NCBI GenBank assembly: GCA_965140415.1
Contig: OZ223209.1
Coordinates: 448,001-512,000, forward strand
Reading direction: 5' to 3'
Length of the DNA: 64,000 bases
Origin: Myxococcota bacterium
GTDB taxonomy: Bacteria > Myxococcota_A > SURF-8
Of this stretch, positions 1 to 64,000 are shown in pieces. The notes beneath the pieces are model-generated. The model had not been told where the DNA came from. It saw only the letters and a program-made list of their open reading frames with translations, and ran no database searches. Position 1 is the stretch's first letter, and each line of letters opens with the position of its first letter. The position numbers and the translations under genes were made by a program.

Positions 1-3000
1 ATTCAGAGCGTGTTCTCCGTTCTCAGCTTCCAGTACTTTATAACCAAGCTTGGTCAAGGTTCGAACTGCAATGTTCCTGACCACCGGCTCGTCCTCTGCC
101 AGCAGAATGACTTCATTGCCTTTCGGTAATCGTTGCAGACCTTGTTTGCGAGGCGCGGAGTCGGCATGATCGGAAACTTTCGGCAACAGAATTTCAAACG
201 TCGTTCCATTCTCCGGCGATGAAATCACATGAATGTGTCCCTTGTGCTGCTTGACGATACCGAATACGGTAGCCAGTCCCAATCCCGTCCCTTTGCCTTC
301 CGGTTTGGTTGTAAAGAATGGATCGAAAATGCGCTTGCGGTCTTCTTCATCGATACCGATGCCGTTATCCTGAACCTGTAATCGTACATGTTCCCCGCTA
401 ACGGTTTCGCCGCAGATGCGACATTGATTCTCATGAAACGTGACATTTGCCGTTCGGAGAATCAGTTTCCCACCATTAGGCATGGCGTCACGCGCATTGA
501 CCGCCAGGTTGACGATGATCTGCTCCATCTGTCCTGGATCAACGCGCACCTGACCTAGCTTGGAATCCATATCCAATGTCAATTCAATATCTTCGCCGAT
601 GATTCGCTTCAACATTTTAGATAGCCCGCGAATCTGATCGTTCAGATTGATGATCTTGGGTTGAATGATCTGTTTGCGACTGAAAGCCAGCAATTGTCGT
701 GTTAAATCCGCCGCCCGGTCGGCGGCACGGGTGATTTCGTTCATGGTTTCATGAAGCGGATTGTTTTGTTCCAGATCCATCTGTGCTAAAGAAATGTTTC
801 CATTGATCCCGGTAAGCAGATTGTTGAAATCATGAGCAATGCCGCCAGCCAGTCGTCCAACGGCCTCCATTTTCTGAGACTGACGCAGTTGTTCTTCCAG
901 ACGCGCTTTTTCCTCCTCGGCACGAATGCGATCCGAAATCTCAAAGAACATGACCGCCATTTGGCCAGGAGAAATATTGAAGGCGAAAATTTCGAAATGG
1001 CCGCTTACGATTGTCCCTTGATAGGCAAGCTGCTTTTCAAGTGGAGGACCGCCTTTGGCGATCTGTTCCAAACGCTTGAATACGTGTGGATCATTCAAAC
1101 CGGGAAAGGCATTTCTAAGCGAAAGTCCGATCAATTCGGAAAGATCTCTTTGGGTTAAATAATCTGCTGTCGGATTGGAGTCTGCAAAGACAACTTCCCC
1201 ATCCGTGTTTTCTTCAAAAAGCAGTACGCCCACCGGAGAAGAATTGATGATGTTTCTGAATTGCGCTTCTTTCGCTTGAACCTCTTTTTCTGCCCGTTTC
1301 TGTTCCGTGATATCGCGTACATCCACCAGCATGCCGCTGTGTTTACCATCGGTAAGAACCCTGGCCATATGCACTTCGACCCAAACCGTATAACCATTGC
1401 GGTGAGTGCATTCCACTTCGATGCACTGATTGAGCAATCCGCTTTCGATTAATTGTTCCATTTCCTTTTTCAGAACGTATATATCCTGCTTGATAAATCC
1501 GGCCAGGTAGGCAACATGGTGCCCGACGATTTCCTTGGGAGCGATTCCCAGAATATCTTCGATGCGCGGATTGACGTCGAGACACATTCCCCATTGCGAC
1601 ACCAGCATGATCATATCGTTAGCGCTCTCAAACAATAGCCGATAGCGCTGCTCGCTTTCGCGCAATAAGTGTTCCCGTTGCATGTGGTCGCTGATATCGA
1701 GATGGGTGCCGATCATGCGTTTCGGTTTTCCCTGCTCATCCCATTCTACCGTTTTACCGCGCCCCAGAATCCAGATATGCGAGCCATCGCTGCACACCAT
1801 CCGGAATACCTGCTCGTACACGCCTGTCGGTGATTCCATGTAGCTGGAGAAAGCAGCCAGGGCTTCATCGTGATCTTCCGGATGGATGAGCCGGAGCCAG
1901 TTTTCAACAGTTGGAGTAAACTCGCCGGGTTGATACCCCAGCATGGTGTAAAAACGGGGACTGAAGTAGGCCACCCCGCTTTTCGTATCCAGATCCCAAA
2001 TTCCTTCACGCGTGGCATCCATTGCGTAAGAGAGCCGTTCCTCGCTTTGCAATCGTTCCGCTTCGGCTTTCTTTTGTTTTCGAATATCGCTGATTACTAC
2101 TGCGATGAATCTCGGTTCGCCGTTGAGTTTAGAGCGAATCACAAAAGTGTTAAAGCGAATAGGAATTCTCTCGCCGGTTTGAAAATGGCGTAGGATACCT
2201 TCTCCGGCAAAGGAATCATGCTCGACTGCCTTTGGCAGTACGCCTTCCAGCACGAAAGGCTGTTCTTCTACAGGTAGAAAATCGATGATTTTCAGTTTCT
2301 GCACCTGTTGTGCATCTTTAATGCCCACCATTTTCATGCCGGAAGGATTCAAATAAGTGACCTGCCCGTGCAAGTCTGCTATGCCAATGAAATCCGTGCT
2401 GTTTTCAACCAGGGCCGTTAATTTTTCCTGCTCCTGTCGGTTCTGTTGTTGCTGGGTGATATCCTTAATGATACCGATTACATATTTCGGCGTTCCGGTT
2501 CTATCATCGATGGTCCAGGTGCTTAATTCACCCAGGAAAGAATCGTCGTTGCTACGCAAAAAACGAAGCTGCTGATTGGGAACATGTCCTATATTTCGCA
2601 GTAGAAAAGCATTTTTAATTGCCTGTTCCCTGTCTTCTTCTGCAATAAACGAGCTAAAATGCCGTCCCTGGCTATATTTAGCGGCCTCCACTCCGAAGAG
2701 ATGTTGCATTGCCGGATTGTACCCGACTACATAACCATTCAGATCGGAGATGGTGACGGCATCGACGGAGTGCTGGAAGATGGCGAAGAATTTTTCTTCG
2801 CTTTCGCGCAATGCATGTTCCGCCAAGCGTTCTTCCGTGATGTCGTGACCGGAAGAAAGAGTACCGCTGACTTCCCCCTGTTCATCGGTTATAAATACAT
2901 TGTGCCAGGCGATGGTGCGTTCTAGACCATTGTAGGTCACAACGGTGCTTTCGTGATAGCTGGAGTTTTTAAGATTCCCTTGAAGAAGCTTGCGGTATAG

Positions 3001-3663
3001 CTTGCGGCAGGCTTCCCGATCCCGCTCTACGATGAAACAATCGAACCACTTTTTACCGATGACTTCCTGCTGGGTTCTGCCCAATATGCGGCAGCCCTTA
3101 TGGTTGATCATGGTAACGCGCTCATCCAGGTCCAGGCGCAGGAAAATCACCTCGGCCTGATCCAGACGGGATTGATAGGGAGACACATCATTTCGGCTGA
3201 ACAGGTGTTCGTCTAGAGTTTCCAACCCCATCACCAGAGTGTCACTATCGGGAATCGGTTTCAGGTTACAGCAAAGAAGCAGATTTTTATGACCGTTGCG
3301 CGAAAGACAGAAACGGATGTCTCGTATGGCTTTTCCCGACTCTTTCACAACTGTCCAAGGATGCTCTTCCGGCAGCAGAGGGTGCTTATCCAAACTCGAT
3401 AGTGTCCAGTCGTTTAAGGAATAGGCACCGGATTGAAGCCGATCCTGCGAAAGCTCCAGCAAGCTACAGGCAACTTCATTGGCGGAAACGATAATGTTGT
3501 GCTTGTCGATAATCAACATGGCGCCGGGACAAGCATTCAGTAGGCGGTTAACACTCGCCGTTTCCGAAACGGAATCGTTTCCGTTTTCCAATTCTTTGAT
3601 ACGGGATTGGGCGCGATCCAGTTGTTTGAGTAGTTCAGTGATGCGTTTCTGTGAGGCGTCCAT
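1..3663 (-). CDS. Multi-PAS hybrid sensor histidine kinase/response regulator (3' end runs off window)
   Basis: Not in the ORF track because it is truncated. Segments translated by hand from ATG at 3663 ([12 protein letters not shown]...) show several PAS/PAC segments (e.g. GHDITEER), the H-box [24 protein letters not shown], the ATPase motif [14 protein letters not shown] and a receiver start [11 protein letters not shown]...[10 protein letters not shown]. Start and end segments share one frame. Confidence 0.92.
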
Positions 3664-3818
3664 GATTGATTCCAAATGTGGTTCAGCTAGAGATTGCAGG
3701 ATATGTCGTAAGCAGCATGAAAGAGCGATTGGTCACATGAAAAACAACTTTTTTGAGCATACCATTTTGGCAAGCTGGCAACAAGCGAATTATACACAGG
3801 TGTAAGATTTACTTTCGC

Positions 3819-4622
3819 TTACTCACCGGGAATGTACATCCGAGGGATACCATCGGGAAAGGGGAGCTGAAAGGTTTGAGGATCGATCGTTCCGTTGAGA
3901 GTGGGTTTGGAGCGCAGGGTCAACGTCAGCACCGTTTCACTTTGAGGATGCTCGACTTTGATGTAGCCGGGAAAAGCAAGTTGTTCCTCGCCGCGCACCT
4001 GCCAGTTCAGATAAGTCACCTGATAACGCACGCTTTTATCTTCCTGCACCACCCGAATCCGATACAGCTCGCCTTCGCGGTCGAACCAGAAGATTTGTTT
4101 GAGTCCTTGATCTGTAGCAAGAATGGAGAAACGATAATGCTTGGTTTCCGGATCGTATACCGGGCGCGTGGCACCACCGGGAAGGATAATCGGAGTCGCG
4201 CACAAAAGCGGCACCAGTTCCGTGGGTAAGATCGTCCAGCGCAAGACATCCCGCATCGCCTTGGATGTAACCGGCCCGAATAGCACACGTTTTTCTCGAA
4301 TATCGAAATATCGGAATTCGTCGCGGGTGTTGGTCCAGATGCCGAGCATTCCGGTGGGACCGGTCAATTCGAAGGTGGCGTCGCCGGGTTTTCGCACGAC
4401 CCAGATCAATTCCGCGCGTTCGTGGCGGCCTTCATGAAAAAACTCGAATTTGCTGTCGGCTTCCACGGAGTGGATCTGTCCGCCCCGTTTATGAAGTTTA
4501 GTCAGCAATTCTTTTGCACCGATGGGCGCAGGTGCTTGCTCTTGCTTGGGAGACAAGGTCTGACAGGCGCATAGCAGCATGGCCAGCACGATGAAAACGA
4601 ACGTTGTCGTGGCGGCTTTCAT
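3819..4622 (-). CDS. Outer-membrane lipoprotein, LolB-like/DUF4292-type
   Basis: Lipobox-like signal (MLLCAC) and beta-rich body. The ATG at 4622 overlaps the upstream TPR gene stop (ATGA). A TPR gene followed by a LolB-like gene is a common arrangement. Confidence 0.65.
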   Translation of the reverse strand: MKAATTTFVFIVLAMLLCACQTLSPKQEQAPAPIGAKELLTKLHKRGGQIHSVEADSKFEFFHEGRHERAELIWVVRKPGDATFELTGPTGMLGIWTNTRDEFRYFDIREKRVLFGPVTSKAMRDVLRWTILPTELVPLLCATPIILPGGATRPVYDPETKHYRFSILATDQGLKQIFWFDREGELYRIRVVQEDKSVRYQVTYLNWQVRGEEQLAFPGYIKVEHPQSETVLTLTLRSKPTLNGTIDPQTFQLPFPDGIPRMYIPGE

Positions 4623-6433
4623 GGCTGCTTCTCCGGCGGTGCGAGGCGCAGACGCAACATCGGCCACAAGTCGGGGAAAGCCGCTGTGAACTCATCAAGC
4701 AGCGCCGCCGGACGAATTTCCAGCGCGGCGGCTTGTTCCAGCACCTGGCGCAGCTTCTCTTCTCGATTCCCCTGATCTCGCAGCACCAGCGCCAGATGAA
4801 ACAGAATTTCCGCTTCGAAAGGTTCGATCATGGCCGCCAGTAAAAGCCATGTTTCGGCTTGTTCCAGATCGCCGCGATGATAGTAAACCCAGCCTAAGCT
4901 ATCGATAATATAGCCCTCTCCGGGTTTCTGCTGCAATGCCTTGCGCACCATGGCTTCCGCCTCGTCCAGTCGCTCACCCCGTTGCGCAAGGCTATAGCCG
5001 ACAAAATTCAAGGCATTGGCGTGATCGGGCTGAATCGACAGCAATGTCTGCATGGTTTCCAGCGCGCGGTCTTGCTGGTGATCTTCTTCGAGCATCATCG
5101 CCAATAAATAAAGCAATTCCGGGTTTTGCGGCAAACGTTGCAAGCCAAGTTGCAGTGTTTCCAGCGATTTCTGCATGCGTCCGGTATCACGAAAATAATT
5201 GGCCAGACTGCGATAGGTTTCCACATCGTCAGTCATGGTTTCGATTAAATGCTCGGCCAACTCGTCTGCTTTTGCTTTGTGGGCCAACTCCCACTGACAG
5301 CGGGCCATCTCCGCCTGCGACAGCGCATAATAGCGGCTGTTGTGTCTGGAAATGGGAGAAAAGGCAGACAGTGCCTTGGCGTATTGTTTGGCCTGCACCA
5401 ACGACCAGCCCCAGAAATAGCGAGCCCCGGCGTCGCCGAATTCAACTGCCAACGATTGAAACTGTTTCGCCGCCAGCACAAAACGTCCGGCTTCCGCATA
5501 AGCCAAACCGATAGAAAAGCGGATGCGCTCCCCGGTTTCATCCAGGCTTTCGGCTTCGTCGAAGTGTTTGCGTGCCTGTTGCAGGTCGCCACCCTGAAGA
5601 TAAAATTGGCCGATCTTCAATGGAATCAACGAGTTGGGAGGCAACAGGTTTTCCAACCGCTGAAAGAGTTTGATCGCCTGATCGAAGCGCCTCGTGCGGC
5701 TGTACCAGGTGGAAAGCTGTTCGATGGCCACCAGGTTTTCCGGGTCCAGTTCCAGCAGCCGAATCAAAGTCTGCTCCAGTTTGACGTATTCCTGTTGCTG
5801 CTGGTAAAGCTTGGTCAGTACCGAAAGAGATTCGAAATGAGTCGGACTGCGCTTTAGGATGTTCTCCAGAAAGCGGGTCATCCCTTCGATACCCTGCTCC
5901 ATGAAAACGAGTTCCGCCCGGTGCCGGATGGCATCGTCGTTAACCGGGTCCAGTTCGATGACGCGATCGAAATAGGCGGCGGCATCTTGAAAACGATTTT
6001 CAGCCAGCGCGATCTGTCCGAGAATCAGCACAGGTTCAATGAAGCGCTCGTCGAGTTGCTGTGCCTGTTTCAGGCTTGCGATACTCGTCTGCACCTGCCC
6101 GGAAGCCAGTAACAGCATCCCCAGTTCGTAATGCAGTCGTGCCGAGCCATTGTCGAAGGCCAGCGCCAGGCGCATCTGATCGACGGCTTCCAGGTAGCGT
6201 TTTTCATACTGCAACTGTTTGGCGTAGAAAAAGTGCTGATACGCTCCGGCAGGCGGATAGCTTTGTTCTTCTCCCACCTGCTCAGACGTCCCAGACACAT
6301 CCGCAGGGCGTAACGCCGGTTGCACGGCGCATCCGGCGATCAGCGCCAGGGCTAACCCGAGCAGAAAAAGGGCGATCCCGAGTCGTGTCAGGTTGTTACC
6401 GCTTACAACGGGTGGCCGGAGTGGATAAGGCAT
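4619..6433 (-). CDS. Tetratricopeptide-repeat lipoprotein
   Basis: Lipobox LIAGC, many TPR helices, and the C-terminal motif ALNFVGYSLA...IIDSLGWVYY. Start placed at ATG 6433 to avoid overlap with the 6450-6695 gene. Confidence 0.88.
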   Translation of the reverse strand: MPYPLRPPVVSGNNLTRLGIALFLLGLALALIAGCAVQPALRPADVSGTSEQVGEEQSYPPAGAYQHFFYAKQLQYEKRYLEAVDQMRLALAFDNGSARLHYELGMLLLASGQVQTSIASLKQAQQLDERFIEPVLILGQIALAENRFQDAAAYFDRVIELDPVNDDAIRHRAELVFMEQGIEGMTRFLENILKRSPTHFESLSVLTKLYQQQQEYVKLEQTLIRLLELDPENLVAIEQLSTWYSRTRRFDQAIKLFQRLENLLPPNSLIPLKIGQFYLQGGDLQQARKHFDEAESLDETGERIRFSIGLAYAEAGRFVLAAKQFQSLAVEFGDAGARYFWGWSLVQAKQYAKALSAFSPISRHNSRYYALSQAEMARCQWELAHKAKADELAEHLIETMTDDVETYRSLANYFRDTGRMQKSLETLQLGLQRLPQNPELLYLLAMMLEEDHQQDRALETMQTLLSIQPDHANALNFVGYSLAQRGERLDEAEAMVRKALQQKPGEGYIIDSLGWVYYHRGDLEQAETWLLLAAMIEPFEAEILFHLALVLRDQGNREEKLRQVLEQAAALEIRPAALLDEFTAAFPDLWPMLRLRLAPPEKQP

Positions 6434-6449
6434 GTACGAAAACGTACGG

Positions 6450-6695
6450 CTAGCTTTCGGCGCCCGTAGCGGAATTGTTGGATTCTTCGGCGGGTAGGCT
6501 GGCTTGACGCTTTTGCTCGCGTTCCAGGATTTCTTCAGCCTGATCGACACCGATCGGTTCGGCTTTTTCTTGCGCATCCGGCAGGCTATCCAGATATTTC
6601 TGGTATTCCTCGTTAGTGAGGTATTCTTTTTTGAGGTTGCGTTTCACCGAGCGCACATCGTAAAGGGAGGGTGTTTTCTCCACTTTTGCTGTCAT
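6450..6695 (-). CDS. Small hypothetical protein
   Basis: Good RBS (GAAGGAG), natural composition (YDVRSVKRNLKK...EYQKYLDSLPD), and first gene of the apparent operon. Confidence 0.75.
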   Translation of the reverse strand: MTAKVEKTPSLYDVRSVKRNLKKEYLTNEEYQKYLDSLPDAQEKAEPIGVDQAEEILEREQKRQASLPAEESNNSATGAES

Positions 6696-6756
6696 GTTTC
6701 TTCTCCTTCAACCCAGTCGGCGATTAAAGTTATTGCGCCGAATTGAGAAACTCCCT

Positions 6757-6785
6757 TTCATACATGCTAACCCTCGATTTGTCAA
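6757..6785 (-). promoter_or_regulatory. Putative sigma70 promoter
   Basis: TTGACA-17 nt-TATGAA on the minus strand, upstream of 6695. Confidence 0.45.
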
Positions 6786-6947
6786 GGAGTTACACTATCG
6801 TGCGGATCTCTATTCCATTTGCGAGCGAGGGCGTGATTCAGATGCTTGCGTGCGCTGTTAAATCGTGGATAATAGCGGAGAACTTGTTTTGTGTTTCCCA
6901 GCTTGTTCGGATACCGGGCAGGCACTGATAAAAAGGCTATCTTCATC

Positions 6948-7631
6948 ATGCGCCCCTATGTCCAATCTATCTTGTTGCTATTATTGTCTTTTTCGCTTTC
7001 GGTGCTCGCGATTTCCTGTGCGCATCATGAGCCGCCGCATCGACCTTCGCCGTATGTGATGGAGGGAAAAGAGGGTGTCTTTTTAAATACCTTCACCTTG
7101 CAGCAGGGGGATTTTCCGATTCTGGGAGGACCGGAGCAGCTGCATGACGCACCCGAATACGAGCGTTTGCCCGACCGCAAAACCGTCGTCCGAATCGCCA
7201 AGCGCTTCAAAGAACACGGCTATTTTCTGAGAAAGGATTATCCCTTTAATTTCGGTAAGATCCACGTCAAGCTGGACGGCTACGACCCCAAGCATTACGT
7301 CGGCTTCATCTTTGTTTCGAAAGACGATTACGAAGAACCCAAGCAGCCGCCCGATGCATTGGAATCGCGGCAGAGTTATTTTTACACCGAAAAAGATCCG
7401 TCCCGCATTTCCGTCCCGGAACTGCTGATGCTCGAACAATTGAATGGTCAGGAACGGGCTTACATCGCGTTGATCAATGCGCATCAGTTCACCTGGCCCG
7501 TTGGAGAAGCCGACCAACAGGAAGTGATGGAAAAACGCCTGCAAGCGCGGGTGGATCTGTACCTTTCCTGGGTGGATGCGCGCCTGGCCAAACGTGCCGA
7601 ACAGGAAGCTGCGAAAAAAGAGGAACCCTGA
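6948..7631 (+). CDS. Hypothetical lipoprotein
   Basis: Signal peptide with LAISC lipobox from ATG 6948. The stop overlaps the next ATG (TGATG). Confidence 0.75.
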   Translation: MRPYVQSILLLLLSFSLSVLAISCAHHEPPHRPSPYVMEGKEGVFLNTFTLQQGDFPILGGPEQLHDAPEYERLPDRKTVVRIAKRFKEHGYFLRKDYPFNFGKIHVKLDGYDPKHYVGFIFVSKDDYEEPKQPPDALESRQSYFYTEKDPSRISVPELLMLEQLNGQERAYIALINAHQFTWPVGEADQQEVMEKRLQARVDLYLSWVDARLAKRAEQEAAKKEEP

Positions 7632-10474
7632 TGTCTGCCCAAGAGCAGCGAAAGAAACTGTTGCAGGTCTTAGCGGGGCGCTTTAAGGGACGCATTCACG
7701 CCGATAGCCTGGGCCGCAGGCTGTTTTCCACCGATGCGTCGATTTACATGGTCGAACCGCTTTTAGCCGCCGTCCCGCGCGACGAAGAAGACCTCGTCAC
7801 CGCGTTTCGTGCCTGCCAAGAGTTGGGCATCGGCCTGCATCCGCGTGGCGGGGCGACAGGCTTGGCGGGTGAATCGCTGGGACCGGGCTTGGTGCTGGAC
7901 TGTCACCCGGCTTTTCGTCGTATCGACCGCATCGACCCGGATCATCGCCGGGTGCGTGTGGGTTGCGGAGTGACGCTGTCCGAATTGAATCGGGCTGTGG
8001 CATTGCATGGCTTGAAGTTCGGCCCGGACCCGTCCTCGGGTACGCGCGCCACCATCGGCGGCATGATCGGTACCAATGCCACCGGTACGCATTCGCTGGA
8101 TTACGGCTACACCGGCGATCACCTGATCCAGGCGCGAGTTCTGACCTCGGCTGGCGAGATCGTGACCTTGCAGCCGGGAGATTTGGAATCATTACCGGGT
8201 GGCTGGAAGGAAGCGGCCCGGATCTGCCGCGAACGGCAGGAGATCATTGAAAACGGATATCCGCAACAGCATCGCAATCGCTGCGGCTACAATCTGCGTG
8301 TCTGGCAGGATGAGCAGGTCAATCCGCTGCGCCTGTTGGCGGGAGCGGAAGGCACCCTGGGACTGCTGCTGGACGCCACCCTGGATCTGTCGCCGGTTTA
8401 CGGCCATACCGGCCTGGCGCTGTTCTGTTTCGACAGCGTGCGCGATGCCTGCGAAGCGGTCAAGCCGTTGATGCGCCACCGGCCTTCGGGCTTGGAACTG
8501 ATCGACTATCACATTCTGGCAATGGGAAGGCGCTTCGATCCGATCATCGATGAACTTCTACCCGAACACACCCAGGCGGTGTTATTGGGTGAATGGAGCG
8601 GGGAAAACGAAGACGACGTGCGCGCCCGCATGGCCGCACCGCTTCGCGAGATGCGCGCATCGGACTCTGCCGCCAGCGACGTGCGCGAGGCGCATAACGC
8701 AAAAGACGCCGCCCGCCTGTGGCTGATCCGGCGCGAGGCGGAAGCCCTGATCATGAATCGTCCCGGTCGCACTCATGCCATCAGCTTCATCGAAGACGCC
8801 GCCCTGCCTCACGAGCGCTTGATTGAACTGTTCGACATTACCGAACGCGTGCTGGACGAACACGGCCTGGAATGGGCGACCTTCGGTCACGCCGGACCGG
8901 GCGAATTGCACACGAAAGTCTATATCGATCTGCATGAACCCGCAGATTATGCCCGACTCGTTCAGGCCGCAGATACGTTTTACAGCGCCGTAATCGCCGC
9001 AGGCGGTTCGATTTCGGGCGAGCATGGCGACGGCCTGGCGCGTTCCCCCTTTATTCAACGGCAGTATCCCGAATTGTTCGAAACCATGGGTCAGGTCAAG
9101 CAGGCCATCGATCCGCACAACACATTCAATCCGGGACGAAAAACCGTTTCCTTCAAGGAGCACCCGGCGCTCTCGCACACGCGCTTGTCCGGTCGCTCTG
9201 CCTGGGCGGCCACAAGACCCGAACTGCGTTTCGATGAAGGCGAATTCGAGAAAAGTTCGGAAGCCTGTCACGGTTGCGGCGCTTGCCGCAATGTCGGGCC
9301 GGAGCTTTCGATGTGCCCCCTGTTTCGCGTGACGCACGACGAGTTGGCCAGTCCGCGAGCCAAGGGAAACGTAGCGCGGCTGACATTGTTCGGACCGGAA
9401 ACCGCCTCGGCGCGGATGAGTAAAACGGCCAAAGCGGTTGCCGAGTATTGCTTCAACTGCAAACTCTGTCGAGTGCAATGCCCGAGTCACGTAGACATTC
9501 CCAAGCTGATACTGGAATTAAAGGCCGAACACGCGCGCGAACACGGATTGAGCTTGGGTCAACGCCTGCTGGCTGCGTCCGATTCGTTCATGCAGGTTGC
9601 GGGTTACCTTCCGGGGCTCGATCATGCCCTGCAACACTCCACGCTGCTTCGTGAGGTTACAGAACGCCTTACGGGGCTGGATCGAAGCGCACCCATGCCG
9701 CACTTGGAACGTGGCAGTTTCTATCAGAAAGCGACCGCGCTGCGTCAGCCGCAAAGCAAACGCCGCCTGTTGTACTTCGCCGACTCGATGGTGCTCTACA
9801 GCGATCATCAACTGGGCCTGGATTTCATCCGGCTGGCAAACGCCTTCGGCTGGGAGGTGATTCCCTATACCTTCGGAGGCAGCGGCCTGCCTGCCCTGGA
9901 TGTCGGCGACCTCCCGCGCGTGCGTTCAATCGTGCAGCAGCACCTTGCCAATCTGGCTCCTTATGTCGCGCGATCATTGCCTATTGTCTGTTCGGAACCG
10001 AGCGCGGCTCTCATGATCAAAGAGGAATGGCCGCTCGTCACGCAGAATCCGTTGGCGAAACAGGTATCCGAGCTGGTGCGGGAGGCCACGGATTTTCTGG
10101 CCGAGCAGATCGACGAATTACCCACACCGCTGCCTCTAAAAGAGCGCTCCTTGCGTCTGGCGCATCACGCTCCCTGTCATTTGCAGGCGCTGGGCTTGAA
10201 CCGTCCAGTAAAACGCCTGATCGAAAACATTCCGAAAGCGGAATTGATTCCGGTGGATCAGGGCTGTTGTGGGATTGCCGGAACCTATGGAATCTTGAAG
10301 GAAAACCGGGCGCGGTCGTTACAGATCGGTGCGGAACTGTTTACGGAATTGGCTACTGGCAACTACGACCGGGTGTTGTGCGAATGCTCCACCTGCCGGA
10401 TGCAGATTCAGTCCGCCGTTGCAAATGCCATCGTGCAGCATCCGTTGCAGTTTCTGGCGCAGTCCTTGACTTGA
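7631..10474 (+). CDS. FAD-binding/Fe-S oxidoreductase (GlcD-GlcF/GlpC-type fusion, YdiJ-like)
   Basis: FAD_binding_4 motifs (PRGGATGLAG, GPDPSS, ATIGGMIGTNATG), SGEHGDG, two ferredoxin-like Cys motifs (CHGCGAC, CFNCKLC...CP) and the CCG domain (GCCGIAG). Confidence 0.92.
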   Translation: MSAQEQRKKLLQVLAGRFKGRIHADSLGRRLFSTDASIYMVEPLLAAVPRDEEDLVTAFRACQELGIGLHPRGGATGLAGESLGPGLVLDCHPAFRRIDRIDPDHRRVRVGCGVTLSELNRAVALHGLKFGPDPSSGTRATIGGMIGTNATGTHSLDYGYTGDHLIQARVLTSAGEIVTLQPGDLESLPGGWKEAARICRERQEIIENGYPQQHRNRCGYNLRVWQDEQVNPLRLLAGAEGTLGLLLDATLDLSPVYGHTGLALFCFDSVRDACEAVKPLMRHRPSGLELIDYHILAMGRRFDPIIDELLPEHTQAVLLGEWSGENEDDVRARMAAPLREMRASDSAASDVREAHNAKDAARLWLIRREAEALIMNRPGRTHAISFIEDAALPHERLIELFDITERVLDEHGLEWATFGHAGPGELHTKVYIDLHEPADYARLVQAADTFYSAVIAAGGSISGEHGDGLARSPFIQRQYPELFETMGQVKQAIDPHNTFNPGRKTVSFKEHPALSHTRLSGRSAWAATRPELRFDEGEFEKSSEACHGCGACRNVGPELSMCPLFRVTHDELASPRAKGNVARLTLFGPETASARMSKTAKAVAEYCFNCKLCRVQCPSHVDIPKLILELKAEHAREHGLSLGQRLLAASDSFMQVAGYLPGLDHALQHSTLLREVTERLTGLDRSAPMPHLERGSFYQKATALRQPQSKRRLLYFADSMVLYSDHQLGLDFIRLANAFGWEVIPYTFGGSGLPALDVGDLPRVRSIVQQHLANLAPYVARSLPIVCSEPSAALMIKEEWPLVTQNPLAKQVSELVREATDFLAEQIDELPTPLPLKERSLRLAHHAPCHLQALGLNRPVKRLIENIPKAELIPVDQGCCGIAGTYGILKENRARSLQIGAELFTELATGNYDRVLCECSTCRMQIQSAVANAIVQHPLQFLAQSLT

Positions 10475-10499
10475 TTTCTCGCTTCGATATCGCACATTT

Positions 10500-10614
10500 C
10501 AAGAAATTGCAAACCCGTCTGATTTCAGGGTGGCGCGGGCCAAGCCATAGGCTTGCCCGTGTTCGAAATCTACATGGGCAAGCTCCGTTTCTCTTCGCTT
10601 CGCCCATGCCACTC
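10500..10614 (+). repeat. Dispersed palindromic repeat family A, copy 1 (115 bp)
   Basis: Near-identical to the reverse complement of 21716-21830 and similar to 24014-24073 and 38574-38670. Confidence 0.9.
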
Positions 10615-10774
10615 TCCTCGACAAATCACAAAATCGCTAAATAGAACGAGGTATAATAATTTCCTCTTTGTTTCGATGTTTTCTTTCTTTGACAGATCCT
10701 GATACTCAGCAGTACACTTATAATCCTATCGGATTAGTTAGGTATGGTTTGACTTCGTGCATGGGAGAAAAAGA

Positions 10775-11143
10775 ATGCGGCGCAACCTGTTGTCCATCCT
10801 GGTGATTTTATTGGTACTGACGGCTTTTGTTTCCGTTGCCGTGGCGGTTGCCGATGTGCTGAGTATTCCTGCAAAAAAGGGCACGGTAACATTCAACCAT
10901 GCCGCGCATGAAATTCGCGCGGGGAAAAACTGCCAGACCTGTCATCATGAAATAAAAATCGATAAAAGCGGAAAGGCGGAAAAAGTCGAGAAAGGCTGCC
11001 GGGACTGTCACAAGGCCAGCGCCGTAGAAGGCAACCGCTTTTCCCAGAAGGAAGCCTTCCATCAAACCTGTAAAGGTTGTCACAAGAAAAACAAGAAGGG
11101 TCCGTTAAAATGTTTCGGCTGCCACGCCAAGCCGAAAAAATAG
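10775..11143 (+). CDS. Tetraheme cytochrome c3 (class III)
   Basis: Signal peptide, FNHAAH motif and four CxxCH motifs (CQTCH, CRDCH, CKGCH, CFGCH). Confidence 0.92.
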   Translation: MRRNLLSILVILLVLTAFVSVAVAVADVLSIPAKKGTVTFNHAAHEIRAGKNCQTCHHEIKIDKSGKAEKVEKGCRDCHKASAVEGNRFSQKEAFHQTCKGCHKKNKKGPLKCFGCHAKPKK

Positions 11144-11199
11144 CACGGACAGAATTCCTTAAATTCTGGAAACACGCCGCATTATTGCGCCTCGATCGC

Positions 11200-11949
11200 G
11201 TGTTGATCGAGCGTCACAGCCCTTCCGGCTGGTTTCAGGCGCTGTGGTCGGAATGCCTGCCTTTGCTCGTTTCGAAAAATGATTGGCGGCGTTTTACGAT
11301 GCAGGCCTATGGTCGCATGCCGATCTTCTCCGAGGACAATCATAACCGTCAGCTATTCGACTGGGAAGCCAAAGCCATCGACACGCAGTTTCCCATTGCA
11401 CCCGCCAATGTATTGGTTGCAGCGGCAGGCGGAGGACGGGAAATGCTGGCGCTGATCGAACGCGGTTTCAAGGTGGCGGGCTTCGATCCTCACCCGGATT
11501 TCATTCAATCTGCAAAAAAACGTCTGTCGCCCGAAAACGTCTGTGCGCTTGAAGTTGCAGGCTACGAAGAACTTCTAAACGGCATCGAAAGCATCGATGC
11601 CGCCGCCCCCTACGATGCGATTCTGTTGGGTTGGGGCAGCCTGGCGCATGTGGGAGAAGATGAGACGAGACGCCGCCTGTTTCAACGGCTGCACGAACTA
11701 TGTCCGAAGGGACCGTTACTGCTTAGCTGGCTTAGCCCTCCGCAACTCGACCGCACGCGCAGAAAAACGAGACGTCGGCTGCAACGAAACAAGATTCTAC
11801 CGGAGCGCATCCGCGATCACTACGACACGCACCTGGGTTTCATTCATCTTTTCGATGAAGGGGAGATCCGACAACTGGCGCAGGAAAACGGCTATCGAAT
11901 CGTGCTGTACGATGAATCTTTAGGACAATGTCATGCGCTACTGAGATAA
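11200..11949 (+). CDS. Class I SAM-dependent methyltransferase-like protein (start uncertain)
   Basis: Motif-I-like VLVAAAGGGRE, then GFKVAGFD and YDAILLGW. Candidate starts are 11110, 11200 and 11299. Confidence 0.7.
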   Translation: MLIERHSPSGWFQALWSECLPLLVSKNDWRRFTMQAYGRMPIFSEDNHNRQLFDWEAKAIDTQFPIAPANVLVAAAGGGREMLALIERGFKVAGFDPHPDFIQSAKKRLSPENVCALEVAGYEELLNGIESIDAAAPYDAILLGWGSLAHVGEDETRRRLFQRLHELCPKGPLLLSWLSPPQLDRTRRKTRRRLQRNKILPERIRDHYDTHLGFIHLFDEGEIRQLAQENGYRIVLYDESLGQCHALLR

Positions 11950-11985
11950 AAAAACCGGCCTCGCGTTTTGCACGAAGCCGGTTTC
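11949..11985. terminator. Intrinsic terminator between convergent genes
   Basis: AAAAAACCGGCCTCG...CGAAGCCGGTTT hairpin with an A-tract. Confidence 0.7.
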
Positions 11986-12018
11986 CAATGCGTTACCTAA
12001 AACAAGGTTTTCCGTTCG

Positions 12019-14352
12019 CTATTGCGCGGTTCGTACACAACGGGCAATGGAGGTGTTCGTTTTGCGGTTGTAAACGATCGGTCCGTTGGTGTCGACCTCG
12101 GCGAGCATAGCCCAAACGGCACTATCCGGTTTGCTGGTGCCTGTAAAATAGCCTGCCGTCATACTGGGAATATCGCTGTATGGCGGAGCGTCCTTGTCGA
12201 AATTGACGATAGTCAACAGCTCCATGAAGGTCGGCAGCCGCCAATCGTTGTATCCGTTCCATTCAAGAGCTTCACAGGTCGACAGAGCGCTTTTCCAGTT
12301 TTTGTAGCCTTCGGTGGACGTTTTCCACATCAGGTTCGCCAAGTGGTCAACCACCACGGTTTCCGTGCTTCCCTCTGTCGAAAAACGCGTGGCGGGCAGT
12401 GTCACTTCTTCGTCGACGCGGACGCAGCGAACCGCGTTTTCCTGTGTTGCGGCTTCACGGTTGGCGTATACGTCGGCGAACTGAACGTAGAAGTATTGGT
12501 TTGCCGGTGCGTGATAGGAAGAAGTCCAGTAGTTTGCACTCGACGTATCCGCAAAGTAGGATCGGTTCACAGCCGGAGCGCCGTCACCCATATCGAACAG
12601 CGAGAGCAGTTCCGCGATACCCGGCAGATGCCAGTCCGAATAGCCGCCGTAATCCAGGTTTTCGCAATAGGCCTCCGCTTCATCTTCCGTACAAAGCGCG
12701 GCATTACCGGCTTCGCAGCCTTGCGGCGCGGTAGAACTGACTCGTTGCCACATCAAGCCGGTCACATCATCTTTTACCACTTCCCCTTCCGTTGCGGCGG
12801 AAGGACAGGGATCGAGCAGGCTTCCGGTGTTGTAACAGGAATAGGAGCGTCCGGTGGTATAATACGTTCCGGCCTGGCCGTAAAAATCTTCGCCACTTGC
12901 CGGGCAGGGATTCAGTTCGCCACTATCGCCGAAGCAGGTGTACTGCGCAGTTGGAATGTTCCAGCAGAAGGCATGGCGGCAGTAATCTTCCGGGTAAACG
13001 GTGCCACTCTCTTCTTCGACTTCCGCCTCCGCTTCGGGTTCCGCTTCCGGTTCAAGTTCCTCTTCCGGTTCGATTTCAGCTTCCAGTTCTTCTTCCATAT
13101 CCGCTTTGACTTCTGCATCCAAGTCGCCATCGGATTCCATTTCCCACACATCCGCTTCCGTCAGATCGAGATCGCCATCTACTGCGTGTTCTTCTTCCGC
13201 AACTTCAAGCTCGACATCTCCATCTGTAACCATGTCTTCTTCAACATCCATGTCAGGGTCGTCATCGCCATCCGGCGTACCTTCCGTGCCGTCCCCGTCA
13301 ACGTCCCCATCGATGATCGTGTCGCCGTCTGCATCACCATCTAAATCGTCCTTATCCGCAGGCGGTATCACATGGTCTTCATCGCCAAGCGCATCACCGT
13401 CTGCCGCGTTTCCTTCACCGATGGTCACCACCCAGTTGCGATACAGACCGACGCCTTTTTCTCCTTGTAACGCCCAGAGAAATACCACCTGGTCGCCGAC
13501 TTCGAGATTGCTTCCGAGTGTGCATTCAATGGGGATCGAACGCACCGATTCCCCAGCCGCCGAGCTTCCGCCGCGTTTTCTTGCTGTAGTCAGATCCACC
13601 GGAATCTTTTTGTAACCGGGATAATTGGGAGTGGACACAATGACGAACTCGACGGTGCCATCGAAATCCGTTTGTAGATCGAGCGAAAAAGAAGCACCCG
13701 GCATCAGTTTATCCGGTGCATCGATCAAGGAAATCTGGGGAACCTCCTGACCGGACAGGCCCTGCGGGCGTCCGCTGTCGAAGCTCTCTTCGCCTTGGGC
13801 GCTGATCAGTTCCAGACTTTCCGAAACCGCGTAGTTCGAATGCACATCATCGGAGATCGTCACAGTCTGCGCAACGTAAGCACCAAGTACGCCGTCGGCG
13901 GTTTTAAGCGCGAAATACAGGGTAAAGGTTTGTCCTGCCAGTTCCATTTCGTTTCGAAGAATACCGGACAGATCGACGAGACCCGTAATCGGAGACGCAC
14001 CGACCTTGATATAGCCGTCAGCCTTCACGCCGTCTTTCTCGGCATACATGATGGTTTCTTCCACAAGCTCCGGCTCTCCAAAATCGGTTTGCAGGGTAAT
14101 GGCAAATGGTGCTCCCAGTTGCAGGCTGCTTGCTTGGATGGAACTGATCTGCGGAGCATCGGTGCTGTCGCTTCCTTCGGGAATATCTCCTTCGATGGTT
14201 TCACCGTTGTCGAAATCAAGTGCGTCGGTCAATCGATCGGCCAACTCGGATGCAACTTCACCCGCATCGGTATCCGAAGAACAGGCGGGAAGCAGTGCGA
14301 GAAGAAGAACGGTCAGCAACAGGAACTGGATCGTGCGGCAATGGTTGTTCAT
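12019..14352 (-). CDS. Lipoprotein with Asp/Glu-rich linker and two C-terminal DUF1566 (Lcl-type) domains
   Basis: Lipobox LPAC, DGD/EPE acidic linker, and two DUF1566-type motif sets (VTGLMWQ...YCENLDYGGYSDWHLP..EL; LMWK...CEALEWNGYNDWRLPT..EL...ARCVR). Confidence 0.85.
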   Translation of the reverse strand: MNNHCRTIQFLLLTVLLLALLPACSSDTDAGEVASELADRLTDALDFDNGETIEGDIPEGSDSTDAPQISSIQASSLQLGAPFAITLQTDFGEPELVEETIMYAEKDGVKADGYIKVGASPITGLVDLSGILRNEMELAGQTFTLYFALKTADGVLGAYVAQTVTISDDVHSNYAVSESLELISAQGEESFDSGRPQGLSGQEVPQISLIDAPDKLMPGASFSLDLQTDFDGTVEFVIVSTPNYPGYKKIPVDLTTARKRGGSSAAGESVRSIPIECTLGSNLEVGDQVVFLWALQGEKGVGLYRNWVVTIGEGNAADGDALGDEDHVIPPADKDDLDGDADGDTIIDGDVDGDGTEGTPDGDDDPDMDVEEDMVTDGDVELEVAEEEHAVDGDLDLTEADVWEMESDGDLDAEVKADMEEELEAEIEPEEELEPEAEPEAEAEVEEESGTVYPEDYCRHAFCWNIPTAQYTCFGDSGELNPCPASGEDFYGQAGTYYTTGRSYSCYNTGSLLDPCPSAATEGEVVKDDVTGLMWQRVSSTAPQGCEAGNAALCTEDEAEAYCENLDYGGYSDWHLPGIAELLSLFDMGDGAPAVNRSYFADTSSANYWTSSYHAPANQYFYVQFADVYANREAATQENAVRCVRVDEEVTLPATRFSTEGSTETVVVDHLANLMWKTSTEGYKNWKSALSTCEALEWNGYNDWRLPTFMELLTIVNFDKDAPPYSDIPSMTAGYFTGTSKPDSAVWAMLAEVDTNGPIVYNRKTNTSIARCVRTAQ

Positions 14353-14553
14353 TTGAATTTACCTCCAACGGTTACAGGAGTGTAACGAATCTAAACTAGA
14401 TCGCTTTTTCTATCTCATTTTAGATGTTACGTCAACATAATGACTCTATTTCTTAACACATTCTAAAGATAGTTATTCGCAGGGGAAGCAAGAAAAATTA
14501 TACAACTATCCCATCTCCCCACACCATCCTATTGCCTGATTCGAAGACACAAC

Positions 14554-17500
14554 TTAGTAGCAGTAGTTGCTCAGCTCGGTATAGCTTTCAGAGTAGCACT
14601 GGGCGCAGAGGATCTGCCCTGTCGTGCCGTTCTTTGCACCGGCGCTGACTTGGGACGAACCGAAATAAATGTGCGTGGAGGGCCCACCCGCGCTAGCCGT
14701 AATGGCGCTCTGGTTCCCGTACAACACCGAATGATCAATGTACAAGTTGTAGGCAACGCCAACAATAGAACTCTGATTGGATACAAGCATAGACTGATCG
14801 CCAGAACTGTCGTTGCTCAATTTACTTCCGCGAATGCTTCCCTTGGCCGTTTCAATCATGCGGAAAGTGTGAGCGGTGTATGAGGAACACTCGTATAGTT
14901 CAATTTCACTGTCCGTAACGGTCGTGCTGATACCGTTATTGCTCAACACGCCCACGGCGGTGGCGTTCATATCACCGCGCACCTTGATTCGACTATTGCG
15001 TATGGATACTTCGGCGATATAGGCGTAAATGCCGTATTGAGCAGTGGTCGTATCCGATCCAAGCACGGAAATGGTACTGTCCACCATTTCCAGAATCATA
15101 TTCTCGGAAGTTCCGCCATTGCCTTCGATGGTGATGCCGTAGTGAGAGGCATCATCGCCGGTGACCGTAATGGAAACATGATCCAGCATCAGGCTTCCGG
15201 CCATCGAAGCAACCGTGTGAGTAATTCCACGGCAATTGCCTGCATTTCCGGTTTCGATGGAAACATACAGTAAGGAGGGTGAAACGCCCTCGCTGTAAAA
15301 TGCGGTTGCGAACGTGCCTCCACCGCGATTCTTGATGCTTAAGTGGCGCAGTTGCGAGTTATTGTTTCCTACAATGGTTCCGGCATTGACACCGCTATGG
15401 CTGTCGGACGTAATGAAGGTCATGCCCTGACCCGAACCTTCGATGTCTACGTATTGCTGCATGTACAGGCTGGCGTTCTGTAGATCGAATTCACCGGGTC
15501 CGATTTTAACCAGATATGGCGAAGTTGCGGATGCTCCGGTAATACCATTGACAGTATTGAGCAGCCGTTCTCCGTCGGCGGCGCTGTCACCGGTGGAATA
15601 AACATGAATCGTTTGGGAATACTCAGCCAGCATTCGGAATTTCGCACCGCCATCGTTACTGACTTCGAAGCGATCCGCTCCCGAGCTGTAACGCAGGATG
15701 CCGTCCGGGCTTATACCCTGCTTGGCGACGATCCAGACATCGGTGTCGTTGGTGTCGTCACCTACGGTCAGATCCTGCCCGACCACCATGCTACCGTCCG
15801 TTTGAAGTGTGCTGCTCATCGGTGAATAAAGGTTCGTACCACCGATAGTCATTTCAAAACCGCTGCCGCTTACATTCGGGAAACTGACGCTACCGGCATT
15901 TACGGTAAAGAGATCGCTGGAAGAGATACCCAAACTGGCATCGCCTTGTACTTCCAAGGTGGAGAGGGTCGCTCCTGCCGGAGTCGTTGCGCCGATTTCC
16001 GTATTGTCGATCGAGCCGCCACTAATGGTCAAGTTGTCCGCCACTTCGTTATCCGCCCAGGGATAAGTCGTGTTAACCCAGTTTCCGGTCAAGGTCTCCG
16101 CCGCCGTGATATCCGGTCCGACGCTATCGATACCGCATTCCCAAGCAGTCGAACTGATGTTCCACTTGAGCACGTAGCCATCTTCGCAGCTTGAGAGCAG
16201 ACCGAAATCCGTGCCGCTCATTTCCAGACCGCGATTGGTTAAAACATCATACGTAGTATCATCGTCCACGCCGTCGGAGAAACCGCTGGGAACGCTTTGC
16301 AATTCGCTCCAACTATGACCATGATCGCTGCGGGAAGCCTGGGTACTGGTACCGTCGCTATCGAAATTCACGGCCAAGCTCAGATCGCCGCTCGTGCCGC
16401 CGCCGGTCAAGCCGTCTCCGGCCGTCACGCCGGTCACATCGCCGCTGGTGGGCGCATAGGTTTCACAGATCCAGCTCGATCCGGAAAACTTCAGAATGGA
16501 GTTGGCCGAACAGCTTTTGATCAAACCGATCATGTTGCTGCCATCGATTTCGATACCGTTCGTTACATCGCCGCTGTAGATGGTATCATTGTCCACGCCA
16601 TCAGCAAAGCCGCTGGGGATGGTCTGAATTTCACTCCAGTCGTGCAGGTGGTCACTGCGAGACACCTGTGTGCTGCTGCCATTGGTATCGAAATTCACAG
16701 CCAGGTTCAAATCGCCGCTCGTGCCGCCTCCGGTCAAGCCGTTTCCGGCAGTCACGCCGGTCACGTCGCCACTACCGACCTCGTCGATACGGCATTCCCA
16801 AAACGATCCCGACTGATCCCATTTCAATATGTAGCCGTCATCGCAGGTGGAGAGCAGACCAAACTGGGTGCCATTCATTTCCAAGCCGCGATTGGTCTGC
16901 ACGCTATAGGTGGTATCGTTGTCCACGCCATCGGAGAAGCCGCTGGGAATACTTTGCAATTCACTCCAATCGTGTTGATGGTCGCTGCGGGCAACCTGGC
17001 TGCTGGAACCGTCGCTGTCGAAGTCTACCGCCAATGAAACACTCCCCGCATCACCACCGCCGGTCAGACCCGTACTTGCGATAACGTCAGTGATGTCCCC
17101 GCTCGATGTGGTGTAGGGTTCACAGATCCAACTTGTTCCGGTGTATTTTAGCACGGATTCGGGCGAGCAGCTTTTGATCAGACTGATCGCGTTACTGCCG
17201 TCGATTTCGATACCGTTCGTCGCATCGCCGCTGTAGGTGGTGTCGTCGTCCACGCCGTCGACAAAACCGCTGGGGATGCTTTGCAATTCGCTCCAGTCGT
17301 GTAGATGGTCGCTGCGGGAAACCTGCGTACTGCTGCCATCACCATCGAAATTCACCGCCAGACTCAAATCACCACTCGTACCGCCACCGGTCAAGCCGTC
17401 GCCCGCCGTTACGCCGGTAACATCGCCAGTGCCGCTTTCATCGGGGGCACAGATCCAAGCCGGGATTTCCGAATCCCATTTCAGCACTTCGCCTCTTCCA

Positions 17501-18930
17501 CAGGTCGAAAGTAAGCCGAAGTCATTACCGGTTATTTCCAGACCGCGATTAGTCTGAACGCCATAGGTGGTATCGTTGTCCAGATCTGTTGCGCAATACC
17601 AGGTACTGCCGCCGAGATCCCATTTTAAGACCTGACCGTCTGTGCAGCCAGGCAGCAGACCAACCTGGGTACCATCGAAATACAACCCGCCGCCTGTGGT
17701 GGCGCTGTAAAGTGTGTCGGCATCGGTATCGCAGTTCCAGAGCTGACTGGTATCGTTCCAGCGCAGCACGTTGCCTTCGTTGCAGTTGCCGACCAGTCCG
17801 ATTTCCGTACCGCTGACTTCGATGCCTCGTCCGCTCATGGCGCTGTAGGTCGTGCCGGTGGTATCGATCAGGACGCAGTCCCACTGCTGTTCGAGCGCAT
17901 TCCAGGCCAAGACCTGATCCGCGCCGCAGTCGGTGCGTAAGCCGATTTCATTGGCGCTGATAACCATGCCGCCGCCGGTGGCGGGATTGTATTGCGTATC
18001 GGCATCGGTGGAACATTCCCAGTTTTGGTTGGTGTTGTTCCAGCGTAGAATCTCGCCATCGGCGCAGGTGGCGATCAAACCGATTTCCGTACCGCTCACT
18101 TCAATACCGCGATCGATCATCGCCGTGTATACGGTGCTCGATCCGCCGATGGTCGTACATTCCCAACCCGATAAGGCGGCATTCCAATGCAATACCTGCG
18201 TATCGCTGCATTGGGTCGATAGGCTGATGGTGCCATTGGCGATTTCCAAGCCGCTGCCCGCAACGGCGCTGTACTGAGTGTCGTCGTCGACGCCGTCGGC
18301 AAAGCCTTCCGGGATCTGCTGGATTTCGCTCCAGAGATGGCTGTGAGTCGATTCGGAAAATCCTTCCAGGCGCGTATCGATTTCGGTTTCGGTGTAATAC
18401 AGATCGTCGTGATCGTGGGTGACGGGAGGAAATTCCTCTGGTTTATCCGTGATTTCATCCCAGGCGTGATCATGTCCGGCAAAACTGAAGGCGTCCGCTT
18501 CCATGCCTTGAATACTCTGTGCATCGCCAGCCGAAAGGGCGTAAGGCACCGACGTAACCCGGAGTTTTCCCGGCAGCAGCAGATCTTCATCGACCAGATA
18601 AACCTGGAAAGCCAAGGCGCGACCTGCATTTTGCGTCAGAATCGGCGCTAATGAACCAGGAGTCTGATTGCCACTGACGCCCAATTCCACGCTGAGCCAG
18701 CCATCGAGCGTTTCTACATCGGCAAACGTTTCCGTCCATAGTACAGTATCGGTATCGCCGGTTTCAAGCAGGCGAACTTCCACCCCACCCTGATAGGAGA
18801 ACCCCGCATCGCCGTCGAATATGCGCGCGGAAAGTTGCACCGAGGTCGGTGGAGCCGCCTGGACCATAGGCAGCCACAACACGATCAGGGCCAGAATGAT
18901 GAAAAGTCGAATTGTTGAAGTCAGGGACAT
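14554..18930 (-). CDS. Large secreted repetitive fibre/adhesin-like protein with probable C-terminal beta-helix
   Basis: Signal peptide, SVPYAL motif, HxH motifs, ten Cys/Trp repeats, four longer GDVTGVTAG repeats, and a pectin-lyase-like C-terminus (PYLVKIGPGEF...YVDIEGSG). Confidence 0.8.
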   Translation of the reverse strand: MSLTSTIRLFIILALIVLWLPMVQAAPPTSVQLSARIFDGDAGFSYQGGVEVRLLETGDTDTVLWTETFADVETLDGWLSVELGVSGNQTPGSLAPILTQNAGRALAFQVYLVDEDLLLPGKLRVTSVPYALSAGDAQSIQGMEADAFSFAGHDHAWDEITDKPEEFPPVTHDHDDLYYTETEIDTRLEGFSESTHSHLWSEIQQIPEGFADGVDDDTQYSAVAGSGLEIANGTISLSTQCSDTQVLHWNAALSGWECTTIGGSSTVYTAMIDRGIEVSGTEIGLIATCADGEILRWNNTNQNWECSTDADTQYNPATGGGMVISANEIGLRTDCGADQVLAWNALEQQWDCVLIDTTGTTYSAMSGRGIEVSGTEIGLVGNCNEGNVLRWNDTSQLWNCDTDADTLYSATTGGGLYFDGTQVGLLPGCTDGQVLKWDLGGSTWYCATDLDNDTTYGVQTNRGLEITGNDFGLLSTCGRGEVLKWDSEIPAWICAPDESGTGDVTGVTAGDGLTGGGTSGDLSLAVNFDGDGSSTQVSRSDHLHDWSELQSIPSGFVDGVDDDTTYSGDATNGIEIDGSNAISLIKSCSPESVLKYTGTSWICEPYTTSSGDITDVIASTGLTGGGDAGSVSLAVDFDSDGSSSQVARSDHQHDWSELQSIPSGFSDGVDNDTTYSVQTNRGLEMNGTQFGLLSTCDDGYILKWDQSGSFWECRIDEVGSGDVTGVTAGNGLTGGGTSGDLNLAVNFDTNGSSTQVSRSDHLHDWSEIQTIPSGFADGVDNDTIYSGDVTNGIEIDGSNMIGLIKSCSANSILKFSGSSWICETYAPTSGDVTGVTAGDGLTGGGTSGDLSLAVNFDSDGTSTQASRSDHGHSWSELQSVPSGFSDGVDDDTTYDVLTNRGLEMSGTDFGLLSSCEDGYVLKWNISSTAWECGIDSVGPDITAAETLTGNWVNTTYPWADNEVADNLTISGGSIDNTEIGATTPAGATLSTLEVQGDASLGISSSDLFTVNAGSVSFPNVSGSGFEMTIGGTNLYSPMSSTLQTDGSMVVGQDLTVGDDTNDTDVWIVAKQGISPDGILRYSSGADRFEVSNDGGAKFRMLAEYSQTIHVYSTGDSAADGERLLNTVNGITGASATSPYLVKIGPGEFDLQNASLYMQQYVDIEGSGQGMTFITSDSHSGVNAGTIVGNNNSQLRHLSIKNRGGGTFATAFYSEGVSPSLLYVSIETGNAGNCRGITHTVASMAGSLMLDHVSITVTGDDASHYGITIEGNGGTSENMILEMVDSTISVLGSDTTTAQYGIYAYIAEVSIRNSRIKVRGDMNATAVGVLSNNGISTTVTDSEIELYECSSYTAHTFRMIETAKGSIRGSKLSNDSSGDQSMLVSNQSSIVGVAYNLYIDHSVLYGNQSAITASAGGPSTHIYFGSSQVSAGAKNGTTGQILCAQCYSESYTELSNYCY
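16120..18280 (-). repeat. Intragenic repeat array in the fibre-like gene (approximate bounds)
   Basis: Ten ~46-aa units of Y..GxEI.G..IGL...C..G.VL.W......W.C. The last four alternate with four ~65-aa units of GDVTGVTAG.GLTGGG...SDHxHxWSE....PSGF.DGVD.DT. Confidence 0.85.
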
Positions 18931-18944
18931 GAGCTTCCTCCTGC

Positions 18945-20096
18945 TTATCGACCGATTAGACCGTCAGCCGTAGGGCCAAGGGTCATGCGTGTTTGTAGGT
19001 TCGCTCCGCTTACGAGCGCGGTAGGATACAGAAAAGCGGGTTGCACCCGAAAATCCAGCGGTGTGGTGTCCGTATCCGGATCGGAATCGACATCGAGATC
19101 CTGATCGCCATCGCTTTCCGGCGCGACTTCCTCATCGAGATCGGAGTCGCCCCCTTGATCCCCATCGGGAAGAACCACCGTTCCACCGATTACAATGCTC
19201 CAGCCTCGATACAGACCGACCGTTCCATCTTCCGTTTTCAGGGCAAACATGAAGGTGACGACATCTCCGGCAGAGAGTTTTTCGGCATCCAGTGTGCCTT
19301 CAACGCGCATCACACGGCCTTTGTCGGTATCGATCAGTGAGCCTTCGACATCGAAGTAGCTGGTGCTGTTGGGCAAGGTCATGATGGCGCTGATAATCGG
19401 AGTGGAACCCTGATAATCGGTGAATAGATCGATGGTAAACGTATTTCCGGGCAGTAACAGGTCCGGGCCCTCGATTTTCTTGATCTGGGCGGCGGTGTCG
19501 CTGCCGCTGCCGCGCGGAGCCTCTTCGTTGATCAAGGTGGCATTGTCGCCAAAAGCGACGGTATCGACTGGCTCGCTCAATTCCTGCGGAGGCTCATCGG
19601 GAATGGCGAAGTTGGTAGGCCGATACAAACCCGTGCGGCCATCGCTGGTCTGTAGTGCGAAATTAAGGGTGAACGACATGCCTTGCAATGTCGGATCCCC
19701 CTTCAGGGTTCCGAACAGGGTCACCAGATTTTCGAACAATGCTGCCGGAACCGCGATATAGCCGCTGGCTCCAACGACCTGCACGATGACTTTATCTACC
19801 TTTTCCGGTTGTTCGAAGGCGCTGGAAATGCCGACGGAAAACGAGGCTCCCAGCCGGAAGCTGTCCGGACCGTTGATTACGACGATCTGAGGCGCACCGG
19901 AACCGGCTTCACCTTTGGGAGGCTGACTGTCTTCATATTCGCCGTCTTCGAATTCGAGTGCGTCGGTCAATCGGTCGGCCAGCTCGCCGGCCAACTCTCC
20001 GGCGTCGGTGCCGGAATGGCAGGAGGATAGCCACAACGCGGGAAGCAGCAGAAAAAGAACCGGCAACATCGGCGCGAGTGAGCGAGATGTAGTCAT
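18945..20096 (-). CDS. Lipoprotein paralogous to the N-terminal region of 12019-14352
   Basis: Lipobox WLSSC. DAGELAGELADRLTDALEF matches DAGEVASELADRLTDALDF, with shared FAL.T.DG..G.Y and VGLYR.W motifs. Confidence 0.85.
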   Translation of the reverse strand: MTTSRSLAPMLPVLFLLLPALWLSSCHSGTDAGELAGELADRLTDALEFEDGEYEDSQPPKGEAGSGAPQIVVINGPDSFRLGASFSVGISSAFEQPEKVDKVIVQVVGASGYIAVPAALFENLVTLFGTLKGDPTLQGMSFTLNFALQTSDGRTGLYRPTNFAIPDEPPQELSEPVDTVAFGDNATLINEEAPRGSGSDTAAQIKKIEGPDLLLPGNTFTIDLFTDYQGSTPIISAIMTLPNSTSYFDVEGSLIDTDKGRVMRVEGTLDAEKLSAGDVVTFMFALKTEDGTVGLYRGWSIVIGGTVVLPDGDQGGDSDLDEEVAPESDGDQDLDVDSDPDTDTTPLDFRVQPAFLYPTALVSGANLQTRMTLGPTADGLIGR

Positions 20097-20354
20097 ATCA
20101 TCTTCCGTTCGATTGCGAGGGAAACGCGTCCATACCTGAACGAGTTCCCATCGATCATCGTTTCATTTCACGTTACAGAGGAACTACCCACCTATTAAAA
20201 TAGCATGAAACCCCAATCTCTTCAACTTTAGATCGAAAAAGAGGGTCGATTATTCAAACCTATTTATCACAATAATATCAAATACATACAATCATCTTGC
20301 ACAATGTCGGCAGAAAGCGGCTAGTGCTTTTGTAAGCATCGGGTCGCTAAAGTC

Positions 20355-20384
20355 TTGACAGGGCAAATCGTTCTTGCCTATCCT
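20355..20384 (+). promoter_or_regulatory. Putative sigma70 promoter
   Basis: TTGACA-18 nt-TATCCT preceding a structured leader. Confidence 0.45.
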
Positions 20385-20398
20385 ATAGACAACTGGAG

Positions 20399-20544
20399 AT
20401 ATTCGCCACCAGTGAACCGGTGGGTCCGCATATGCATATGCGGGAGGCTTCTGAAAAACAGTGGAGGGGCGGTGAGTCGGTCGGGTTGCTCGCAAATCAT
20501 GCCGCGAGTAATTCGACTGAGTGTGTTGATCGACTGGCGGATGT
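20399..20544 (+). ncRNA. Candidate structured RNA/leader of unknown family
   Basis: Closing helix 20399-20408/20535-20544, perfect palindrome 20426-20443, and a 17-bp G-U-containing stem 20477-20520. Confidence 0.35.
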
Positions 20545-20578
20545 GAGTGGTAATCAGTTGTTGAAAGGATCTCGTACG

Positions 20579-20821
20579 ATGAAATGGAACGGAATGCCGC
20601 CACGCAACCCTGCGCGCTATAATACGGTTGACAGCGGGGTAAAGTGCCCGACCTGCGGAGAAGGGTCTCTTTACCCGCTTTTCAGTTGTTTGGAATCTCA
20701 TTTTGTCTGTTCGAATTGCGACGAGCGTTTCAGCCTGGAATCCTTGGTGTTCAAGCTTTCCGACAGCGACTTCGATTCTTTGGCAGATCTTGTCGGACAT
20801 CGCTATTGCGACCGAATCTGA
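20579..20821 (+). CDS. Small dual-CxxC (zinc-ribbon-like) protein
   Basis: 80 aa with CPTC and CSNC pairs, a central Cys and a C-terminal YCDRI. AAGGA RBS upstream. Confidence 0.75.
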   Translation: MKWNGMPPRNPARYNTVDSGVKCPTCGEGSLYPLFSCLESHFVCSNCDERFSLESLVFKLSDSDFDSLADLVGHRYCDRI

Positions 20822-20942
20822 ACGAAACGAGATGGATTGACTCGATACCACGCGACGGTTGAGCCACGGTCGTCGCAGCCCGGACAGGGCAATACTGTAC
20901 ATCGAACGGAAACAACAAGCTTGGTTGGGAAAGGAGTGTCCA

Positions 20943-21620
20943 ATGCTTTCCACGAAAGGATTGTGGGCGTGTCTCGTATTGGCGTCGCTGGTGGTGGTAG
21001 GCTGTGACTCCTCGGACTGTGGCGACTGTATCGGGGATGGTGATAACGCGTTGTGCGAAGAAGGCGACAAGGGTTGCGACGATAGCTGGCGGACTGTCTG
21101 CATCGAGGGCGCCTTTGAACGCATCGAAGATTGCGATATCGTTAATGAAGCGTGCCAGGACGGCTTTTGCGTACCGTATGCTACCGATGGCGATGGCATT
21201 GCCGATGGAGACACGACCGATGGCGACAGCACCGTTGATGGCGATGTGGCGGACGGTGACAAGGTGGATGGCGATACTGTGGTCGACGGCGATAATCAGC
21301 CCGATGGCGACATGGAAAACGATGGCGATGTTGTGGTCGATGGTGATGTAACCGATGGTGATGTAACCGACGGCGACATGGATATGGTCGATGGAGATAG
21401 CCCAGTGGACGGCGATGCTCCCGATGGCGATATCATCGACGGAGATATCATCGATGGCGATATGGAAGCCGATGGCGATACACCAATTGATGGCGATGTC
21501 ATTGACGGAGACATGGACGGTGATGCAATCGACGGTGACAGTCCGGTAGATGGCGATGTGGACGGCGATTGCGATCTGGAAGATTGTGAAGCGGAAGGGG
21601 AAGTCGTAGCGGCGGAATAG
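20943..21620 (+). CDS. Cys-rich lipoprotein with long DGD-repeat tail
   Basis: RBS AAGGAG, lipobox VVGC, a Cys-rich module, then about 24 DGD units. Confidence 0.85.
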   Translation: MLSTKGLWACLVLASLVVVGCDSSDCGDCIGDGDNALCEEGDKGCDDSWRTVCIEGAFERIEDCDIVNEACQDGFCVPYATDGDGIADGDTTDGDSTVDGDVADGDKVDGDTVVDGDNQPDGDMENDGDVVVDGDVTDGDVTDGDMDMVDGDSPVDGDAPDGDIIDGDIIDGDMEADGDTPIDGDVIDGDMDGDAIDGDSPVDGDVDGDCDLEDCEAEGEVVAAE

Positions 21621-21656
21621 GATTGCCCGCTAAATCGCTTCTCTTTTAGTAAGTAT

Positions 21657-21700
21657 GAACGAGCCGAGTCGGTTAACCGCTCGGCTCGCTTCATTTTTGT
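21657..21700 (+). terminator. Intrinsic terminator
   Basis: GAGCCGAG...CTCGGCTC hairpin followed by a T-tract. Confidence 0.7.
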
Positions 21701-21715
21701 CTGTTCAGATTCGAC

Positions 21716-21830
21716 GGGTGGCATTGGCCAAGCGAAGAGAAACGGAGCTTGCCCATGTGGCTCCTTAACACGGGCAAGCCTGCGGCTTAGCCCGCGCCAC
21801 CCTAAAATCAGACAGGTTTGCAACTTCTTG
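21716..21830 (-). repeat. Dispersed palindromic repeat family A, copy 2 (115 bp)
   Basis: The reverse complement aligns without gaps to 10500-10614. Confidence 0.9.
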
Positions 21831-21946
21831 TGATGCACCCTGTTGGATCTGGAATACCTTATTTTACCACAATTCCTCTTGCCTTTTACTCCTATTTATG
21901 AGACACCACCAATCCTTGGTTCTCCCTTTTTGGTTAGGAAATAAGT

Positions 21947-23800
21947 ATGAGTCCCGCATCGAACACAAACGGAAGTCAAAAGCAGATACGCAATGTCGCC
22001 ATCATTGCTCACGTCGATCACGGTAAAACCACCCTGGTTGACCGTATGCTGGAGCAGTGCGGCACCTTGAAACGCAGCGAAGTCGGCATCGACCGCGCCA
22101 TGGATTCCAACAGCCTGGAACGCGAGCGCGGCATCACGATCTTGTCCAAATGCACGGCGATGGAATTTCGCGATCTGCACGTCAACGTAGTCGATACGCC
22201 CGGTCATGCGGATTTCGGCGGTGAAGTCGAACGCGTGATGCGCATGGTGGATTCGGTGCTGCTGTTGGTGGATGCCTTTGAAGGTCCGATGCCGCAAACG
22301 CGCTTCGTCACCCAGAAAGCGCTGGCGCGTGGATTGAAACCGATTCTGGTCATCAACAAAATCGACCGTGAAGGCGCAGACCCGGAAGGAGCCGTCAACG
22401 AAGTTTTCGATCTCTTCGTTTCGTTGGACGCCAACGACGAGCAACTGGATTTTCCCATCATCTACGCCTCGGCCAAGCAGGGATACGCCATCAATGAGTT
22501 GGATGACGAACCTAATGATTTGACTCCACTTTTCGAGCTGATCGCCAAAGAAGTACCGCCGCCGGAAGTCGAAGAGGGTGAAAGTCCGGCCATGCAGGTC
22601 TCCACTTTCGATCACGACGATTACCTGGGCGCAATGGCGACCGGGCGTGTGGTCAGTGGATGCTTTAAGCGTGGTGAAATGGTGCTGCTGGTTCATCGCG
22701 ACGGTTCCCACGAAGAATTCCGTATTACCCGTATTCTGGGTTTCCACGGTCTGCATCGCTTCGATATGGATGAAGCAATCGCGGGCAACATCGTTACCAT
22801 CACCGGCATGAGCGAACTGAATGTCGGTGAAACCATTACAAGTATCGAGAATCCCAGGATATTGCCGCTGCTGAAAATCGATGCACCTACCGTGTCGATG
22901 GCTTTTCGCGCCAACACCGGACCCTTTTCCGGTAAGGAAGGCAAGTATGTCACAAGCCAGAATCTGAAAGCGCGGCTGGAAAAGGAAATCCGCTCCAATG
23001 TGTCTCTGCGCGTGGAACCGACGGATCAGGCGGACACCTTTATCGTCAGTGGTCGCGGCGAGTTGCACCTGGCGGTGCTGATCGAAACGATGCGCCGCGA
23101 AGGGTACGAATTCATGGTGGCGCGTCCCGAAGTGGTGCTGCAATACGATGAAAACGGCCATAAGCAGGAGCCGTACGAGTCGCTGGTGGCGGATGTAGAC
23201 GCCGAGCATTCCGGTGTTGTGATCGATGCGCTTAACCGACGTGGCGGACGCATGCTGGGCATGCGCGAAATGCGTTCCGGGCGCACCCGGCTGGATTACG
23301 TCGTCCCCACGCGCGGCCTGATCGGCTACCGCTCGCAATTCATGACCGACACGCGCGGCATGGGCATTTTGAGCCACGTCTTTCTGGAATACGGCGAATT
23401 TCTGGGACCGATGCGCGGACGTCAGAACGGCGCTCTGGTCGTACAGGATACCTGCACGACGGTCACCTTCGGTCTGTGGAAATTGCAGGATCGCGGCGTC
23501 TTTTTCGTGACTGCCGGAGAAACGGTGTATGAAGGTCAGGTGATCGGCGAGCGCAATCGCAGCGGCGATATCGTCATCAATCCCGGGAAAGAGAAGAAAC
23601 TCACGAACATGCGCGCCTCCGCCTCCGATGAAAAAAACTGGCTCAAGCCGCATCGCGTCTTGTCGATTGAGGAAGCCATCGAATTCATCAACGATGACGA
23701 GTACGTGGAGTTCACGCCCGAATCCATCCGCATCCGCAAGCGCTATTTGGATTTCAACGACCGCAAGCGCCTGGAGCGCCGCGAAGCGAAAGAACAATAA
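21947..23800 (+). CDS. typA: Translational GTPase TypA/BipA
   Basis: [51 protein letters not shown], and the C-terminal KKLTNMRAS...[11 protein letters not shown]. Confidence 0.98.
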
Positions 23801-23861
23801 GTTTTAGAAATCGTTAGCAAGCAGTCTGCTGCCGGATGGCGTCCAATTTCCAACACCCGGT

Positions 23862-23890
23862 TTGACTCCCGTGGGTCTTTCTCCTATGAT
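23862..23890 (+). promoter_or_regulatory. Putative sigma70 promoter
   Basis: TTGACT-17 nt-TATGAT. Confidence 0.55.
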
Positions 23891-23969
23891 AGGCTCCGTT
23901 ACATTCGGTTCTTAGTTGATTTTAGCTGAGTTAGAGAAATTACTAGTCATCATTAGCGATATCTTCTTT

Positions 23970-24096
23970 TAGCGGCGAGGCGTAAGCCCGCCGTTTTCAA
24001 GATGTTTTTCGGTGGGCGGCATGGGCGAAGCGAAGGGAAACGGAGCTTGCCCATGTGCTTTTGAACACGGGCAGGCAGGCTCACGCCTCGCCGCTA
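23970..24096. repeat. Partial family A copy (24014-24073) bracketed by 23-bp inverted repeats
   Basis: TAGCGGCGAGGCGTAAGCCCGCC (23970-23992) matches the reverse complement of 24074-24096 with 2 mismatches. The interior matches the 3' half of family A. Confidence 0.8.
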
Positions 24097-24122
24097 CGAA
24101 TATCGAATCGCCTGTACTCGAA

Positions 24123-25922
24123 ATGAAAGCGCAAACGGTGCAGCACAACCGTGCCACAAAACGAAGATTGACGATCGGCTGGGCGTCGCTACTGGTGGCA
24201 CTGATGGCCCTGTGTGCGCATCTCCCCAATTTGTGGGGATATTTCTTTATCGACGATTTCTGGCATCTGGATAACTTGATCAGCGGCGACTACGTGTTCA
24301 GCTTGTGGCGCACCACGCGCGAGCAACTGGCGCACCTGTGGTTTATGAACGATTCCGTGTTTCCTGCCATGGGCGGGCTACAGGAAATTGTGCTTTATTT
24401 CCGCCCACTTTACGTCGTTTCGCTTTGGCTGGACTACCACCTGTTCGGCTTTTCTCCCTTTGGCTATCATCTGCACAGCTTGTTATGGCATGTGCTGAAC
24501 GCCGTATTGTTATTGCACTTGCTGCGCCGTTTTCGCTTTTCGCTGCACGCGGCGTTTATCGGCGCGTTGATCTTCGCCGTGCATCCACTGGCGATTGAAT
24601 CGGTTAACTGGATTTCCGCCCGCAGCGGGCCGATGGCTACCGCGTTTCTTTTAGCGGCGCTACATGCGTATTTGAAGTATCGCGAAAGCGGAAAGCGGGT
24701 ATTTGCGCTGTGGCACACGCTCTTTGCCGTGGCGGCCTTATTCTGTCATGAACATGCCATGGCCTATCCGTTTGCGTTAGTGGCTTATGAGTTCATCCGC
24801 TATTTCAGCGCCGGGAAAGCTGCCGGCACTCGTCCGGCCTTCAAGCTGCTCTGGCTGCCTCCTCTGCTGATTGGCCTGGGCTTATTGGCCTGGGAATCGA
24901 GCCAGATCGGTCCTGATACCTTTTCCATGAGCCGGGTCAACCTGGATACTTTTCTGCGCTGCGGACCTTTGCATGTGCTGGCCTACAATCTGTTGCAATA
25001 TGGAAAGCTGTTTTTGTGGGGCGGGGTAACGACCTCCTTCCACTTGCTGCCGTTGCCGTTGGGCTGGGCTTACGGTTATCTGATTTTCCCGCTGTTCGCT
25101 CTGGCCACGACAATCGGGATTTTTACCTTACGCAACAACATAAGATTACTGGGTTTATTCTTTGCGCTGGCTATGCTGACGGCGATTCTGTGGATGCCGC
25201 CGAATGGACGCTATCTTTATCCGGCAGCACCGGGTCTGTGTCTTTTGGCGGCGCTAGCCGTCGAAGCCATCGGACAACGAGTGCAGGGTTTACCGAAATA
25301 CGTGGCAACGACACTGTTGGCGCTGCTGCTGCTTTGGTGGGCGGGAGTCAGTTTCGGCTTTGCCTATTCCTCGCAGAAAACGCAGCAGCGAGTCGCTCAG
25401 GCGGTGGAACAGATTTCAGAGCAGGTGCAGGCGCGACCAAATCTGAAACGCCTGTTTTTAATGAACCTCTGGCCACCGATGGTCTGCGTGGATCGCCTGC
25501 TGCCTCGCCTGTTGGGACGACCGGAACTGCCGGTATATATTCTGACGTATTCCAGCAGTCTCTACGTACCGGAAACCTCGCCGCTATTGCAGCAACTGGG
25601 GAAAGCGATTTTCCCGGTCGAGGAGCGTTGGCGAGAACCGTTGCAGATCGAAACGCAAAAACTGGAAGAGAATATCTTTACCTTGAAATCCGAACCGGTC
25701 GGTTTTTTTGCCGGACCGGCGGCATTTGGCTGGGCGCTGGAAACCTTGCCGATGCCCAGCCGTAAATCGATCCGCATGCCCGATTTCAGCGTGCGCATCG
25801 GTTCGCGCAGTCCCCAGGGCGGCATCCGCAGCTTTTTAATTGAAACGGATCAACCGCTAAACGACCCCGGCAGTCTCTTCATGCAATGGCAGAATGGCCA
25901 CATGCAAATCTGGAAACCGTAG
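24123..25922 (+). CDS. Polytopic GT-C-fold glycosyltransferase-like protein (TMTC/PMT-like core)
   Basis: First-loop acidic motif FFIDDF, then YFRPL, GYHLHSLLWH and FAVHPLAIESVNWISAR, with many TM segments. Start moved past the repeat to ATG 24123. Confidence 0.75.
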   Translation: MKAQTVQHNRATKRRLTIGWASLLVALMALCAHLPNLWGYFFIDDFWHLDNLISGDYVFSLWRTTREQLAHLWFMNDSVFPAMGGLQEIVLYFRPLYVVSLWLDYHLFGFSPFGYHLHSLLWHVLNAVLLLHLLRRFRFSLHAAFIGALIFAVHPLAIESVNWISARSGPMATAFLLAALHAYLKYRESGKRVFALWHTLFAVAALFCHEHAMAYPFALVAYEFIRYFSAGKAAGTRPAFKLLWLPPLLIGLGLLAWESSQIGPDTFSMSRVNLDTFLRCGPLHVLAYNLLQYGKLFLWGGVTTSFHLLPLPLGWAYGYLIFPLFALATTIGIFTLRNNIRLLGLFFALAMLTAILWMPPNGRYLYPAAPGLCLLAALAVEAIGQRVQGLPKYVATTLLALLLLWWAGVSFGFAYSSQKTQQRVAQAVEQISEQVQARPNLKRLFLMNLWPPMVCVDRLLPRLLGRPELPVYILTYSSSLYVPETSPLLQQLGKAIFPVEERWREPLQIETQKLEENIFTLKSEPVGFFAGPAAFGWALETLPMPSRKSIRMPDFSVRIGSRSPQGGIRSFLIETDQPLNDPGSLFMQWQNGHMQIWKP

Positions 25923-26089
25923 CGTTATAAAGGTGGAACGTTTCAAGCGGGATTGCAATCCCGCTCGATCCTGATTCTCTCTTTTGTATATCTGTAACTG
26001 ACTGCAACTACAAAGAATTTTACTCATTCGGAATATCTGCATGGATAAACCTCCTCTTATCCAGCAAAGGGGGAGGAAGTGAGTGCAGC

Positions 26090-27100
26090 TTGAGAAAAAC
26101 ACGACAAATCGTTTCGCTTCTGCTCTTTTCGGCACTGGTCGCCTATGGTCTATTCGGTCTGATCGATAGGGACGGACTAGGACGCGCCCAGACAAAGGAA
26201 ACGACTACGAAAACAACGGAAAACAACACCATGAGTTGGAACAAACTAACACCTGCCGAAGAACGAGTAATCGTCCATAAGGGAACCGAAGCACCCTTCA
26301 GCGGCGAATTCGTCAATCATCACGAAGATGGCACCTACACTTGCCGACGTTGCAACGCGCCGCTGTTCGACAGCCACAGCAAGTTCGAATCCGGCTGTGG
26401 CTGGCCCAGCTTCGACGATGCCCTGCCCGGCGCGGTAAAAGAAGTTCCCGACGCCGATGGTCACCGGGTGGAGATTCTCTGCGCTAAATGTGGCGGGCAT
26501 CTGGGTCACGTCTTTCGCGGCGAGAGATTTACGGAAAAGAACACCCGGCACTGCGTCAACTCCCTGTCGATCGCATTTACGGAAGGAAACGAAATGAGCG
26601 ACGAAAAACAACAGATTGCAGACGCCTATTTTGCAGGCGGCTGTTTTTGGGGGGTGGAATACTACTTGGAAAAGGAACCCGGCGTACTTTCGGCGGTCAG
26701 TGGCTACATGGGTGGAACGCTGGACGATCCCGACTATGAAACCGTGTGTGGCGGAAAGACCGGACACGCCGAAACGGTGCGGGTGCGTTACGACCCGACT
26801 AAGACCGATTACGAAACGCTGGCCAAACTCTTTTTCGAAATCCACGATCCGAGCCAGGTAAACCGACAGGGACCGGATATCGGTTTGCAGTACCGCTCCG
26901 CCGTGTTTTATTCGACCGAAGCGGAAAAGACGATTCTTGAAAAGCTGATTGGCCAGCTACAGGCTCGCGGGCATAAGGTAGTAACACAGCTTGAAAAGGC
27001 GGGGCGTTTTTACGAGGCGGAAGCCTATCACCAGGATTACTACGAAAAAACCGGCAAGCAGCCTTATTGCCATGCCCGTACCAAACGCTTCGGAGATTAG
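26090..27100 (+). CDS. msrAB: Bifunctional methionine sulfoxide reductase MsrB-MsrA
   Basis: MsrB motifs (GTEAPF, KFESGCGWPSF, HLGHVF, RHCVNS) and MsrA motifs (AGGCFWG, GHAE, QYRSA, EAYHQDY). The hydrophobic leader depends on TTG 26090; ATG 26231 is the alternative start. Confidence 0.95.
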   Translation: MRKTRQIVSLLLFSALVAYGLFGLIDRDGLGRAQTKETTTKTTENNTMSWNKLTPAEERVIVHKGTEAPFSGEFVNHHEDGTYTCRRCNAPLFDSHSKFESGCGWPSFDDALPGAVKEVPDADGHRVEILCAKCGGHLGHVFRGERFTEKNTRHCVNSLSIAFTEGNEMSDEKQQIADAYFAGGCFWGVEYYLEKEPGVLSAVSGYMGGTLDDPDYETVCGGKTGHAETVRVRYDPTKTDYETLAKLFFEIHDPSQVNRQGPDIGLQYRSAVFYSTEAEKTILEKLIGQLQARGHKVVTQLEKAGRFYEAEAYHQDYYEKTGKQPYCHARTKRFGD

Positions 27101-27135
27101 ACGAGGTCTTCGTGATATTTAGCCACTGATTCTAT
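27098..27135 (+). repeat. Repeat family B, partial copy starting at the msrAB TAG stop
   Basis: TAGACGAGGTCTTCGTGATATTTAGCCACTGATTC matches the family B end TAGACTAGGTATTCGTCATATTCAGCCACTGATTC (minus strand at 44537). Confidence 0.7.
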
Positions 27136-27377
27136 CAATATGTGGAGCAGGTCAGCAGACGCTGCTCCAACACAAGGGTTAAGTCGACCTATGAATTAGC
27201 TGATCTGCTTGACAAGGACAACTCCAAACTGCGACACATCCTGAAACTCGCTGATCTCGATCCGGTTGGGGTTGAGAAGGCGATGCAACGCTAAGTCACA
27301 ACGCCTTCAAAAATAATCACATTCCATTGAAGTTAGAATATACTGAAAACTTCAGAATCGTCTCAGAAGATCACTGC

Positions 27378-30317
27378 CTAATCACACGCTTCCGGTTCCA
27401 GGCGAATCGCGCAACTAGCTGAACCATCTTCACTGGTGCATTGAATATCGATGCCGTTGATCGGCATGGACCTATACGTGAAGGTGCAACTGCCTTCCGT
27501 GTAACCGGGTAACGGCTCATCCGTTATCGCGCAATCCTCCACATCGGTCAGCAATTGCTTGGTGACACCCCCGTCCATCGTGCGATACACTTTGAATCCA
27601 CACGGATTGGCCGGATCGGGTTCTGCCAGGATCGATTGACGCATGATATCCTCACATAACAGTCCCGCTGCGTCTACCTCGCAGAACAGCCGATTGAACT
27701 GGCTGCAATCCCAGGCGCAGTGGACTTCTTCATCACCATCGGTGTCCCCGTCAATCACGTCTCCATCTACTACATCGCCATCGGTTGTGTCCCCATCAAT
27801 CACATCTCCGTCCACAATGTCACCGTCGATATCCCCATCCTCGTCGCCATCCACCTCACAACCGGCGGTGACGCTGAAAGTGGAATTGAAATTCGGTTCG
27901 CCGTCGTTGTTCGGATTCAGGGCATCGGGAACCCATGTGCCGTTGTACCAGAATTTGTAGGCGTAGTCGTCGCAGGGAACAAAGGTCGTTGCGGACCACA
28001 GAGTGGCCCCAACACGATTCATGATAAGTCCACGCTGGGGATCCCAGGTGATACCATTGAAATTTCCCACCACCTTGATCGGCTCAGGAACGGAATCTTC
28101 TGAAATGAAATGGAAAGTGACGGTATTGCCATCGATCACAGGTGAAACATTTGGCAGGCCGTCGTCAACGTCTCCATCCACATTGCCATCGGTGTCCCCG
28201 TCGATGACGACATCTCCATCGATGTCGCCATCGGTTACGATATCTCCATCCACATCACCATCCGGTGTACCGCTGGTCAAGTGTATGCAGTCCGGGTCAT
28301 CCATGTCGGTTTTTCCGTCACTATCGTTGTCAACGCCATCCTGGCAATGAAATTCCGGTTCGCAGATGAAGTCGCCGAAGCAATCGGGTTTCGAGCAATT
28401 TGTTCGGGCGCAGTCAATACAGGCTTGCGGAATATCCGGTCCTTCACGAACACAGTCGCTCACACAATGTTGCATAACACATCCGCCTATGCAACTGTTA
28501 CAACCATCTGATAGAACTTCGCGGCAGGCCAGTTCTCCTTCGCCAATAATGCAGTCAGCAAATAGATCAAGCCCGGCGATACCTTCCAGATCATCAAGGT
28601 TATTGCAATTGCCCGTTTCTGCTATCGCTGCAAAACAATCTCCCATGTCGTCGCAGTCTGTCATGCCGTCATCATCTTCATCGATACCGTCATTACACAC
28701 CAATTCGTTGTCGTAATCCACAGGTTCCAGATTGTCCTGGTTGCGCACACAACGCGCGTGCAACTGATCGAAATCGTCTCCCGCCATTCCCCACCAAGCG
28801 GCTCCGATGGAGGCATCACCATAATCTAGATACAAGCAGATGAATCCTCCAGGCACATCAGGGTTATCGAAACAGGTCGCAACTGCCAGTGGTCCGATCA
28901 GCCCGGTTTTCCAATAGGGACCGTTTACCGAGTCGCATCCATCACAATCAGTTTCGCAGTCATCGTCTACGCAGCCCTGGTTGTGAACGCCGCAAGCACC
29001 GTCCGGTTCGGACGCAGGGCAACCGACCACCAGCGAGCGCAGGCTGTCGATATATGGCGCTTCCCAGTCATCAAAACCGCCCCATTCCATTGCTTCGCAA
29101 TAATCGGTTGTCGATGTTCCATCGTCGCCCGGACTCACCGGTGAGAAATCCTCATACCAGCGGCTCGGGTTTTGCCACATAAGCCCGGTATCGGGATCGG
29201 TGAACACGATGTCGCAGGCATCACCAAAGCCGTTATCGTTCGTATCGTCCTGACCCTCGTTGGCGACAAACCAGCAGTTGTCGTCGGCATTGACGATGGT
29301 GTCGAAGTCGGAATCGAGGATGCGGTCGAGATCAGGCACCACGGCATTCGAACCAAGGGTATCGAAGCGCGCCTGGAGATTGGCTTTGATTATCGAAGGA
29401 ATAAGGGTTTCGCCAAGTACCAAAGGAAAACCTGGTTCACGTGGAAGCACCTGAGCATCGGCCAGTTCCTGAATACGGGCTTGTTCGAGTTCGCCATCGG
29501 GAGCCAGATCTGCCGAGATGCTGTTGATGATTTCCTGCAGGTTGGCGTCCATCGATCCCGACGTTCGTTTCGCAGCGGCGGTGACCAGGACGCTGCTGAC
29601 TGCGAACAGGTAAGCGTTCTCAATCGTATCGCCCCCCTGAAGCGTCAGTTCGATAGCCGGGTCGTCGAGGCTGAAATCCGGCGGCCCGATGGGTAAGGCG
29701 GCAACCAGTTCGTCTTCCGCTTGTGCGATTGCATCGGCGATATCCGTTCCACTCTGCACCAAGGTTTTTACACGGTTGTAGGTCAGGTGGGTTAGCAGAT
29801 TGAGGTGCGCGTTCTGCACACCGTCACTGACAATCTCGTAGTAGGCGCGTAAAGTGAGATTCGCGGATGAAAGCCCGCCGGTCAACTCATTGTAATAGAA
29901 GCCGCTACCCTCCAGCGAAACAAAACCGCTGGCCTCGAACTGAATGCTGAATTCGCCCATATCGTTGATGGTTTGGGTGGTGAACTGCTGGCCGCTGGGA
30001 TTACCCAATGCATCTACCGGTGAAATCGTAATACTTGATCCGAGTACGAACGGACCTTTTTCTACCGATCCGTTCAGCTGTACGATGCCGGGTGCCAGAT
30101 CCAGATCGCCATCGGTGGTGTCGCCGTCTGTTGTATCGCCATCGGTGGTATCGCCGTCGGTGGTATCGCCGTCAGTCGTATCGCCATCAGGCGTATCCCC
30201 ATCAGGCGCATCCCCATCGGTTTGGGAGGAATCGTCGTCGGAACCGCAGCTTGATAGCATAAGGGAAAACAGCACCAGCATCAGTAACAACAGAATTCTC
30301 ATTCGAGTCATAATCAT
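27378..30317 (-). CDS. Mosaic DGD-repeat surface lipoprotein (TSP3-like repeat, DUF1566-like, Cys-rich and CBM48-like modules)
   Basis: Lipobox LSSC, three DGD tracts, DSDFDTIVNADDNCW..N..Q.D...NGFGDACD, DPDTGLMWQ...ARCVR, and VVGNFN..W...YAYKF..NGTWVPDALNP. Confidence 0.8.
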   Translation of the reverse strand: MIMTRMRILLLLMLVLFSLMLSSCGSDDDSSQTDGDAPDGDTPDGDTTDGDTTDGDTTDGDTTDGDTTDGDLDLAPGIVQLNGSVEKGPFVLGSSITISPVDALGNPSGQQFTTQTINDMGEFSIQFEASGFVSLEGSGFYYNELTGGLSSANLTLRAYYEIVSDGVQNAHLNLLTHLTYNRVKTLVQSGTDIADAIAQAEDELVAALPIGPPDFSLDDPAIELTLQGGDTIENAYLFAVSSVLVTAAAKRTSGSMDANLQEIINSISADLAPDGELEQARIQELADAQVLPREPGFPLVLGETLIPSIIKANLQARFDTLGSNAVVPDLDRILDSDFDTIVNADDNCWFVANEGQDDTNDNGFGDACDIVFTDPDTGLMWQNPSRWYEDFSPVSPGDDGTSTTDYCEAMEWGGFDDWEAPYIDSLRSLVVGCPASEPDGACGVHNQGCVDDDCETDCDGCDSVNGPYWKTGLIGPLAVATCFDNPDVPGGFICLYLDYGDASIGAAWWGMAGDDFDQLHARCVRNQDNLEPVDYDNELVCNDGIDEDDDGMTDCDDMGDCFAAIAETGNCNNLDDLEGIAGLDLFADCIIGEGELACREVLSDGCNSCIGGCVMQHCVSDCVREGPDIPQACIDCARTNCSKPDCFGDFICEPEFHCQDGVDNDSDGKTDMDDPDCIHLTSGTPDGDVDGDIVTDGDIDGDVVIDGDTDGNVDGDVDDGLPNVSPVIDGNTVTFHFISEDSVPEPIKVVGNFNGITWDPQRGLIMNRVGATLWSATTFVPCDDYAYKFWYNGTWVPDALNPNNDGEPNFNSTFSVTAGCEVDGDEDGDIDGDIVDGDVIDGDTTDGDVVDGDVIDGDTDGDEEVHCAWDCSQFNRLFCEVDAAGLLCEDIMRQSILAEPDPANPCGFKVYRTMDGGVTKQLLTDVEDCAITDEPLPGYTEGSCTFTYRSMPINGIDIQCTSEDGSASCAIRLEPEACD
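30107..30220 (-). repeat. 15-bp tandem repeat encoding DGDTT
   Basis: Eight consecutive DGD units after the lipobox. Confidence 0.85.
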
Positions 30318-30588
30318 CTCCTGAGCTTCATTCGTAATATGGGTAACTTGAGCGCAACTCTACTCCTTATATTCTTCAATTTCAACCTTTTATCAGTCAC
30401 GGAATGAATGAAGGATACAGCTTCCCGGCAAGCAATTGTCGGTAATTGTTTGTATGCAAGCGTATCGCAAACAGGGAATATTGCAGGTATTTATGGGAAA
30501 TCTTCTAAGTTCCACCTGTTTCCCAAGACAATCGAAGGCGCGTTAACCTCTTGTTATCAAATAACAAATAATGATTTCTCGCGTTTTA

Positions 30589-30621
30589 TTAATCCTAATC
30601 TAACACAATCCTAACATGCAT
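30589..30621 (+). promoter_or_regulatory. Pho-box-like 11-bp direct repeats
   Basis: TAATC/TAACA/TAACA at 30590, 30601 and 30612, upstream of the porin-phosphatase operon. Confidence 0.5.
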
Positions 30622-30721
30622 TTTCTATTCACAAAGCATCCATCAGTAGCGACATGCTGCGGTGGAAGAGACTAGGAATGTTTTATTGCTGCAACTCGTG
30701 TTCGCAAAAAGGATGTGCAAG

Positions 30722-32089
30722 ATGAATTGGATGATTCGTGGGAGTGTGCTCGTTCTGCTGCTGCTATTTCCGGTCGCCGCTCAAGCGGGTTTATACGAAA
30801 AAGTAACGGACGAAGAAGGCGTCAGCTATTATCCGCGCATGTTCGGTGAGGCGTTTACCAATACGCCGGTCTCCAAACAATTAAACCCACCGAAAAAGGA
30901 AACTCCGGAAACAGGAGAGCCCGTTACCGAAGATGTGCAAGTAACGGAAAAGAAAAAGGAAAAAGGTCCACTCTGGAAGATCTTCACCAACAAGCCGAAA
31001 AAAGCCAAATTCTTCGATCCGCGTATCGAACCGGTGTTGTTTGTAAGAGGCAGCTACGTTCACACCTTTGAGGATGTCATCAGCCATACGAACAACGATG
31101 GCACTGCTTTTAACGTAGATTCTTCCAAGATGGACCCTTCCCAGTTCGGGCATCGCGTCGGTTTCGTTCTGGAAAACGTGGAGCTGGGTCTGGCCGGTCG
31201 CTTTAACGGCAGCGGTATCTACTACAAAGCCAAGTTCGAATTGGTTCCAAGAGAAAAAGACGGTAACCGTTCATCCGATTACCTGAAAGATGCTTACCTG
31301 GGCTGGAACCTGTTCAGCATCTTCGATCTGCGCATCGGACGCATGAAAGTCAATTTCAGCCAGGCCAACATGAAAAGCACCGAAGACCGCCCCTTGGTCT
31401 TTTCTCCGGTGCTGGACACCCTGATTCCCAAGCGCCAGTTGGGCATCATGGCGGAACTCAGCGATCCCTGGAAGATCATTCGCGGTCGCGCGGGATTGTA
31501 CAACTCCGTGAAACTCGCCAGCGAACAGATTACCGATGCCGATCAACTGATGCGGGTCTTCCGCCTGGATCTGAACATTTCGAATCTGCTGAAACTGTTC
31601 AATGTCAATCCCTATGATTTAGACCTGAATGTGGGTGCAAGCTATGCCTACGTCAAAGAAAATTTCGATCCCAAGACCGAGCATCGCTGGCAGGGAATCG
31701 ACGCTCGCCTGCATCTGTTGCTCGTTACGATCGAAGGCGAATACGTCGTTAAGGATCATTACGGCACTCCCGATATCAATGGTGCACAGCAAAGCTACCG
31801 TGGCGAAGGTTATCACATCGATGTGACCATCCACGCCTGGCCGGAAGTGATCGATCTGGCTTTCCGCTATGAATTCATGGACGGCAACGACCTGAAGGAA
31901 GACGGATTCAACACGATCATGGCCATTGATGACCTCGTGCCGCAGAAGAAACGCTGGATCACCGGCGGGTTGACCTTCCACGCCACCGATGAAGCCAGCA
32001 TTAGCGTGAATTTCATCCACCGCAAGGAGTTGGAGGGATTCGATTTCGACAACGATGTGATTATTGCAACCACGCAGATCAGCCTGTGA
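30722..32089 (+). CDS. Outer-membrane porin, phosphate-selective OprO/OprP-like
   Basis: Signal peptide, LKDAYLGW...LRIGRMKVNFSQ and amphipathic beta strands. Lies upstream of a phosphatase. Confidence 0.75.
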   Translation: MNWMIRGSVLVLLLLFPVAAQAGLYEKVTDEEGVSYYPRMFGEAFTNTPVSKQLNPPKKETPETGEPVTEDVQVTEKKKEKGPLWKIFTNKPKKAKFFDPRIEPVLFVRGSYVHTFEDVISHTNNDGTAFNVDSSKMDPSQFGHRVGFVLENVELGLAGRFNGSGIYYKAKFELVPREKDGNRSSDYLKDAYLGWNLFSIFDLRIGRMKVNFSQANMKSTEDRPLVFSPVLDTLIPKRQLGIMAELSDPWKIIRGRAGLYNSVKLASEQITDADQLMRVFRLDLNISNLLKLFNVNPYDLDLNVGASYAYVKENFDPKTEHRWQGIDARLHLLLVTIEGEYVVKDHYGTPDINGAQQSYRGEGYHIDVTIHAWPEVIDLAFRYEFMDGNDLKEDGFNTIMAIDDLVPQKKRWITGGLTFHATDEASISVNFIHRKELEGFDFDNDVIIATTQISL

Positions 32090-32115
32090 TCTTTCTCAAC
32101 AAGGAGTAATTCGTT

Positions 32116-33549
32116 ATGAAACTGAAATCGTTGCTTCTATTCTCCGCAACGTTCGTGATTTTCACCCTCTATTCAGCAAGTTGCGAAAAATTTGAACCCA
32201 GACTCGGCAATATCGATGGCGATGATGACATTGCAATAGACGGTGACGAGGAAACAGAATCCATCACCAGTAAGATCGTCTGGCTCAGTGAACTGGATAC
32301 TCCGGTTACGAATGAGGCGCGCCGACCGCGCAATATCCATTTAACCTACCAGCAAGATCCGTCCACCACGATTACGATGCAATGGGCCATCGACGATTCC
32401 GACATCGGGGGAAAATACAATCCTCGTATCTGGGTCGTGAAAAAGGAAGATCTGGACGAGGGGGCCGCAGTCCCGATGCCTTTCGCCGTACAATATACCG
32501 CCGATGGACAATGTGAACCGTATCGCGAGGAAATTTCCTTTAAAAAGAAGAAGCTTACCTTTAAGGAAGTGGAAGGCGATAACGACGTTTTCGTGTTCTG
32601 CGATGCGGAAATCACCGGTCTGGAACCCTACACCGAATATGTTTATCGCGTCGGTGGCTGGGAAGATTTCGATTTCGAAGCCGAAGCATTCGTCAATCCC
32701 GATTTGAGCGAGATGCACAGCTTTAAAACGGGTCGCAGTAAAGGCGACTCCGAAGGCTTCACCTTTATCGCAGCCGGAGACAGTCGTGGCGGGTATGCGG
32801 GTATTGCAGAGAATATCGACACCATGGTCGCATTGGGAGTGGATTTCTGGGTGTTTAACGGCGACATGAACAGCTATGGAACGCAGGAAGAGTGGAACTC
32901 CTGGTTCGAGGCGATGTCACCGGTCGCTCTCAATACACCGATCATGACGGTGCAGGGCAATCACGAAATTTACGCGGACATGTACTATCAGCAATTTTCC
33001 CTGCCGCGTGTCGAAGCGCTGGGGGACTTTGAGGAACATGGCTGGACCTTCGATTACGGTAACACTCGCTTCATCGGCTTGAACTCCAACACGGAAGACG
33101 TAGTCGAAGCGCAAGCCGCCTGGATGGAAAATGAACTCAAAGAAGCCAGCGAAGATGAGGATATCATCTGGAAAGTTGTCATGTTCCACCATCCGGCGTA
33201 CTCGGCCTGCAAGCACGGTTCGACTTCGCGCGTTCAGGACATCTGGCTACCGATATTCGAAAAGTACAACGTAGATCTGACCTTCAGCGGGCACGATCAC
33301 AACTATGAACGCACCTACCCGATTCGCGGCGATCAGGTCGTGGAAGCTGGTGAAGGAGTCGTTCATGTTGTAGCGGGAGGCTTCTTTTCTCCCGGTTACA
33401 GCAACGGTTCCGACTGGTGGACCGCCAGTTCCTCCCATGGCGATTTGAACAACTACGTTGTAATTAGTATCGATGACACCACCTTGACCGCCACTGCTTA
33501 CACCGGTGACGGAGTGGACATCGTAGACGAATTCACCTTGACCAAATAA
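32116..33549 (+). CDS. Purple acid phosphatase-like metallophosphoesterase lipoprotein
   Basis: FN3-like N-domain (GLEPYTEYVYRVG) and motifs GDS, NGD, GNHE, FHHP and SGHDHNYER. Confidence 0.92.
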   Translation: MKLKSLLLFSATFVIFTLYSASCEKFEPRLGNIDGDDDIAIDGDEETESITSKIVWLSELDTPVTNEARRPRNIHLTYQQDPSTTITMQWAIDDSDIGGKYNPRIWVVKKEDLDEGAAVPMPFAVQYTADGQCEPYREEISFKKKKLTFKEVEGDNDVFVFCDAEITGLEPYTEYVYRVGGWEDFDFEAEAFVNPDLSEMHSFKTGRSKGDSEGFTFIAAGDSRGGYAGIAENIDTMVALGVDFWVFNGDMNSYGTQEEWNSWFEAMSPVALNTPIMTVQGNHEIYADMYYQQFSLPRVEALGDFEEHGWTFDYGNTRFIGLNSNTEDVVEAQAAWMENELKEASEDEDIIWKVVMFHHPAYSACKHGSTSRVQDIWLPIFEKYNVDLTFSGHDHNYERTYPIRGDQVVEAGEGVVHVVAGGFFSPGYSNGSDWWTASSSHGDLNNYVVISIDDTTLTATAYTGDGVDIVDEFTLTK

Positions 33550-33576
33550 GCGCGTTTCAGCACTCGCTGATTATTC

Positions 33577-33610
33577 GGCGCGGCGGAAGATTCCGTCGCG
33601 CTATTTTCGT
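33577..33610 (+). terminator. Intrinsic terminator
   Basis: GCGCGGCGGAA-GA-TTCCGTCGCGC followed by TATTTT. Confidence 0.7.
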
Positions 33611-33677
33611 TTATGTTGAAATTAAGCTCTATGGTGTGCTTTGTTGTAGCATCGTCACCTTTCACTACCCCTTACAG

Positions 33678-33706
33678 TTGCCCGAAACCTCAAAGGGCGC
33701 TATAGT
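33678..33706 (+). promoter_or_regulatory. Putative sigma70 promoter
   Basis: TTGCCC-17 nt-TATAGT upstream of 33760. Confidence 0.4.
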
Positions 33707-33759
33707 AGATAAAGAGGTATTAGGGGATCGGCGTTCGTAAATGGCAGGGGTAGATCAGT

Positions 33760-36480
33760 ATGAGATGGAAGCAGTGCTTCACACTCGGTATGGCATGGTT
33801 GCTTGTGCTGTCATGCTTTTTTTTGATAGGCGAGCGACATTCGCTGGCCGCGCCGGGTTCCCAGCAAACGGCGTGGGGCTTGAGCTGGGTGGCGGATTTC
33901 AACAATCTGACTCCCGTGGCCGATCAACCTGCCCTCTACGATCTGATTCTGCTGGAAACCGCTTATTCGGTAGCACGTGACGGCTGGCGGCTGGTGGCGC
34001 TGAATCGTAATGACGGTCAGATTCGCTGGAGCTATCAACCCGGAAAATCCACTCGCAGCAGTAATCTGCTGGCCTATCGAAACGGCATCGCGCTGGCGCT
34101 GAACGATCAGCGAGTCGTCGTGCTCAATCCAAAAACAGGTGAAATCAAAGAACAAATAGAGCTTCCCGAGCGTAACGCAGGTCTGTTGAACCGCTGCGGG
34201 GATAATCTGTGCATGGTAATGGGCGACTTCAAAGCGCCTCACGACAGCGCCATACGCAGCCTGTTTATGCGTTCCTCGCCGCGCAAGGTCTGGGAACCGG
34301 AACTGGCTATTTACAGTCCGGCCAGTAAATCACTGATCAAGCGCTTTCCCTTTCATCGTCATGAAATCCTGCCGGCAGGAATCGCGTTAGAGGGCAATCT
34401 GGTTACGCTGGTTATGCCGGGAGGACCGATTGAAATCTACAATCTGGCCTCCAATTCTTTCATGCCCAGTGGTCGTTATGAAATCATGCGCGCCGATTGG
34501 ATGATCCAGGATAACCGTGTGGTATGGCTGGAAGCGGGCCAGGTTTTCCGCGTCGATCTAAGCAATTCCTCTGTAGCGCTGCCCAGTATGCTTCCCGCAG
34601 GGTCGAGAGAGTTGATTGCGTTACGTTATCCGAACGTGTTTTTCGCCCGACAGCAGAAAGATGGTTATGCGGTCTGGCGGATCGATGTCAAGACCGGAGA
34701 ATCACAACAGATATTTTCCAGCCCGCAATTGTCCGCTCCAACTCATGTGGAACAGGGCAACAGCCTGCTGTTTCTCTCGCGCAACGAAGCGCTGGCCTTC
34801 GACATGCAGAACCAGCAGATTCTGGCGCGTCGCCGCCTGCCCTGGCTGGAAGATACCCTGGCGCGTCCGGTGGCGGTTTCGGCAAACGATGCTCTTGCCG
34901 TAGTGGAGCTGGCGCAAGGCTATCAGATCTTCCGACTGGCCCCCATGGACAAACTTCCGGATTCGGGTCCGCCTCCGACCTTTGGAGAACCGCTGGATGC
35001 AGTCAGTGGCTACAGACTGCTTCAAAATTTGAGCGTCGAGCGACAGTGGGAGGCGGCGCGTACGGCGCTGTCCAATCAAATTCGCAAGCAGGATACCTTT
35101 CCTGCGCGTTGCCATTGCATGGCCGATTACGGCGGGGAGGAAGTCGCCCGGATACGCGCGCACCGCATGCTGCTAAGCCGCAACCGGTATTTCGTACCCT
35201 TGGCGATGGGCGAGTTGGAGCTACTTGAAATGGGGGATGCGTCGCAACTGTTGCAGGATTTGTACTTCGCCACCCAAACCGCGCTGGGGCGCGAACTGGC
35301 GGAATTGAATCCGGCAGCGGAACGCATGGGAAAAAACTGGCCGAAGGACTGGAAACGAGAGGACATTCTGCGTTTCAGTGCCTGGACCCTGCAAAAACTG
35401 GAAGCCTTCGGCTACGAGCAGGTCGCCCCGATTTACCGGAAACAACTGCAAAGCGATAGCTTCGGCTATGCCGAGCAACTCGATTCCTTCCGCTATCTGC
35501 TCGGCCATTACGAGCAGGAAAAGAGCTTATTGAACGACTGGTTTAAGAAACGCTTTCACTGGCAAAACGAGCAGCCGTCACTTGACCGCAGCGTTATCTC
35601 GCCCGATCCGGTACGCTTTCTGGCCACCGCCCGCGATAAACGCCGTGAACTGGGCTTGTTCTTCATGGATTTCCCGGTACGTCACTCCTTGTGGCTGTTC
35701 TTGAAAAAACGTGGAAAATCGAAGGGAAACATCTACTTCACCGGTTATCAGCTTTCTCCCGCGCGCTATCAGTGGCTGATGAAAGAACGGGAGCGACTGG
35801 CCGCGTTGACTCCCAAAAAAGCTGGCAAAAGTACACCGCCCATTAAACTGATTTTAAAAGGAGCCCATGCCATCATCACCTTGAATCGCAGCAAGGGAGA
35901 ACGTTATTTCAAGGTCAAGCTCACAGAAATGACGAGCGATGTGGATCATGACGGCTGGACCGATTTGGAAGAATCGATTATCGGGTTGAACAACAACAAA
36001 GCCGATAGCGATCAAGATGGCATTCCCGATGGTCGGGATGCCAATCCATTGGTGGCATCGCTGGCACAAGAGCGTTTGACCGATGCGCAGCAGATCGCGC
36101 AGGCGGTGATGTTCCATGGTTGTCAGGTAGATCCATTGCCGCCAGAAGATTCCTGGTTGGGTGGAAGACGTTTCCTGCGCAGTATCTGGCTGGATTTCGA
36201 ATCCCTGCCGCCAGTGGAGTTGCCCGGTTGCGGACAGGTATTCATGCCTCCTCGTAAAGGTCTGAAAGCACTGGATATCTGTCGTTTCAAGCCCGTTCTG
36301 GACGACGGTAAAAGCCTGCCGAAATCGCTTACGAAAAAGGGACCGGTGAGTTATTCCGAAGATGGCCAACAGGCCTGGATCGGTTTGCAATGTGGGAATA
36401 AATTCGTTCAGCAACCACAAAAAAACTATAACCTGCAACGTCTGCTTGACCGCTGGATCGTAATCGAACAGTTGCAATAG
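33760..36480 (+). CDS. Secreted hypothetical protein with PQQ-like beta-propeller repeats and a DxDxDG Ca-binding-like motif
   Basis: Signal peptide, LVALNRNDGQIRW and VLNPKTGEI repeats, and DVDHDGWTD.EE...DSDQDGIPDGRD.NP. Confidence 0.7.
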   Translation: MRWKQCFTLGMAWLLVLSCFFLIGERHSLAAPGSQQTAWGLSWVADFNNLTPVADQPALYDLILLETAYSVARDGWRLVALNRNDGQIRWSYQPGKSTRSSNLLAYRNGIALALNDQRVVVLNPKTGEIKEQIELPERNAGLLNRCGDNLCMVMGDFKAPHDSAIRSLFMRSSPRKVWEPELAIYSPASKSLIKRFPFHRHEILPAGIALEGNLVTLVMPGGPIEIYNLASNSFMPSGRYEIMRADWMIQDNRVVWLEAGQVFRVDLSNSSVALPSMLPAGSRELIALRYPNVFFARQQKDGYAVWRIDVKTGESQQIFSSPQLSAPTHVEQGNSLLFLSRNEALAFDMQNQQILARRRLPWLEDTLARPVAVSANDALAVVELAQGYQIFRLAPMDKLPDSGPPPTFGEPLDAVSGYRLLQNLSVERQWEAARTALSNQIRKQDTFPARCHCMADYGGEEVARIRAHRMLLSRNRYFVPLAMGELELLEMGDASQLLQDLYFATQTALGRELAELNPAAERMGKNWPKDWKREDILRFSAWTLQKLEAFGYEQVAPIYRKQLQSDSFGYAEQLDSFRYLLGHYEQEKSLLNDWFKKRFHWQNEQPSLDRSVISPDPVRFLATARDKRRELGLFFMDFPVRHSLWLFLKKRGKSKGNIYFTGYQLSPARYQWLMKERERLAALTPKKAGKSTPPIKLILKGAHAIITLNRSKGERYFKVKLTEMTSDVDHDGWTDLEESIIGLNNNKADSDQDGIPDGRDANPLVASLAQERLTDAQQIAQAVMFHGCQVDPLPPEDSWLGGRRFLRSIWLDFESLPPVELPGCGQVFMPPRKGLKALDICRFKPVLDDGKSLPKSLTKKGPVSYSEDGQQAWIGLQCGNKFVQQPQKNYNLQRLLDRWIVIEQLQ

Positions 36481-36514
36481 CTACAAGATCAGGTCATCTG
36501 ACCCTACACCATAA

Positions 36515-36560
36515 ACACAAACGGCGCGAGAGGAGATCCTCCCGCGCCGCTTCGTTTCTA
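36515..36560. terminator. Terminator between convergent genes
   Basis: CGGCGCG.GAGG...CCTCCCGCGCCG hairpin flanked by A- and T-rich ends. Confidence 0.6.
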
Positions 36561-36581
36561 ACTAAACCGTAGGGCGTCGGA

Positions 36582-38444
36582 TTACAGGGTGACGTCCATG
36601 TGGCTGATGTCTTCGCTCATTGCGACCTTGGCCGTACCTTCGGTGCGCGGCAGAATCGTGTTGATGAAGAAGCTGGCGCTCATCAGTTTGCCGTGATAGA
36701 AGGCCGAATCTTCGCTGGAGCGGACGTGTGCCAGAAGCGCCGCATTGTCGGAGGCGTCCACGCCGGCGTCTTTCAGGCGTCCGTTCAATTTGGCATCGGC
36801 TACGATACCGGCACGCAGCAGCTCACCGGCCATGACCACATCGCCCATCAGTTCCAGGAAGGCAGTGGCGCGGCTGGTGGCCAGTTCCAAGCGGCCAGCC
36901 ATACCCCAGCTACCCAGATTCATCGCCACGGAAACCATGCGGTCCTTGGCGGCCAGGAAGGTGTCTACCAAACCCGCCAGCGAGGCGCATTCTTTGGCCT
37001 GTCCGGCGATGGCGTCCAGTTCGGCGACGTAAGACATGAAGACCATGCCCTTTTTCATGCCCAGCTTGCGGCCCATCAGATCCATGGCCTGAATGCTGTT
37101 GGTGCCTTCGTAGATACAACCGATTTTGGAATCGCGCATGTGCTGTTCCACCGGATAATCCGCCGTGTAGCCGTAGCCGCCGTAAACCTGAATCGCCATG
37201 GAGGTCATTTCCACGCCGCGGTCGGTGCAGTAGGCTTTGCAGATCGGGGTCAGCAGTTCCACGAAGCCCTGGTACTTGGCCAGTTCTTCATCGGATTGCG
37301 CGGTGTGAACGCGGTCGTGGCAGTAGGCTGTGAACAGCAGCAGCGAACGCATACCTTCGCCCCAGGCTTTCATGGTCAGCAGTTGACGGCGAACGTCGGG
37401 ATGATCGATGATGGCCACGCGCGGCGCGTCGGGGTTTTTGAATTCCTTGATCGAGGAACCCTGCACACGGTCACGGGAATAGCTCAGCGCGTTCTGATAG
37501 GCGGCGTTGGAGAGCGAGCAGCCCTGCAAACCGACTTCGATACGGGCTTCGTTCATCATGTGGAACATCTGGCGGATGCCGTCGCCTTCGTTGCCCAGCA
37601 GCCAACCGCGGCACTGGCCGTTTTCGCCGAAGGCCAACTGGCAGGTGGCGCTACCCTTGATGCCCATTTTGTGTTCGATGCCCACGCAGGAGACATCGTT
37701 GAATTCGCCGTTGTTGCCGTTTTCGTCGATGCGCAGCTTGGGAACCACGAACAGCGACAGGCCCTTGGTGCCTTTAGGAGCGCCGGGCGTACGAGCCAGC
37801 ACGAGGTGGATGATGTTGTCGGACAGATCGTGATCGCCGCCGGTGATGAAGATCTTGGTGCCTTCGATCATGTAGTAGTCTTCGCCCTCGACCTTTTCGG
37901 CCTTGGTTTTGGCGTTACCCACATCGCTGCCTGCGCCCGGTTCGGTCAGCACCATGGTGCCGCCCCATTCGCCGCTATACAGCTTGGGAATGATCGTTTG
38001 TTTCATGTAGTCGTTGCCGAATTTTTCCAGCACGTGCGCCACGCCGACGGCCAGCAGGGTGTACAGGTAGAAGGAACAGTTGGCGCCGGTGAAGATGTCG
38101 CCCAGTGCGGTGCCCATCGCTGCGGGCAGGCCCTGGCCTTCGTATTCCTGAGCGCCGGTAGCCGCCATCCAGCCGCCTTCGCCGAAGGCTTTCCAGGCTG
38201 CCGGGAAGGGAGCCGGGGTGATGACTTTGCCGTTTTCCAGTTTCGCACCGGTGCGGTCGCCTTCGACGTTGCTGCTTGCCAATTCGCTTTTTGCAAACTT
38301 GACCGCTTCATTGACGATCATTTCGAAATCTTCGCGAGCAAAATCCGTGAACGGTTCTTTGTCGCACAGATCCTGAATTTTCAAAATTTCGAACAGACGA
38401 AAAGCAAGATCTCGTTCGTCGTAAACATAATCGGTAGCAGACAT
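36582..38444 (-). CDS. Acyl-CoA dehydrogenase
   Basis: GTMVLTEPGAGSDV, GTKIFITGGDHD, EHKMGIKGSATC, QVYGGYGY and IYEGTN.IQA.DL motifs. Confidence 0.96.
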   Translation of the reverse strand: MSATDYVYDERDLAFRLFEILKIQDLCDKEPFTDFAREDFEMIVNEAVKFAKSELASSNVEGDRTGAKLENGKVITPAPFPAAWKAFGEGGWMAATGAQEYEGQGLPAAMGTALGDIFTGANCSFYLYTLLAVGVAHVLEKFGNDYMKQTIIPKLYSGEWGGTMVLTEPGAGSDVGNAKTKAEKVEGEDYYMIEGTKIFITGGDHDLSDNIIHLVLARTPGAPKGTKGLSLFVVPKLRIDENGNNGEFNDVSCVGIEHKMGIKGSATCQLAFGENGQCRGWLLGNEGDGIRQMFHMMNEARIEVGLQGCSLSNAAYQNALSYSRDRVQGSSIKEFKNPDAPRVAIIDHPDVRRQLLTMKAWGEGMRSLLLFTAYCHDRVHTAQSDEELAKYQGFVELLTPICKAYCTDRGVEMTSMAIQVYGGYGYTADYPVEQHMRDSKIGCIYEGTNSIQAMDLMGRKLGMKKGMVFMSYVAELDAIAGQAKECASLAGLVDTFLAAKDRMVSVAMNLGSWGMAGRLELATSRATAFLELMGDVVMAGELLRAGIVADAKLNGRLKDAGVDASDNAALLAHVRSSEDSAFYHGKLMSASFFINTILPRTEGTAKVAMSEDISHMDVTL

Positions 38445-38481
38445 CGTCGACCTCCTGGTTGGGAAACATGAATTTTATTAA

Positions 38482-38501
38482 ATGAATGACCGCTCATTCG
38501 A
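38482..38501. promoter_or_regulatory. TetR-type (FadR/YsiA-box-like) operator
   Basis: ATGAATGACCGCTCATTCGA palindrome about 38 bp upstream of the acyl-CoA dehydrogenase start. Confidence 0.6.
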
Positions 38502-38573
38502 AAGCCAGCACTACCATTAATCGAATAAACTGGCAACTACTAATCCAATTTTTTACAAAAGGGAGGAGAATCA

Positions 38574-38670
38574 CAAGGATTTGCAAACCTGGCTGATTTC
38601 AGGGCAGGGTGGCGCGGGCCAGGCCGCAGGCTTGCCCGTGCTCAAGAGCAACATGAGCTCCGATTCTCTT
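38574..38670 (+). repeat. Dispersed palindromic repeat family A, copy 4 (degenerate)
   Basis: TTGCAAACC...TGATTTCAGGG...GGTGGCGCGGGCC...GCTTGCCCGTG, with small indels relative to copy 1. Confidence 0.85.
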
Positions 38671-38680
38671 GACGGAAAAA

Positions 38681-39832
38681 TCAGCGGGTTTGGTTGCGAT
38701 AGCTTACCACGCGCGGGCATTCAGGATCGGGGGCGCGATCCTCCCCGCAAAGATAGCGCGTCACCGCGCGGCAACCGCCATTGCATAAGTCCAGATAGTC
38801 GCAACTCGCGCAGGGTTCGGGGGCATTGTCACGCCAGTTTCGCAAAGCTTGCAATTCCGGGCTGTCGGTCCAATTTTCGGGCAGCGAACGCGCCTGCACG
38901 CCGAAAGGTTCCAAAAAGCTGCATCCGGCGACTTGTCCATTGGGTTGTACGCCGATCAGATGATTCCCCGCTTCGCAGCCCAATACCCCGAAAAACTCCA
39001 TGGTGTTTCGATCCGGAGCATGACTGGCGATCATGGGCACGAAGGAGCAATCCACCTTGATCGAAACTCCCAATCGTTTGGCAAGCTTGCGAATGGTCGG
39101 GTAAAAGTCTCTGGCCTGTTGCGGCGTAAGCGCGTGTTCTTCGTATTTTGTGCGACCCCTGCCGAAAGGCTTGAAACGCAGCAGTTCCACATCGTGAAGT
39201 TTCAATTTTCGCGCCAACCGGACCATCTCGCCGATGCCGTCATAGCTTCGCCGACTGACTACCATGTTGATGCCGCAGCGCACCCGAGCGGCTCTCAAGC
39301 GCTTTAATGCTGCGATGGCCTGTTCGGGACGGATGCCGCGCCCGGTTACGGATACCGGGCTGAGATCGTCGAGTGAAACGTTGACCTGTCCGAATATGCG
39401 GCAGGCGCGAGCAACTTTTTCCGTAACGAACAAACCGTTGGTCGTCAGATTCGGAACGACGCCACGTGAGCGCGCATAGGCAGCCAACTCGAAAAGATCC
39501 TCGCGCTCCAGCGACTCACCCCCGCCCATCGCCACGTGAAACACGCCGAATTCCGCTAGCTTATCAATCGCTTCCTTCCAGCCCGCCGTGTCCAGCTCAT
39601 CCGCATCCGGCTTGGGGGTCGCCGCCACATAGCAATTTGCGCAACCTGCCGAGCAGCGCCGGGTGACTGTCAGATGGGCTTCGATTGGCGCGCTCAAAAT
39701 CCGACTTTCCGTCTGCCAGAGCGGGTGAGCGGGCAGACCCCAGCGAGTCAGCGCGTCTTTGTCGACGTAGACCAGCATGGGTGGGCGAGTGAAGGCGGCT
39801 ATCGCGCCGAATGGTTCGTAGCGAAGTTTCAT
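38681..39832 (-). CDS. Radical SAM/SPASM domain protein (PqqE/MftC-like)
   Basis: CSAGCANC, GGGE and TTNG motifs, plus SPASM cysteines CEAG...GC...CASCDYLDLCNGGC...PDPEC. Start is 39832 or 39877. Confidence 0.9.
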   Translation of the reverse strand: MKLRYEPFGAIAAFTRPPMLVYVDKDALTRWGLPAHPLWQTESRILSAPIEAHLTVTRRCSAGCANCYVAATPKPDADELDTAGWKEAIDKLAEFGVFHVAMGGGESLEREDLFELAAYARSRGVVPNLTTNGLFVTEKVARACRIFGQVNVSLDDLSPVSVTGRGIRPEQAIAALKRLRAARVRCGINMVVSRRSYDGIGEMVRLARKLKLHDVELLRFKPFGRGRTKYEEHALTPQQARDFYPTIRKLAKRLGVSIKVDCSFVPMIASHAPDRNTMEFFGVLGCEAGNHLIGVQPNGQVAGCSFLEPFGVQARSLPENWTDSPELQALRNWRDNAPEPCASCDYLDLCNGGCRAVTRYLCGEDRAPDPECPRVVSYRNQTR

Positions 39833-40089
39833 GGCGCGAGCATACTCGCCGATCGAGAATGGGTCAATGACTATCAAGCATTTCCCGAATTTGTCTCCCT
39901 ATGAAAATAAGGAAACCGTTTGGTGCAATTTATTGCTTGACGACGAAAAGCAGGAAGCTACAATCAATGTAGATCAATTGGCCGCTTTACGTTGAGAATG
40001 GATTTCTTTCCGGAATACCCAAATCGATACGGCCATCGAACGTGTTTGGAATACATCGTTTTTCTGGAACATCACCAAAGGAGATTCGC

Positions 40090-41112
40090 ATGACGATTCG
40101 CTGGATTTCGCTGTTCCTGCTTGCCGCGCTAATGCTTGTACCCGCTGGATTGTACGCGCAAACCGAGGCAGAAGCACTGGCTGCCGATCAGGCGGCGTCC
40201 CCGGAAGCAGAAAGTGGTGCTGAAATTGAAGCCGAGCCGCAAACATCCGCAATCGAACCGGTAAATGACACCGAAACCGACACTACCGAAGCTGAATCAA
40301 GCACCAAAGATCCGGACAAAGTAGAGGCGCAACCGCAAAAGACCGTAAACGACACCGAAACGACCGCAAAAGACACGCAAAATGCGGTACATGATGAAAT
40401 GGAAATCGAAAAAGAGGCCGTCGAAGCCGACACCGAAATACAGCGCGAACAGGCTCAGCAGAACCTCGCCGCTGAAGCCGAAAAAACGGAAATGCCTGTC
40501 GAACCAGAAATGCCTCACGTCAACAAACACGAAGGATTTTTCGTGCGCTTCGGCTTGGGGCTCGGGTTCGGCTATGCGCATGGAATTGGTGAAGCCCGGG
40601 TTCGTCCTTATGAAGACGACTACCGCAGCGACTACTACTATCGCATCGTTCTCGACGATCCGCGCCACGCCGGGTTAACCTCCGGCATGCAACTTGCGCT
40701 GGGGCATAGCCTGAAGGAAAATCTCATCCTGCATTTCGATGCGTCCTTGAACGGTATTCTGTGGGAGAAGAAAGATCCTACCAGCCAGATTTTCCTGTTC
40801 GGGCAGGCAGGAATCGGTGTGACCTATTACTTCATGCCGGATAATGTGTTTGTTTCCGCGTCGTTTGGAGCGGCCTGGATGCTGATGTATCTGGATGATG
40901 AATACAAAGAAAGCCAACGCGCTGACGAAATCGCCGTGGGTCCGGGACTCTCACTGATGGTCGGCAAGGAATGGTGGGTGGCCAAGAATACCGCCGTAGG
41001 CATTGCGTTACAGGCCAATTACAGCTATACGCGCAAAGACCATCCTAGCCGAGAGGATCTGGAATTCCATCAGGTCAGCGGATTGGCGCTGGTAACGGTA
41101 ACTTACAATTAA
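40090..41112 (+). CDS. Outer-membrane beta-barrel protein with acidic N-terminal extension
   Basis: Signal peptide, E/T-rich region, HEGFFVRFGLGLG, GKEWWV, and a terminal beta strand VTVTYN. Confidence 0.75.
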   Translation: MTIRWISLFLLAALMLVPAGLYAQTEAEALAADQAASPEAESGAEIEAEPQTSAIEPVNDTETDTTEAESSTKDPDKVEAQPQKTVNDTETTAKDTQNAVHDEMEIEKEAVEADTEIQREQAQQNLAAEAEKTEMPVEPEMPHVNKHEGFFVRFGLGLGFGYAHGIGEARVRPYEDDYRSDYYYRIVLDDPRHAGLTSGMQLALGHSLKENLILHFDASLNGILWEKKDPTSQIFLFGQAGIGVTYYFMPDNVFVSASFGAAWMLMYLDDEYKESQRADEIAVGPGLSLMVGKEWWVAKNTAVGIALQANYSYTRKDHPSREDLEFHQVSGLALVTVTYN

Positions 41113-41178
41113 TGAATGGTGCGCCGCGTTTTTAAAAAGAGCGCCACGCCATCGAATACATCAGGAAGAGGTGAGAAC

Positions 41179-41814
41179 ATGACTCGTTGGATATTGCTAA
41201 TCGTGCTTTCGATTTCAGTTTATTCCTGCGCCCTGGAAGGCAGCGGCATTTACGGCGTGGAACAGCGCGAGGTGGACCCTTTTAGCGAAGTGGAAGTTGA
41301 AGGCTACGACATGGTTCTCGATCTGACGCTGGCGGATGAATTTTCGGTAAAGATCACCGGCGACGACAACCTGCTGGACGATATCAAGGTCGATGTAGAC
41401 GACGACTGCCTGAAGATCGAACAGAAACGCTGGTTGAGCCCGGATCTGCCTTTGGTGGTCTACGTCGAAACCCCGGCGTTAGACAAGCTGGTCAGTTCCG
41501 GCGATGTCAAGTCCTACCTGCGTGAAATCGAAGCGGAAGAATTGCTGTTGAAAGTTCGCGACGACAGCGAAATCGAAGCAGACGGCAAGATAGAGAATCT
41601 TTCGCTGTTGGCCGAGGATTCCGGCGATCTCGACGCGCATCGCCTGGTTGCCACCGAAGCGCATGTGCGCGCCTGGGATTCGGGCGACGTGCGGGTCTGT
41701 GTTAAAGAAGAGTTGACTATCAACGTCAGCGATAACGGCGATGTCTACTACTACTGCGACCCGCAGGAAGTGCTGGCCGAAACCGAAGATTCCGGCGACG
41801 TTCACAAGCGTTAG
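41179..41814 (+). CDS. DUF2807 (head GIN domain) lipoprotein
   Basis: Lipobox VYSC, GSG...EQREV..F..V, ITGDDNLL and repeated DSGD units. Confidence 0.85.
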   Translation: MTRWILLIVLSISVYSCALEGSGIYGVEQREVDPFSEVEVEGYDMVLDLTLADEFSVKITGDDNLLDDIKVDVDDDCLKIEQKRWLSPDLPLVVYVETPALDKLVSSGDVKSYLREIEAEELLLKVRDDSEIEADGKIENLSLLAEDSGDLDAHRLVATEAHVRAWDSGDVRVCVKEELTINVSDNGDVYYYCDPQEVLAETEDSGDVHKR

Positions 41815-41871
41815 ACTGTTTTAATGACTTTATCAATGCCAACCACGATGTCATTGTCCGCGCAGTCGCGT

Positions 41872-41949
41872 TCGGGCAGATTCTGCCCGACAATTGGATG
41901 TCTACAGTAGATACAGTCCAATGTCGGATTAAATTTTAATCCGACAATC
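41872..41949. repeat. Cluster of short palindromes (TCGG...CCGACAAT)
   Basis: TCGGGCAGA-T-TCTGCCCGA at 41872-41890 and TGTCGGATTAAA-T-TTTAATCCGACA at 41922-41946. Confidence 0.55.
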
Positions 41950-41967
41950 TTCTTATTTTCCGCCCAC

Positions 41968-42000
41968 AAAAAAGCCCTCGGGGATTTCCCCGAGGGCTTC
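41968..42000 (-). terminator. Intrinsic terminator of the porin gene
   Basis: AAGCCCTCGGGG-ATTT-CCCCGAGGGCTT, with an A-tract on + that reads as a U-tract on minus. Confidence 0.85.
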
Positions 42001-42026
42001 GTGTTGCTGCATGAAGCAACTTGAAC

Positions 42027-43634
42027 TTAGAAAGCGTACATGAAGTACACGTGCGAACGATGGTTGACGGCAGAGTAGGTCTTGACGTTCAGAGCGGTCA
42101 GATCGTCTTCCACTACGCTGTCGGCGTATTTGTAATCGGTGGTCATGTACATGTACTGCACGCCAACGGAGAAACCGGAACCGAAGTAGAACTGGCTGTT
42201 CACGTAGATGTTCTGGTTCTTGTAGCGCGTGGCTTCCATCAGTTTGTAGTTGCTGCCATCAGGCAGGGTGTCTTCGTCCGGCTTGTCCATCTGGAAACCG
42301 ACGGTCAACGCCCAGACGTCCCACGGCTGAATCGTGGTTTCCGCCCAGAAGCCCAGACCCTTGACGGCTTCGGGTTTTTCGCCGGTGAGCGACTGCTTGT
42401 TGATGTCCTGGTAGATGCCACCCCAGATCGACTTCAGGTTTTCACCGTAGAAGAATTCACCGTTGATTGCCCACCAGTCCAACAGCGGAACAGACAGTTC
42501 GGCGCAGATGGAGTAACCGCGCATCAGCCAGTCGCGCTTGTTGTAGGCATTGGCGGTGCTGTCCCACAGGTGGCTGCGGACTTTGTAATGCTCCAAGTGA
42601 CCACCGACGCCGACTTTGAAGGGCTTGTTGGTCCACAGGGGGCTTTCGAAGCCGACGTGCCAGGAGAACTGCGGAATGCCGGAGTCTTCGCCGTCGTTTT
42701 TACCGTTGCCGATTTCGCTGCTGCTGATGACGCCGTCTTTGTTGGCGTCGATCATGTCATAGTCCGCACCGTCCACGGTACCCGGACGACCGATACCCAG
42801 ATCGACGTGGAACACGCTGCTTTCGCCGACCTTCGGCTTGAATTTCAACTGCAACTGCGGACGACGGCCACCGACGTTACCGATTGCCCAGCTTCCGCCG
42901 TTGTAATCGATGCGGGGGATCATCGGCGAGAAGAAGTCCCAGGCCTGACCGGCGACGATCTCCATGAAACCCCAGTCCAACGACAGATAGGCCAGGCGGA
43001 AGCGCGGCACCGCGGCCCAGTCTTTCTTGGTGACATCGCCACCGTAGAAATCGATTTCCAGTTTTCCACCCAGATCCGCGTTGAGCATTTCGATCTTGGT
43101 GCCCGCAAATTTCAAGCCCAAGCGAGTCAAACGCGGGTTGATCGTCAATTGGCCGCCGTTTTGCGGATCGACATCCTGCACGCCGATGTTCTTGCCGGTT
43201 TTGTCGAACATCTGACGGGTGAAGGTTTTGTTGGGGTTGATCCACAGCGCCCAGTTACCCAGGTTGCTGCGGCTGGTGTCGTAGTTGATGTCCAGGCGTA
43301 AGAAACCGTAGAACGTCAACTTGTTGCCCAGCGAGGAAAGCACGTTTTCATTTTTCTTTTTCGGGGCCTCTGCCTTGGGCGGCTCGATTTTGACTTCTTC
43401 GGCCTTCGCCGGAGCCGGTTCGACTTTCGCCGGGGCAGGTTCGGCTTTTACCGGAGCGGGTTCCGCTTTCGCCGGGGCCGGTTCTGTTTTTGCTGGAGCC
43501 GGAGCAGGTTCGACGGCGGCTTTTTCCGCAGCGGGTTGCGCGTCGGTTGTGGCCGGAGCTGCATCCTGCGCCATCACGGGCAGGCTGAGCATGAAGAAAA
43601 GAAGAACGACAATTGCACAGGTCATGTTCCGCAT
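42027..43634 (-). CDS. Outer-membrane porin (DcaP-like) with Pro/Ala/Lys-rich N-terminal repeats
   Basis: Signal peptide, EPAPAKA repeats, FYGFLRLD, TRLGL, GKLEIDFYG, RFRLAY...AGQAW and a terminal Phe. Codon usage is strongly biased. Confidence 0.8.
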   Translation of the reverse strand: MRNMTCAIVVLLFFMLSLPVMAQDAAPATTDAQPAAEKAAVEPAPAPAKTEPAPAKAEPAPVKAEPAPAKVEPAPAKAEEVKIEPPKAEAPKKKNENVLSSLGNKLTFYGFLRLDINYDTSRSNLGNWALWINPNKTFTRQMFDKTGKNIGVQDVDPQNGGQLTINPRLTRLGLKFAGTKIEMLNADLGGKLEIDFYGGDVTKKDWAAVPRFRLAYLSLDWGFMEIVAGQAWDFFSPMIPRIDYNGGSWAIGNVGGRRPQLQLKFKPKVGESSVFHVDLGIGRPGTVDGADYDMIDANKDGVISSSEIGNGKNDGEDSGIPQFSWHVGFESPLWTNKPFKVGVGGHLEHYKVRSHLWDSTANAYNKRDWLMRGYSICAELSVPLLDWWAINGEFFYGENLKSIWGGIYQDINKQSLTGEKPEAVKGLGFWAETTIQPWDVWALTVGFQMDKPDEDTLPDGSNYKLMEATRYKNQNIYVNSQFYFGSGFSVGVQYMYMTTDYKYADSVVEDDLTALNVKTYSAVNHRSHVYFMYAF

Positions 43635-44073
43635 AGTGGATTTCTCCCTTCGATTAAGTAAATCATTCTTGCTCTAGTGGTTGACTTGCTCTTTTGTACA
43701 TACGCGATTGCCACAGAGCGTTATCACATCCAGGGCAATGAGGCAACTGAAAATCCGACAATTTTCACAAAATACTAATCGGGGGGTATAGCCAGGATAG
43801 CTAAATAAACGGTATTGTTCCCAAATCTTTTCCCCGAATCGATTTATACACGCTGCGCCATTTTGCGAAATGGCCGGTAGTTAACTGAAATAGCTATAGA
43901 AATTCTTGACAAGCTGCGGCATTGTCGAGTAGATTATACGTGCAGTTGTTACCAATGTGTCGAGTATGTGTCCAGCCGAACAAGAGCCCTGTCCCCGGGC
44001 AGGATCAAGCCAGGTATTCGGTATGGATTCGTGTTGTTGGGGCGCGACAATTAAGGGTTCAATGGAGGAAAAC

Positions 44074-44307
44074 ATGACGCGTGCGTACGTATTAATGGAA
44101 GTGGAACAGAGCAAAGTGCAAAAAGTACTGAATTCCTTGACCAAATTCGATTCGGTGAAAGAATTCGACGCCATTGTGGGGAACTTCGATGTGATTGCGA
44201 TTGTGGAAGGTTTGGATCAGAACGATGTCGGTATGATCTGCGCCAAAGAGCTGGCTAAACTGGAAGGCGTACGCCGCACCGTTACGTATACCGCCGTAAG
44301 TTTCTGA
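44074..44307 (+). CDS. Stand-alone Lrp/AsnC ligand-binding domain protein
   Basis: RAYVLM...IVGNFDVIAIVE...GVRRTVT with a GGAGG RBS. Confidence 0.88.
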   Translation: MTRAYVLMEVEQSKVQKVLNSLTKFDSVKEFDAIVGNFDVIAIVEGLDQNDVGMICAKELAKLEGVRRTVTYTAVSF

Positions 44308-44424
44308 TTTCTCAGGTTAAAAACATATAGAGCAGGATAAGATCCTGACACATCGCTAACATGGCTTTGAAGGGAGAGGGGCATTGTTCCTCTTATGGGG
44401 TAAGGGAACTTCTTCGCTTATAGT

Positions 44425-44537
44425 TAGAGCAGATATTACTCATTGCTGTCCATCGAGTGTGCCACGATCTTCGATCGCGTAAGACGATGGCACAACTTCT
44501 TGGAATCAGTGGCTGAATATGACGAATACCTAGTCTA
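44425..44537. mobile_element. Repeat family B MITE-like element (113 bp, internally deleted)
   Basis: Imperfect terminal inverted repeats TAGAGCAGATATTACTCAT / TAGACTAGGTATTCGTCAT. The interior matches 63338-63518. Confidence 0.65.
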
Positions 44538-45032
44538 AAGCAGGGCCATTGTTGCTGCCGCAATGATAAGACCCAGCGTGCCGCCGACGGAAATATCGTA
44601 TTTATCATGCCTTAGCAGCACCACCCGCGACCAGGCAATCAGCGCCGCAAAGGCCAGCACCGCCGCACCGATGAGCGGATTTCCCAGTTTCAATGCAATC
44701 AACAGCGCGAGATTGAACGAGCGCGCCGAATGAATCGAAGGCATCGAGCCGGAATCGACGTATTTGAAAAAGGCGATGGCGGTTACGGGGTTAAGTAGTT
44801 GATAATACTTTAATCCTTGGATAGGTCGAGGCGGACGGTACCCCTCCGGATTGTCCGGGCGGGGTTTGAAGCGAAAGGCTTTGTACGTGTTGGCGATAAT
44901 GGTAATCACCACAAAATCCGCCAGCATTGCCAGGCCGAAGCTTAGATCCTGGGTCATGGCCGCAATACAGACCACCAAACCGCCCGCTAACGTTCCCCAA
45001 AAACTCACTGCTTTCCAGAAAAATCGAATCAC
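44535..45032 (-). CDS. PAP2-family membrane phosphatase
   Basis: K....RP, SMPSIHS and SRVVLLRH...D motifs. Confidence 0.88.
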   Translation of the reverse strand: MIRFFWKAVSFWGTLAGGLVVCIAAMTQDLSFGLAMLADFVVITIIANTYKAFRFKPRPDNPEGYRPPRPIQGLKYYQLLNPVTAIAFFKYVDSGSMPSIHSARSFNLALLIALKLGNPLIGAAVLAFAALIAWSRVVLLRHDKYDISVGGTLGLIIAAATMALL

Positions 45033-45046
45033 GTTGCTTTTCCTTA

Positions 45047-45961
45047 CTAAACCCGAGGTCGAAAGCCTTCACCGAGTACCTCATGTACTTGAGAAACCAC
45101 AATAAAGGCGTTTTTGTCAATGCGCCGAATGGCTTTTGTGAAATCCGCGATTTCTTTTCGCGTAACCACACAGAAAATCAGTTCCCGTTCTCGATTGGTA
45201 TACAGACCGCGTCCCTTCAATGCAGTGCCGCTGCGGTCCATGTTGTGCAAAATCATATAGGAAATTTCGTTTACCTTGTTGGTGATGATGAATACGCCGC
45301 GCGCGTAATCCATGCCTTCCACAATCATGTCGATCACGGCGGAGGAAATCCACAGGGATAACAGACCGTACATCGCGAGATCCGCGCTGCGGAAAACGAA
45401 ACCGGCCACACCGATAATGCTGCCGTTGATGATCATGATGGCGGTGCCGTGCGTGAAGTTGGTAAAGCGGGCCAGGATGCGCGCCACGGTGCCGCTGCCA
45501 CTGGTTGCGCCGCCCATTTTGATGATCAGTCCCAAGCCGATGCCCATCACCACGCCACCGAAAACCGGCGCCAGGATGGCGTCGTCGATTGTCATGCGCA
45601 AATGCAGCACTTCGTTGGTTATGTCGGTGAAGACGGAGATCATGATGGTGCCGTAGAGACTCTTGAAGCCAAAGCCGCTTCCCAGAAAACGAATTCCTAA
45701 AAGAAAGATCGGGATATTGAACGCCAGCATGACCATACCGGCGGGCCACTCGTACACATGATTTAGGATAACCACGATACCCGAAACGCCGCCCGGTGCG
45801 ATTTTATAGGGTAACATAAACAAGGTGATGGCCGCACCGAAAATCGCGGCACCGATTGTGATGATGATGTATTGCAGCGCCAGTTCACGCGGTGTGCCGT
45901 GAAACAGATTCTGCACGCTGTGACTTTGCCCCCGTCTACCGGCGGGCCTTTCTACGTTCAT
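45047..45961 (-). CDS. YitT family membrane protein
   Basis: IAPGGVSG, FNIPIF, GLGLIIKMGGATSG and the DUF2179-like end IDKNAFIVVS.VHEVLGEGF. Confidence 0.93.
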   Translation of the reverse strand: MNVERPAGRRGQSHSVQNLFHGTPRELALQYIIITIGAAIFGAAITLFMLPYKIAPGGVSGIVVILNHVYEWPAGMVMLAFNIPIFLLGIRFLGSGFGFKSLYGTIMISVFTDITNEVLHLRMTIDDAILAPVFGGVVMGIGLGLIIKMGGATSGSGTVARILARFTNFTHGTAIMIINGSIIGVAGFVFRSADLAMYGLLSLWISSAVIDMIVEGMDYARGVFIITNKVNEISYMILHNMDRSGTALKGRGLYTNRERELIFCVVTRKEIADFTKAIRRIDKNAFIVVSQVHEVLGEGFRPRV

Positions 45962-46827
45962 TCCTCTTTCCCCTTTGCCGGCCACCCCAGCCAGATCAAC
46001 ACAACCAGAAAGAACAGGGTCCAGGGCGCAGATACCAGAACGATGCGCCGCAATAATAAATCCTTAATCAACCGGCGTTCGTTTTCCGGCATGTTCAAGC
46101 ACACGGTGACAGCCCGCTGGCCGCTAAAGGTATTGAAGGCCACCAGCCGCTGCATTGGAGAATCCGATTTGATCTGTTCGGTGTCTGCACCCGTTTGCAC
46201 GCAGGACAAGTCCACCCCGCGCCGCATGGCGAGATTGTTAAAGTCGCGCCTGGAAATCGGGGTTTTAGTCAGCAGCCAGAGTTTGCCTTCGGCCATGGGA
46301 GCGGCCATGGCGACGAATAGCACCGGAGTGTCTTCCGATGCTTCGTGAGGTTTCGTGTTCTGTTGCACAGGAACCGCAACGAAGACCGAGGACGCGCTGC
46401 CCGCCTGCTTGGCGAGTTCCAGACTTTGCAGATCGCGTAACCCGATTTTCGCTTCATCCGGCGTCAAAGTGCGGCAGATGCCGTTGGCATCCAATACGAT
46501 CAGGTTGGGCAGGCCGACTTTCTGGGCCAGTCGATGAGCCAGGTCGACATGCTTTGCCAGCTCTTCGACCTGCACTTCCGTTTGCCTGGAAAGTTCCAAT
46601 AGTTCCGCCTCGGATTGCAGACGCTCCAAGGCTTTTCGATTCGCCTCGGCCAAGCGGGCGACATCCTCCGGATATTGTTTTACCACTTGTTGCAGGGAAG
46701 ACTGCGCCTCGCGCCGCAAGAGTTCTTCCGCCCCGTCGGGCAGCCACAGCAGCAGGATGACGGTCAATCCCACCAATGCGATTATGGCGGCCAGTGTCAG
46801 CCATGTCAGGCGAGTGCGCAGGGTCAC
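45958..46827 (-). CDS. Two-TM protein with periplasmic Cache-like sensor domain and no cytoplasmic output domain
   Basis: N-terminal MTLRTRL plus TM, LIVLDANG, VAMAAP, and a C-terminal TM followed almost at once by the stop. Confidence 0.6.
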   Translation of the reverse strand: MTLRTRLTWLTLAAIIALVGLTVILLLWLPDGAEELLRREAQSSLQQVVKQYPEDVARLAEANRKALERLQSEAELLELSRQTEVQVEELAKHVDLAHRLAQKVGLPNLIVLDANGICRTLTPDEAKIGLRDLQSLELAKQAGSASSVFVAVPVQQNTKPHEASEDTPVLFVAMAAPMAEGKLWLLTKTPISRRDFNNLAMRRGVDLSCVQTGADTEQIKSDSPMQRLVAFNTFSGQRAVTVCLNMPENERRLIKDLLLRRIVLVSAPWTLFFLVVLIWLGWPAKGKEE

Positions 46828-48263
46828 GGCTGTCTCCTATAAAGCGAGGCCAGATCCAACACGCCCCAGACATCAAAGGCAGTGGAACTCCATTTTCGAG
46901 ATTGCCAGAGCATTTGCGGCAGCAGGTGATACAGCACAACGTCTGCTTTGGCGCTGCGATCGTCCGGGAAGTGAAAGGCCGGGCGAATGCTGAGCGTGGC
47001 GGACCAGTCTTTGCCTGCGCGAGCCTGGGCAAGTTGCATAGCTGGCAAGGCGTTGACATGAATCTCGATTCCGGCCTCCGCCGCCTGCAAGGCCACACGC
47101 TGGGCCATGCGTTTCAATTCCGTTTGGTCTTCGCGCACCAACAGCACCAGCGGTTTCTTTCCGCTTTCTTCATAGAGCTTTTTCGCGCGTTTCAGATCCG
47201 GAGAAAAGCCGCTGCAACTCTGCCCCACCGTTTGTCGTATTTTCTGCGACAGGGCTTGCAGCGCCGGATTCTGCGCGATTACAGGTTGTTTGGATGGTGC
47301 CGACTTGCCGGCAAAGGGAGCCGTCCGGCGCGATTCGAACAGCGTTACAAGCGCCTTGCAATCCACCAGCGACCACCAGAAGTCTTGTGAAATCGCCGAT
47401 TTATCCGATGCTGACAGCAGTACTTCGGAGCCCATCGCACCCAGCGTGAGTTGATAGTCGGGGCGGCTTTTCACCCGCCCACCGAAACTGGCCTGCGCCG
47501 AAGCGCTTCGAAGCAGATTGCCTTCCCGTTTTTCATCGGAAGCGACGACGAAGGCGAGTCGATCCATGAAGGGGCGTCCGCTGTGGCAGTCATCAAACGC
47601 AATCAGAGCGGCGCTGTTCGCACTGAAATTGTTCAGACGGAAAGGACCGGTGCCGATTGGCTGCGCGATCAAGTTTTCCTGTTTCGCCTGTCTTTCCGGC
47701 AGGATGGCGGTCGCCGGATCGGAGAGCCAAAGGGGAAAATCCGTTTGTGCACGTGTCAGTCGAATGCGCAATTCCACCGGAGAGACGATCTCGATGCCGT
47801 CCAGTTGTGTCGTGTCTCCTTTGCGAAACGAGTCGCTTCCCGCAATGGCGTGCAGTTGTTGTGCGCTCATATGGCCAAGCGTGGGCGAGAGCAGGCGTTG
47901 CAGGCTGGCTTTGACATCCTCTGCCGTCAGGCGTTGCCCGTCGTGAAATAAAACGTCGGGTTTAAGCCAGAGGTGCAGGCAGCGCCCTTGATCTTCCATT
48001 TGATATCGAAGCACCAGCCGACCGTTGACCTGTTTGCCGTTCGTCGCGAATAGCGGTTCTGTAATCAGAGCCGCGACTTGACGTTCGCCGGGCGTTTCCA
48101 CTAGCGCCGGGTCCAGTGTGGCCAGTGGTTGTGCAAGAATTACGGTTAGTTGTCCACCCGTTGCCGGTGGCAGCGCGGCCTGGGAATGGCCCGACCACAC
48201 TGTCAGCAACAAGCCGCACAGCGCAAAGAATAGCGGCCATACTTGATTCGTTGTTTTTTGCAT
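46824..48263 (-). CDS. Family 5 (peptide/nickel) ABC substrate-binding-like protein
   Basis: GGQL...TLDPA, LKPDVLFHDG..LTAEDVKASLQR and PIGTGPF motifs. Confidence 0.88.
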   Translation of the reverse strand: MQKTTNQVWPLFFALCGLLLTVWSGHSQAALPPATGGQLTVILAQPLATLDPALVETPGERQVAALITEPLFATNGKQVNGRLVLRYQMEDQGRCLHLWLKPDVLFHDGQRLTAEDVKASLQRLLSPTLGHMSAQQLHAIAGSDSFRKGDTTQLDGIEIVSPVELRIRLTRAQTDFPLWLSDPATAILPERQAKQENLIAQPIGTGPFRLNNFSANSAALIAFDDCHSGRPFMDRLAFVVASDEKREGNLLRSASAQASFGGRVKSRPDYQLTLGAMGSEVLLSASDKSAISQDFWWSLVDCKALVTLFESRRTAPFAGKSAPSKQPVIAQNPALQALSQKIRQTVGQSCSGFSPDLKRAKKLYEESGKKPLVLLVREDQTELKRMAQRVALQAAEAGIEIHVNALPAMQLAQARAGKDWSATLSIRPAFHFPDDRSAKADVVLYHLLPQMLWQSRKWSSTAFDVWGVLDLASLYRRQP

Positions 48264-48279
48264 CTTACCCGCCTCCCTG

Positions 48280-49701
48280 CTAACGCCTGTAGCGGTCGAT
48301 GTAGGTTTTATCGCTTCCCTGTACGTAACGCGCAGAAAAGATCAGATCTCCCGCCAAAGAGCGCTGACCGTCCAGCCCGACGATCTCTCCTGGCTGTTTC
48401 TCCTGCTCGCTCTCTTCCTCCGCGCCATCGGCTGTCAACCGCCAGATGATCACGCGATCCCGCGCGGGTTGCACTTCCGCCAACGAGCAGGCCAGTAAAG
48501 GCGAAGGAGAGCCGTCTAACAGCGCCGGATGCTGCCCGCATTGCAGGGCCGCCGAACCGAGCGGAATTCCATGCGCCGTTACGTTTCCGCGTTCGCCTAC
48601 TAGCAGATAATTGCCGTTTGGAAGAAATGCCGCACTGACAAAAGGAGCCGCAACGGTTCGCCCGTGCATGACACCTTCACCGATTTTACTGATATTGATT
48701 TCCGGTGAAAAACGCGCCTGACCGGCTTCGTACTGCCCAAGCGCTGCGCCGCTTTTCGTGCAACCGAGCGGAACGCCAAGAAATTCACCGCGATGGACGA
48801 GTTTTCGCCCGTTCCACTGAAAGATTTGACCGCTGGCCATGTTGTTTCTGCTCAGATAAATCTGGGGCCGGGCTTCACCTTCCATGCGACAGGCCGCCAT
48901 GGAGCCGGTGACATAGCGGGCGCTACGCAGCCGCAAGTCCAGCGAGTCGAGGGCAAAGGCATGGCGGAAAACGAAGTGATTTTCCTCCTGTAGCCAGATT
49001 TCCACACGATCTTCAAATAACAGCGCCACATCCGCCTGACGGTCGTTGTCCAGATCGGTAACGGTTAAATCCAGTGCACGTCCCGAACTGGTGGCGACGG
49101 TGTCCATGCGCCAGGCAATGTGTGACGGCTGAATCTCATCCGCCGATTGCGCCAGAATCGACCACTGCGCCGATTCTTTTACTTCGATTCGGGTGCGTTC
49201 TTCGGGGAAGAGGGGCGGATCTTGCAGCATGGCCGCCCAACTGCGTCCTTCCAGCCAGATGCTTCTGGCGCGCAATAAAAGCCGTCCACCGGTGACGGTT
49301 GCGGAGACATCCAGCACACAGGCAATGCCCAGCCTATCCAGCCGGTCGAGAGTTTCTTCGTTTAAAGAGAGAATGGGAAAGGGGACATCGGCGGGGGTCA
49401 TGACCTGCTTGAAGCGTCCCGATTGCACCAGCGCCCGGCGACCGTCCCGTTGTAACAGCGCCGCCAAAGGCGATTGCGCTACGCCGGTGACATCCGCATA
49501 GAAGAGCAAACGATCCTGCGGGGCCAAAAAAGGCCGGTCGGATCGATCCAACTCGGTTCCCAATTTGGTAAATGCTTCCACTAAAGATGCGGCGGGAGCA
49601 TCGCTCTCCGTTTGAGCCATAGCCGGAAGACTGACAAAAAACAGTGTCACTATTGCCAGCCAAGTAAAAAGATGGATGTCGTTCGTTTTCCACATCGTCA
49701 T
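48280..49701 (-). CDS. Secreted protein with FG-GAP/VCBS-like motif
   Basis: Signal peptide, LTVTDLDNDRQADVALL and a beta-rich C-terminal half. Confidence 0.65.
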   Translation of the reverse strand: MTMWKTNDIHLFTWLAIVTLFFVSLPAMAQTESDAPAASLVEAFTKLGTELDRSDRPFLAPQDRLLFYADVTGVAQSPLAALLQRDGRRALVQSGRFKQVMTPADVPFPILSLNEETLDRLDRLGIACVLDVSATVTGGRLLLRARSIWLEGRSWAAMLQDPPLFPEERTRIEVKESAQWSILAQSADEIQPSHIAWRMDTVATSSGRALDLTVTDLDNDRQADVALLFEDRVEIWLQEENHFVFRHAFALDSLDLRLRSARYVTGSMAACRMEGEARPQIYLSRNNMASGQIFQWNGRKLVHRGEFLGVPLGCTKSGAALGQYEAGQARFSPEINISKIGEGVMHGRTVAAPFVSAAFLPNGNYLLVGERGNVTAHGIPLGSAALQCGQHPALLDGSPSPLLACSLAEVQPARDRVIIWRLTADGAEEESEQEKQPGEIVGLDGQRSLAGDLIFSARYVQGSDKTYIDRYRR

Positions 49702-49843
49702 GGTGGTTCACCCTTTTCGATCCGGTCCCTCATCGCATGATTTGCTGCCGCCGACCGGAAGCCGAACACGTTCTAGTATCATTTATCTATAGATGCAAGT
49801 CTCTTTTCGCAATTTGTATGACACCACGGAAGTGAGCCCTCTT

Positions 49844-52288
49844 TCAAGGAGAAACTCTCATTCCCGGGTTGCTGTCGCTCGTTTTTTCAGGTGGCAGCGT
49901 TCCCGGTAAAAACACTTCCTCCAGCGCTCCCGGCGCATCTCCGCTAACCCGTTCACCGCTTTCCGGGTCGATATAGGCATGTAGTAAACCTGCCGCTACC
50001 GGGAAGGGCTGCACGGCTTCGTTCTGCAAGGCCGTTTTCATAAACGCCACCCAGCCGGGTAATGCCGCCCGTGCACCGGTTTCGCCGCGCCCCAAAGGCC
50101 GGTGATCGTCGTAGCCGACCCAGATTCCTGCTGCCAGTTTGGCGCTGTAACCCACGAACCAGGCGTCGCGCTGATCGTTTGCGGTGCCGGTTTTTCCCGC
50201 CACCGGTCGTTTGAGCGCCAGTGCCCGGCGCGAGGTGCCTTCTTTGACTACCGATTCCATTAAGGAAACCATTATTGCGGCTTCTTCCGGCGCGATGGCC
50301 TGACGCAGATTGGGCGTGCGCCGATACAAAATCCGGCCCGAAGAGGAAATCACCTGCCGAATCAGGTAGTCATCGTCGTATTGGCCGCGATTGGCGAAGG
50401 TGGCGTAGGCGTTGACTTGCTCTTCCAATCGAACTTCCGATGCACCCAACGAAAGGCTCAGCATCGGATGCAGCTTGGAGTGGATGCCGAAGGCGCGAGC
50501 GGTTTCGATGACCGCTGCCGGGCCGATATCGTTGATGATTTTCGCAGCGACGACATTGACGGAATTCGCCAGCGCCACCCGCAGACGAATCGGACCCCGG
50601 AATTTGCCGCTGAAATTCTGCGGCGACCAGGGCCTGGAGCCGGGAATGGGAAACGTGACCGCTTCGTCTTTTACGATGCTGGCCGGGGTGTAGCGATGGG
50701 TTTTTAACGCGGTCAGATAGACGTAAGGTTTGAAGCTGGAACCGGGCTGACGAAGCGCCTGGGTGGCGCGGTTAAACGGACTTAACGCCGCGCTGAATCC
50801 GCCCATCATGGCAACGATGGCGCGGCTTGGAACGTCGATAGCCAGCATGGCCGACTGCGCTTCGGGAACCTGCATCAATTTCAAGGCGATGGCTTCAGCG
50901 TTCTTCTCACCTGGCGGGTGTGTGCCGTCCAGCGCCACAACGATCGCCTGATTGAGTTGGAAAATCGAAGACAATTTCGTCTGGCGTTTCTTTTTTTTGT
51001 AGAAAGTCCAGGATGCGGCAGGCTGCTCGATGAAACCTCGTGTCGCTCCAAGTTGCACCGTTAGCCGGGGTGGCGAGTCCTGAATTTGGGTGATGTAAGC
51101 GTAATAAAGCTTTTCCGCTCTGACCACGCGAATCATCGTGCGCCAGAAGGAAGATGACGTTTCGTTCTGGGCGTTTTCCTGCATGTCGTCATTAACGGAT
51201 TTTTCCGTCATCGGCAGATGTTCGGCAGAGAAGGCCAGAACTTCGGCTTGGCCTCCGTTTCTCGTGAAGCGTTCCGAAAATTGACGAATCTGCTCGTTCC
51301 AGTCGTCGGTTTGCTGTTTCGGTAGGACCGGCAAGGCCCGATAGGCATGGCGTCGTTCATAATCGAACAGATTTTCCCGCAGTTCTTTCGCCATGGCGCG
51401 TTGCAACTCGGGCCGGATGTCGGTCATGATCTTCAAACCGCTTTTCGTCACATCCTGTTCGGGCAGTAACTCCGACAATCGGCGGCGGACTTCCTCCACG
51501 ACGTAGGCGGCTTCTTCGCCCATCTGTTCCGGCGGTGTGAAAACAAGCGGTGCATCGATGAAACGGGCGTAGTCGGCTTCGGAAATGTAGGCCAATTCCT
51601 TCAATCGTCTCAGGACGTATTGCTGACGTGTTTTGGCGCGTTCGGGATGGCGGTTCAACGCCAGAATTCCCGGCCCCTTGGGAAGACCGGCCACGTAGGC
51701 GATCTGGCCGATGTCGAGTTGTTTCAAGGGTTTATTGAAATAGAAATGTGAGGCTTCGGCCACGCCGTAACAGCCGTTTCCGAAATAGATTTCATTGGCG
51801 TACAGATACAGAATTTCCTGTTTGCTTAACCGGTTTTCCAGGCGATAGGCTAAAATGGCTTCCTTGATCTTGCGTACAAAGGAACGTTCGTGCGTAAGCA
51901 GCAGATTTTTACAAACCTGTTGCGTGATGGTGCTGGCACCCTGCCGGACGCGCAAGGCCAGCAGGTTGGCGATCATGGCGCGCGCAATACCGAGAAAATC
52001 GACGCCGTCGTGCTGATAAAATCCGGCGTCTTCGGCGCTGACCAGGGCATCGAGCAACAGCGGCGGGATCTCTTCTACGGGAACCAGGCTGCGGCGCTGT
52101 TCCCCGAATTCACCCAGAATGCTTCCATCGTGGGCGAAGATGCGGTTGATCTGGGCGGGGTGATAGTCCTCAACCGTGCGGATATCGGGTAGATCCTGGC
52201 TGTAGTACCAGAAAAGCGCGAAGATCGCGAGTACCCCGCAGAATCCCGCTACAAGCGACCCGAGTAATGCCAATCGCAGCCAGCGCAT
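49844..52288 (-). CDS. mrcA: Class A penicillin-binding protein 1A
   Basis: Transglycosylase motifs (EDAGFYQHDGVD, GASTITQQ, RKIKE) and transpeptidase motifs (RQPGSSFKP, SVN, GKTGT). Confidence 0.95.
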   Translation of the reverse strand: MRWLRLALLGSLVAGFCGVLAIFALFWYYSQDLPDIRTVEDYHPAQINRIFAHDGSILGEFGEQRRSLVPVEEIPPLLLDALVSAEDAGFYQHDGVDFLGIARAMIANLLALRVRQGASTITQQVCKNLLLTHERSFVRKIKEAILAYRLENRLSKQEILYLYANEIYFGNGCYGVAEASHFYFNKPLKQLDIGQIAYVAGLPKGPGILALNRHPERAKTRQQYVLRRLKELAYISEADYARFIDAPLVFTPPEQMGEEAAYVVEEVRRRLSELLPEQDVTKSGLKIMTDIRPELQRAMAKELRENLFDYERRHAYRALPVLPKQQTDDWNEQIRQFSERFTRNGGQAEVLAFSAEHLPMTEKSVNDDMQENAQNETSSSFWRTMIRVVRAEKLYYAYITQIQDSPPRLTVQLGATRGFIEQPAASWTFYKKKKRQTKLSSIFQLNQAIVVALDGTHPPGEKNAEAIALKLMQVPEAQSAMLAIDVPSRAIVAMMGGFSAALSPFNRATQALRQPGSSFKPYVYLTALKTHRYTPASIVKDEAVTFPIPGSRPWSPQNFSGKFRGPIRLRVALANSVNVVAAKIINDIGPAAVIETARAFGIHSKLHPMLSLSLGASEVRLEEQVNAYATFANRGQYDDDYLIRQVISSSGRILYRRTPNLRQAIAPEEAAIMVSLMESVVKEGTSRRALALKRPVAGKTGTANDQRDAWFVGYSAKLAAGIWVGYDDHRPLGRGETGARAALPGWVAFMKTALQNEAVQPFPVAAGLLHAYIDPESGERVSGDAPGALEEVFLPGTLPPEKTSDSNPGMRVSP

Positions 52289-52511
52289 AAAACAACCTCC
52301 AAAATTTCCAAATAATATCATATCGTTCTGTAATAATCAACTGAATGTAATAGTCTCCATTGCGGCAAACCGGTACTTCTGCTTTAACAAACCACAAAAT
52401 ACAGACCAATCAAGCATGAAAGATGAGGTAGAATAGGTTGCTAAACTAAAAAAGAAAATCAAATAACTAAATAATATCAATCATTTTCGAGATTATAATT
52501 TAAAATAGGCA

Positions 52512-52540
52512 TTGACTTTTACACCGAGTCAGTTTATTGT
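52512..52540 (+). promoter_or_regulatory. Putative sigma70 promoter
   Basis: TTGACT-17 nt-TATTGT in an AT-rich intergenic region. Confidence 0.45.
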
Positions 52541-52609
52541 TTTAGTGTTATTGCTGTTTTGCTGGTATGCCACCTGGTGGTAGTAGCTGAAGCTGAAAGA
52601 TAGATTGTT

Positions 52610-53329
52610 TTGAAGATTGGATCATCGTTGGCTGTAGCGTTCATCTTAGGGTACTTCATTGTAACGACTGTTTCTATGGCAGAAGTTCAACATACCTGGA
52701 TTCTCGATGAGAATTCGACCAATCAACTCTTTTCCTCGGTAAAACAAACTGTCGGTCATTTTCCCGGTTATGAAATCACGTCTTTTTCCACCGATCAAGG
52801 CTTGGCCAAGCTGTTACTGAAAACCTCCTCCGGTAGCGTGGGTGCAAATCTGTACCGCGTAGGTGATCAGGTTACAATCGATTTCGATCCCTCATTAGCT
52901 ACGGAAGATCAACGCAGGTTAAAACGCGAACTAATGAAGACAATTGACTCTTCTCTATGGACTGTCAAGCCTGTTGCCTGGCGGGGGCATCAGCAGGAGC
53001 AGTTGGAGTTGGTGAATCTGGCCTTGGCGGAGTCGACTCTTTTCGCTGTAACAATTAACCGACTCTCCCACATGACGGTCTATCATTTCCTTGGATTGAT
53101 CATGGGAGTGTTGCTGGCGGTGATGCGTCCGTGGTTGAGGAGAAACAACAAACGACGCTACGAACGCTCTTTCGGAATCTGGGTGTTGATTATGCTGCTG
53201 ATTGGGATGATCTGGGCGCTACGCGGGTCCATTCAATTAGTGGCAATGCCTCTTGCGGTACTGCCGATTGGGCTTGGTTGGTTGATTGGTGGAATCCCGA
53301 AAACAAAGCACACCCGAAACGACATTTAG
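52610..53329 (+). CDS. Hypothetical membrane protein (paralog 1)
   Basis: Signal/TM, a soluble domain and three C-terminal TMs. Shares ERS.xIxVL, WALRG and LGWLxGG with 53565-54362. Confidence 0.75.
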   Translation: MKIGSSLAVAFILGYFIVTTVSMAEVQHTWILDENSTNQLFSSVKQTVGHFPGYEITSFSTDQGLAKLLLKTSSGSVGANLYRVGDQVTIDFDPSLATEDQRRLKRELMKTIDSSLWTVKPVAWRGHQQEQLELVNLALAESTLFAVTINRLSHMTVYHFLGLIMGVLLAVMRPWLRRNNKRRYERSFGIWVLIMLLIGMIWALRGSIQLVAMPLAVLPIGLGWLIGGIPKTKHTRNDI

Positions 53330-53564
53330 CAGTGGTTATTTCTTGTTGGTATTGATTCCAGAGTGACAGTTTTCTCGCTTTTCTTCTATTCCGTATTCTA
53401 GCCTGTTGTACGTAACTTTAAGTCAAAAAAGGGGAGACATTTCGGGCGAATTCCGAAATTTGAAGAATTGTTCGTTTGATATTGACAATTACTGACATTT
53501 TGTTAAAAATACGACATCTAGTTGAATTGGACCGCCAAAGAATACAAAGACAAAACATGAACAG

Positions 53565-54362
53565 TTGAAGTTGAGGCTGATTCGTATGGTGCATATGTTC
53601 GAAAGTATGCGGAGCAAGGAATTATTGTTCGCGGCTGTTATGATTGCTGTTTTTCCAATAATAGCTGGGCAAGAGCAGATTGCCTATTGTGACAATTCGA
53701 CTCCACAGTCCATGAACCAGACCCGCCAGTGGGTGCTGAAAGCCGAGGTCGTTCAAGAAATTTTCGGCAGGCTCGACCAGTCGTTCAAGTCGGTTGATGG
53801 GGTTCGGATGGTGCGATTTCAGGCAGAGCAAGGGAGTCTTTTGCTTCAGCTTTCCGTTTCGGGTGCTCCGTTAGATGTGAAGGTGACAAGAGAATCCGCC
53901 GGAAAGATCGCGATTGATATCACTTCGAGCCTTTCCCAAAGGCAACAGGATCGAATTGCTTCCATCATTCGCGGGCAGTTGTCGCCCTCTTATTGGGAAA
54001 TGGTTTCAAAGCCGAATTCATTAAAGAAAGGCTGGCTCAGTTCTAAATCCATTGTGGAGAAAGCCACACCGGAACTGGAAGCGATTCTGGCTAACCACCT
54101 AAAACTGTCAAGCCAGAACGTTGCAATCTCGATTTCATTGGCATTGCTGGTTGGCCTGCTTCGATTGATGCTTCAATTGCGCCAAGTGCCTACGGTGGAA
54201 CGTTCCGGTTCAATATTCGTTTTAACGATATGCATTCTGGCCATTTGCTGGGCCTTGCGCGGCATACCGGAATTTGCCTTTTTTTCGTTTGTGGTGAGTT
54301 TCATCGCTTTGGGCTGGTTACTTGGTGGAGTGAGGCTTCGCCGCCGGGAGGCAAAGCCATGA
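53565..54362 (+). CDS. Hypothetical membrane protein (paralog 2; start uncertain)
   Basis: Paralog of the upstream gene. The stop overlaps the radical SAM start (ATGA). Confidence 0.75.
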   Translation: MKLRLIRMVHMFESMRSKELLFAAVMIAVFPIIAGQEQIAYCDNSTPQSMNQTRQWVLKAEVVQEIFGRLDQSFKSVDGVRMVRFQAEQGSLLLQLSVSGAPLDVKVTRESAGKIAIDITSSLSQRQQDRIASIIRGQLSPSYWEMVSKPNSLKKGWLSSKSIVEKATPELEAILANHLKLSSQNVAISISLALLVGLLRLMLQLRQVPTVERSGSIFVLTICILAICWALRGIPEFAFFSFVVSFIALGWLLGGVRLRRREAKP

Positions 54363-55618
54363 AGTCGATGCACTTGCGCAGTACACGCGGGATCTGTCCA
54401 CAATGTGGAGAAATGGTCCGCGCCGAAGTCATTCACGAGGGTGACCGGATCGTGCTGCATAAACATTGCCCGCAGCATGGTGCGTCGGAAGCGTTGATCA
54501 GCAAACATCCGGATTTCTACCGGGCTATCGACAAGCACCTGACTCCGCCGTTTTCTTCTGCCCTGCGTTTTGCTTCGGATGCTCCTCACCTGAATGGGGT
54601 GTTTGTGGATGTCACCGGGCGCTGCAACCTTCGTTGCACCTGCTGTCTGGCCAGCGTTGGCCACGACGAACGCTCGGAGCCGAAGCTGGCCGATTTCCTG
54701 CACTTTCTGAAAACCCTCAAACAGCGTCCCTTGATTTATCTTTCCGGCGGAGAACCCACCTTGCGTTCGGATCTGCCGGAATGGATTCAAACGCTCACGG
54801 AACACGGGTACACGGTCAAGCTGTTGACCAACGGGTTGACTTTGACGGATTTTGCCTACGTGCAGCAGTTGAAGGCTGCCGGGCTGCGCTGGGCGATGAT
54901 TCAGTTCGATTCGCTCTCCGATACTGCGCTGCAAACGTTGAGAGGGTGTCCTTTGGCGGAGGTTCGTCGGCAGGCGGTGGAAAACTGTGCCGACGCCGGG
55001 TTGCATATCGTGTTGCCCTGCGTGATCCATCCCGGTGCCAACGATCATGAATTAGGTGATTTGCTGGCCTTTGCGCAGCGAACTCCGGCGGTGCGACAGG
55101 TCTCGTTCTTACCCGCAGCCAATCAGGGAAATTGGTCGTTTAACGAAAATCGGGCCGGATTGGAAGCGGCGGACATCTGCGATCTGCTGTTTCGGCAGAC
55201 AAAGGGGCGTATCGGACGCCGGGATTTCCTGACACAGTTTTCCTGGATGGCGCGCCTGCATCGCAGCAGCCGCTTGGAACATCTGGCACCCCGACGTTGT
55301 TTTCTGCCGTTATTGGCCACCCGAAACGAGCAAGGTGTCTGGCCGATCAATCGCCTGCCGCGTTCGTTGGGGCAGCTATTTTCTCACGTCCACGCGGCCA
55401 AAGACGTTTTGGGAAAACTGCTGCAATGGCAGCCGTTCGAGCAGGACGAGCACCCACACGACAGCCTGTTGTACATCACCATCGAAACCTTTCGCGAACG
55501 CGACTCGCTGGATATCGACGATGCCTGCATGTGCAGCCGCTATTACTGGGCCGACGATCGCCTGACACCGGCCTGTCTGTACAACCTGCTTTATCGGACG
55601 CAGGAGGTGCAGGCATGA
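54359..55618 (+). CDS. Radical SAM protein resembling the MJ0619/Tes (GDGT-MAS) family
   Basis: N-terminal TRGICPQC...LHKHCPQHG, DVTGRCNLRCTCC, SGGEPT, LLTNG, QFDSL, and C-terminal F...D.LD.....C.C........PACLYN. Confidence 0.8.
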   Translation: MKSMHLRSTRGICPQCGEMVRAEVIHEGDRIVLHKHCPQHGASEALISKHPDFYRAIDKHLTPPFSSALRFASDAPHLNGVFVDVTGRCNLRCTCCLASVGHDERSEPKLADFLHFLKTLKQRPLIYLSGGEPTLRSDLPEWIQTLTEHGYTVKLLTNGLTLTDFAYVQQLKAAGLRWAMIQFDSLSDTALQTLRGCPLAEVRRQAVENCADAGLHIVLPCVIHPGANDHELGDLLAFAQRTPAVRQVSFLPAANQGNWSFNENRAGLEAADICDLLFRQTKGRIGRRDFLTQFSWMARLHRSSRLEHLAPRRCFLPLLATRNEQGVWPINRLPRSLGQLFSHVHAAKDVLGKLLQWQPFEQDEHPHDSLLYITIETFRERDSLDIDDACMCSRYYWADDRLTPACLYNLLYRTQEVQA

Positions 55619-57333
55619 ACATGATTGTCAATCAGCTTGTATGCGCCATCTGTTTAAGCGCCGCATTGTATTGCCTGATCGATTACGTGCAGGAACGTGC
55701 GGAAAAGCCGTTGCCTTCGCGTTTCAAGACGATTCTGCTGATGCTGGTCGTGTTGGCCGGTGGATTACTGGCCATTAGACTGTATGCCCCACCGGCTTTT
55801 ATTCATGCGAATCTGCATGGGTATGACCTGCTGGACAACATCTATTCTTTTCCTCAACCTGCCGATTACCGAAGCGCTTACGGTCAGGGATCGTTTTTAC
55901 TGATGGGCGTCTGGGAGTCGCTGTTCGGTTTGCAGTGGCAGGGATTGATTCTGCTGAACAGTCTGGCCAATGTGGGAATTCTGTTGTTGGCCGCTGCGCT
56001 GGCCTATCGGGTTTCCGGTAGTTTTGCAGCGGCTGCGGCAATTGCCATCGGCGCATTGCACCCGCTGTTTGTGCGTGTCGCCGCATCCGAAGATGCCCAT
56101 AATATCGGAGTCTTTTTCGGTATGCTGGCTTTGTATGCGCTGGTGGAGTTTGTTGCTGGAAATAGAAAGCACATTATCTGCCTGGTTCTGCTTTGCTGTA
56201 CAACGATTCTGACTTTGCTCTCGCGTCAGAGTTTGCTGTTCTGGCCCATCATGATTGCGCTTTATCTGGTCTTGACAAACCGCAAAGCGGTTTCTCCGTG
56301 GCGTTTGCAGAAAAAGCACTGGGTGCTCATCGCCTCTTTAGTTGCTGTGATGGGAATTGTTCTTCTGATCATGCTTAACCAGAAGAGCGAGCGGCTTTCG
56401 GTAGTGGCGATGTTTTCCATTCCGTTTTCGAGCTTGAAACTCGTGACGTTCATTTTCAAGAACCATCCGCTCTTTCGCTTGGATGAGTCGCTGCCGTTGC
56501 TGCTGTTGTCGATTTCCGGTGCCATCGTGGCGCTAAAAAGCCGTCAGCCATTGTTGCTTACTTTGCTGGCAGGAGCCGCGATCAGTTTTGTCATGACGCT
56601 GGGAATGTCCGTGCATCCGGGTTACGGCGTTGAATACGGATTCCGCCTGCCATTGTTTGCGTTGTTGTTGCCGTTGGCGGGTGCCGGTGCGGCATTTCAA
56701 CTGGAGGCATTGAAGAAAACCTCTCTCGGTCGCATTGCCGGTTTCGTGGCGCTTGCCCTGGTGCTTTTATGGCCGCTCCCTGCATTGATGCAGACCCTTG
56801 TAGAGTCGGAACCGTTGCAGCAGCAATATGAAATCGTCGAGCGTGCACGAATGAATTACTCCAATGCAAGCCGGGCGCTGGTAGTGAAAAACAAGGCGAA
56901 AGAGTCGCCTAACTTCGATTGGCCGACCTCCTTCCGCAATCCGCCGGGAATGTCCTTCGTTCACGAACGCGATGCAAAGGAAAGCGATAACATCTGCTAC
57001 GTGTTGCAGGACTTGCGCTGTTTTGCCTATTCGCTGGTGGAGCAGACTCCCAGTGGAGAAGCGCTTGAGATGTTTGAAATGGTGATGAATCTGTCACCGG
57101 ATGAACAGGCTCGGTTTCTAGATGGGTTGTGGAATGATGCCAACGAGAGCTTCAGCGTGTTGAATCAGGTGCCGCCCAGCGGTATGCGTAGGGAATGCCG
57201 TCAGGCATTCGCCAAAGCGGTTCGCTTCGATACCTGGGGTGTCGTGAAGATTCCGCACCAGGAGCTTCCTCATGTGTATTACACGAGCGATGAAATTCCG
57301 GTAGGCGTCTGGGTGATGCCGGGGTGCGAGTAG
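55615..57333 (+). CDS. Polytopic membrane protein, GT-C glycosyltransferase-like
   Basis: Many TM segments, a first loop HANLHGYD, ALHPLFVRVAASEDAH and a soluble C-terminal domain. ATGA overlap with the upstream gene. Confidence 0.6.
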   Translation: MNMIVNQLVCAICLSAALYCLIDYVQERAEKPLPSRFKTILLMLVVLAGGLLAIRLYAPPAFIHANLHGYDLLDNIYSFPQPADYRSAYGQGSFLLMGVWESLFGLQWQGLILLNSLANVGILLLAAALAYRVSGSFAAAAAIAIGALHPLFVRVAASEDAHNIGVFFGMLALYALVEFVAGNRKHIICLVLLCCTTILTLLSRQSLLFWPIMIALYLVLTNRKAVSPWRLQKKHWVLIASLVAVMGIVLLIMLNQKSERLSVVAMFSIPFSSLKLVTFIFKNHPLFRLDESLPLLLLSISGAIVALKSRQPLLLTLLAGAAISFVMTLGMSVHPGYGVEYGFRLPLFALLLPLAGAGAAFQLEALKKTSLGRIAGFVALALVLLWPLPALMQTLVESEPLQQQYEIVERARMNYSNASRALVVKNKAKESPNFDWPTSFRNPPGMSFVHERDAKESDNICYVLQDLRCFAYSLVEQTPSGEALEMFEMVMNLSPDEQARFLDGLWNDANESFSVLNQVPPSGMRRECRQAFAKAVRFDTWGVVKIPHQELPHVYYTSDEIPVGVWVMPGCE

Positions 57334-57335
57334 TC

Positions 57336-58322
57336 ATGCGCCCGACGACCGTTGCCGGCGGATTGGCCAAACTGCTGCTTGCGCGTGCAACAAAGCGCAG
57401 CCTCTGGTCGCATGTCACCGCATTGATCACCATGCGCTGCAATTATCGCTGCGCCTACTGCGATTTTCACCGGCACGAATTCGAGGAATGGCCCAAAGAG
57501 AACTGGCTACGCTTATTACCGCAACTGCGACAGCTAGGGACGATCCGCCTTAGCCTTTCCGGCGGCGAGCCGCTGTTACGTCCCGATTTGCCGGAACTGA
57601 CCGACTGTGCCGCAAAGCAGGGATTCATCACCAGTCTGGTGACCAACGGTGCGTTATTGCAGCAGCGCCTGCATGAAATCCGGCAGGTGGATTATCTGCT
57701 GTGTACGATCGAAGGCGATCGGCAAACTCACGACAAGGTGCGCGGTGAAGGGTCATTCGAGCAGGTCGTTACCGGAATCGAGGCGGTACGGCGCAATAGA
57801 AAATGGAAAATCGGGCTGATCTGTCCCGTCCATAAAGATAATCTTTCGCAGCTGGAAGAACCGCTGAAACTCGGTGAGCAGTTGGGGGCGGGTGTGTTTT
57901 ACCAGCCGGTGCAGATTCGTCAGGGCTGGCAGGGAACCGATTTCGAACGGACCTTGTCCGAAGTGGAGCTTCATGAAGCGCTACGCACCCTGCAACAGTG
58001 GAAGCAACAAGGCCGACCGGTGGGTAATTCCCATGCCTATCTTCGCGGACTGGCGGAAAATCGTCTGTTCGATGCCGAGCAGCCTTGCACGGCAGGAGAA
58101 ACCTTTGTGACCCTGCTCCCCGACGGGCGGGCCTTGCCCTGCTGTATGCTGCCGTTTTCCGACGCAATCTCCGTCGATCCAAACAATCCCGCTCTCGCCA
58201 TGCAGCATCTAAGCGCGGTCTGCTGCCAAGGTTGTTCGATTGCTCCTTATTATGAAAACACACGCTTGCTCAACCTGTCGCCTTCGAGTATTGTGAACGC
58301 TCTGAAATGGAACCGAAAGTGA
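57336..58322 (+). CDS. Radical SAM protein with Twitch/SPASM-like C-terminus
   Basis: CNYRCAYC, SGGEPLL, VTNG, HDKVRG.G.F and CTAG...PDG..LPCC...CCQGC. Confidence 0.9.
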   Translation: MRPTTVAGGLAKLLLARATKRSLWSHVTALITMRCNYRCAYCDFHRHEFEEWPKENWLRLLPQLRQLGTIRLSLSGGEPLLRPDLPELTDCAAKQGFITSLVTNGALLQQRLHEIRQVDYLLCTIEGDRQTHDKVRGEGSFEQVVTGIEAVRRNRKWKIGLICPVHKDNLSQLEEPLKLGEQLGAGVFYQPVQIRQGWQGTDFERTLSEVELHEALRTLQQWKQQGRPVGNSHAYLRGLAENRLFDAEQPCTAGETFVTLLPDGRALPCCMLPFSDAISVDPNNPALAMQHLSAVCCQGCSIAPYYENTRLLNLSPSSIVNALKWNRK

Positions 58323-59161
58323 CGTTCATCAATATGTCTCCAATTGCAACAGCATGGTTCAAGTTACTGCGCCCGACGGATTGGCTGCATTTTCTGTTTC
58401 TGCCGCTGATGACTATCTCATTTGCGGAGTTCAATGGCGTCTGTTTGGTTTCCGCCCTGATCGGCGCTGCGATTTATCTGGCGTTTGCCTATGGCTACAA
58501 CGAATACAAAGACAGCGGTCTTTACAAGTGGAACAGGGAAGCGCTAAGGGAATACCTGGGCGTGGGACATGTCGGTATTTGGCTGGCATGGATTGTACTG
58601 ATTGCTCTTGGTTTGGCTGTTACGGGGTTGTGTGGCGCATCCTCACAGATCGCGATGCTTAGTGGAGTGATCGGTAGCTATTTGTACTCTGGCGGTCCCA
58701 GGCTGAAACGCTTTCCCGTGATCGGCACTCTGGCCAATCTGTGGATCTTTCTTCCGGTAGCCCTTTTAGGTGGACAGTTTTCGCTCGTTGCCGCCGCGCC
58801 CTGGCTGTTAGGCGTCTTTTCGTTACTGCTGATACAAAACCAGTTGATCCATGAAGCCACTCACCGCCAAGAAGATCGGCGCGACAACATCCGCACCTCC
58901 GTTGTGGTGTTCGGTAATGAATTCGCCCGATACGGTTCCGCTTCGCTCGGACTTTGTGCGGCGGTGTGCATGGCGGGTTTCGGCTGGATTCACGAAACGT
59001 CGATCCTGTTTGTGCCTGCTCTGATACTTGCGCTATTCAGCGGAATCTATCCGTTCGCCTGCCTCTTTGTCGAAGTCTCCTCTCTTTCGCGGTTGCGCCT
59101 GTTGCAGCGTTATGTCGGTGTCGCCTGTGGAGCGGTTTTCTGGATCGGAACGATTTTCTGA
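58307..59161 (+). CDS. UbiA-family prenyltransferase
   Basis: LLRP..W, YGYNEYKD, YLYSGGPRLKRFP and HEATHRQEDRRDNIRT...FG, with multiple TMs. 58334 is an alternative start. Confidence 0.8.
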   Translation: MEPKVTFINMSPIATAWFKLLRPTDWLHFLFLPLMTISFAEFNGVCLVSALIGAAIYLAFAYGYNEYKDSGLYKWNREALREYLGVGHVGIWLAWIVLIALGLAVTGLCGASSQIAMLSGVIGSYLYSGGPRLKRFPVIGTLANLWIFLPVALLGGQFSLVAAAPWLLGVFSLLLIQNQLIHEATHRQEDRRDNIRTSVVVFGNEFARYGSASLGLCAAVCMAGFGWIHETSILFVPALILALFSGIYPFACLFVEVSSLSRLRLLQRYVGVACGAVFWIGTIF

Positions 59162-59267
59162 AGCTCAACATGCCCGACAGGGATGATATGAGCGACTAGC
59201 GACAATCCTGCTCGTTGACTTTCCTGCATTTTTGGGGTATCAGAGGGGCGAGCAAAGGAGGTTTCCC

Positions 59268-60182
59268 GTGAAGATTCAAGCGTATCCCGAATACCTTTTC
59301 GACCCGTCCACCCGGCATATGCTCTCGGTCGCTCATCAGGACGATGAAATCATGTACTGCGGTTTGATCCAGCGCTGGGGCGAGGATTGCCGCTTTTTAT
59401 GGACGACCAACGGCGATGGGCTGGCACCGTTCGTCAATGCGGACCCGAAGGAATATGCCGAAATCCGCAAAGCGGAAACGGATGCCGTATTGACCACGCT
59501 GGGACGTTCGCTGTCGTTGCGCCGCTGCATGGATTACTCTGAAATCGAGATCTACGACAATTTCGTCGACTTGACGCTTGCGCCGCAGCGCACCGAAGAA
59601 ATCATGGATTTCTTTTACAAGATCGGCTGTGAAATCTACCGGGAAATCAAAGAATTCAACCCGGATGTGGTGTGGTCGGGAGCCTTTCAGAACGGGCATC
59701 CCGAACACGATTTGGTACATTTCCTTTCCGGGTATGCCATTCGCCAGATCAATAGCGAACAGGAAAAACAGATCGCTTTTTATCATCTGCCTGAATACGA
59801 GTACACGATCCTGCTGCCGTTCCGTTTTCATCCCCGCTACAAAGGCATCATTCACGCCATCGAACTGACGGAAAAGGAAGTGGAAGTCAAAGCCCAGGCG
59901 TTGCAATGCTATCCCAGCCAGGTGGATTTGTTTACCAAGTTCGAGCGTGTATTCAATGGGTTGGGTAAGTTGTCCGGTTTGCTCGGAAAGCCTTTTACCG
60001 CAGAAGATTTCTTAAAGAAGGAAATCTTCTCGAAGGTGCCGGATGACATCGATTACACGAAATCCACCCATTGGTTCGAGTTCGAGAATTACATCGGCGA
60101 CAAGAACAAGAATATCAAAGTTCGCTTTGACCGTCACGTCGGAGCGATTGCCGCCCGGATGCGCGATCGGCCTTTCGCCTGA
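59268..60182 (+). CDS. PIG-L/LmbE family deacetylase
   Basis: AHQDDE, TTNGD, R..E...V, GHPEHD and K..AL.CY.SQ motifs. AGGAGG RBS before the GTG start. Confidence 0.88.
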   Translation: MKIQAYPEYLFDPSTRHMLSVAHQDDEIMYCGLIQRWGEDCRFLWTTNGDGLAPFVNADPKEYAEIRKAETDAVLTTLGRSLSLRRCMDYSEIEIYDNFVDLTLAPQRTEEIMDFFYKIGCEIYREIKEFNPDVVWSGAFQNGHPEHDLVHFLSGYAIRQINSEQEKQIAFYHLPEYEYTILLPFRFHPRYKGIIHAIELTEKEVEVKAQALQCYPSQVDLFTKFERVFNGLGKLSGLLGKPFTAEDFLKKEIFSKVPDDIDYTKSTHWFEFENYIGDKNKNIKVRFDRHVGAIAARMRDRPFA

Positions 60183-60254
60183 TTGGTAGGCGGAGCAAGT
60201 CCCATCTGATTGTACGGGGCGGCGAAATTCCGTGATGTACAGGAGGCACAAGTC

Positions 60255-61619
60255 ATGCGTGCTCGGATAATCAGCATAGTGGCGATCCTGTTGTGTTGGA
60301 TCATGGCGGCGGCAAACGCGCAGGCCGGTGAGATTATCCGCCTGGATCAGGCGCAGCGGCTGGCGCTGGAAAACAATCACGATATCAAGGAACTGGTGGA
60401 GAAAAAACAGCGGGCGGACATTACCCTGATTCGCGCCTGCACGATGCTGCTGCCCAGTATCTACCTGCGCGGGTCGATCACACGCCACGACAAGAGCATC
60501 AAGTTTCCATCCGACAGCGATATGGATCTCTTACAGACCGCCTGCGATCAGGGCGACGTTTCTTCCTGTGCGACCTTGCAGTCCACCGAGCAGATGACGA
60601 TCCAGGATTTGTGGGGTTATTCGACTTCGTTGACTGCGACCATGCCGCTGTTCTACCCACGTTCGATTCCGCTGATCATGAATGCCGATAGTGGTGTGGA
60701 TGTGATGGATTTGATGAAGCGCCACGGCGAGTCAGAACTGTTGTATTCGGTTACGGCGGCTTATTATGCGGTGTTGCAGGCGGATAAGCTGGTTGACGTT
60801 GCCGAGAAAGCCCTGGAACGCTCGCAAGATCATTTAAAGAGCGCACAAAACAAGGTCAAAGCCGGTAAAGGCGTGCGCCTGGAAGTGCTGCGCGCCGAGA
60901 TGCGTATCGCCGAAGCGGAAAAGGCACTGACGGAAACCACCGCCGGACGCGATCTGGCCCGGCAGGGATTGGGGTTCTTGATCGGACGCCCGGAAACGTT
61001 TGGCGTTGTGTTGCCGGAAATCGTGGCCAAGCAACCGGAAGGCAGCGTACCTTCACTGGTGGAAAACGCTCAGCGACAACGTTTGGATTTGCGGGCGATG
61101 CGAGAAAACGTGGTGATTGCAGATCGCAACAACACCGATGCCTGGCTGAAATTCGCACCGGACTTTTCAATTCAAGGAAGCTATAGTTGGGCCAACGCCA
61201 GCGGCTTTTCCAATTCCAATTCAAGCTGGCAGGTGATGTTCATGGCCAATCTGCCGATTCTGGAAGCCGGAACGCAGGTTGCGGATATCATGGAAACCGC
61301 CAGTAAAACCCGTTCCTCGCAGATCGAAGCGGATAAATTGGCCGAGCAGATCGCCAATCAGGTGCGCGAGGCGGAACTGAATTTGAATCAAGCGCGTGCG
61401 AAACTGGACGTTTCGATCAAGCAATCGGAACTGGCCAGGGAAAACTATGAACTGGTCAAGCGTCAGTACGATGTCGGCCTGGTGGACAACCTCACGATGC
61501 TGGATGCCGAAACGGAGTTGTTCCGGGCGGAGCAGTCGCAGGCGCGTGAAGAACTCTCTGAAATTCTGGCGATTCTGACTTTGCGTCAGCGTTCCGGTTT
61601 CATTTTGGGAAGGAAATAG
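60255..61619 (+). CDS. TolC-family outer-membrane channel
   Basis: Signal peptide, LALENN.DI, VTAAYYAVL and QYDVGL...L..LDAE motifs. Confidence 0.92.
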   Translation: MRARIISIVAILLCWIMAAANAQAGEIIRLDQAQRLALENNHDIKELVEKKQRADITLIRACTMLLPSIYLRGSITRHDKSIKFPSDSDMDLLQTACDQGDVSSCATLQSTEQMTIQDLWGYSTSLTATMPLFYPRSIPLIMNADSGVDVMDLMKRHGESELLYSVTAAYYAVLQADKLVDVAEKALERSQDHLKSAQNKVKAGKGVRLEVLRAEMRIAEAEKALTETTAGRDLARQGLGFLIGRPETFGVVLPEIVAKQPEGSVPSLVENAQRQRLDLRAMRENVVIADRNNTDAWLKFAPDFSIQGSYSWANASGFSNSNSSWQVMFMANLPILEAGTQVADIMETASKTRSSQIEADKLAEQIANQVREAELNLNQARAKLDVSIKQSELARENYELVKRQYDVGLVDNLTMLDAETELFRAEQSQAREELSEILAILTLRQRSGFILGRK

Positions 61620-61622
61620 AAC

Positions 61623-62393
61623 ATGCGGTTAAGGGGTTTCTTAGCGGCGATTGTCGTTTGGTTCATGATCTTCCCATGCTGGGCGCAGGATGCGGAACAG
61701 CTACCCGAAAAGGTGGAAACAACAGTCGAACAACCAAGTGGTACTCCTGCGGCTAAAAAAGCGACGAAACCGGAAAAACCGGAAAGCGACACACTGGCGG
61801 GAGTCGATGTTCTATTGAACAACAAAATGCTTTTCGATCCCGTACCGGGAAGTTGGGCGCGTTATCGATTGGAAGAAAAGATCCAGCAGCAGAGTCGGGA
61901 AATTCTGGTCGGTATCGGACCGCGGCGTGGCGCGATTGCCAAAAACAGCTACTGGATCGAAATCATCACTACCAGTAAAAGCGGCACCGAGGTTAAAATC
62001 GGCGTTTTGTATCGAATCGACAAGACCGGTCGGCACGAGGTGGATCGCCTGGTCGTCAAGATGGGAGATCATCCGGCGGTGGAACTGCCGGACAGCTCGA
62101 CCGAATATTCATTGACGCGGGAAAAGCCGGTGCGTTACGCCCAGTTGGGAATGGAAAAAGTCGAAGTTCCCGCCGGGCGGTTCGATGCCGAGCGTGGACG
62201 CTTCCGCTATACGGAAGATGAAGTGATGGAAGTGTGGACTTCCAAAGATGTGCCGCCCTTTGGTATCGTGCGCGCCATGTCGATCACCTACGATCTGCAG
62301 CTGATGGAATACGGCTCCGATTTCGAACCGATGGAGTTGGGCGAGCCGATGATTCTAAAGAGCCCCGAACCCTTCAATGCAAACAAGCCATGA
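61623..62393 (+). CDS. Secreted hypothetical protein
   Basis: Signal peptide and motifs GSWARY, EKVEVPAGRF and VW.SKDVP.FGIV. The stop overlaps the xerD ATG. Confidence 0.75.
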   Translation: MRLRGFLAAIVVWFMIFPCWAQDAEQLPEKVETTVEQPSGTPAAKKATKPEKPESDTLAGVDVLLNNKMLFDPVPGSWARYRLEEKIQQQSREILVGIGPRRGAIAKNSYWIEIITTSKSGTEVKIGVLYRIDKTGRHEVDRLVVKMGDHPAVELPDSSTEYSLTREKPVRYAQLGMEKVEVPAGRFDAERGRFRYTEDEVMEVWTSKDVPPFGIVRAMSITYDLQLMEYGSDFEPMELGEPMILKSPEPFNANKP

Positions 62394-63328
62394 ATGCCTG
62401 GAACCTGGATCGGGCACTGGACGAATTCAGCGCGTATCTGAAGATCGAGCGTCGCTTGTCTGCCAATACGCTTGCCGCCTATAACCGCGATTTGACACGC
62501 TATCTGGATTTTCTGCAAACACGCGGCATCGAAACGCCTCTTCGCATTCAGCGGGAGGACGTTCGGGATTTTCTGGCGGATTTGAGCGAACAGGGATTGG
62601 GAGCGCGCACCCGTAGCCGCATGACCAGCGCCTTGCGCGGCTTTCATCGTTTTCTGATCAAGCGAAACGTCTGTGAGCACGATCCTAGTGCCGACGTGCA
62701 TTCTCCCAAAGCCGGGCGCAAGCTGCCGCGCGTGCTGTCCGAAGAGGAAATCCGGGCGCTGCTTGCCGCACCGGATGTGGAAACTCCATTGGGACTGCGG
62801 GATCTGGCGATTTTCGAAGTGCTTTACGCTTCGGGGCTGCGCGTGTCGGAATTATGCGATCTGGATGTGAGCGCCGTAAATCTGGAGGCCGGGTTTTTGC
62901 GTGCCTTCGGCAAGGGCAAAAAAGAGCGACTGGTGCCGATGGGTGAAAGCGCCAGGCAGGCGGTGGAACGCTATTTGAAACAGGCGCGATCCTTGCTGCA
63001 AGATCCCCGTAAGCCCTCCCCTGCTCTGTTTGTCAGTCGGCGCGGTAAACGGTTGACACGCGACGCCGTTACGAAGCTGGTCGAGAAATACAGCTTATTA
63101 GCCGGAATTACTCGTAAAATTTCACCGCACGTGCTGCGCCACAGCTTTGCGACTCATTTATTGGAACATGGTGCGGATCTGCGAGCGGTGCAGGCCATGT
63201 TGGGTCATGCCGATATCGGCACCACGGAAATCTACACGCACCTGGATCGGGAAGTGATCCGGCGCACCTATACCAACGCCCATCCGCGAGCCGGGCGCAA
63301 AGCAAAAAACAGCACTTCGGAAGAGTAA
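62390..63328 (+). CDS. xerD: Site-specific tyrosine recombinase XerD
   Basis: LSANTLAAYNRDL, RDLAIFEVLYASGLRVSEL, GKGKKERLVP and SPHVLRHSFATHLL..GADLR.VQ.MLGHADI.TT.IYTH...HPRA. Confidence 0.93.
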   Translation: MNAWNLDRALDEFSAYLKIERRLSANTLAAYNRDLTRYLDFLQTRGIETPLRIQREDVRDFLADLSEQGLGARTRSRMTSALRGFHRFLIKRNVCEHDPSADVHSPKAGRKLPRVLSEEEIRALLAAPDVETPLGLRDLAIFEVLYASGLRVSELCDLDVSAVNLEAGFLRAFGKGKKERLVPMGESARQAVERYLKQARSLLQDPRKPSPALFVSRRGKRLTRDAVTKLVEKYSLLAGITRKISPHVLRHSFATHLLEHGADLRAVQAMLGHADIGTTEIYTHLDREVIRRTYTNAHPRAGRKAKNSTSEE

Positions 63329-63337
63329 GCTCTGCTA

Positions 63338-63518
63338 TAGCCTTTATTTGATCATTCCTGTCCATCGAATAATAGTGATGTGCCATGGTCTCACGGAATG
63401 GAAATTCCGGGAGGCCGTGTGTAACCTATTGAAGACACACAGCCTTCCACGATCTTCGATCGCGTAAGACTATGGCACACATTCTTGGAATCGGTAAAAA
63501 TGACTAATACCTAGCCTA
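63338..63518. mobile_element. Repeat family B MITE-like element (181 bp, long internal hairpin)
   Basis: Shares CCACGATCTTCGATCGCGTAAGAC.ATGGCACA..TTCTTGGAATC and AATACCTAG with 44425-44537. Nested inverted repeats TGTGCCATGGTCTCACG/CGTAAGACTATGGCACA and GGAGGCCGTGTGT/ACACACAGCCTTCC. Confidence 0.7.
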
Positions 63519-64000
63519 GAGCAGTTTTTCCGCGATCTGTACGGCGTTCAATGCCGCGCCTTTGCGTAAGTTATCGGATACACACCAGAAATTAAGAGCA
63601 TTGGGATTGACTCGATCTTTGCGGGTGCGGCCCACATAAACTGGGTCCGTGCCGCTGGCCGTACTGGCGAGCGGGTAGAGTTTGTTCGCCACATCATCGG
63701 CAACCTGCACGCCATCCATTTTCTCCCACAACGAAATAGCTTCCTGAACTTCTACCGGACGTGCAAACTCGGCGTAAACGCTCTCGCTATGACCGTTTTT
63801 AACCGGTATCCGTACGCAGGTGGCCGTTACACCGATGTTTTCGTCGCCCAGGATTTTGTGGGTTTCCCAGACCATTTTCATCTCTTCCTTGGTCCAACCG
63901 TCCTCTAGGAAGACGTCGATCTGCGGCAGCGCATTGAAGGCGATAGGATGAGCGAACACCTTGTAATCATAGGGTTCTCCCGCCAGATCGGCGCGGGTGC
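63516..64000 (-). CDS. asd: Aspartate-semialdehyde dehydrogenase (5' part outside window)
   Basis: IAFNALPQID, EE.KM..ET.KIL, TATCVRIPV..GHSE and DNLRKGAALNAVQIAE. Confidence 0.97.
   Translation of the reverse strand, partial: TRADLAGEPYDYKVFAHPIAFNALPQIDVFLEDGWTKEEMKMVWETHKILGDENIGVTATCVRIPVKNGHSESVYAEFARPVEVQEAISLWEKMDGVQVADDVANKLYPLASTASGTDPVYVGRTRKDRVNPNALNFWCVSDNLRKGAALNAVQIAEKLL

Follow-up and report, generated by a model that had tools for sequence, protein, structure and literature searches.

Our analysis of a 64,000-nucleotide stretch of a Myxococcota bacterium genome (contig OZ223209.1, positions 448,001 to 512,000; hereafter the window, in which positions are counted from the first nucleotide) identifies a recurring but unstudied membrane-associated gene set, the conserved core of which is a radical SAM protein (p5) paired with a UbiA-superfamily enzyme (p6). 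We tentatively propose, with a probability of about 40%, that the locus encodes a membrane-embedded pathway for a prenyl (isoprenoid) lipid or glycolipid that is tailored by radical SAM enzymes and destined for the cell envelope. An earlier, sequence-only reading had suggested a prenylated or ether-linked, possibly cross-linked and glycosylated membrane lipid or envelope glycoconjugate from a gene combination without a characterized pathway; our literature searches likewise found no paper describing this combination, and a tailored prenyl lipid or glycoconjugate is the most likely product class, whereas an archaeal-type ether-linked or tetraether lipid is unlikely.

The block comprises six plus-strand open reading frames at 52610-59161. 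A membrane protein of no known family, p1 (52610-53329; 239 aa), is followed by its paralog p2 (53565-54362; 265 aa), by p3 (54359-55618; 419 aa), a Zn-ribbon (rubredoxin-like) radical SAM protein with a predicted GDGT-MAS fold, by p4 (55615-57333; 572 aa), a GT-C-fold membrane glycosyltransferase-like protein, by p5 (57336-58322; 328 aa), the constant neighbor of p6, and by p6 itself (58307-59161; 284 aa), a predicted intramembrane prenyltransferase. The arrangement described earlier is reproduced throughout: ATGA overlaps join p2 to p3 (54359-54362) and p3 to p4 (55615-55618), the p3 ATG being internal to a longer frame (54230-55618); the TAG of p4 and the ATG of p5 at 57336 are separated by 2 nt; and the p5 stop codon (58320-58322) lies downstream of the p6 ATG at 58307, so that the two reading frames overlap (58307-58322). 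An alternative GTG start of p6 at 58319 would give a GTGA overlap and a protein of 280 aa, in agreement with the form in the protein collection (P0274). Upstream, mrcA (Transgly and Transpeptidase domains; 49844-52321) is divergent from p1. The intergenic regions between mrcA and p1 (52322-52609; 33% GC) and between p1 and p2 (53330-53564; 36% GC) are AT-rich, as had been noted, relative to the whole window (54% GC), but the promoters placed in them fared less well: promoter-like sites occur at 52512-52540 and at 53482-53510 (both plus strand, the latter with 10/12 consensus positions), yet the hexamer scan returned 9 sites against 7.1 ± 2.4 in shuffles, which is not above chance. Downstream on the same strand lie p7 (59232-60182), a PIG-L/LmbE-family de-N-acetylase-like protein (Pfam 42.6 bits, cut-off 28.2), p8 (60210-61619), a TolC-type outer-membrane efflux protein (OEP, 154.3 bits), and p9 (61623-62393; 256 aa), a protein of no known family that starts 3 nt after p8.

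It is the recurrence in other genomes, the relatives of the source genome being metagenome bins, that takes the grouping of p1 to p6 beyond chance. Of 401 genomes of the phylum, 19 have the p6 type of UbiA enzyme, always as a single copy, and p5 is found within 3 kb of it in 18 of these 19, in both gene orders, the sole miss being at a contig end. In all-against-all clustering, 24 of 25 loci have a member of the p5 family and 23 have one of the p6 family; a GT-C-like gene adjoins the pair in 14 loci (p4-type in nine, a second PMT_2-like family in four, and DUF2079 in one), and 10 loci have none near it. The genes therefore do recur together, but p3 is an accessory member outside the conserved core, accompanying the pair in 6/25 loci, 4 of which were retrieved with p3 as the query. 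Full-length p4 orthologs (at least 390 bits) occur in six genomes and strict p3 orthologs (at least 550 bits) in three, and all of these also hold p6 as compared with 19/401 overall, although these ratios overstate the support because related genomes are not independent. The additional radical SAM proteins differ between loci (a tandem type in seven, a B12 type in four), a variation that fits tailoring enzymes. Sugar-supply genes occur in some loci, including DegT (L014 and L015), a GT2 enzyme resembling polyprenyl-phosphate hexose transferases (L012), and PIG-L in the window. The loci revealed neither a polyprenyl synthase nor a flippase gene, which counts against the proposed lipid pathway.

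The UbiA label of p6 is upheld (Pfam 45.4 bits, cut-off 34.2), but its proposed affiliation with ether-forming DGGGP synthases is not. Among solved chains at E ≤ 1, the family profile retrieves only Archaeoglobus fulgidus AfUbiA (PDB 4TQ3) at 1.6e-21, DGGGPS at 2e-6, and UBIAD1 at 1e-5, and on these scores AfUbiA, rather than DGGGP synthase, is by far the nearest solved relative of p6. Both AfUbiA and p6 have the YSxxPRxKxxP motif, and they have in common five of the six Mg/diphosphate residues tested, R18, N61, D65, K130, and D186 of p6 corresponding to the Mg-dependent GPP-binding residues R22, N68, D72, K146, and D202 of AfUbiA. On the other hand, p6 has His182 where AfUbiA has D198 and a Tyr where AfUbiA has D76, and the third Asp of motif 1 is missing from it. 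The natural acceptor of AfUbiA is itself unknown according to the available part of PMC4106721. No GGGPS/PcrB homolog was found in this genome by a search that was positive in 7 of 14 control genomes, and together with the distance of p6 from DGGGPS this leaves an ether-linked archaeal-type lipid without support.

For p5, the assignment as a second radical SAM protein holds (Pfam Radical_SAM 72.9 bits). Its CX3CX2C motif is formed by C35, C39, and C42, and three conserved C-terminal cysteines (C251, C269, and C300) resemble a twitch or partial SPASM domain. The nearest solved relatives are the peptide or cofactor maturases SkfB and PqqE, with the sugar-modifying radical SAM protein BlsE also among them (E 1e-21). 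The label of p4 as GT-C-like is likewise upheld, by its model rather than by its Pfam score, since PMT_2 reaches only 17.0 bits (cut-off 26.1). At the level of the family, 21 of 68 members match PMT_2. The protein combines ~12-13 hydrophobic helices with a C-terminal domain of 180 aa; its conserved features include FIHANxHGY and RxAASEDAH motifs and a Cys469/Cys528 pair, and conserved acidic and His motifs lie in loops with a predicted outward orientation. The model (pLDDT 93.1) has GT-C enzymes at all of Foldseek ranks 1-41, and VIA-align gave Z scores of 26.5 for STT3A, up to 26.1 for yeast Stt3, 24.2 for AglB, 22.8 for Pmt4, 22.7 for PglB, and 21.8 for ArnT, which supports a GT-C glycosyltransferase fold with high confidence over residues 30-570. 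At 10-16% identity to these STT3/PglB/AglB, PMT, and ArnT types, and with no relative better than E 0.055 when its profile was compared with solved structures, p4 is nonetheless a family of its own (about 335 clusters at 50% identity).

On the lipid or glycolipid reading that we favor, p6 would bind a prenyl diphosphate with Mg2+ and move the chain onto an acceptor at the cytoplasmic face, as its conserved residues suggest, and p5, with one auxiliary cluster site, may modify the substrate or product of p6 at an unactivated carbon. p3 could provide optional extra tailoring of a hydrophobic tail, a role that B12-type or tandem radical SAM proteins would fill in sister loci. At the periplasmic face, p4 might then transfer to the lipid, or to a different acceptor in the envelope, a polyprenyl-phosphate-linked sugar supplied by the variable amino-sugar genes, PIG-L here and DegT or the GT2 enzyme elsewhere. 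p1 and p2 are lineage-specific membrane proteins.

A doubtful alternative is that the locus serves periplasmic glycan modification, akin to the three-component pentofuranose system (UbiA-type PPPRS, flippase, and GT-C GT136) and to the mycobacterial DPA-arabinan pathway. Here p6 would load a sugar phosphate on polyprenyl phosphate, as DPPRS/PPPRS do with PRPP, p5 would replace the auxiliary epimerases and remodel the lipid-linked sugar, and p4 would add it to an envelope glycan. Co-encoded UbiA-type synthases, GT-C enzymes, and sugar-remodeling auxiliaries are an established logic in the available part of PMC11127046, and the confident GT-C fold of p4, its ESM Atlas neighbors (RgtA/B/C/D-like and PMT_2 clusters), the kinship of p5 to BlsE, and the DegT, ArnC-like GT2, and PIG-L genes in sister loci or the window are in keeping with it. 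So are three genomes in which the p4 ortholog adjoins an Acyl_transf_3 glycan-type acyltransferase gene far from the p5-p6 pair; with these and the 10 loci that have the pair without a GT-C-like neighbor, p4 may serve another glycan. However, those 10 loci also argue against a glycan pathway built on the pair, as does the lack of specific likeness of p6 to DPPRS/PPPRS: within the E ≤ 1 limit the profile matched no solved DPPRS chain, and of 17 family members no more than 2 reach the DPPRS model (best E 0.0019). The operon moreover has no flippase or phosphatase gene, a radical SAM protein stands in place of the epimerases, and the GDGT-MAS-fold enzyme and the B12 radical SAM proteins would be left without a role.

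In its most specific version, the sequence-only reading would make p3 an equivalent of tetraether synthase joining two tails, p6 a DGGGP-synthase-like enzyme, and p4 the glycosyltransferase of the ether or membrane-spanning lipid, which we now regard as improbable. Its description of p3 as Tes-like is right as to architecture and fold. Pfam finds Zn_ribbon_HMPTM (50.6 bits, cut-off 27) and Radical_SAM (77.4 bits), and p3 shares with GDGT-MAS/Tes (MJ0619; PDB 7TOL/7TOM; NCBIfam NF045702) the N-terminal rubredoxin-like CX2C...CX2H, the CX3CX2C core, and a C-terminal cluster domain with a Tyr459 equivalent and three conserved cysteines; the model aligns over 411/419 residues (Z 38.3, rmsd 3.1 Å, 28% identity), the next-best fold having a Z of 20.4. 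[quoted passage not shown] Its nominally best NCBIfam match is the radical SAM (seleno)protein TrsS (NF045646; 194 bits, cut-off 490), of the same Zn-ribbon radical SAM superfamily, but in TrsS both the Met and the [Fe4S4]N motif are retained, and the Tes model gives true TrsS proteins 270-383 bits, which leaves p3 more remote from Tes than they are. In the tree, p3 forms a third clade (SH-aLRT 98) beside Tes and TrsS (the latter SH-aLRT 100), and a tree constrained to place it within Tes loses 222.9 lnL units (p-AU 6e-30). By its model p3 has the fold of the archaeal tetraether synthase, but it is a distant cousin of that enzyme and lies outside the MJ0619 clade, an outcome that the sequence-only reading had itself named as refuting its proposal. 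GDGT-MAS acts on lipid tails and has hydrophobic pockets (PMC9433317, same part); with two cofactor features of Tes chemistry missing from p3, it is the fold that points to a lipid substrate for p3. A tetraether would be in keeping with the B12 radical SAM proteins of sister loci, an enzyme class that includes the GDGT ring synthases of archaea (10.1101/2025.10.20.683597, available part), and a role in making membrane-spanning lipids has been suggested for bacterial Tes homologs (PMC8941075, available part), but none of these homologs has confirmed activity in the available parts of PMC13159169 and PMC11868695. The bacterial context without archaeal lipid genes, the rarity of p3 among the loci, and the affinities of p6 also weigh against it. 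As to TrsS, we found no described function in the literature, only a table row in the available part of PMC13188914, and this other named relative of p3 having no lipid link in the literature searched counts against a lipid product.

Protein or peptide modification, with p4 acting like an OST or PMT enzyme, possibly on p1 or p2, p5 and p3 as maturases, and p6 supplying or anchoring the lipid carrier, appears quite improbable. The top structural matches of p4 are oligosaccharyltransferases and Pmt4, but the Z gaps among GT-C classes are small, and no WWD string was seen by eye in its C-terminal domain. The exported domains of p1 and p2 would suit such targets, as would the p2-like gene between p5 and p4 in L092, yet both proteins are missing from nearly all sister loci. 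Two PapB-like peptide maturases flank a 107-aa open reading frame in L014, but the clustering of 25 loci shows no recurrent precursor-peptide gene next to the pair, and we know of no role of UbiA enzymes in peptide maturation. The PapB-like pair and the kinship of p5 to SkfB and PqqE speak for a maturation system and count against the lipid reading, against which the His at one Mg-ligand position of p6 and its missing third Asp of motif 1 also weigh. Finally, that the neighbors share no function, their tight spacing being operon packing of unrelated genes, is disfavored and highly improbable: conservation does not extend to p1, p2, p7, and p9, and many p5-p6 loci lack p3 or p4, but the adjacency of p5 and p6 in both orders, the varied arrangements of GT-C-like genes, and the co-occurrence ratios, overstated as they are, speak against it.

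Hydropathy and alignment give p1 a helix at its N-terminus that is a signal or an anchor, about 130 soluble residues, and hydrophobic helices at its C-terminus with W..RG...LGWxxGG. Aligned over 214 aa, p1 and p2 are 25% identical (E 6e-13). Neither has a Pfam match, and p2 has no match in L011-L018 or in the ESM Atlas; they are not conserved partners of the module, save for one p2-like gene between p5 and p4 in the metagenome locus L092 (5727-6326; tblastn 22.8% over 215 aa, E 2.4e-7). No p7 homolog was found in related loci by tblastn, and p7 is possibly an accessory of this locus alone. The tie of p8 to the module is uncertain; OEP homologs lie ~6 kb from p5-p6 in L113 and L118, inside TetR-HlyD-AcrB-OEP sets.

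The core of the module at 52610-59161 is the pair formed by its last two genes, p5, encoding a radical SAM protein, and p6, encoding a UbiA-family enzyme; a GT-C enzyme (p4) is a frequent partner of this pair, and p3, a Zn-ribbon radical SAM protein with the fold of the tetraether synthase GDGT-MAS, is one among several interchangeable extra radical SAMs. The six + strand ORFs lie exactly where the sequence-only reading had placed them, and the couplings it described are equally exact, with ATGA overlaps at 54359 (p2/p3) and 55615 (p3/p4), a 2-nt gap ahead of the ATG of p5 at 57336, and a p5/p6 overlap at 58307-58322 that amounts to 16 nt; an alternative p6 start, the GTG at 58319, gives a GTGA overlap and is the form found in the protein collection. 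By Pfam, p3 carries Zn_ribbon_HMPTM and Radical_SAM domains, p4 a sub-threshold PMT_2 match, p5 Radical_SAM and p6 UbiA, with no match for p1 or p2; downstream follow p7 (PIG-L), p8 (TolC-type OEP), p9 (no known family) and a Xer-type recombinase. The intergenic regions preceding p1 and p2 had been described as AT-rich promoter regions; they are indeed AT-rich (33% and 36% GC versus 54% for the window), but promoter-like hexamers are no more common than expected by chance, and a promoter and terminator scan returned counts no higher than in shuffled sequence. The SBP5-hyp473-mrcA arrangement flanking the module is kept in the related genomes G004, G001 and G008, with p1-p9 absent from the 13-15 kb beyond mrcA, and since tblastx of the far side of these genomes against 30 kb of G000 gave spurious short matches only, the borders of an island cannot be drawn. 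Base composition gives no hint of recent transfer at the locus: GC3 values are similar in p3-p6 (0.60-0.67) and in the neighbours (0.61-0.65), and p1 and p2 are somewhat lower (0.55). The stretch is present in two DNA-type sequencing runs from one study.

The ranking of the components comes from their distribution in other genomes. Among the 401 genomes of the phylum that were scanned, 19 carry a p6-type UbiA gene, and p5 lies <3 kb from p6 in 18 of these, the single miss falling at a contig end; a full-length p4 orthologue occurs in six genomes and a strict p3 orthologue in three, all of which (6/6 and 3/3) also carry p6, although related genomes are not independent and such ratios overstate the statistical support. 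None of five same-family or four same-order genomes carries p3, p4 or p6 orthologues. All-frame clustering of 25 loci found the p5 family in 24 and the p6 family in 23, together with p3-type genes in six, p4-type genes in six (nine when tblastn matches are added to those at the clustering threshold), a second PMT_2-like family in four, an additional tandem-type radical SAM family in seven and B12 radical SAMs in four; for the sister loci of high GC, genes were taken from our own frames, with a Pfam or BLAST check only. The proposed co-occurrence of these genes elsewhere is therefore upheld for p5-p6 (18/19 genomes) but not for p3 as a core member (6/25 loci).

Individual loci illustrate the same diversity. 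Anchoring the search on p3 gave five orthologous loci in genome contigs, three of which (L014, L015 and L016) each include p4, p5 and p6 homologues; another (L012) has p5 in two copies together with a UbiA gene and a gene for a DUF2079 membrane protein, and the fifth (L013) has no p4, p5 or p6 homologue. The nearest named p3-clade proteins and loci are from Myxococcota, Myxococcales or Deltaproteobacteria MAGs. A p3 homologue of 29% identity in genome G012 was rejected as synteny evidence, being surrounded by unrelated M64 peptidase, Memo and HEAT-repeat genes. For p4, a single-sequence search of genome contigs returned nothing, and alignment-based searches afterwards succeeded. Anchoring on p4 gave nine metagenome loci, none with a p3 orthologue; p5 adjoins p4 in five of the nine (L090, L092, L093, L094 and L095, the p5 of L093 and L094 being identical) and p6 adjoins it in three. 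In three genomes of one genus (G383, G063 and G183), full-length p4 lies apart from the pair, beside an Acyl_transf_3 membrane acyltransferase (L096, L097 and L099), and the p5-p6 pair is on another contig next to a TetR-HlyD-AcrB-OEP set (L113, L116 and L118). The p4 gene of this genus also adjoins a gene for a 435-457-aa protein of no stated family. Beside p5-p6, seven loci (L105, L113 and L118 among them) encode large proteins in which two Radical_SAM stretches form tandem domains. At 17622-21169 of L014, immediately next to the GT-C gene, an ORF of 107 aa lies between genes for two PapB-like radical SAM/SPASM peptide maturases; this is possibly a separate RiPP unit.

The reading that we favor, at a probability of roughly 40%, is a pathway combining prenylation of an acceptor, tailoring by radical chemistry and glycosylation. 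Here p6, as a predicted prenyl-diphosphate-competent intramembrane transferase, would prenylate the acceptor, the radical SAMs would tailor the hydrocarbon or its head group, and the GT-C enzyme would glycosylate at the outer face. Such a scheme fits the transferase, the radical SAMs, the relation of one of them to a lipid-tail enzyme by fold, the GT-C protein and the amino-sugar genes scattered among the loci (DegT in L014 and L015, a GT2 gene in L012, PIG-L in the window). The radical SAM classes concerned are known for chemistry on unactivated carbons. The GT2 protein of L012 resembles polyprenyl-phosphate hexose transferases. The combination of genes had been thought to lack a characterised pathway, and our limited literature search, which found no paper on it, agrees.

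That p6 belongs to the UbiA prenyltransferase superfamily, as first proposed, is borne out by a score of 45.4 bits on PF01040 (gathering cut-off 34.2). Its profile has three matches at E<=1 among solved chains, namely the Archaeoglobus fulgidus homologue AfUbiA (1.6e-21), DGGGPS (6M31, 2e-6) and UBIAD1 (1e-5), and of the six AfUbiA residues with a demonstrated role in Mg-dependent GPP binding, p6 retains five (as its R18, N61, D65, K130 and D186); the position of AfUbiA D198 is His182 in window p6, where motif 1 also has Tyr for its third Asp, a position that is non-Asp in some near kin. The natural acceptor of AfUbiA is given as unknown in the relevant part of PMC4106721. The further suggestion that p6 is of the ether-forming DGGGPS type found no support: p6 is far closer to AfUbiA, window p6 has no match to the DGGGPS NCBIfam models (at the family level, 7 of 17 members match, best 1.1e-11), and the 5.98-Mb genome, 93.7% complete, has no match to GGGPS (PcrB family) in a search that was positive in 7 of 14 control genomes. 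A different role for a UbiA enzyme beside a GT-C protein would be supply of a glycan donor, the nearest established logic of this kind being, in the portion of PMC11127046 concerned, the three-component pentofuranose system and the arabinan pathway. The DPPRS model NF008978 is touched by 2 of 17 p6-family members (best E 0.0019, with no direct reference alignment), and no DPPRS chain is among the three solved matches of the p6 profile at E<=1. Because p6 appears to have no specific likeness to the pentofuranose/arabinan synthases and no flippase is encoded, we rank this donor pathway below the prenylation, tailoring and glycosylation scheme, as its main rival but an unlikely one.

A second rival, manufacture of an archaeal-type ether or tetraether lipid, turns largely on p3. 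When p3 and its 21 nearest relatives are combined in a profile, GDGT-MAS (MJ0619, PDB 7TOL) is matched at E 5e-73, the next solved chain being MoaA at 7e-19, and the AlphaFold model of p3 (pLDDT 86.7) aligns with 7TOL at Z 38.3 and rmsd 3.1 Å over 411/419 residues, the next fold scoring Z 20.4. Because profile and model both match 7TOL best, the earlier label "Tes-like" is correct for architecture and fold, but membership of Tes is contradicted by score, tree, cluster motif and Met ligand. With 163.2 bits on the Tes model NF045702 and 193.9 on the TrsS model NF045646, p3 falls short of both curated NCBIfam cut-offs (450 and 490, respectively). Across 56 superfamily members, the 13 p3-clade proteins score 110-197 bits on the two models (110-174 on the Tes model alone). 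True TrsS proteins reach 270-383 bits when scored with the Tes model, and true Tes proteins 302-347 with the TrsS model, so the p3 clade is more distant from Tes and TrsS than these two are from one another. In a 72-row tree, p3 belongs to a clade of 23 rows (SH-aLRT 98) that is separate from the clades of Tes (99) and TrsS (100), and not inside the MJ0619/Tes clade as had been envisaged; constraining p3 with Tes costs 222.9 lnL units and is rejected by the AU test (p-AU 6e-30, for a group named after the tree had been seen). According to the figure legends of PMC9433317, the ligands of [Fe4S4]N in GDGT-MAS are C73, C77, C80 and a His. The consensus sequences of three groups, Tes (8 rows), TrsS (23 rows) and the intermediate proteins (7 rows), include this motif. 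It is deleted in 27 rows, comprising the p3 clade and its nearest kin, and the position of the labile Met439, a ligand of [Fe4S4]C, is Met in Tes and TrsS and Glu (IETF) in the p3 clade. The middle region of p3 is also ~35 residues shorter than that of GDGT-MAS; kept are the rubredoxin-like CX2C-X20-CX2H (C13/C16/C37/H40), the CX3CX2C (C89/C93/C96) and the equivalent of Tyr459 (Y396), and three C-terminal Cys are invariant in the clade. Judged from the alignment, one entire branch of the Tes superfamily has lost the predicted N-terminal cluster and the labile Met. Since p3 fails the tests for Tes, p6 does not resemble DGGGPS and the genome lacks a homologue of GGGPS, an ether or tetraether product seems distinctly improbable.

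Bacterial relatives of Tes have been proposed as makers of the membrane-spanning lipids used as climate proxies, and none has a confirmed activity in the passages concerned of PMC8941075, PMC13159169 and PMC11868695. The p3 clade may already be among the 456 "Tes homologs" of the bacterial Tes tree in PMC8941075. Where the context of the p3 branch is conserved, its neighbours are the pair of UbiA and radical SAM genes and a GT-C gene, not fatty-acid or ether-lipid genes. The pair in turn provides a concrete way into the AfUbiA clade, for which there is a crystal structure and no known acceptor. A more specific version of the favored pathway, a new class of envelope lipid with AfUbiA-like prenylation, a tail cross-linked, cyclised or methylated by interchangeable radical SAMs, glycosylation by the GT-C enzyme and a p3 working with only two [4Fe-4S] clusters, against three in GDGT-MAS, and Glu in place of Met, strikes us as rather improbable in its entirety. 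If true, bacteria would have an equivalent of the GDGT tailoring of archaea that evolved on another lipid scaffold, and both the AfUbiA clade and a bacterial member of the Tes superfamily would gain a first function. For TrsS, no described function was found in the literature searched: it appears only as a table row in the portion of PMC13188914 concerned and goes unmentioned in the relevant passage of a bioRxiv preprint (10.1101/2022.07.06.499078). Fusions also occur in the superfamily: in P0023 (682 aa) a p3-like radical SAM is fused with a GT2 glycosyltransferase domain, and in P0027 (727 aa, labelled Pelobacter propionicus) a TrsS with a metal-binding domain of the MbdU-like kind. A Candidatus Moraniibacteriota MAG contig (L018, ~1-7400) from a candidate-phyla-radiation genome of ~0.9 Mb encodes three tandem Zn-ribbon radical SAM paralogues, which group with the branch lacking the [Fe4S4]N motif.

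The protein p4 has GT-C character in its predicted structure. The family is small by word-index search (seven matches), and an exhaustive profile search gave 335 clusters (50% identity) at E<=1e-3, 99 of them at E<=1e-30. The model of p4 (pLDDT 93.1, pTM 0.94) has a GT-C fold across the membrane domain and the C-terminal domain: GT-C enzymes fill ranks 1-41 among the Foldseek matches listed, and VIA-align gives Z of 26.5 for STT3A, 22.8 for Pmt4, 22.7 for PglB, 22.6 for ALG12 and 21.8 for ArnT. The "GT-C-like" assignment thus stood as regards fold, but the PMT_2 (PF13231) cut-off is not reached, window p4 scoring 17.0 bits against 26.1; 21 of 68 family members match PMT_2 at E<=0.01 (best 6e-11), and ESM Atlas neighbours include RgtA/B/C/D-like and PMT_2 clusters. 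Hydropathy places the conserved motifs FIHANxHGY and RxAASEDAH in loops on the outer face. Oligosaccharyltransferases (STT3/PglB/AglB) carry the peptide-binding motif WWDxG in the C-terminal domain; a by-eye check of the p4 translation found no WWD string. The nearest solved relatives of p5 are SkfB, PqqE and BlsE. Peptide maturases being among the relatives of p5, and p4 resembling OST/PMT enzymes in fold, a protein-modification system could be imagined, but we hold it improbable.

In a 25-row alignment, the CX3CX2C of p5 (C35/C39/C42), C269 and C300 are invariant and C251 is kept in at least 90%; the Pfam SPASM model does not match window p5, and p5 is under the cut-off of every NCBIfam model, the best being PTO1314 (TIGR03961; 114 bits versus 306). 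A complex prediction for p5 (25-row alignment) and p6 (17 rows) gave a score of 0.00 against a mark of 0.32, with no verdict either way. Menaquinone (futalosine) and heme/chlorophyll readings were rejected, no such model, MqnC/MqnE included, standing above generic SPASM among the listed matches of p5, as was an ebo cluster, the ebo genes being absent. Hopanoid HpnH/I/J/K combine a PIG-L-type deacetylase with radical SAMs working on a lipid glycoside. HpnH scores 46.5 bits on p5 and HpnJ 105 bits on the B12 enzyme of L015, both far below cut-off, and the analogy may serve as a lead only.

The first two genes, p1 (52610-53329) and p2 (53565-54362), encode paralogues (25% identity over 214 aa, E 6e-13). 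HMM and phmmer searches over all frames of loci L011-L018 gave no relative below E 0.37, and an ESM Atlas search with p2 no usable match. Together with a gene at 5613-6341 of L092, which lies between the radical SAM and GT-C genes, they form a small unnamed family of membrane proteins, all of which have an anchor at the N-terminus, a domain of ~130 aa that is exported and the motif W..RG...LGWxxGG at the C-terminus. Elsewhere in the window, a PAP2-family lipid phosphatase gene lies on the opposite strand at 44535-45032, 7.6 kb upstream of the module, and another stand-alone radical SAM gene is found at 38681-39877. Several large ORFs that match no Pfam family follow one another at 14554-25922, beginning with one of 1458 aa (14554-18930) followed by 383, 294, 180, 633 and 636 aa. 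At 7631-11143, the gene for a FAD-oxidase/CCG/4Fe-4S fusion protein precedes one for a cytochrome c of class III (multihaem), an arrangement suggestive of an anaerobic lifestyle.
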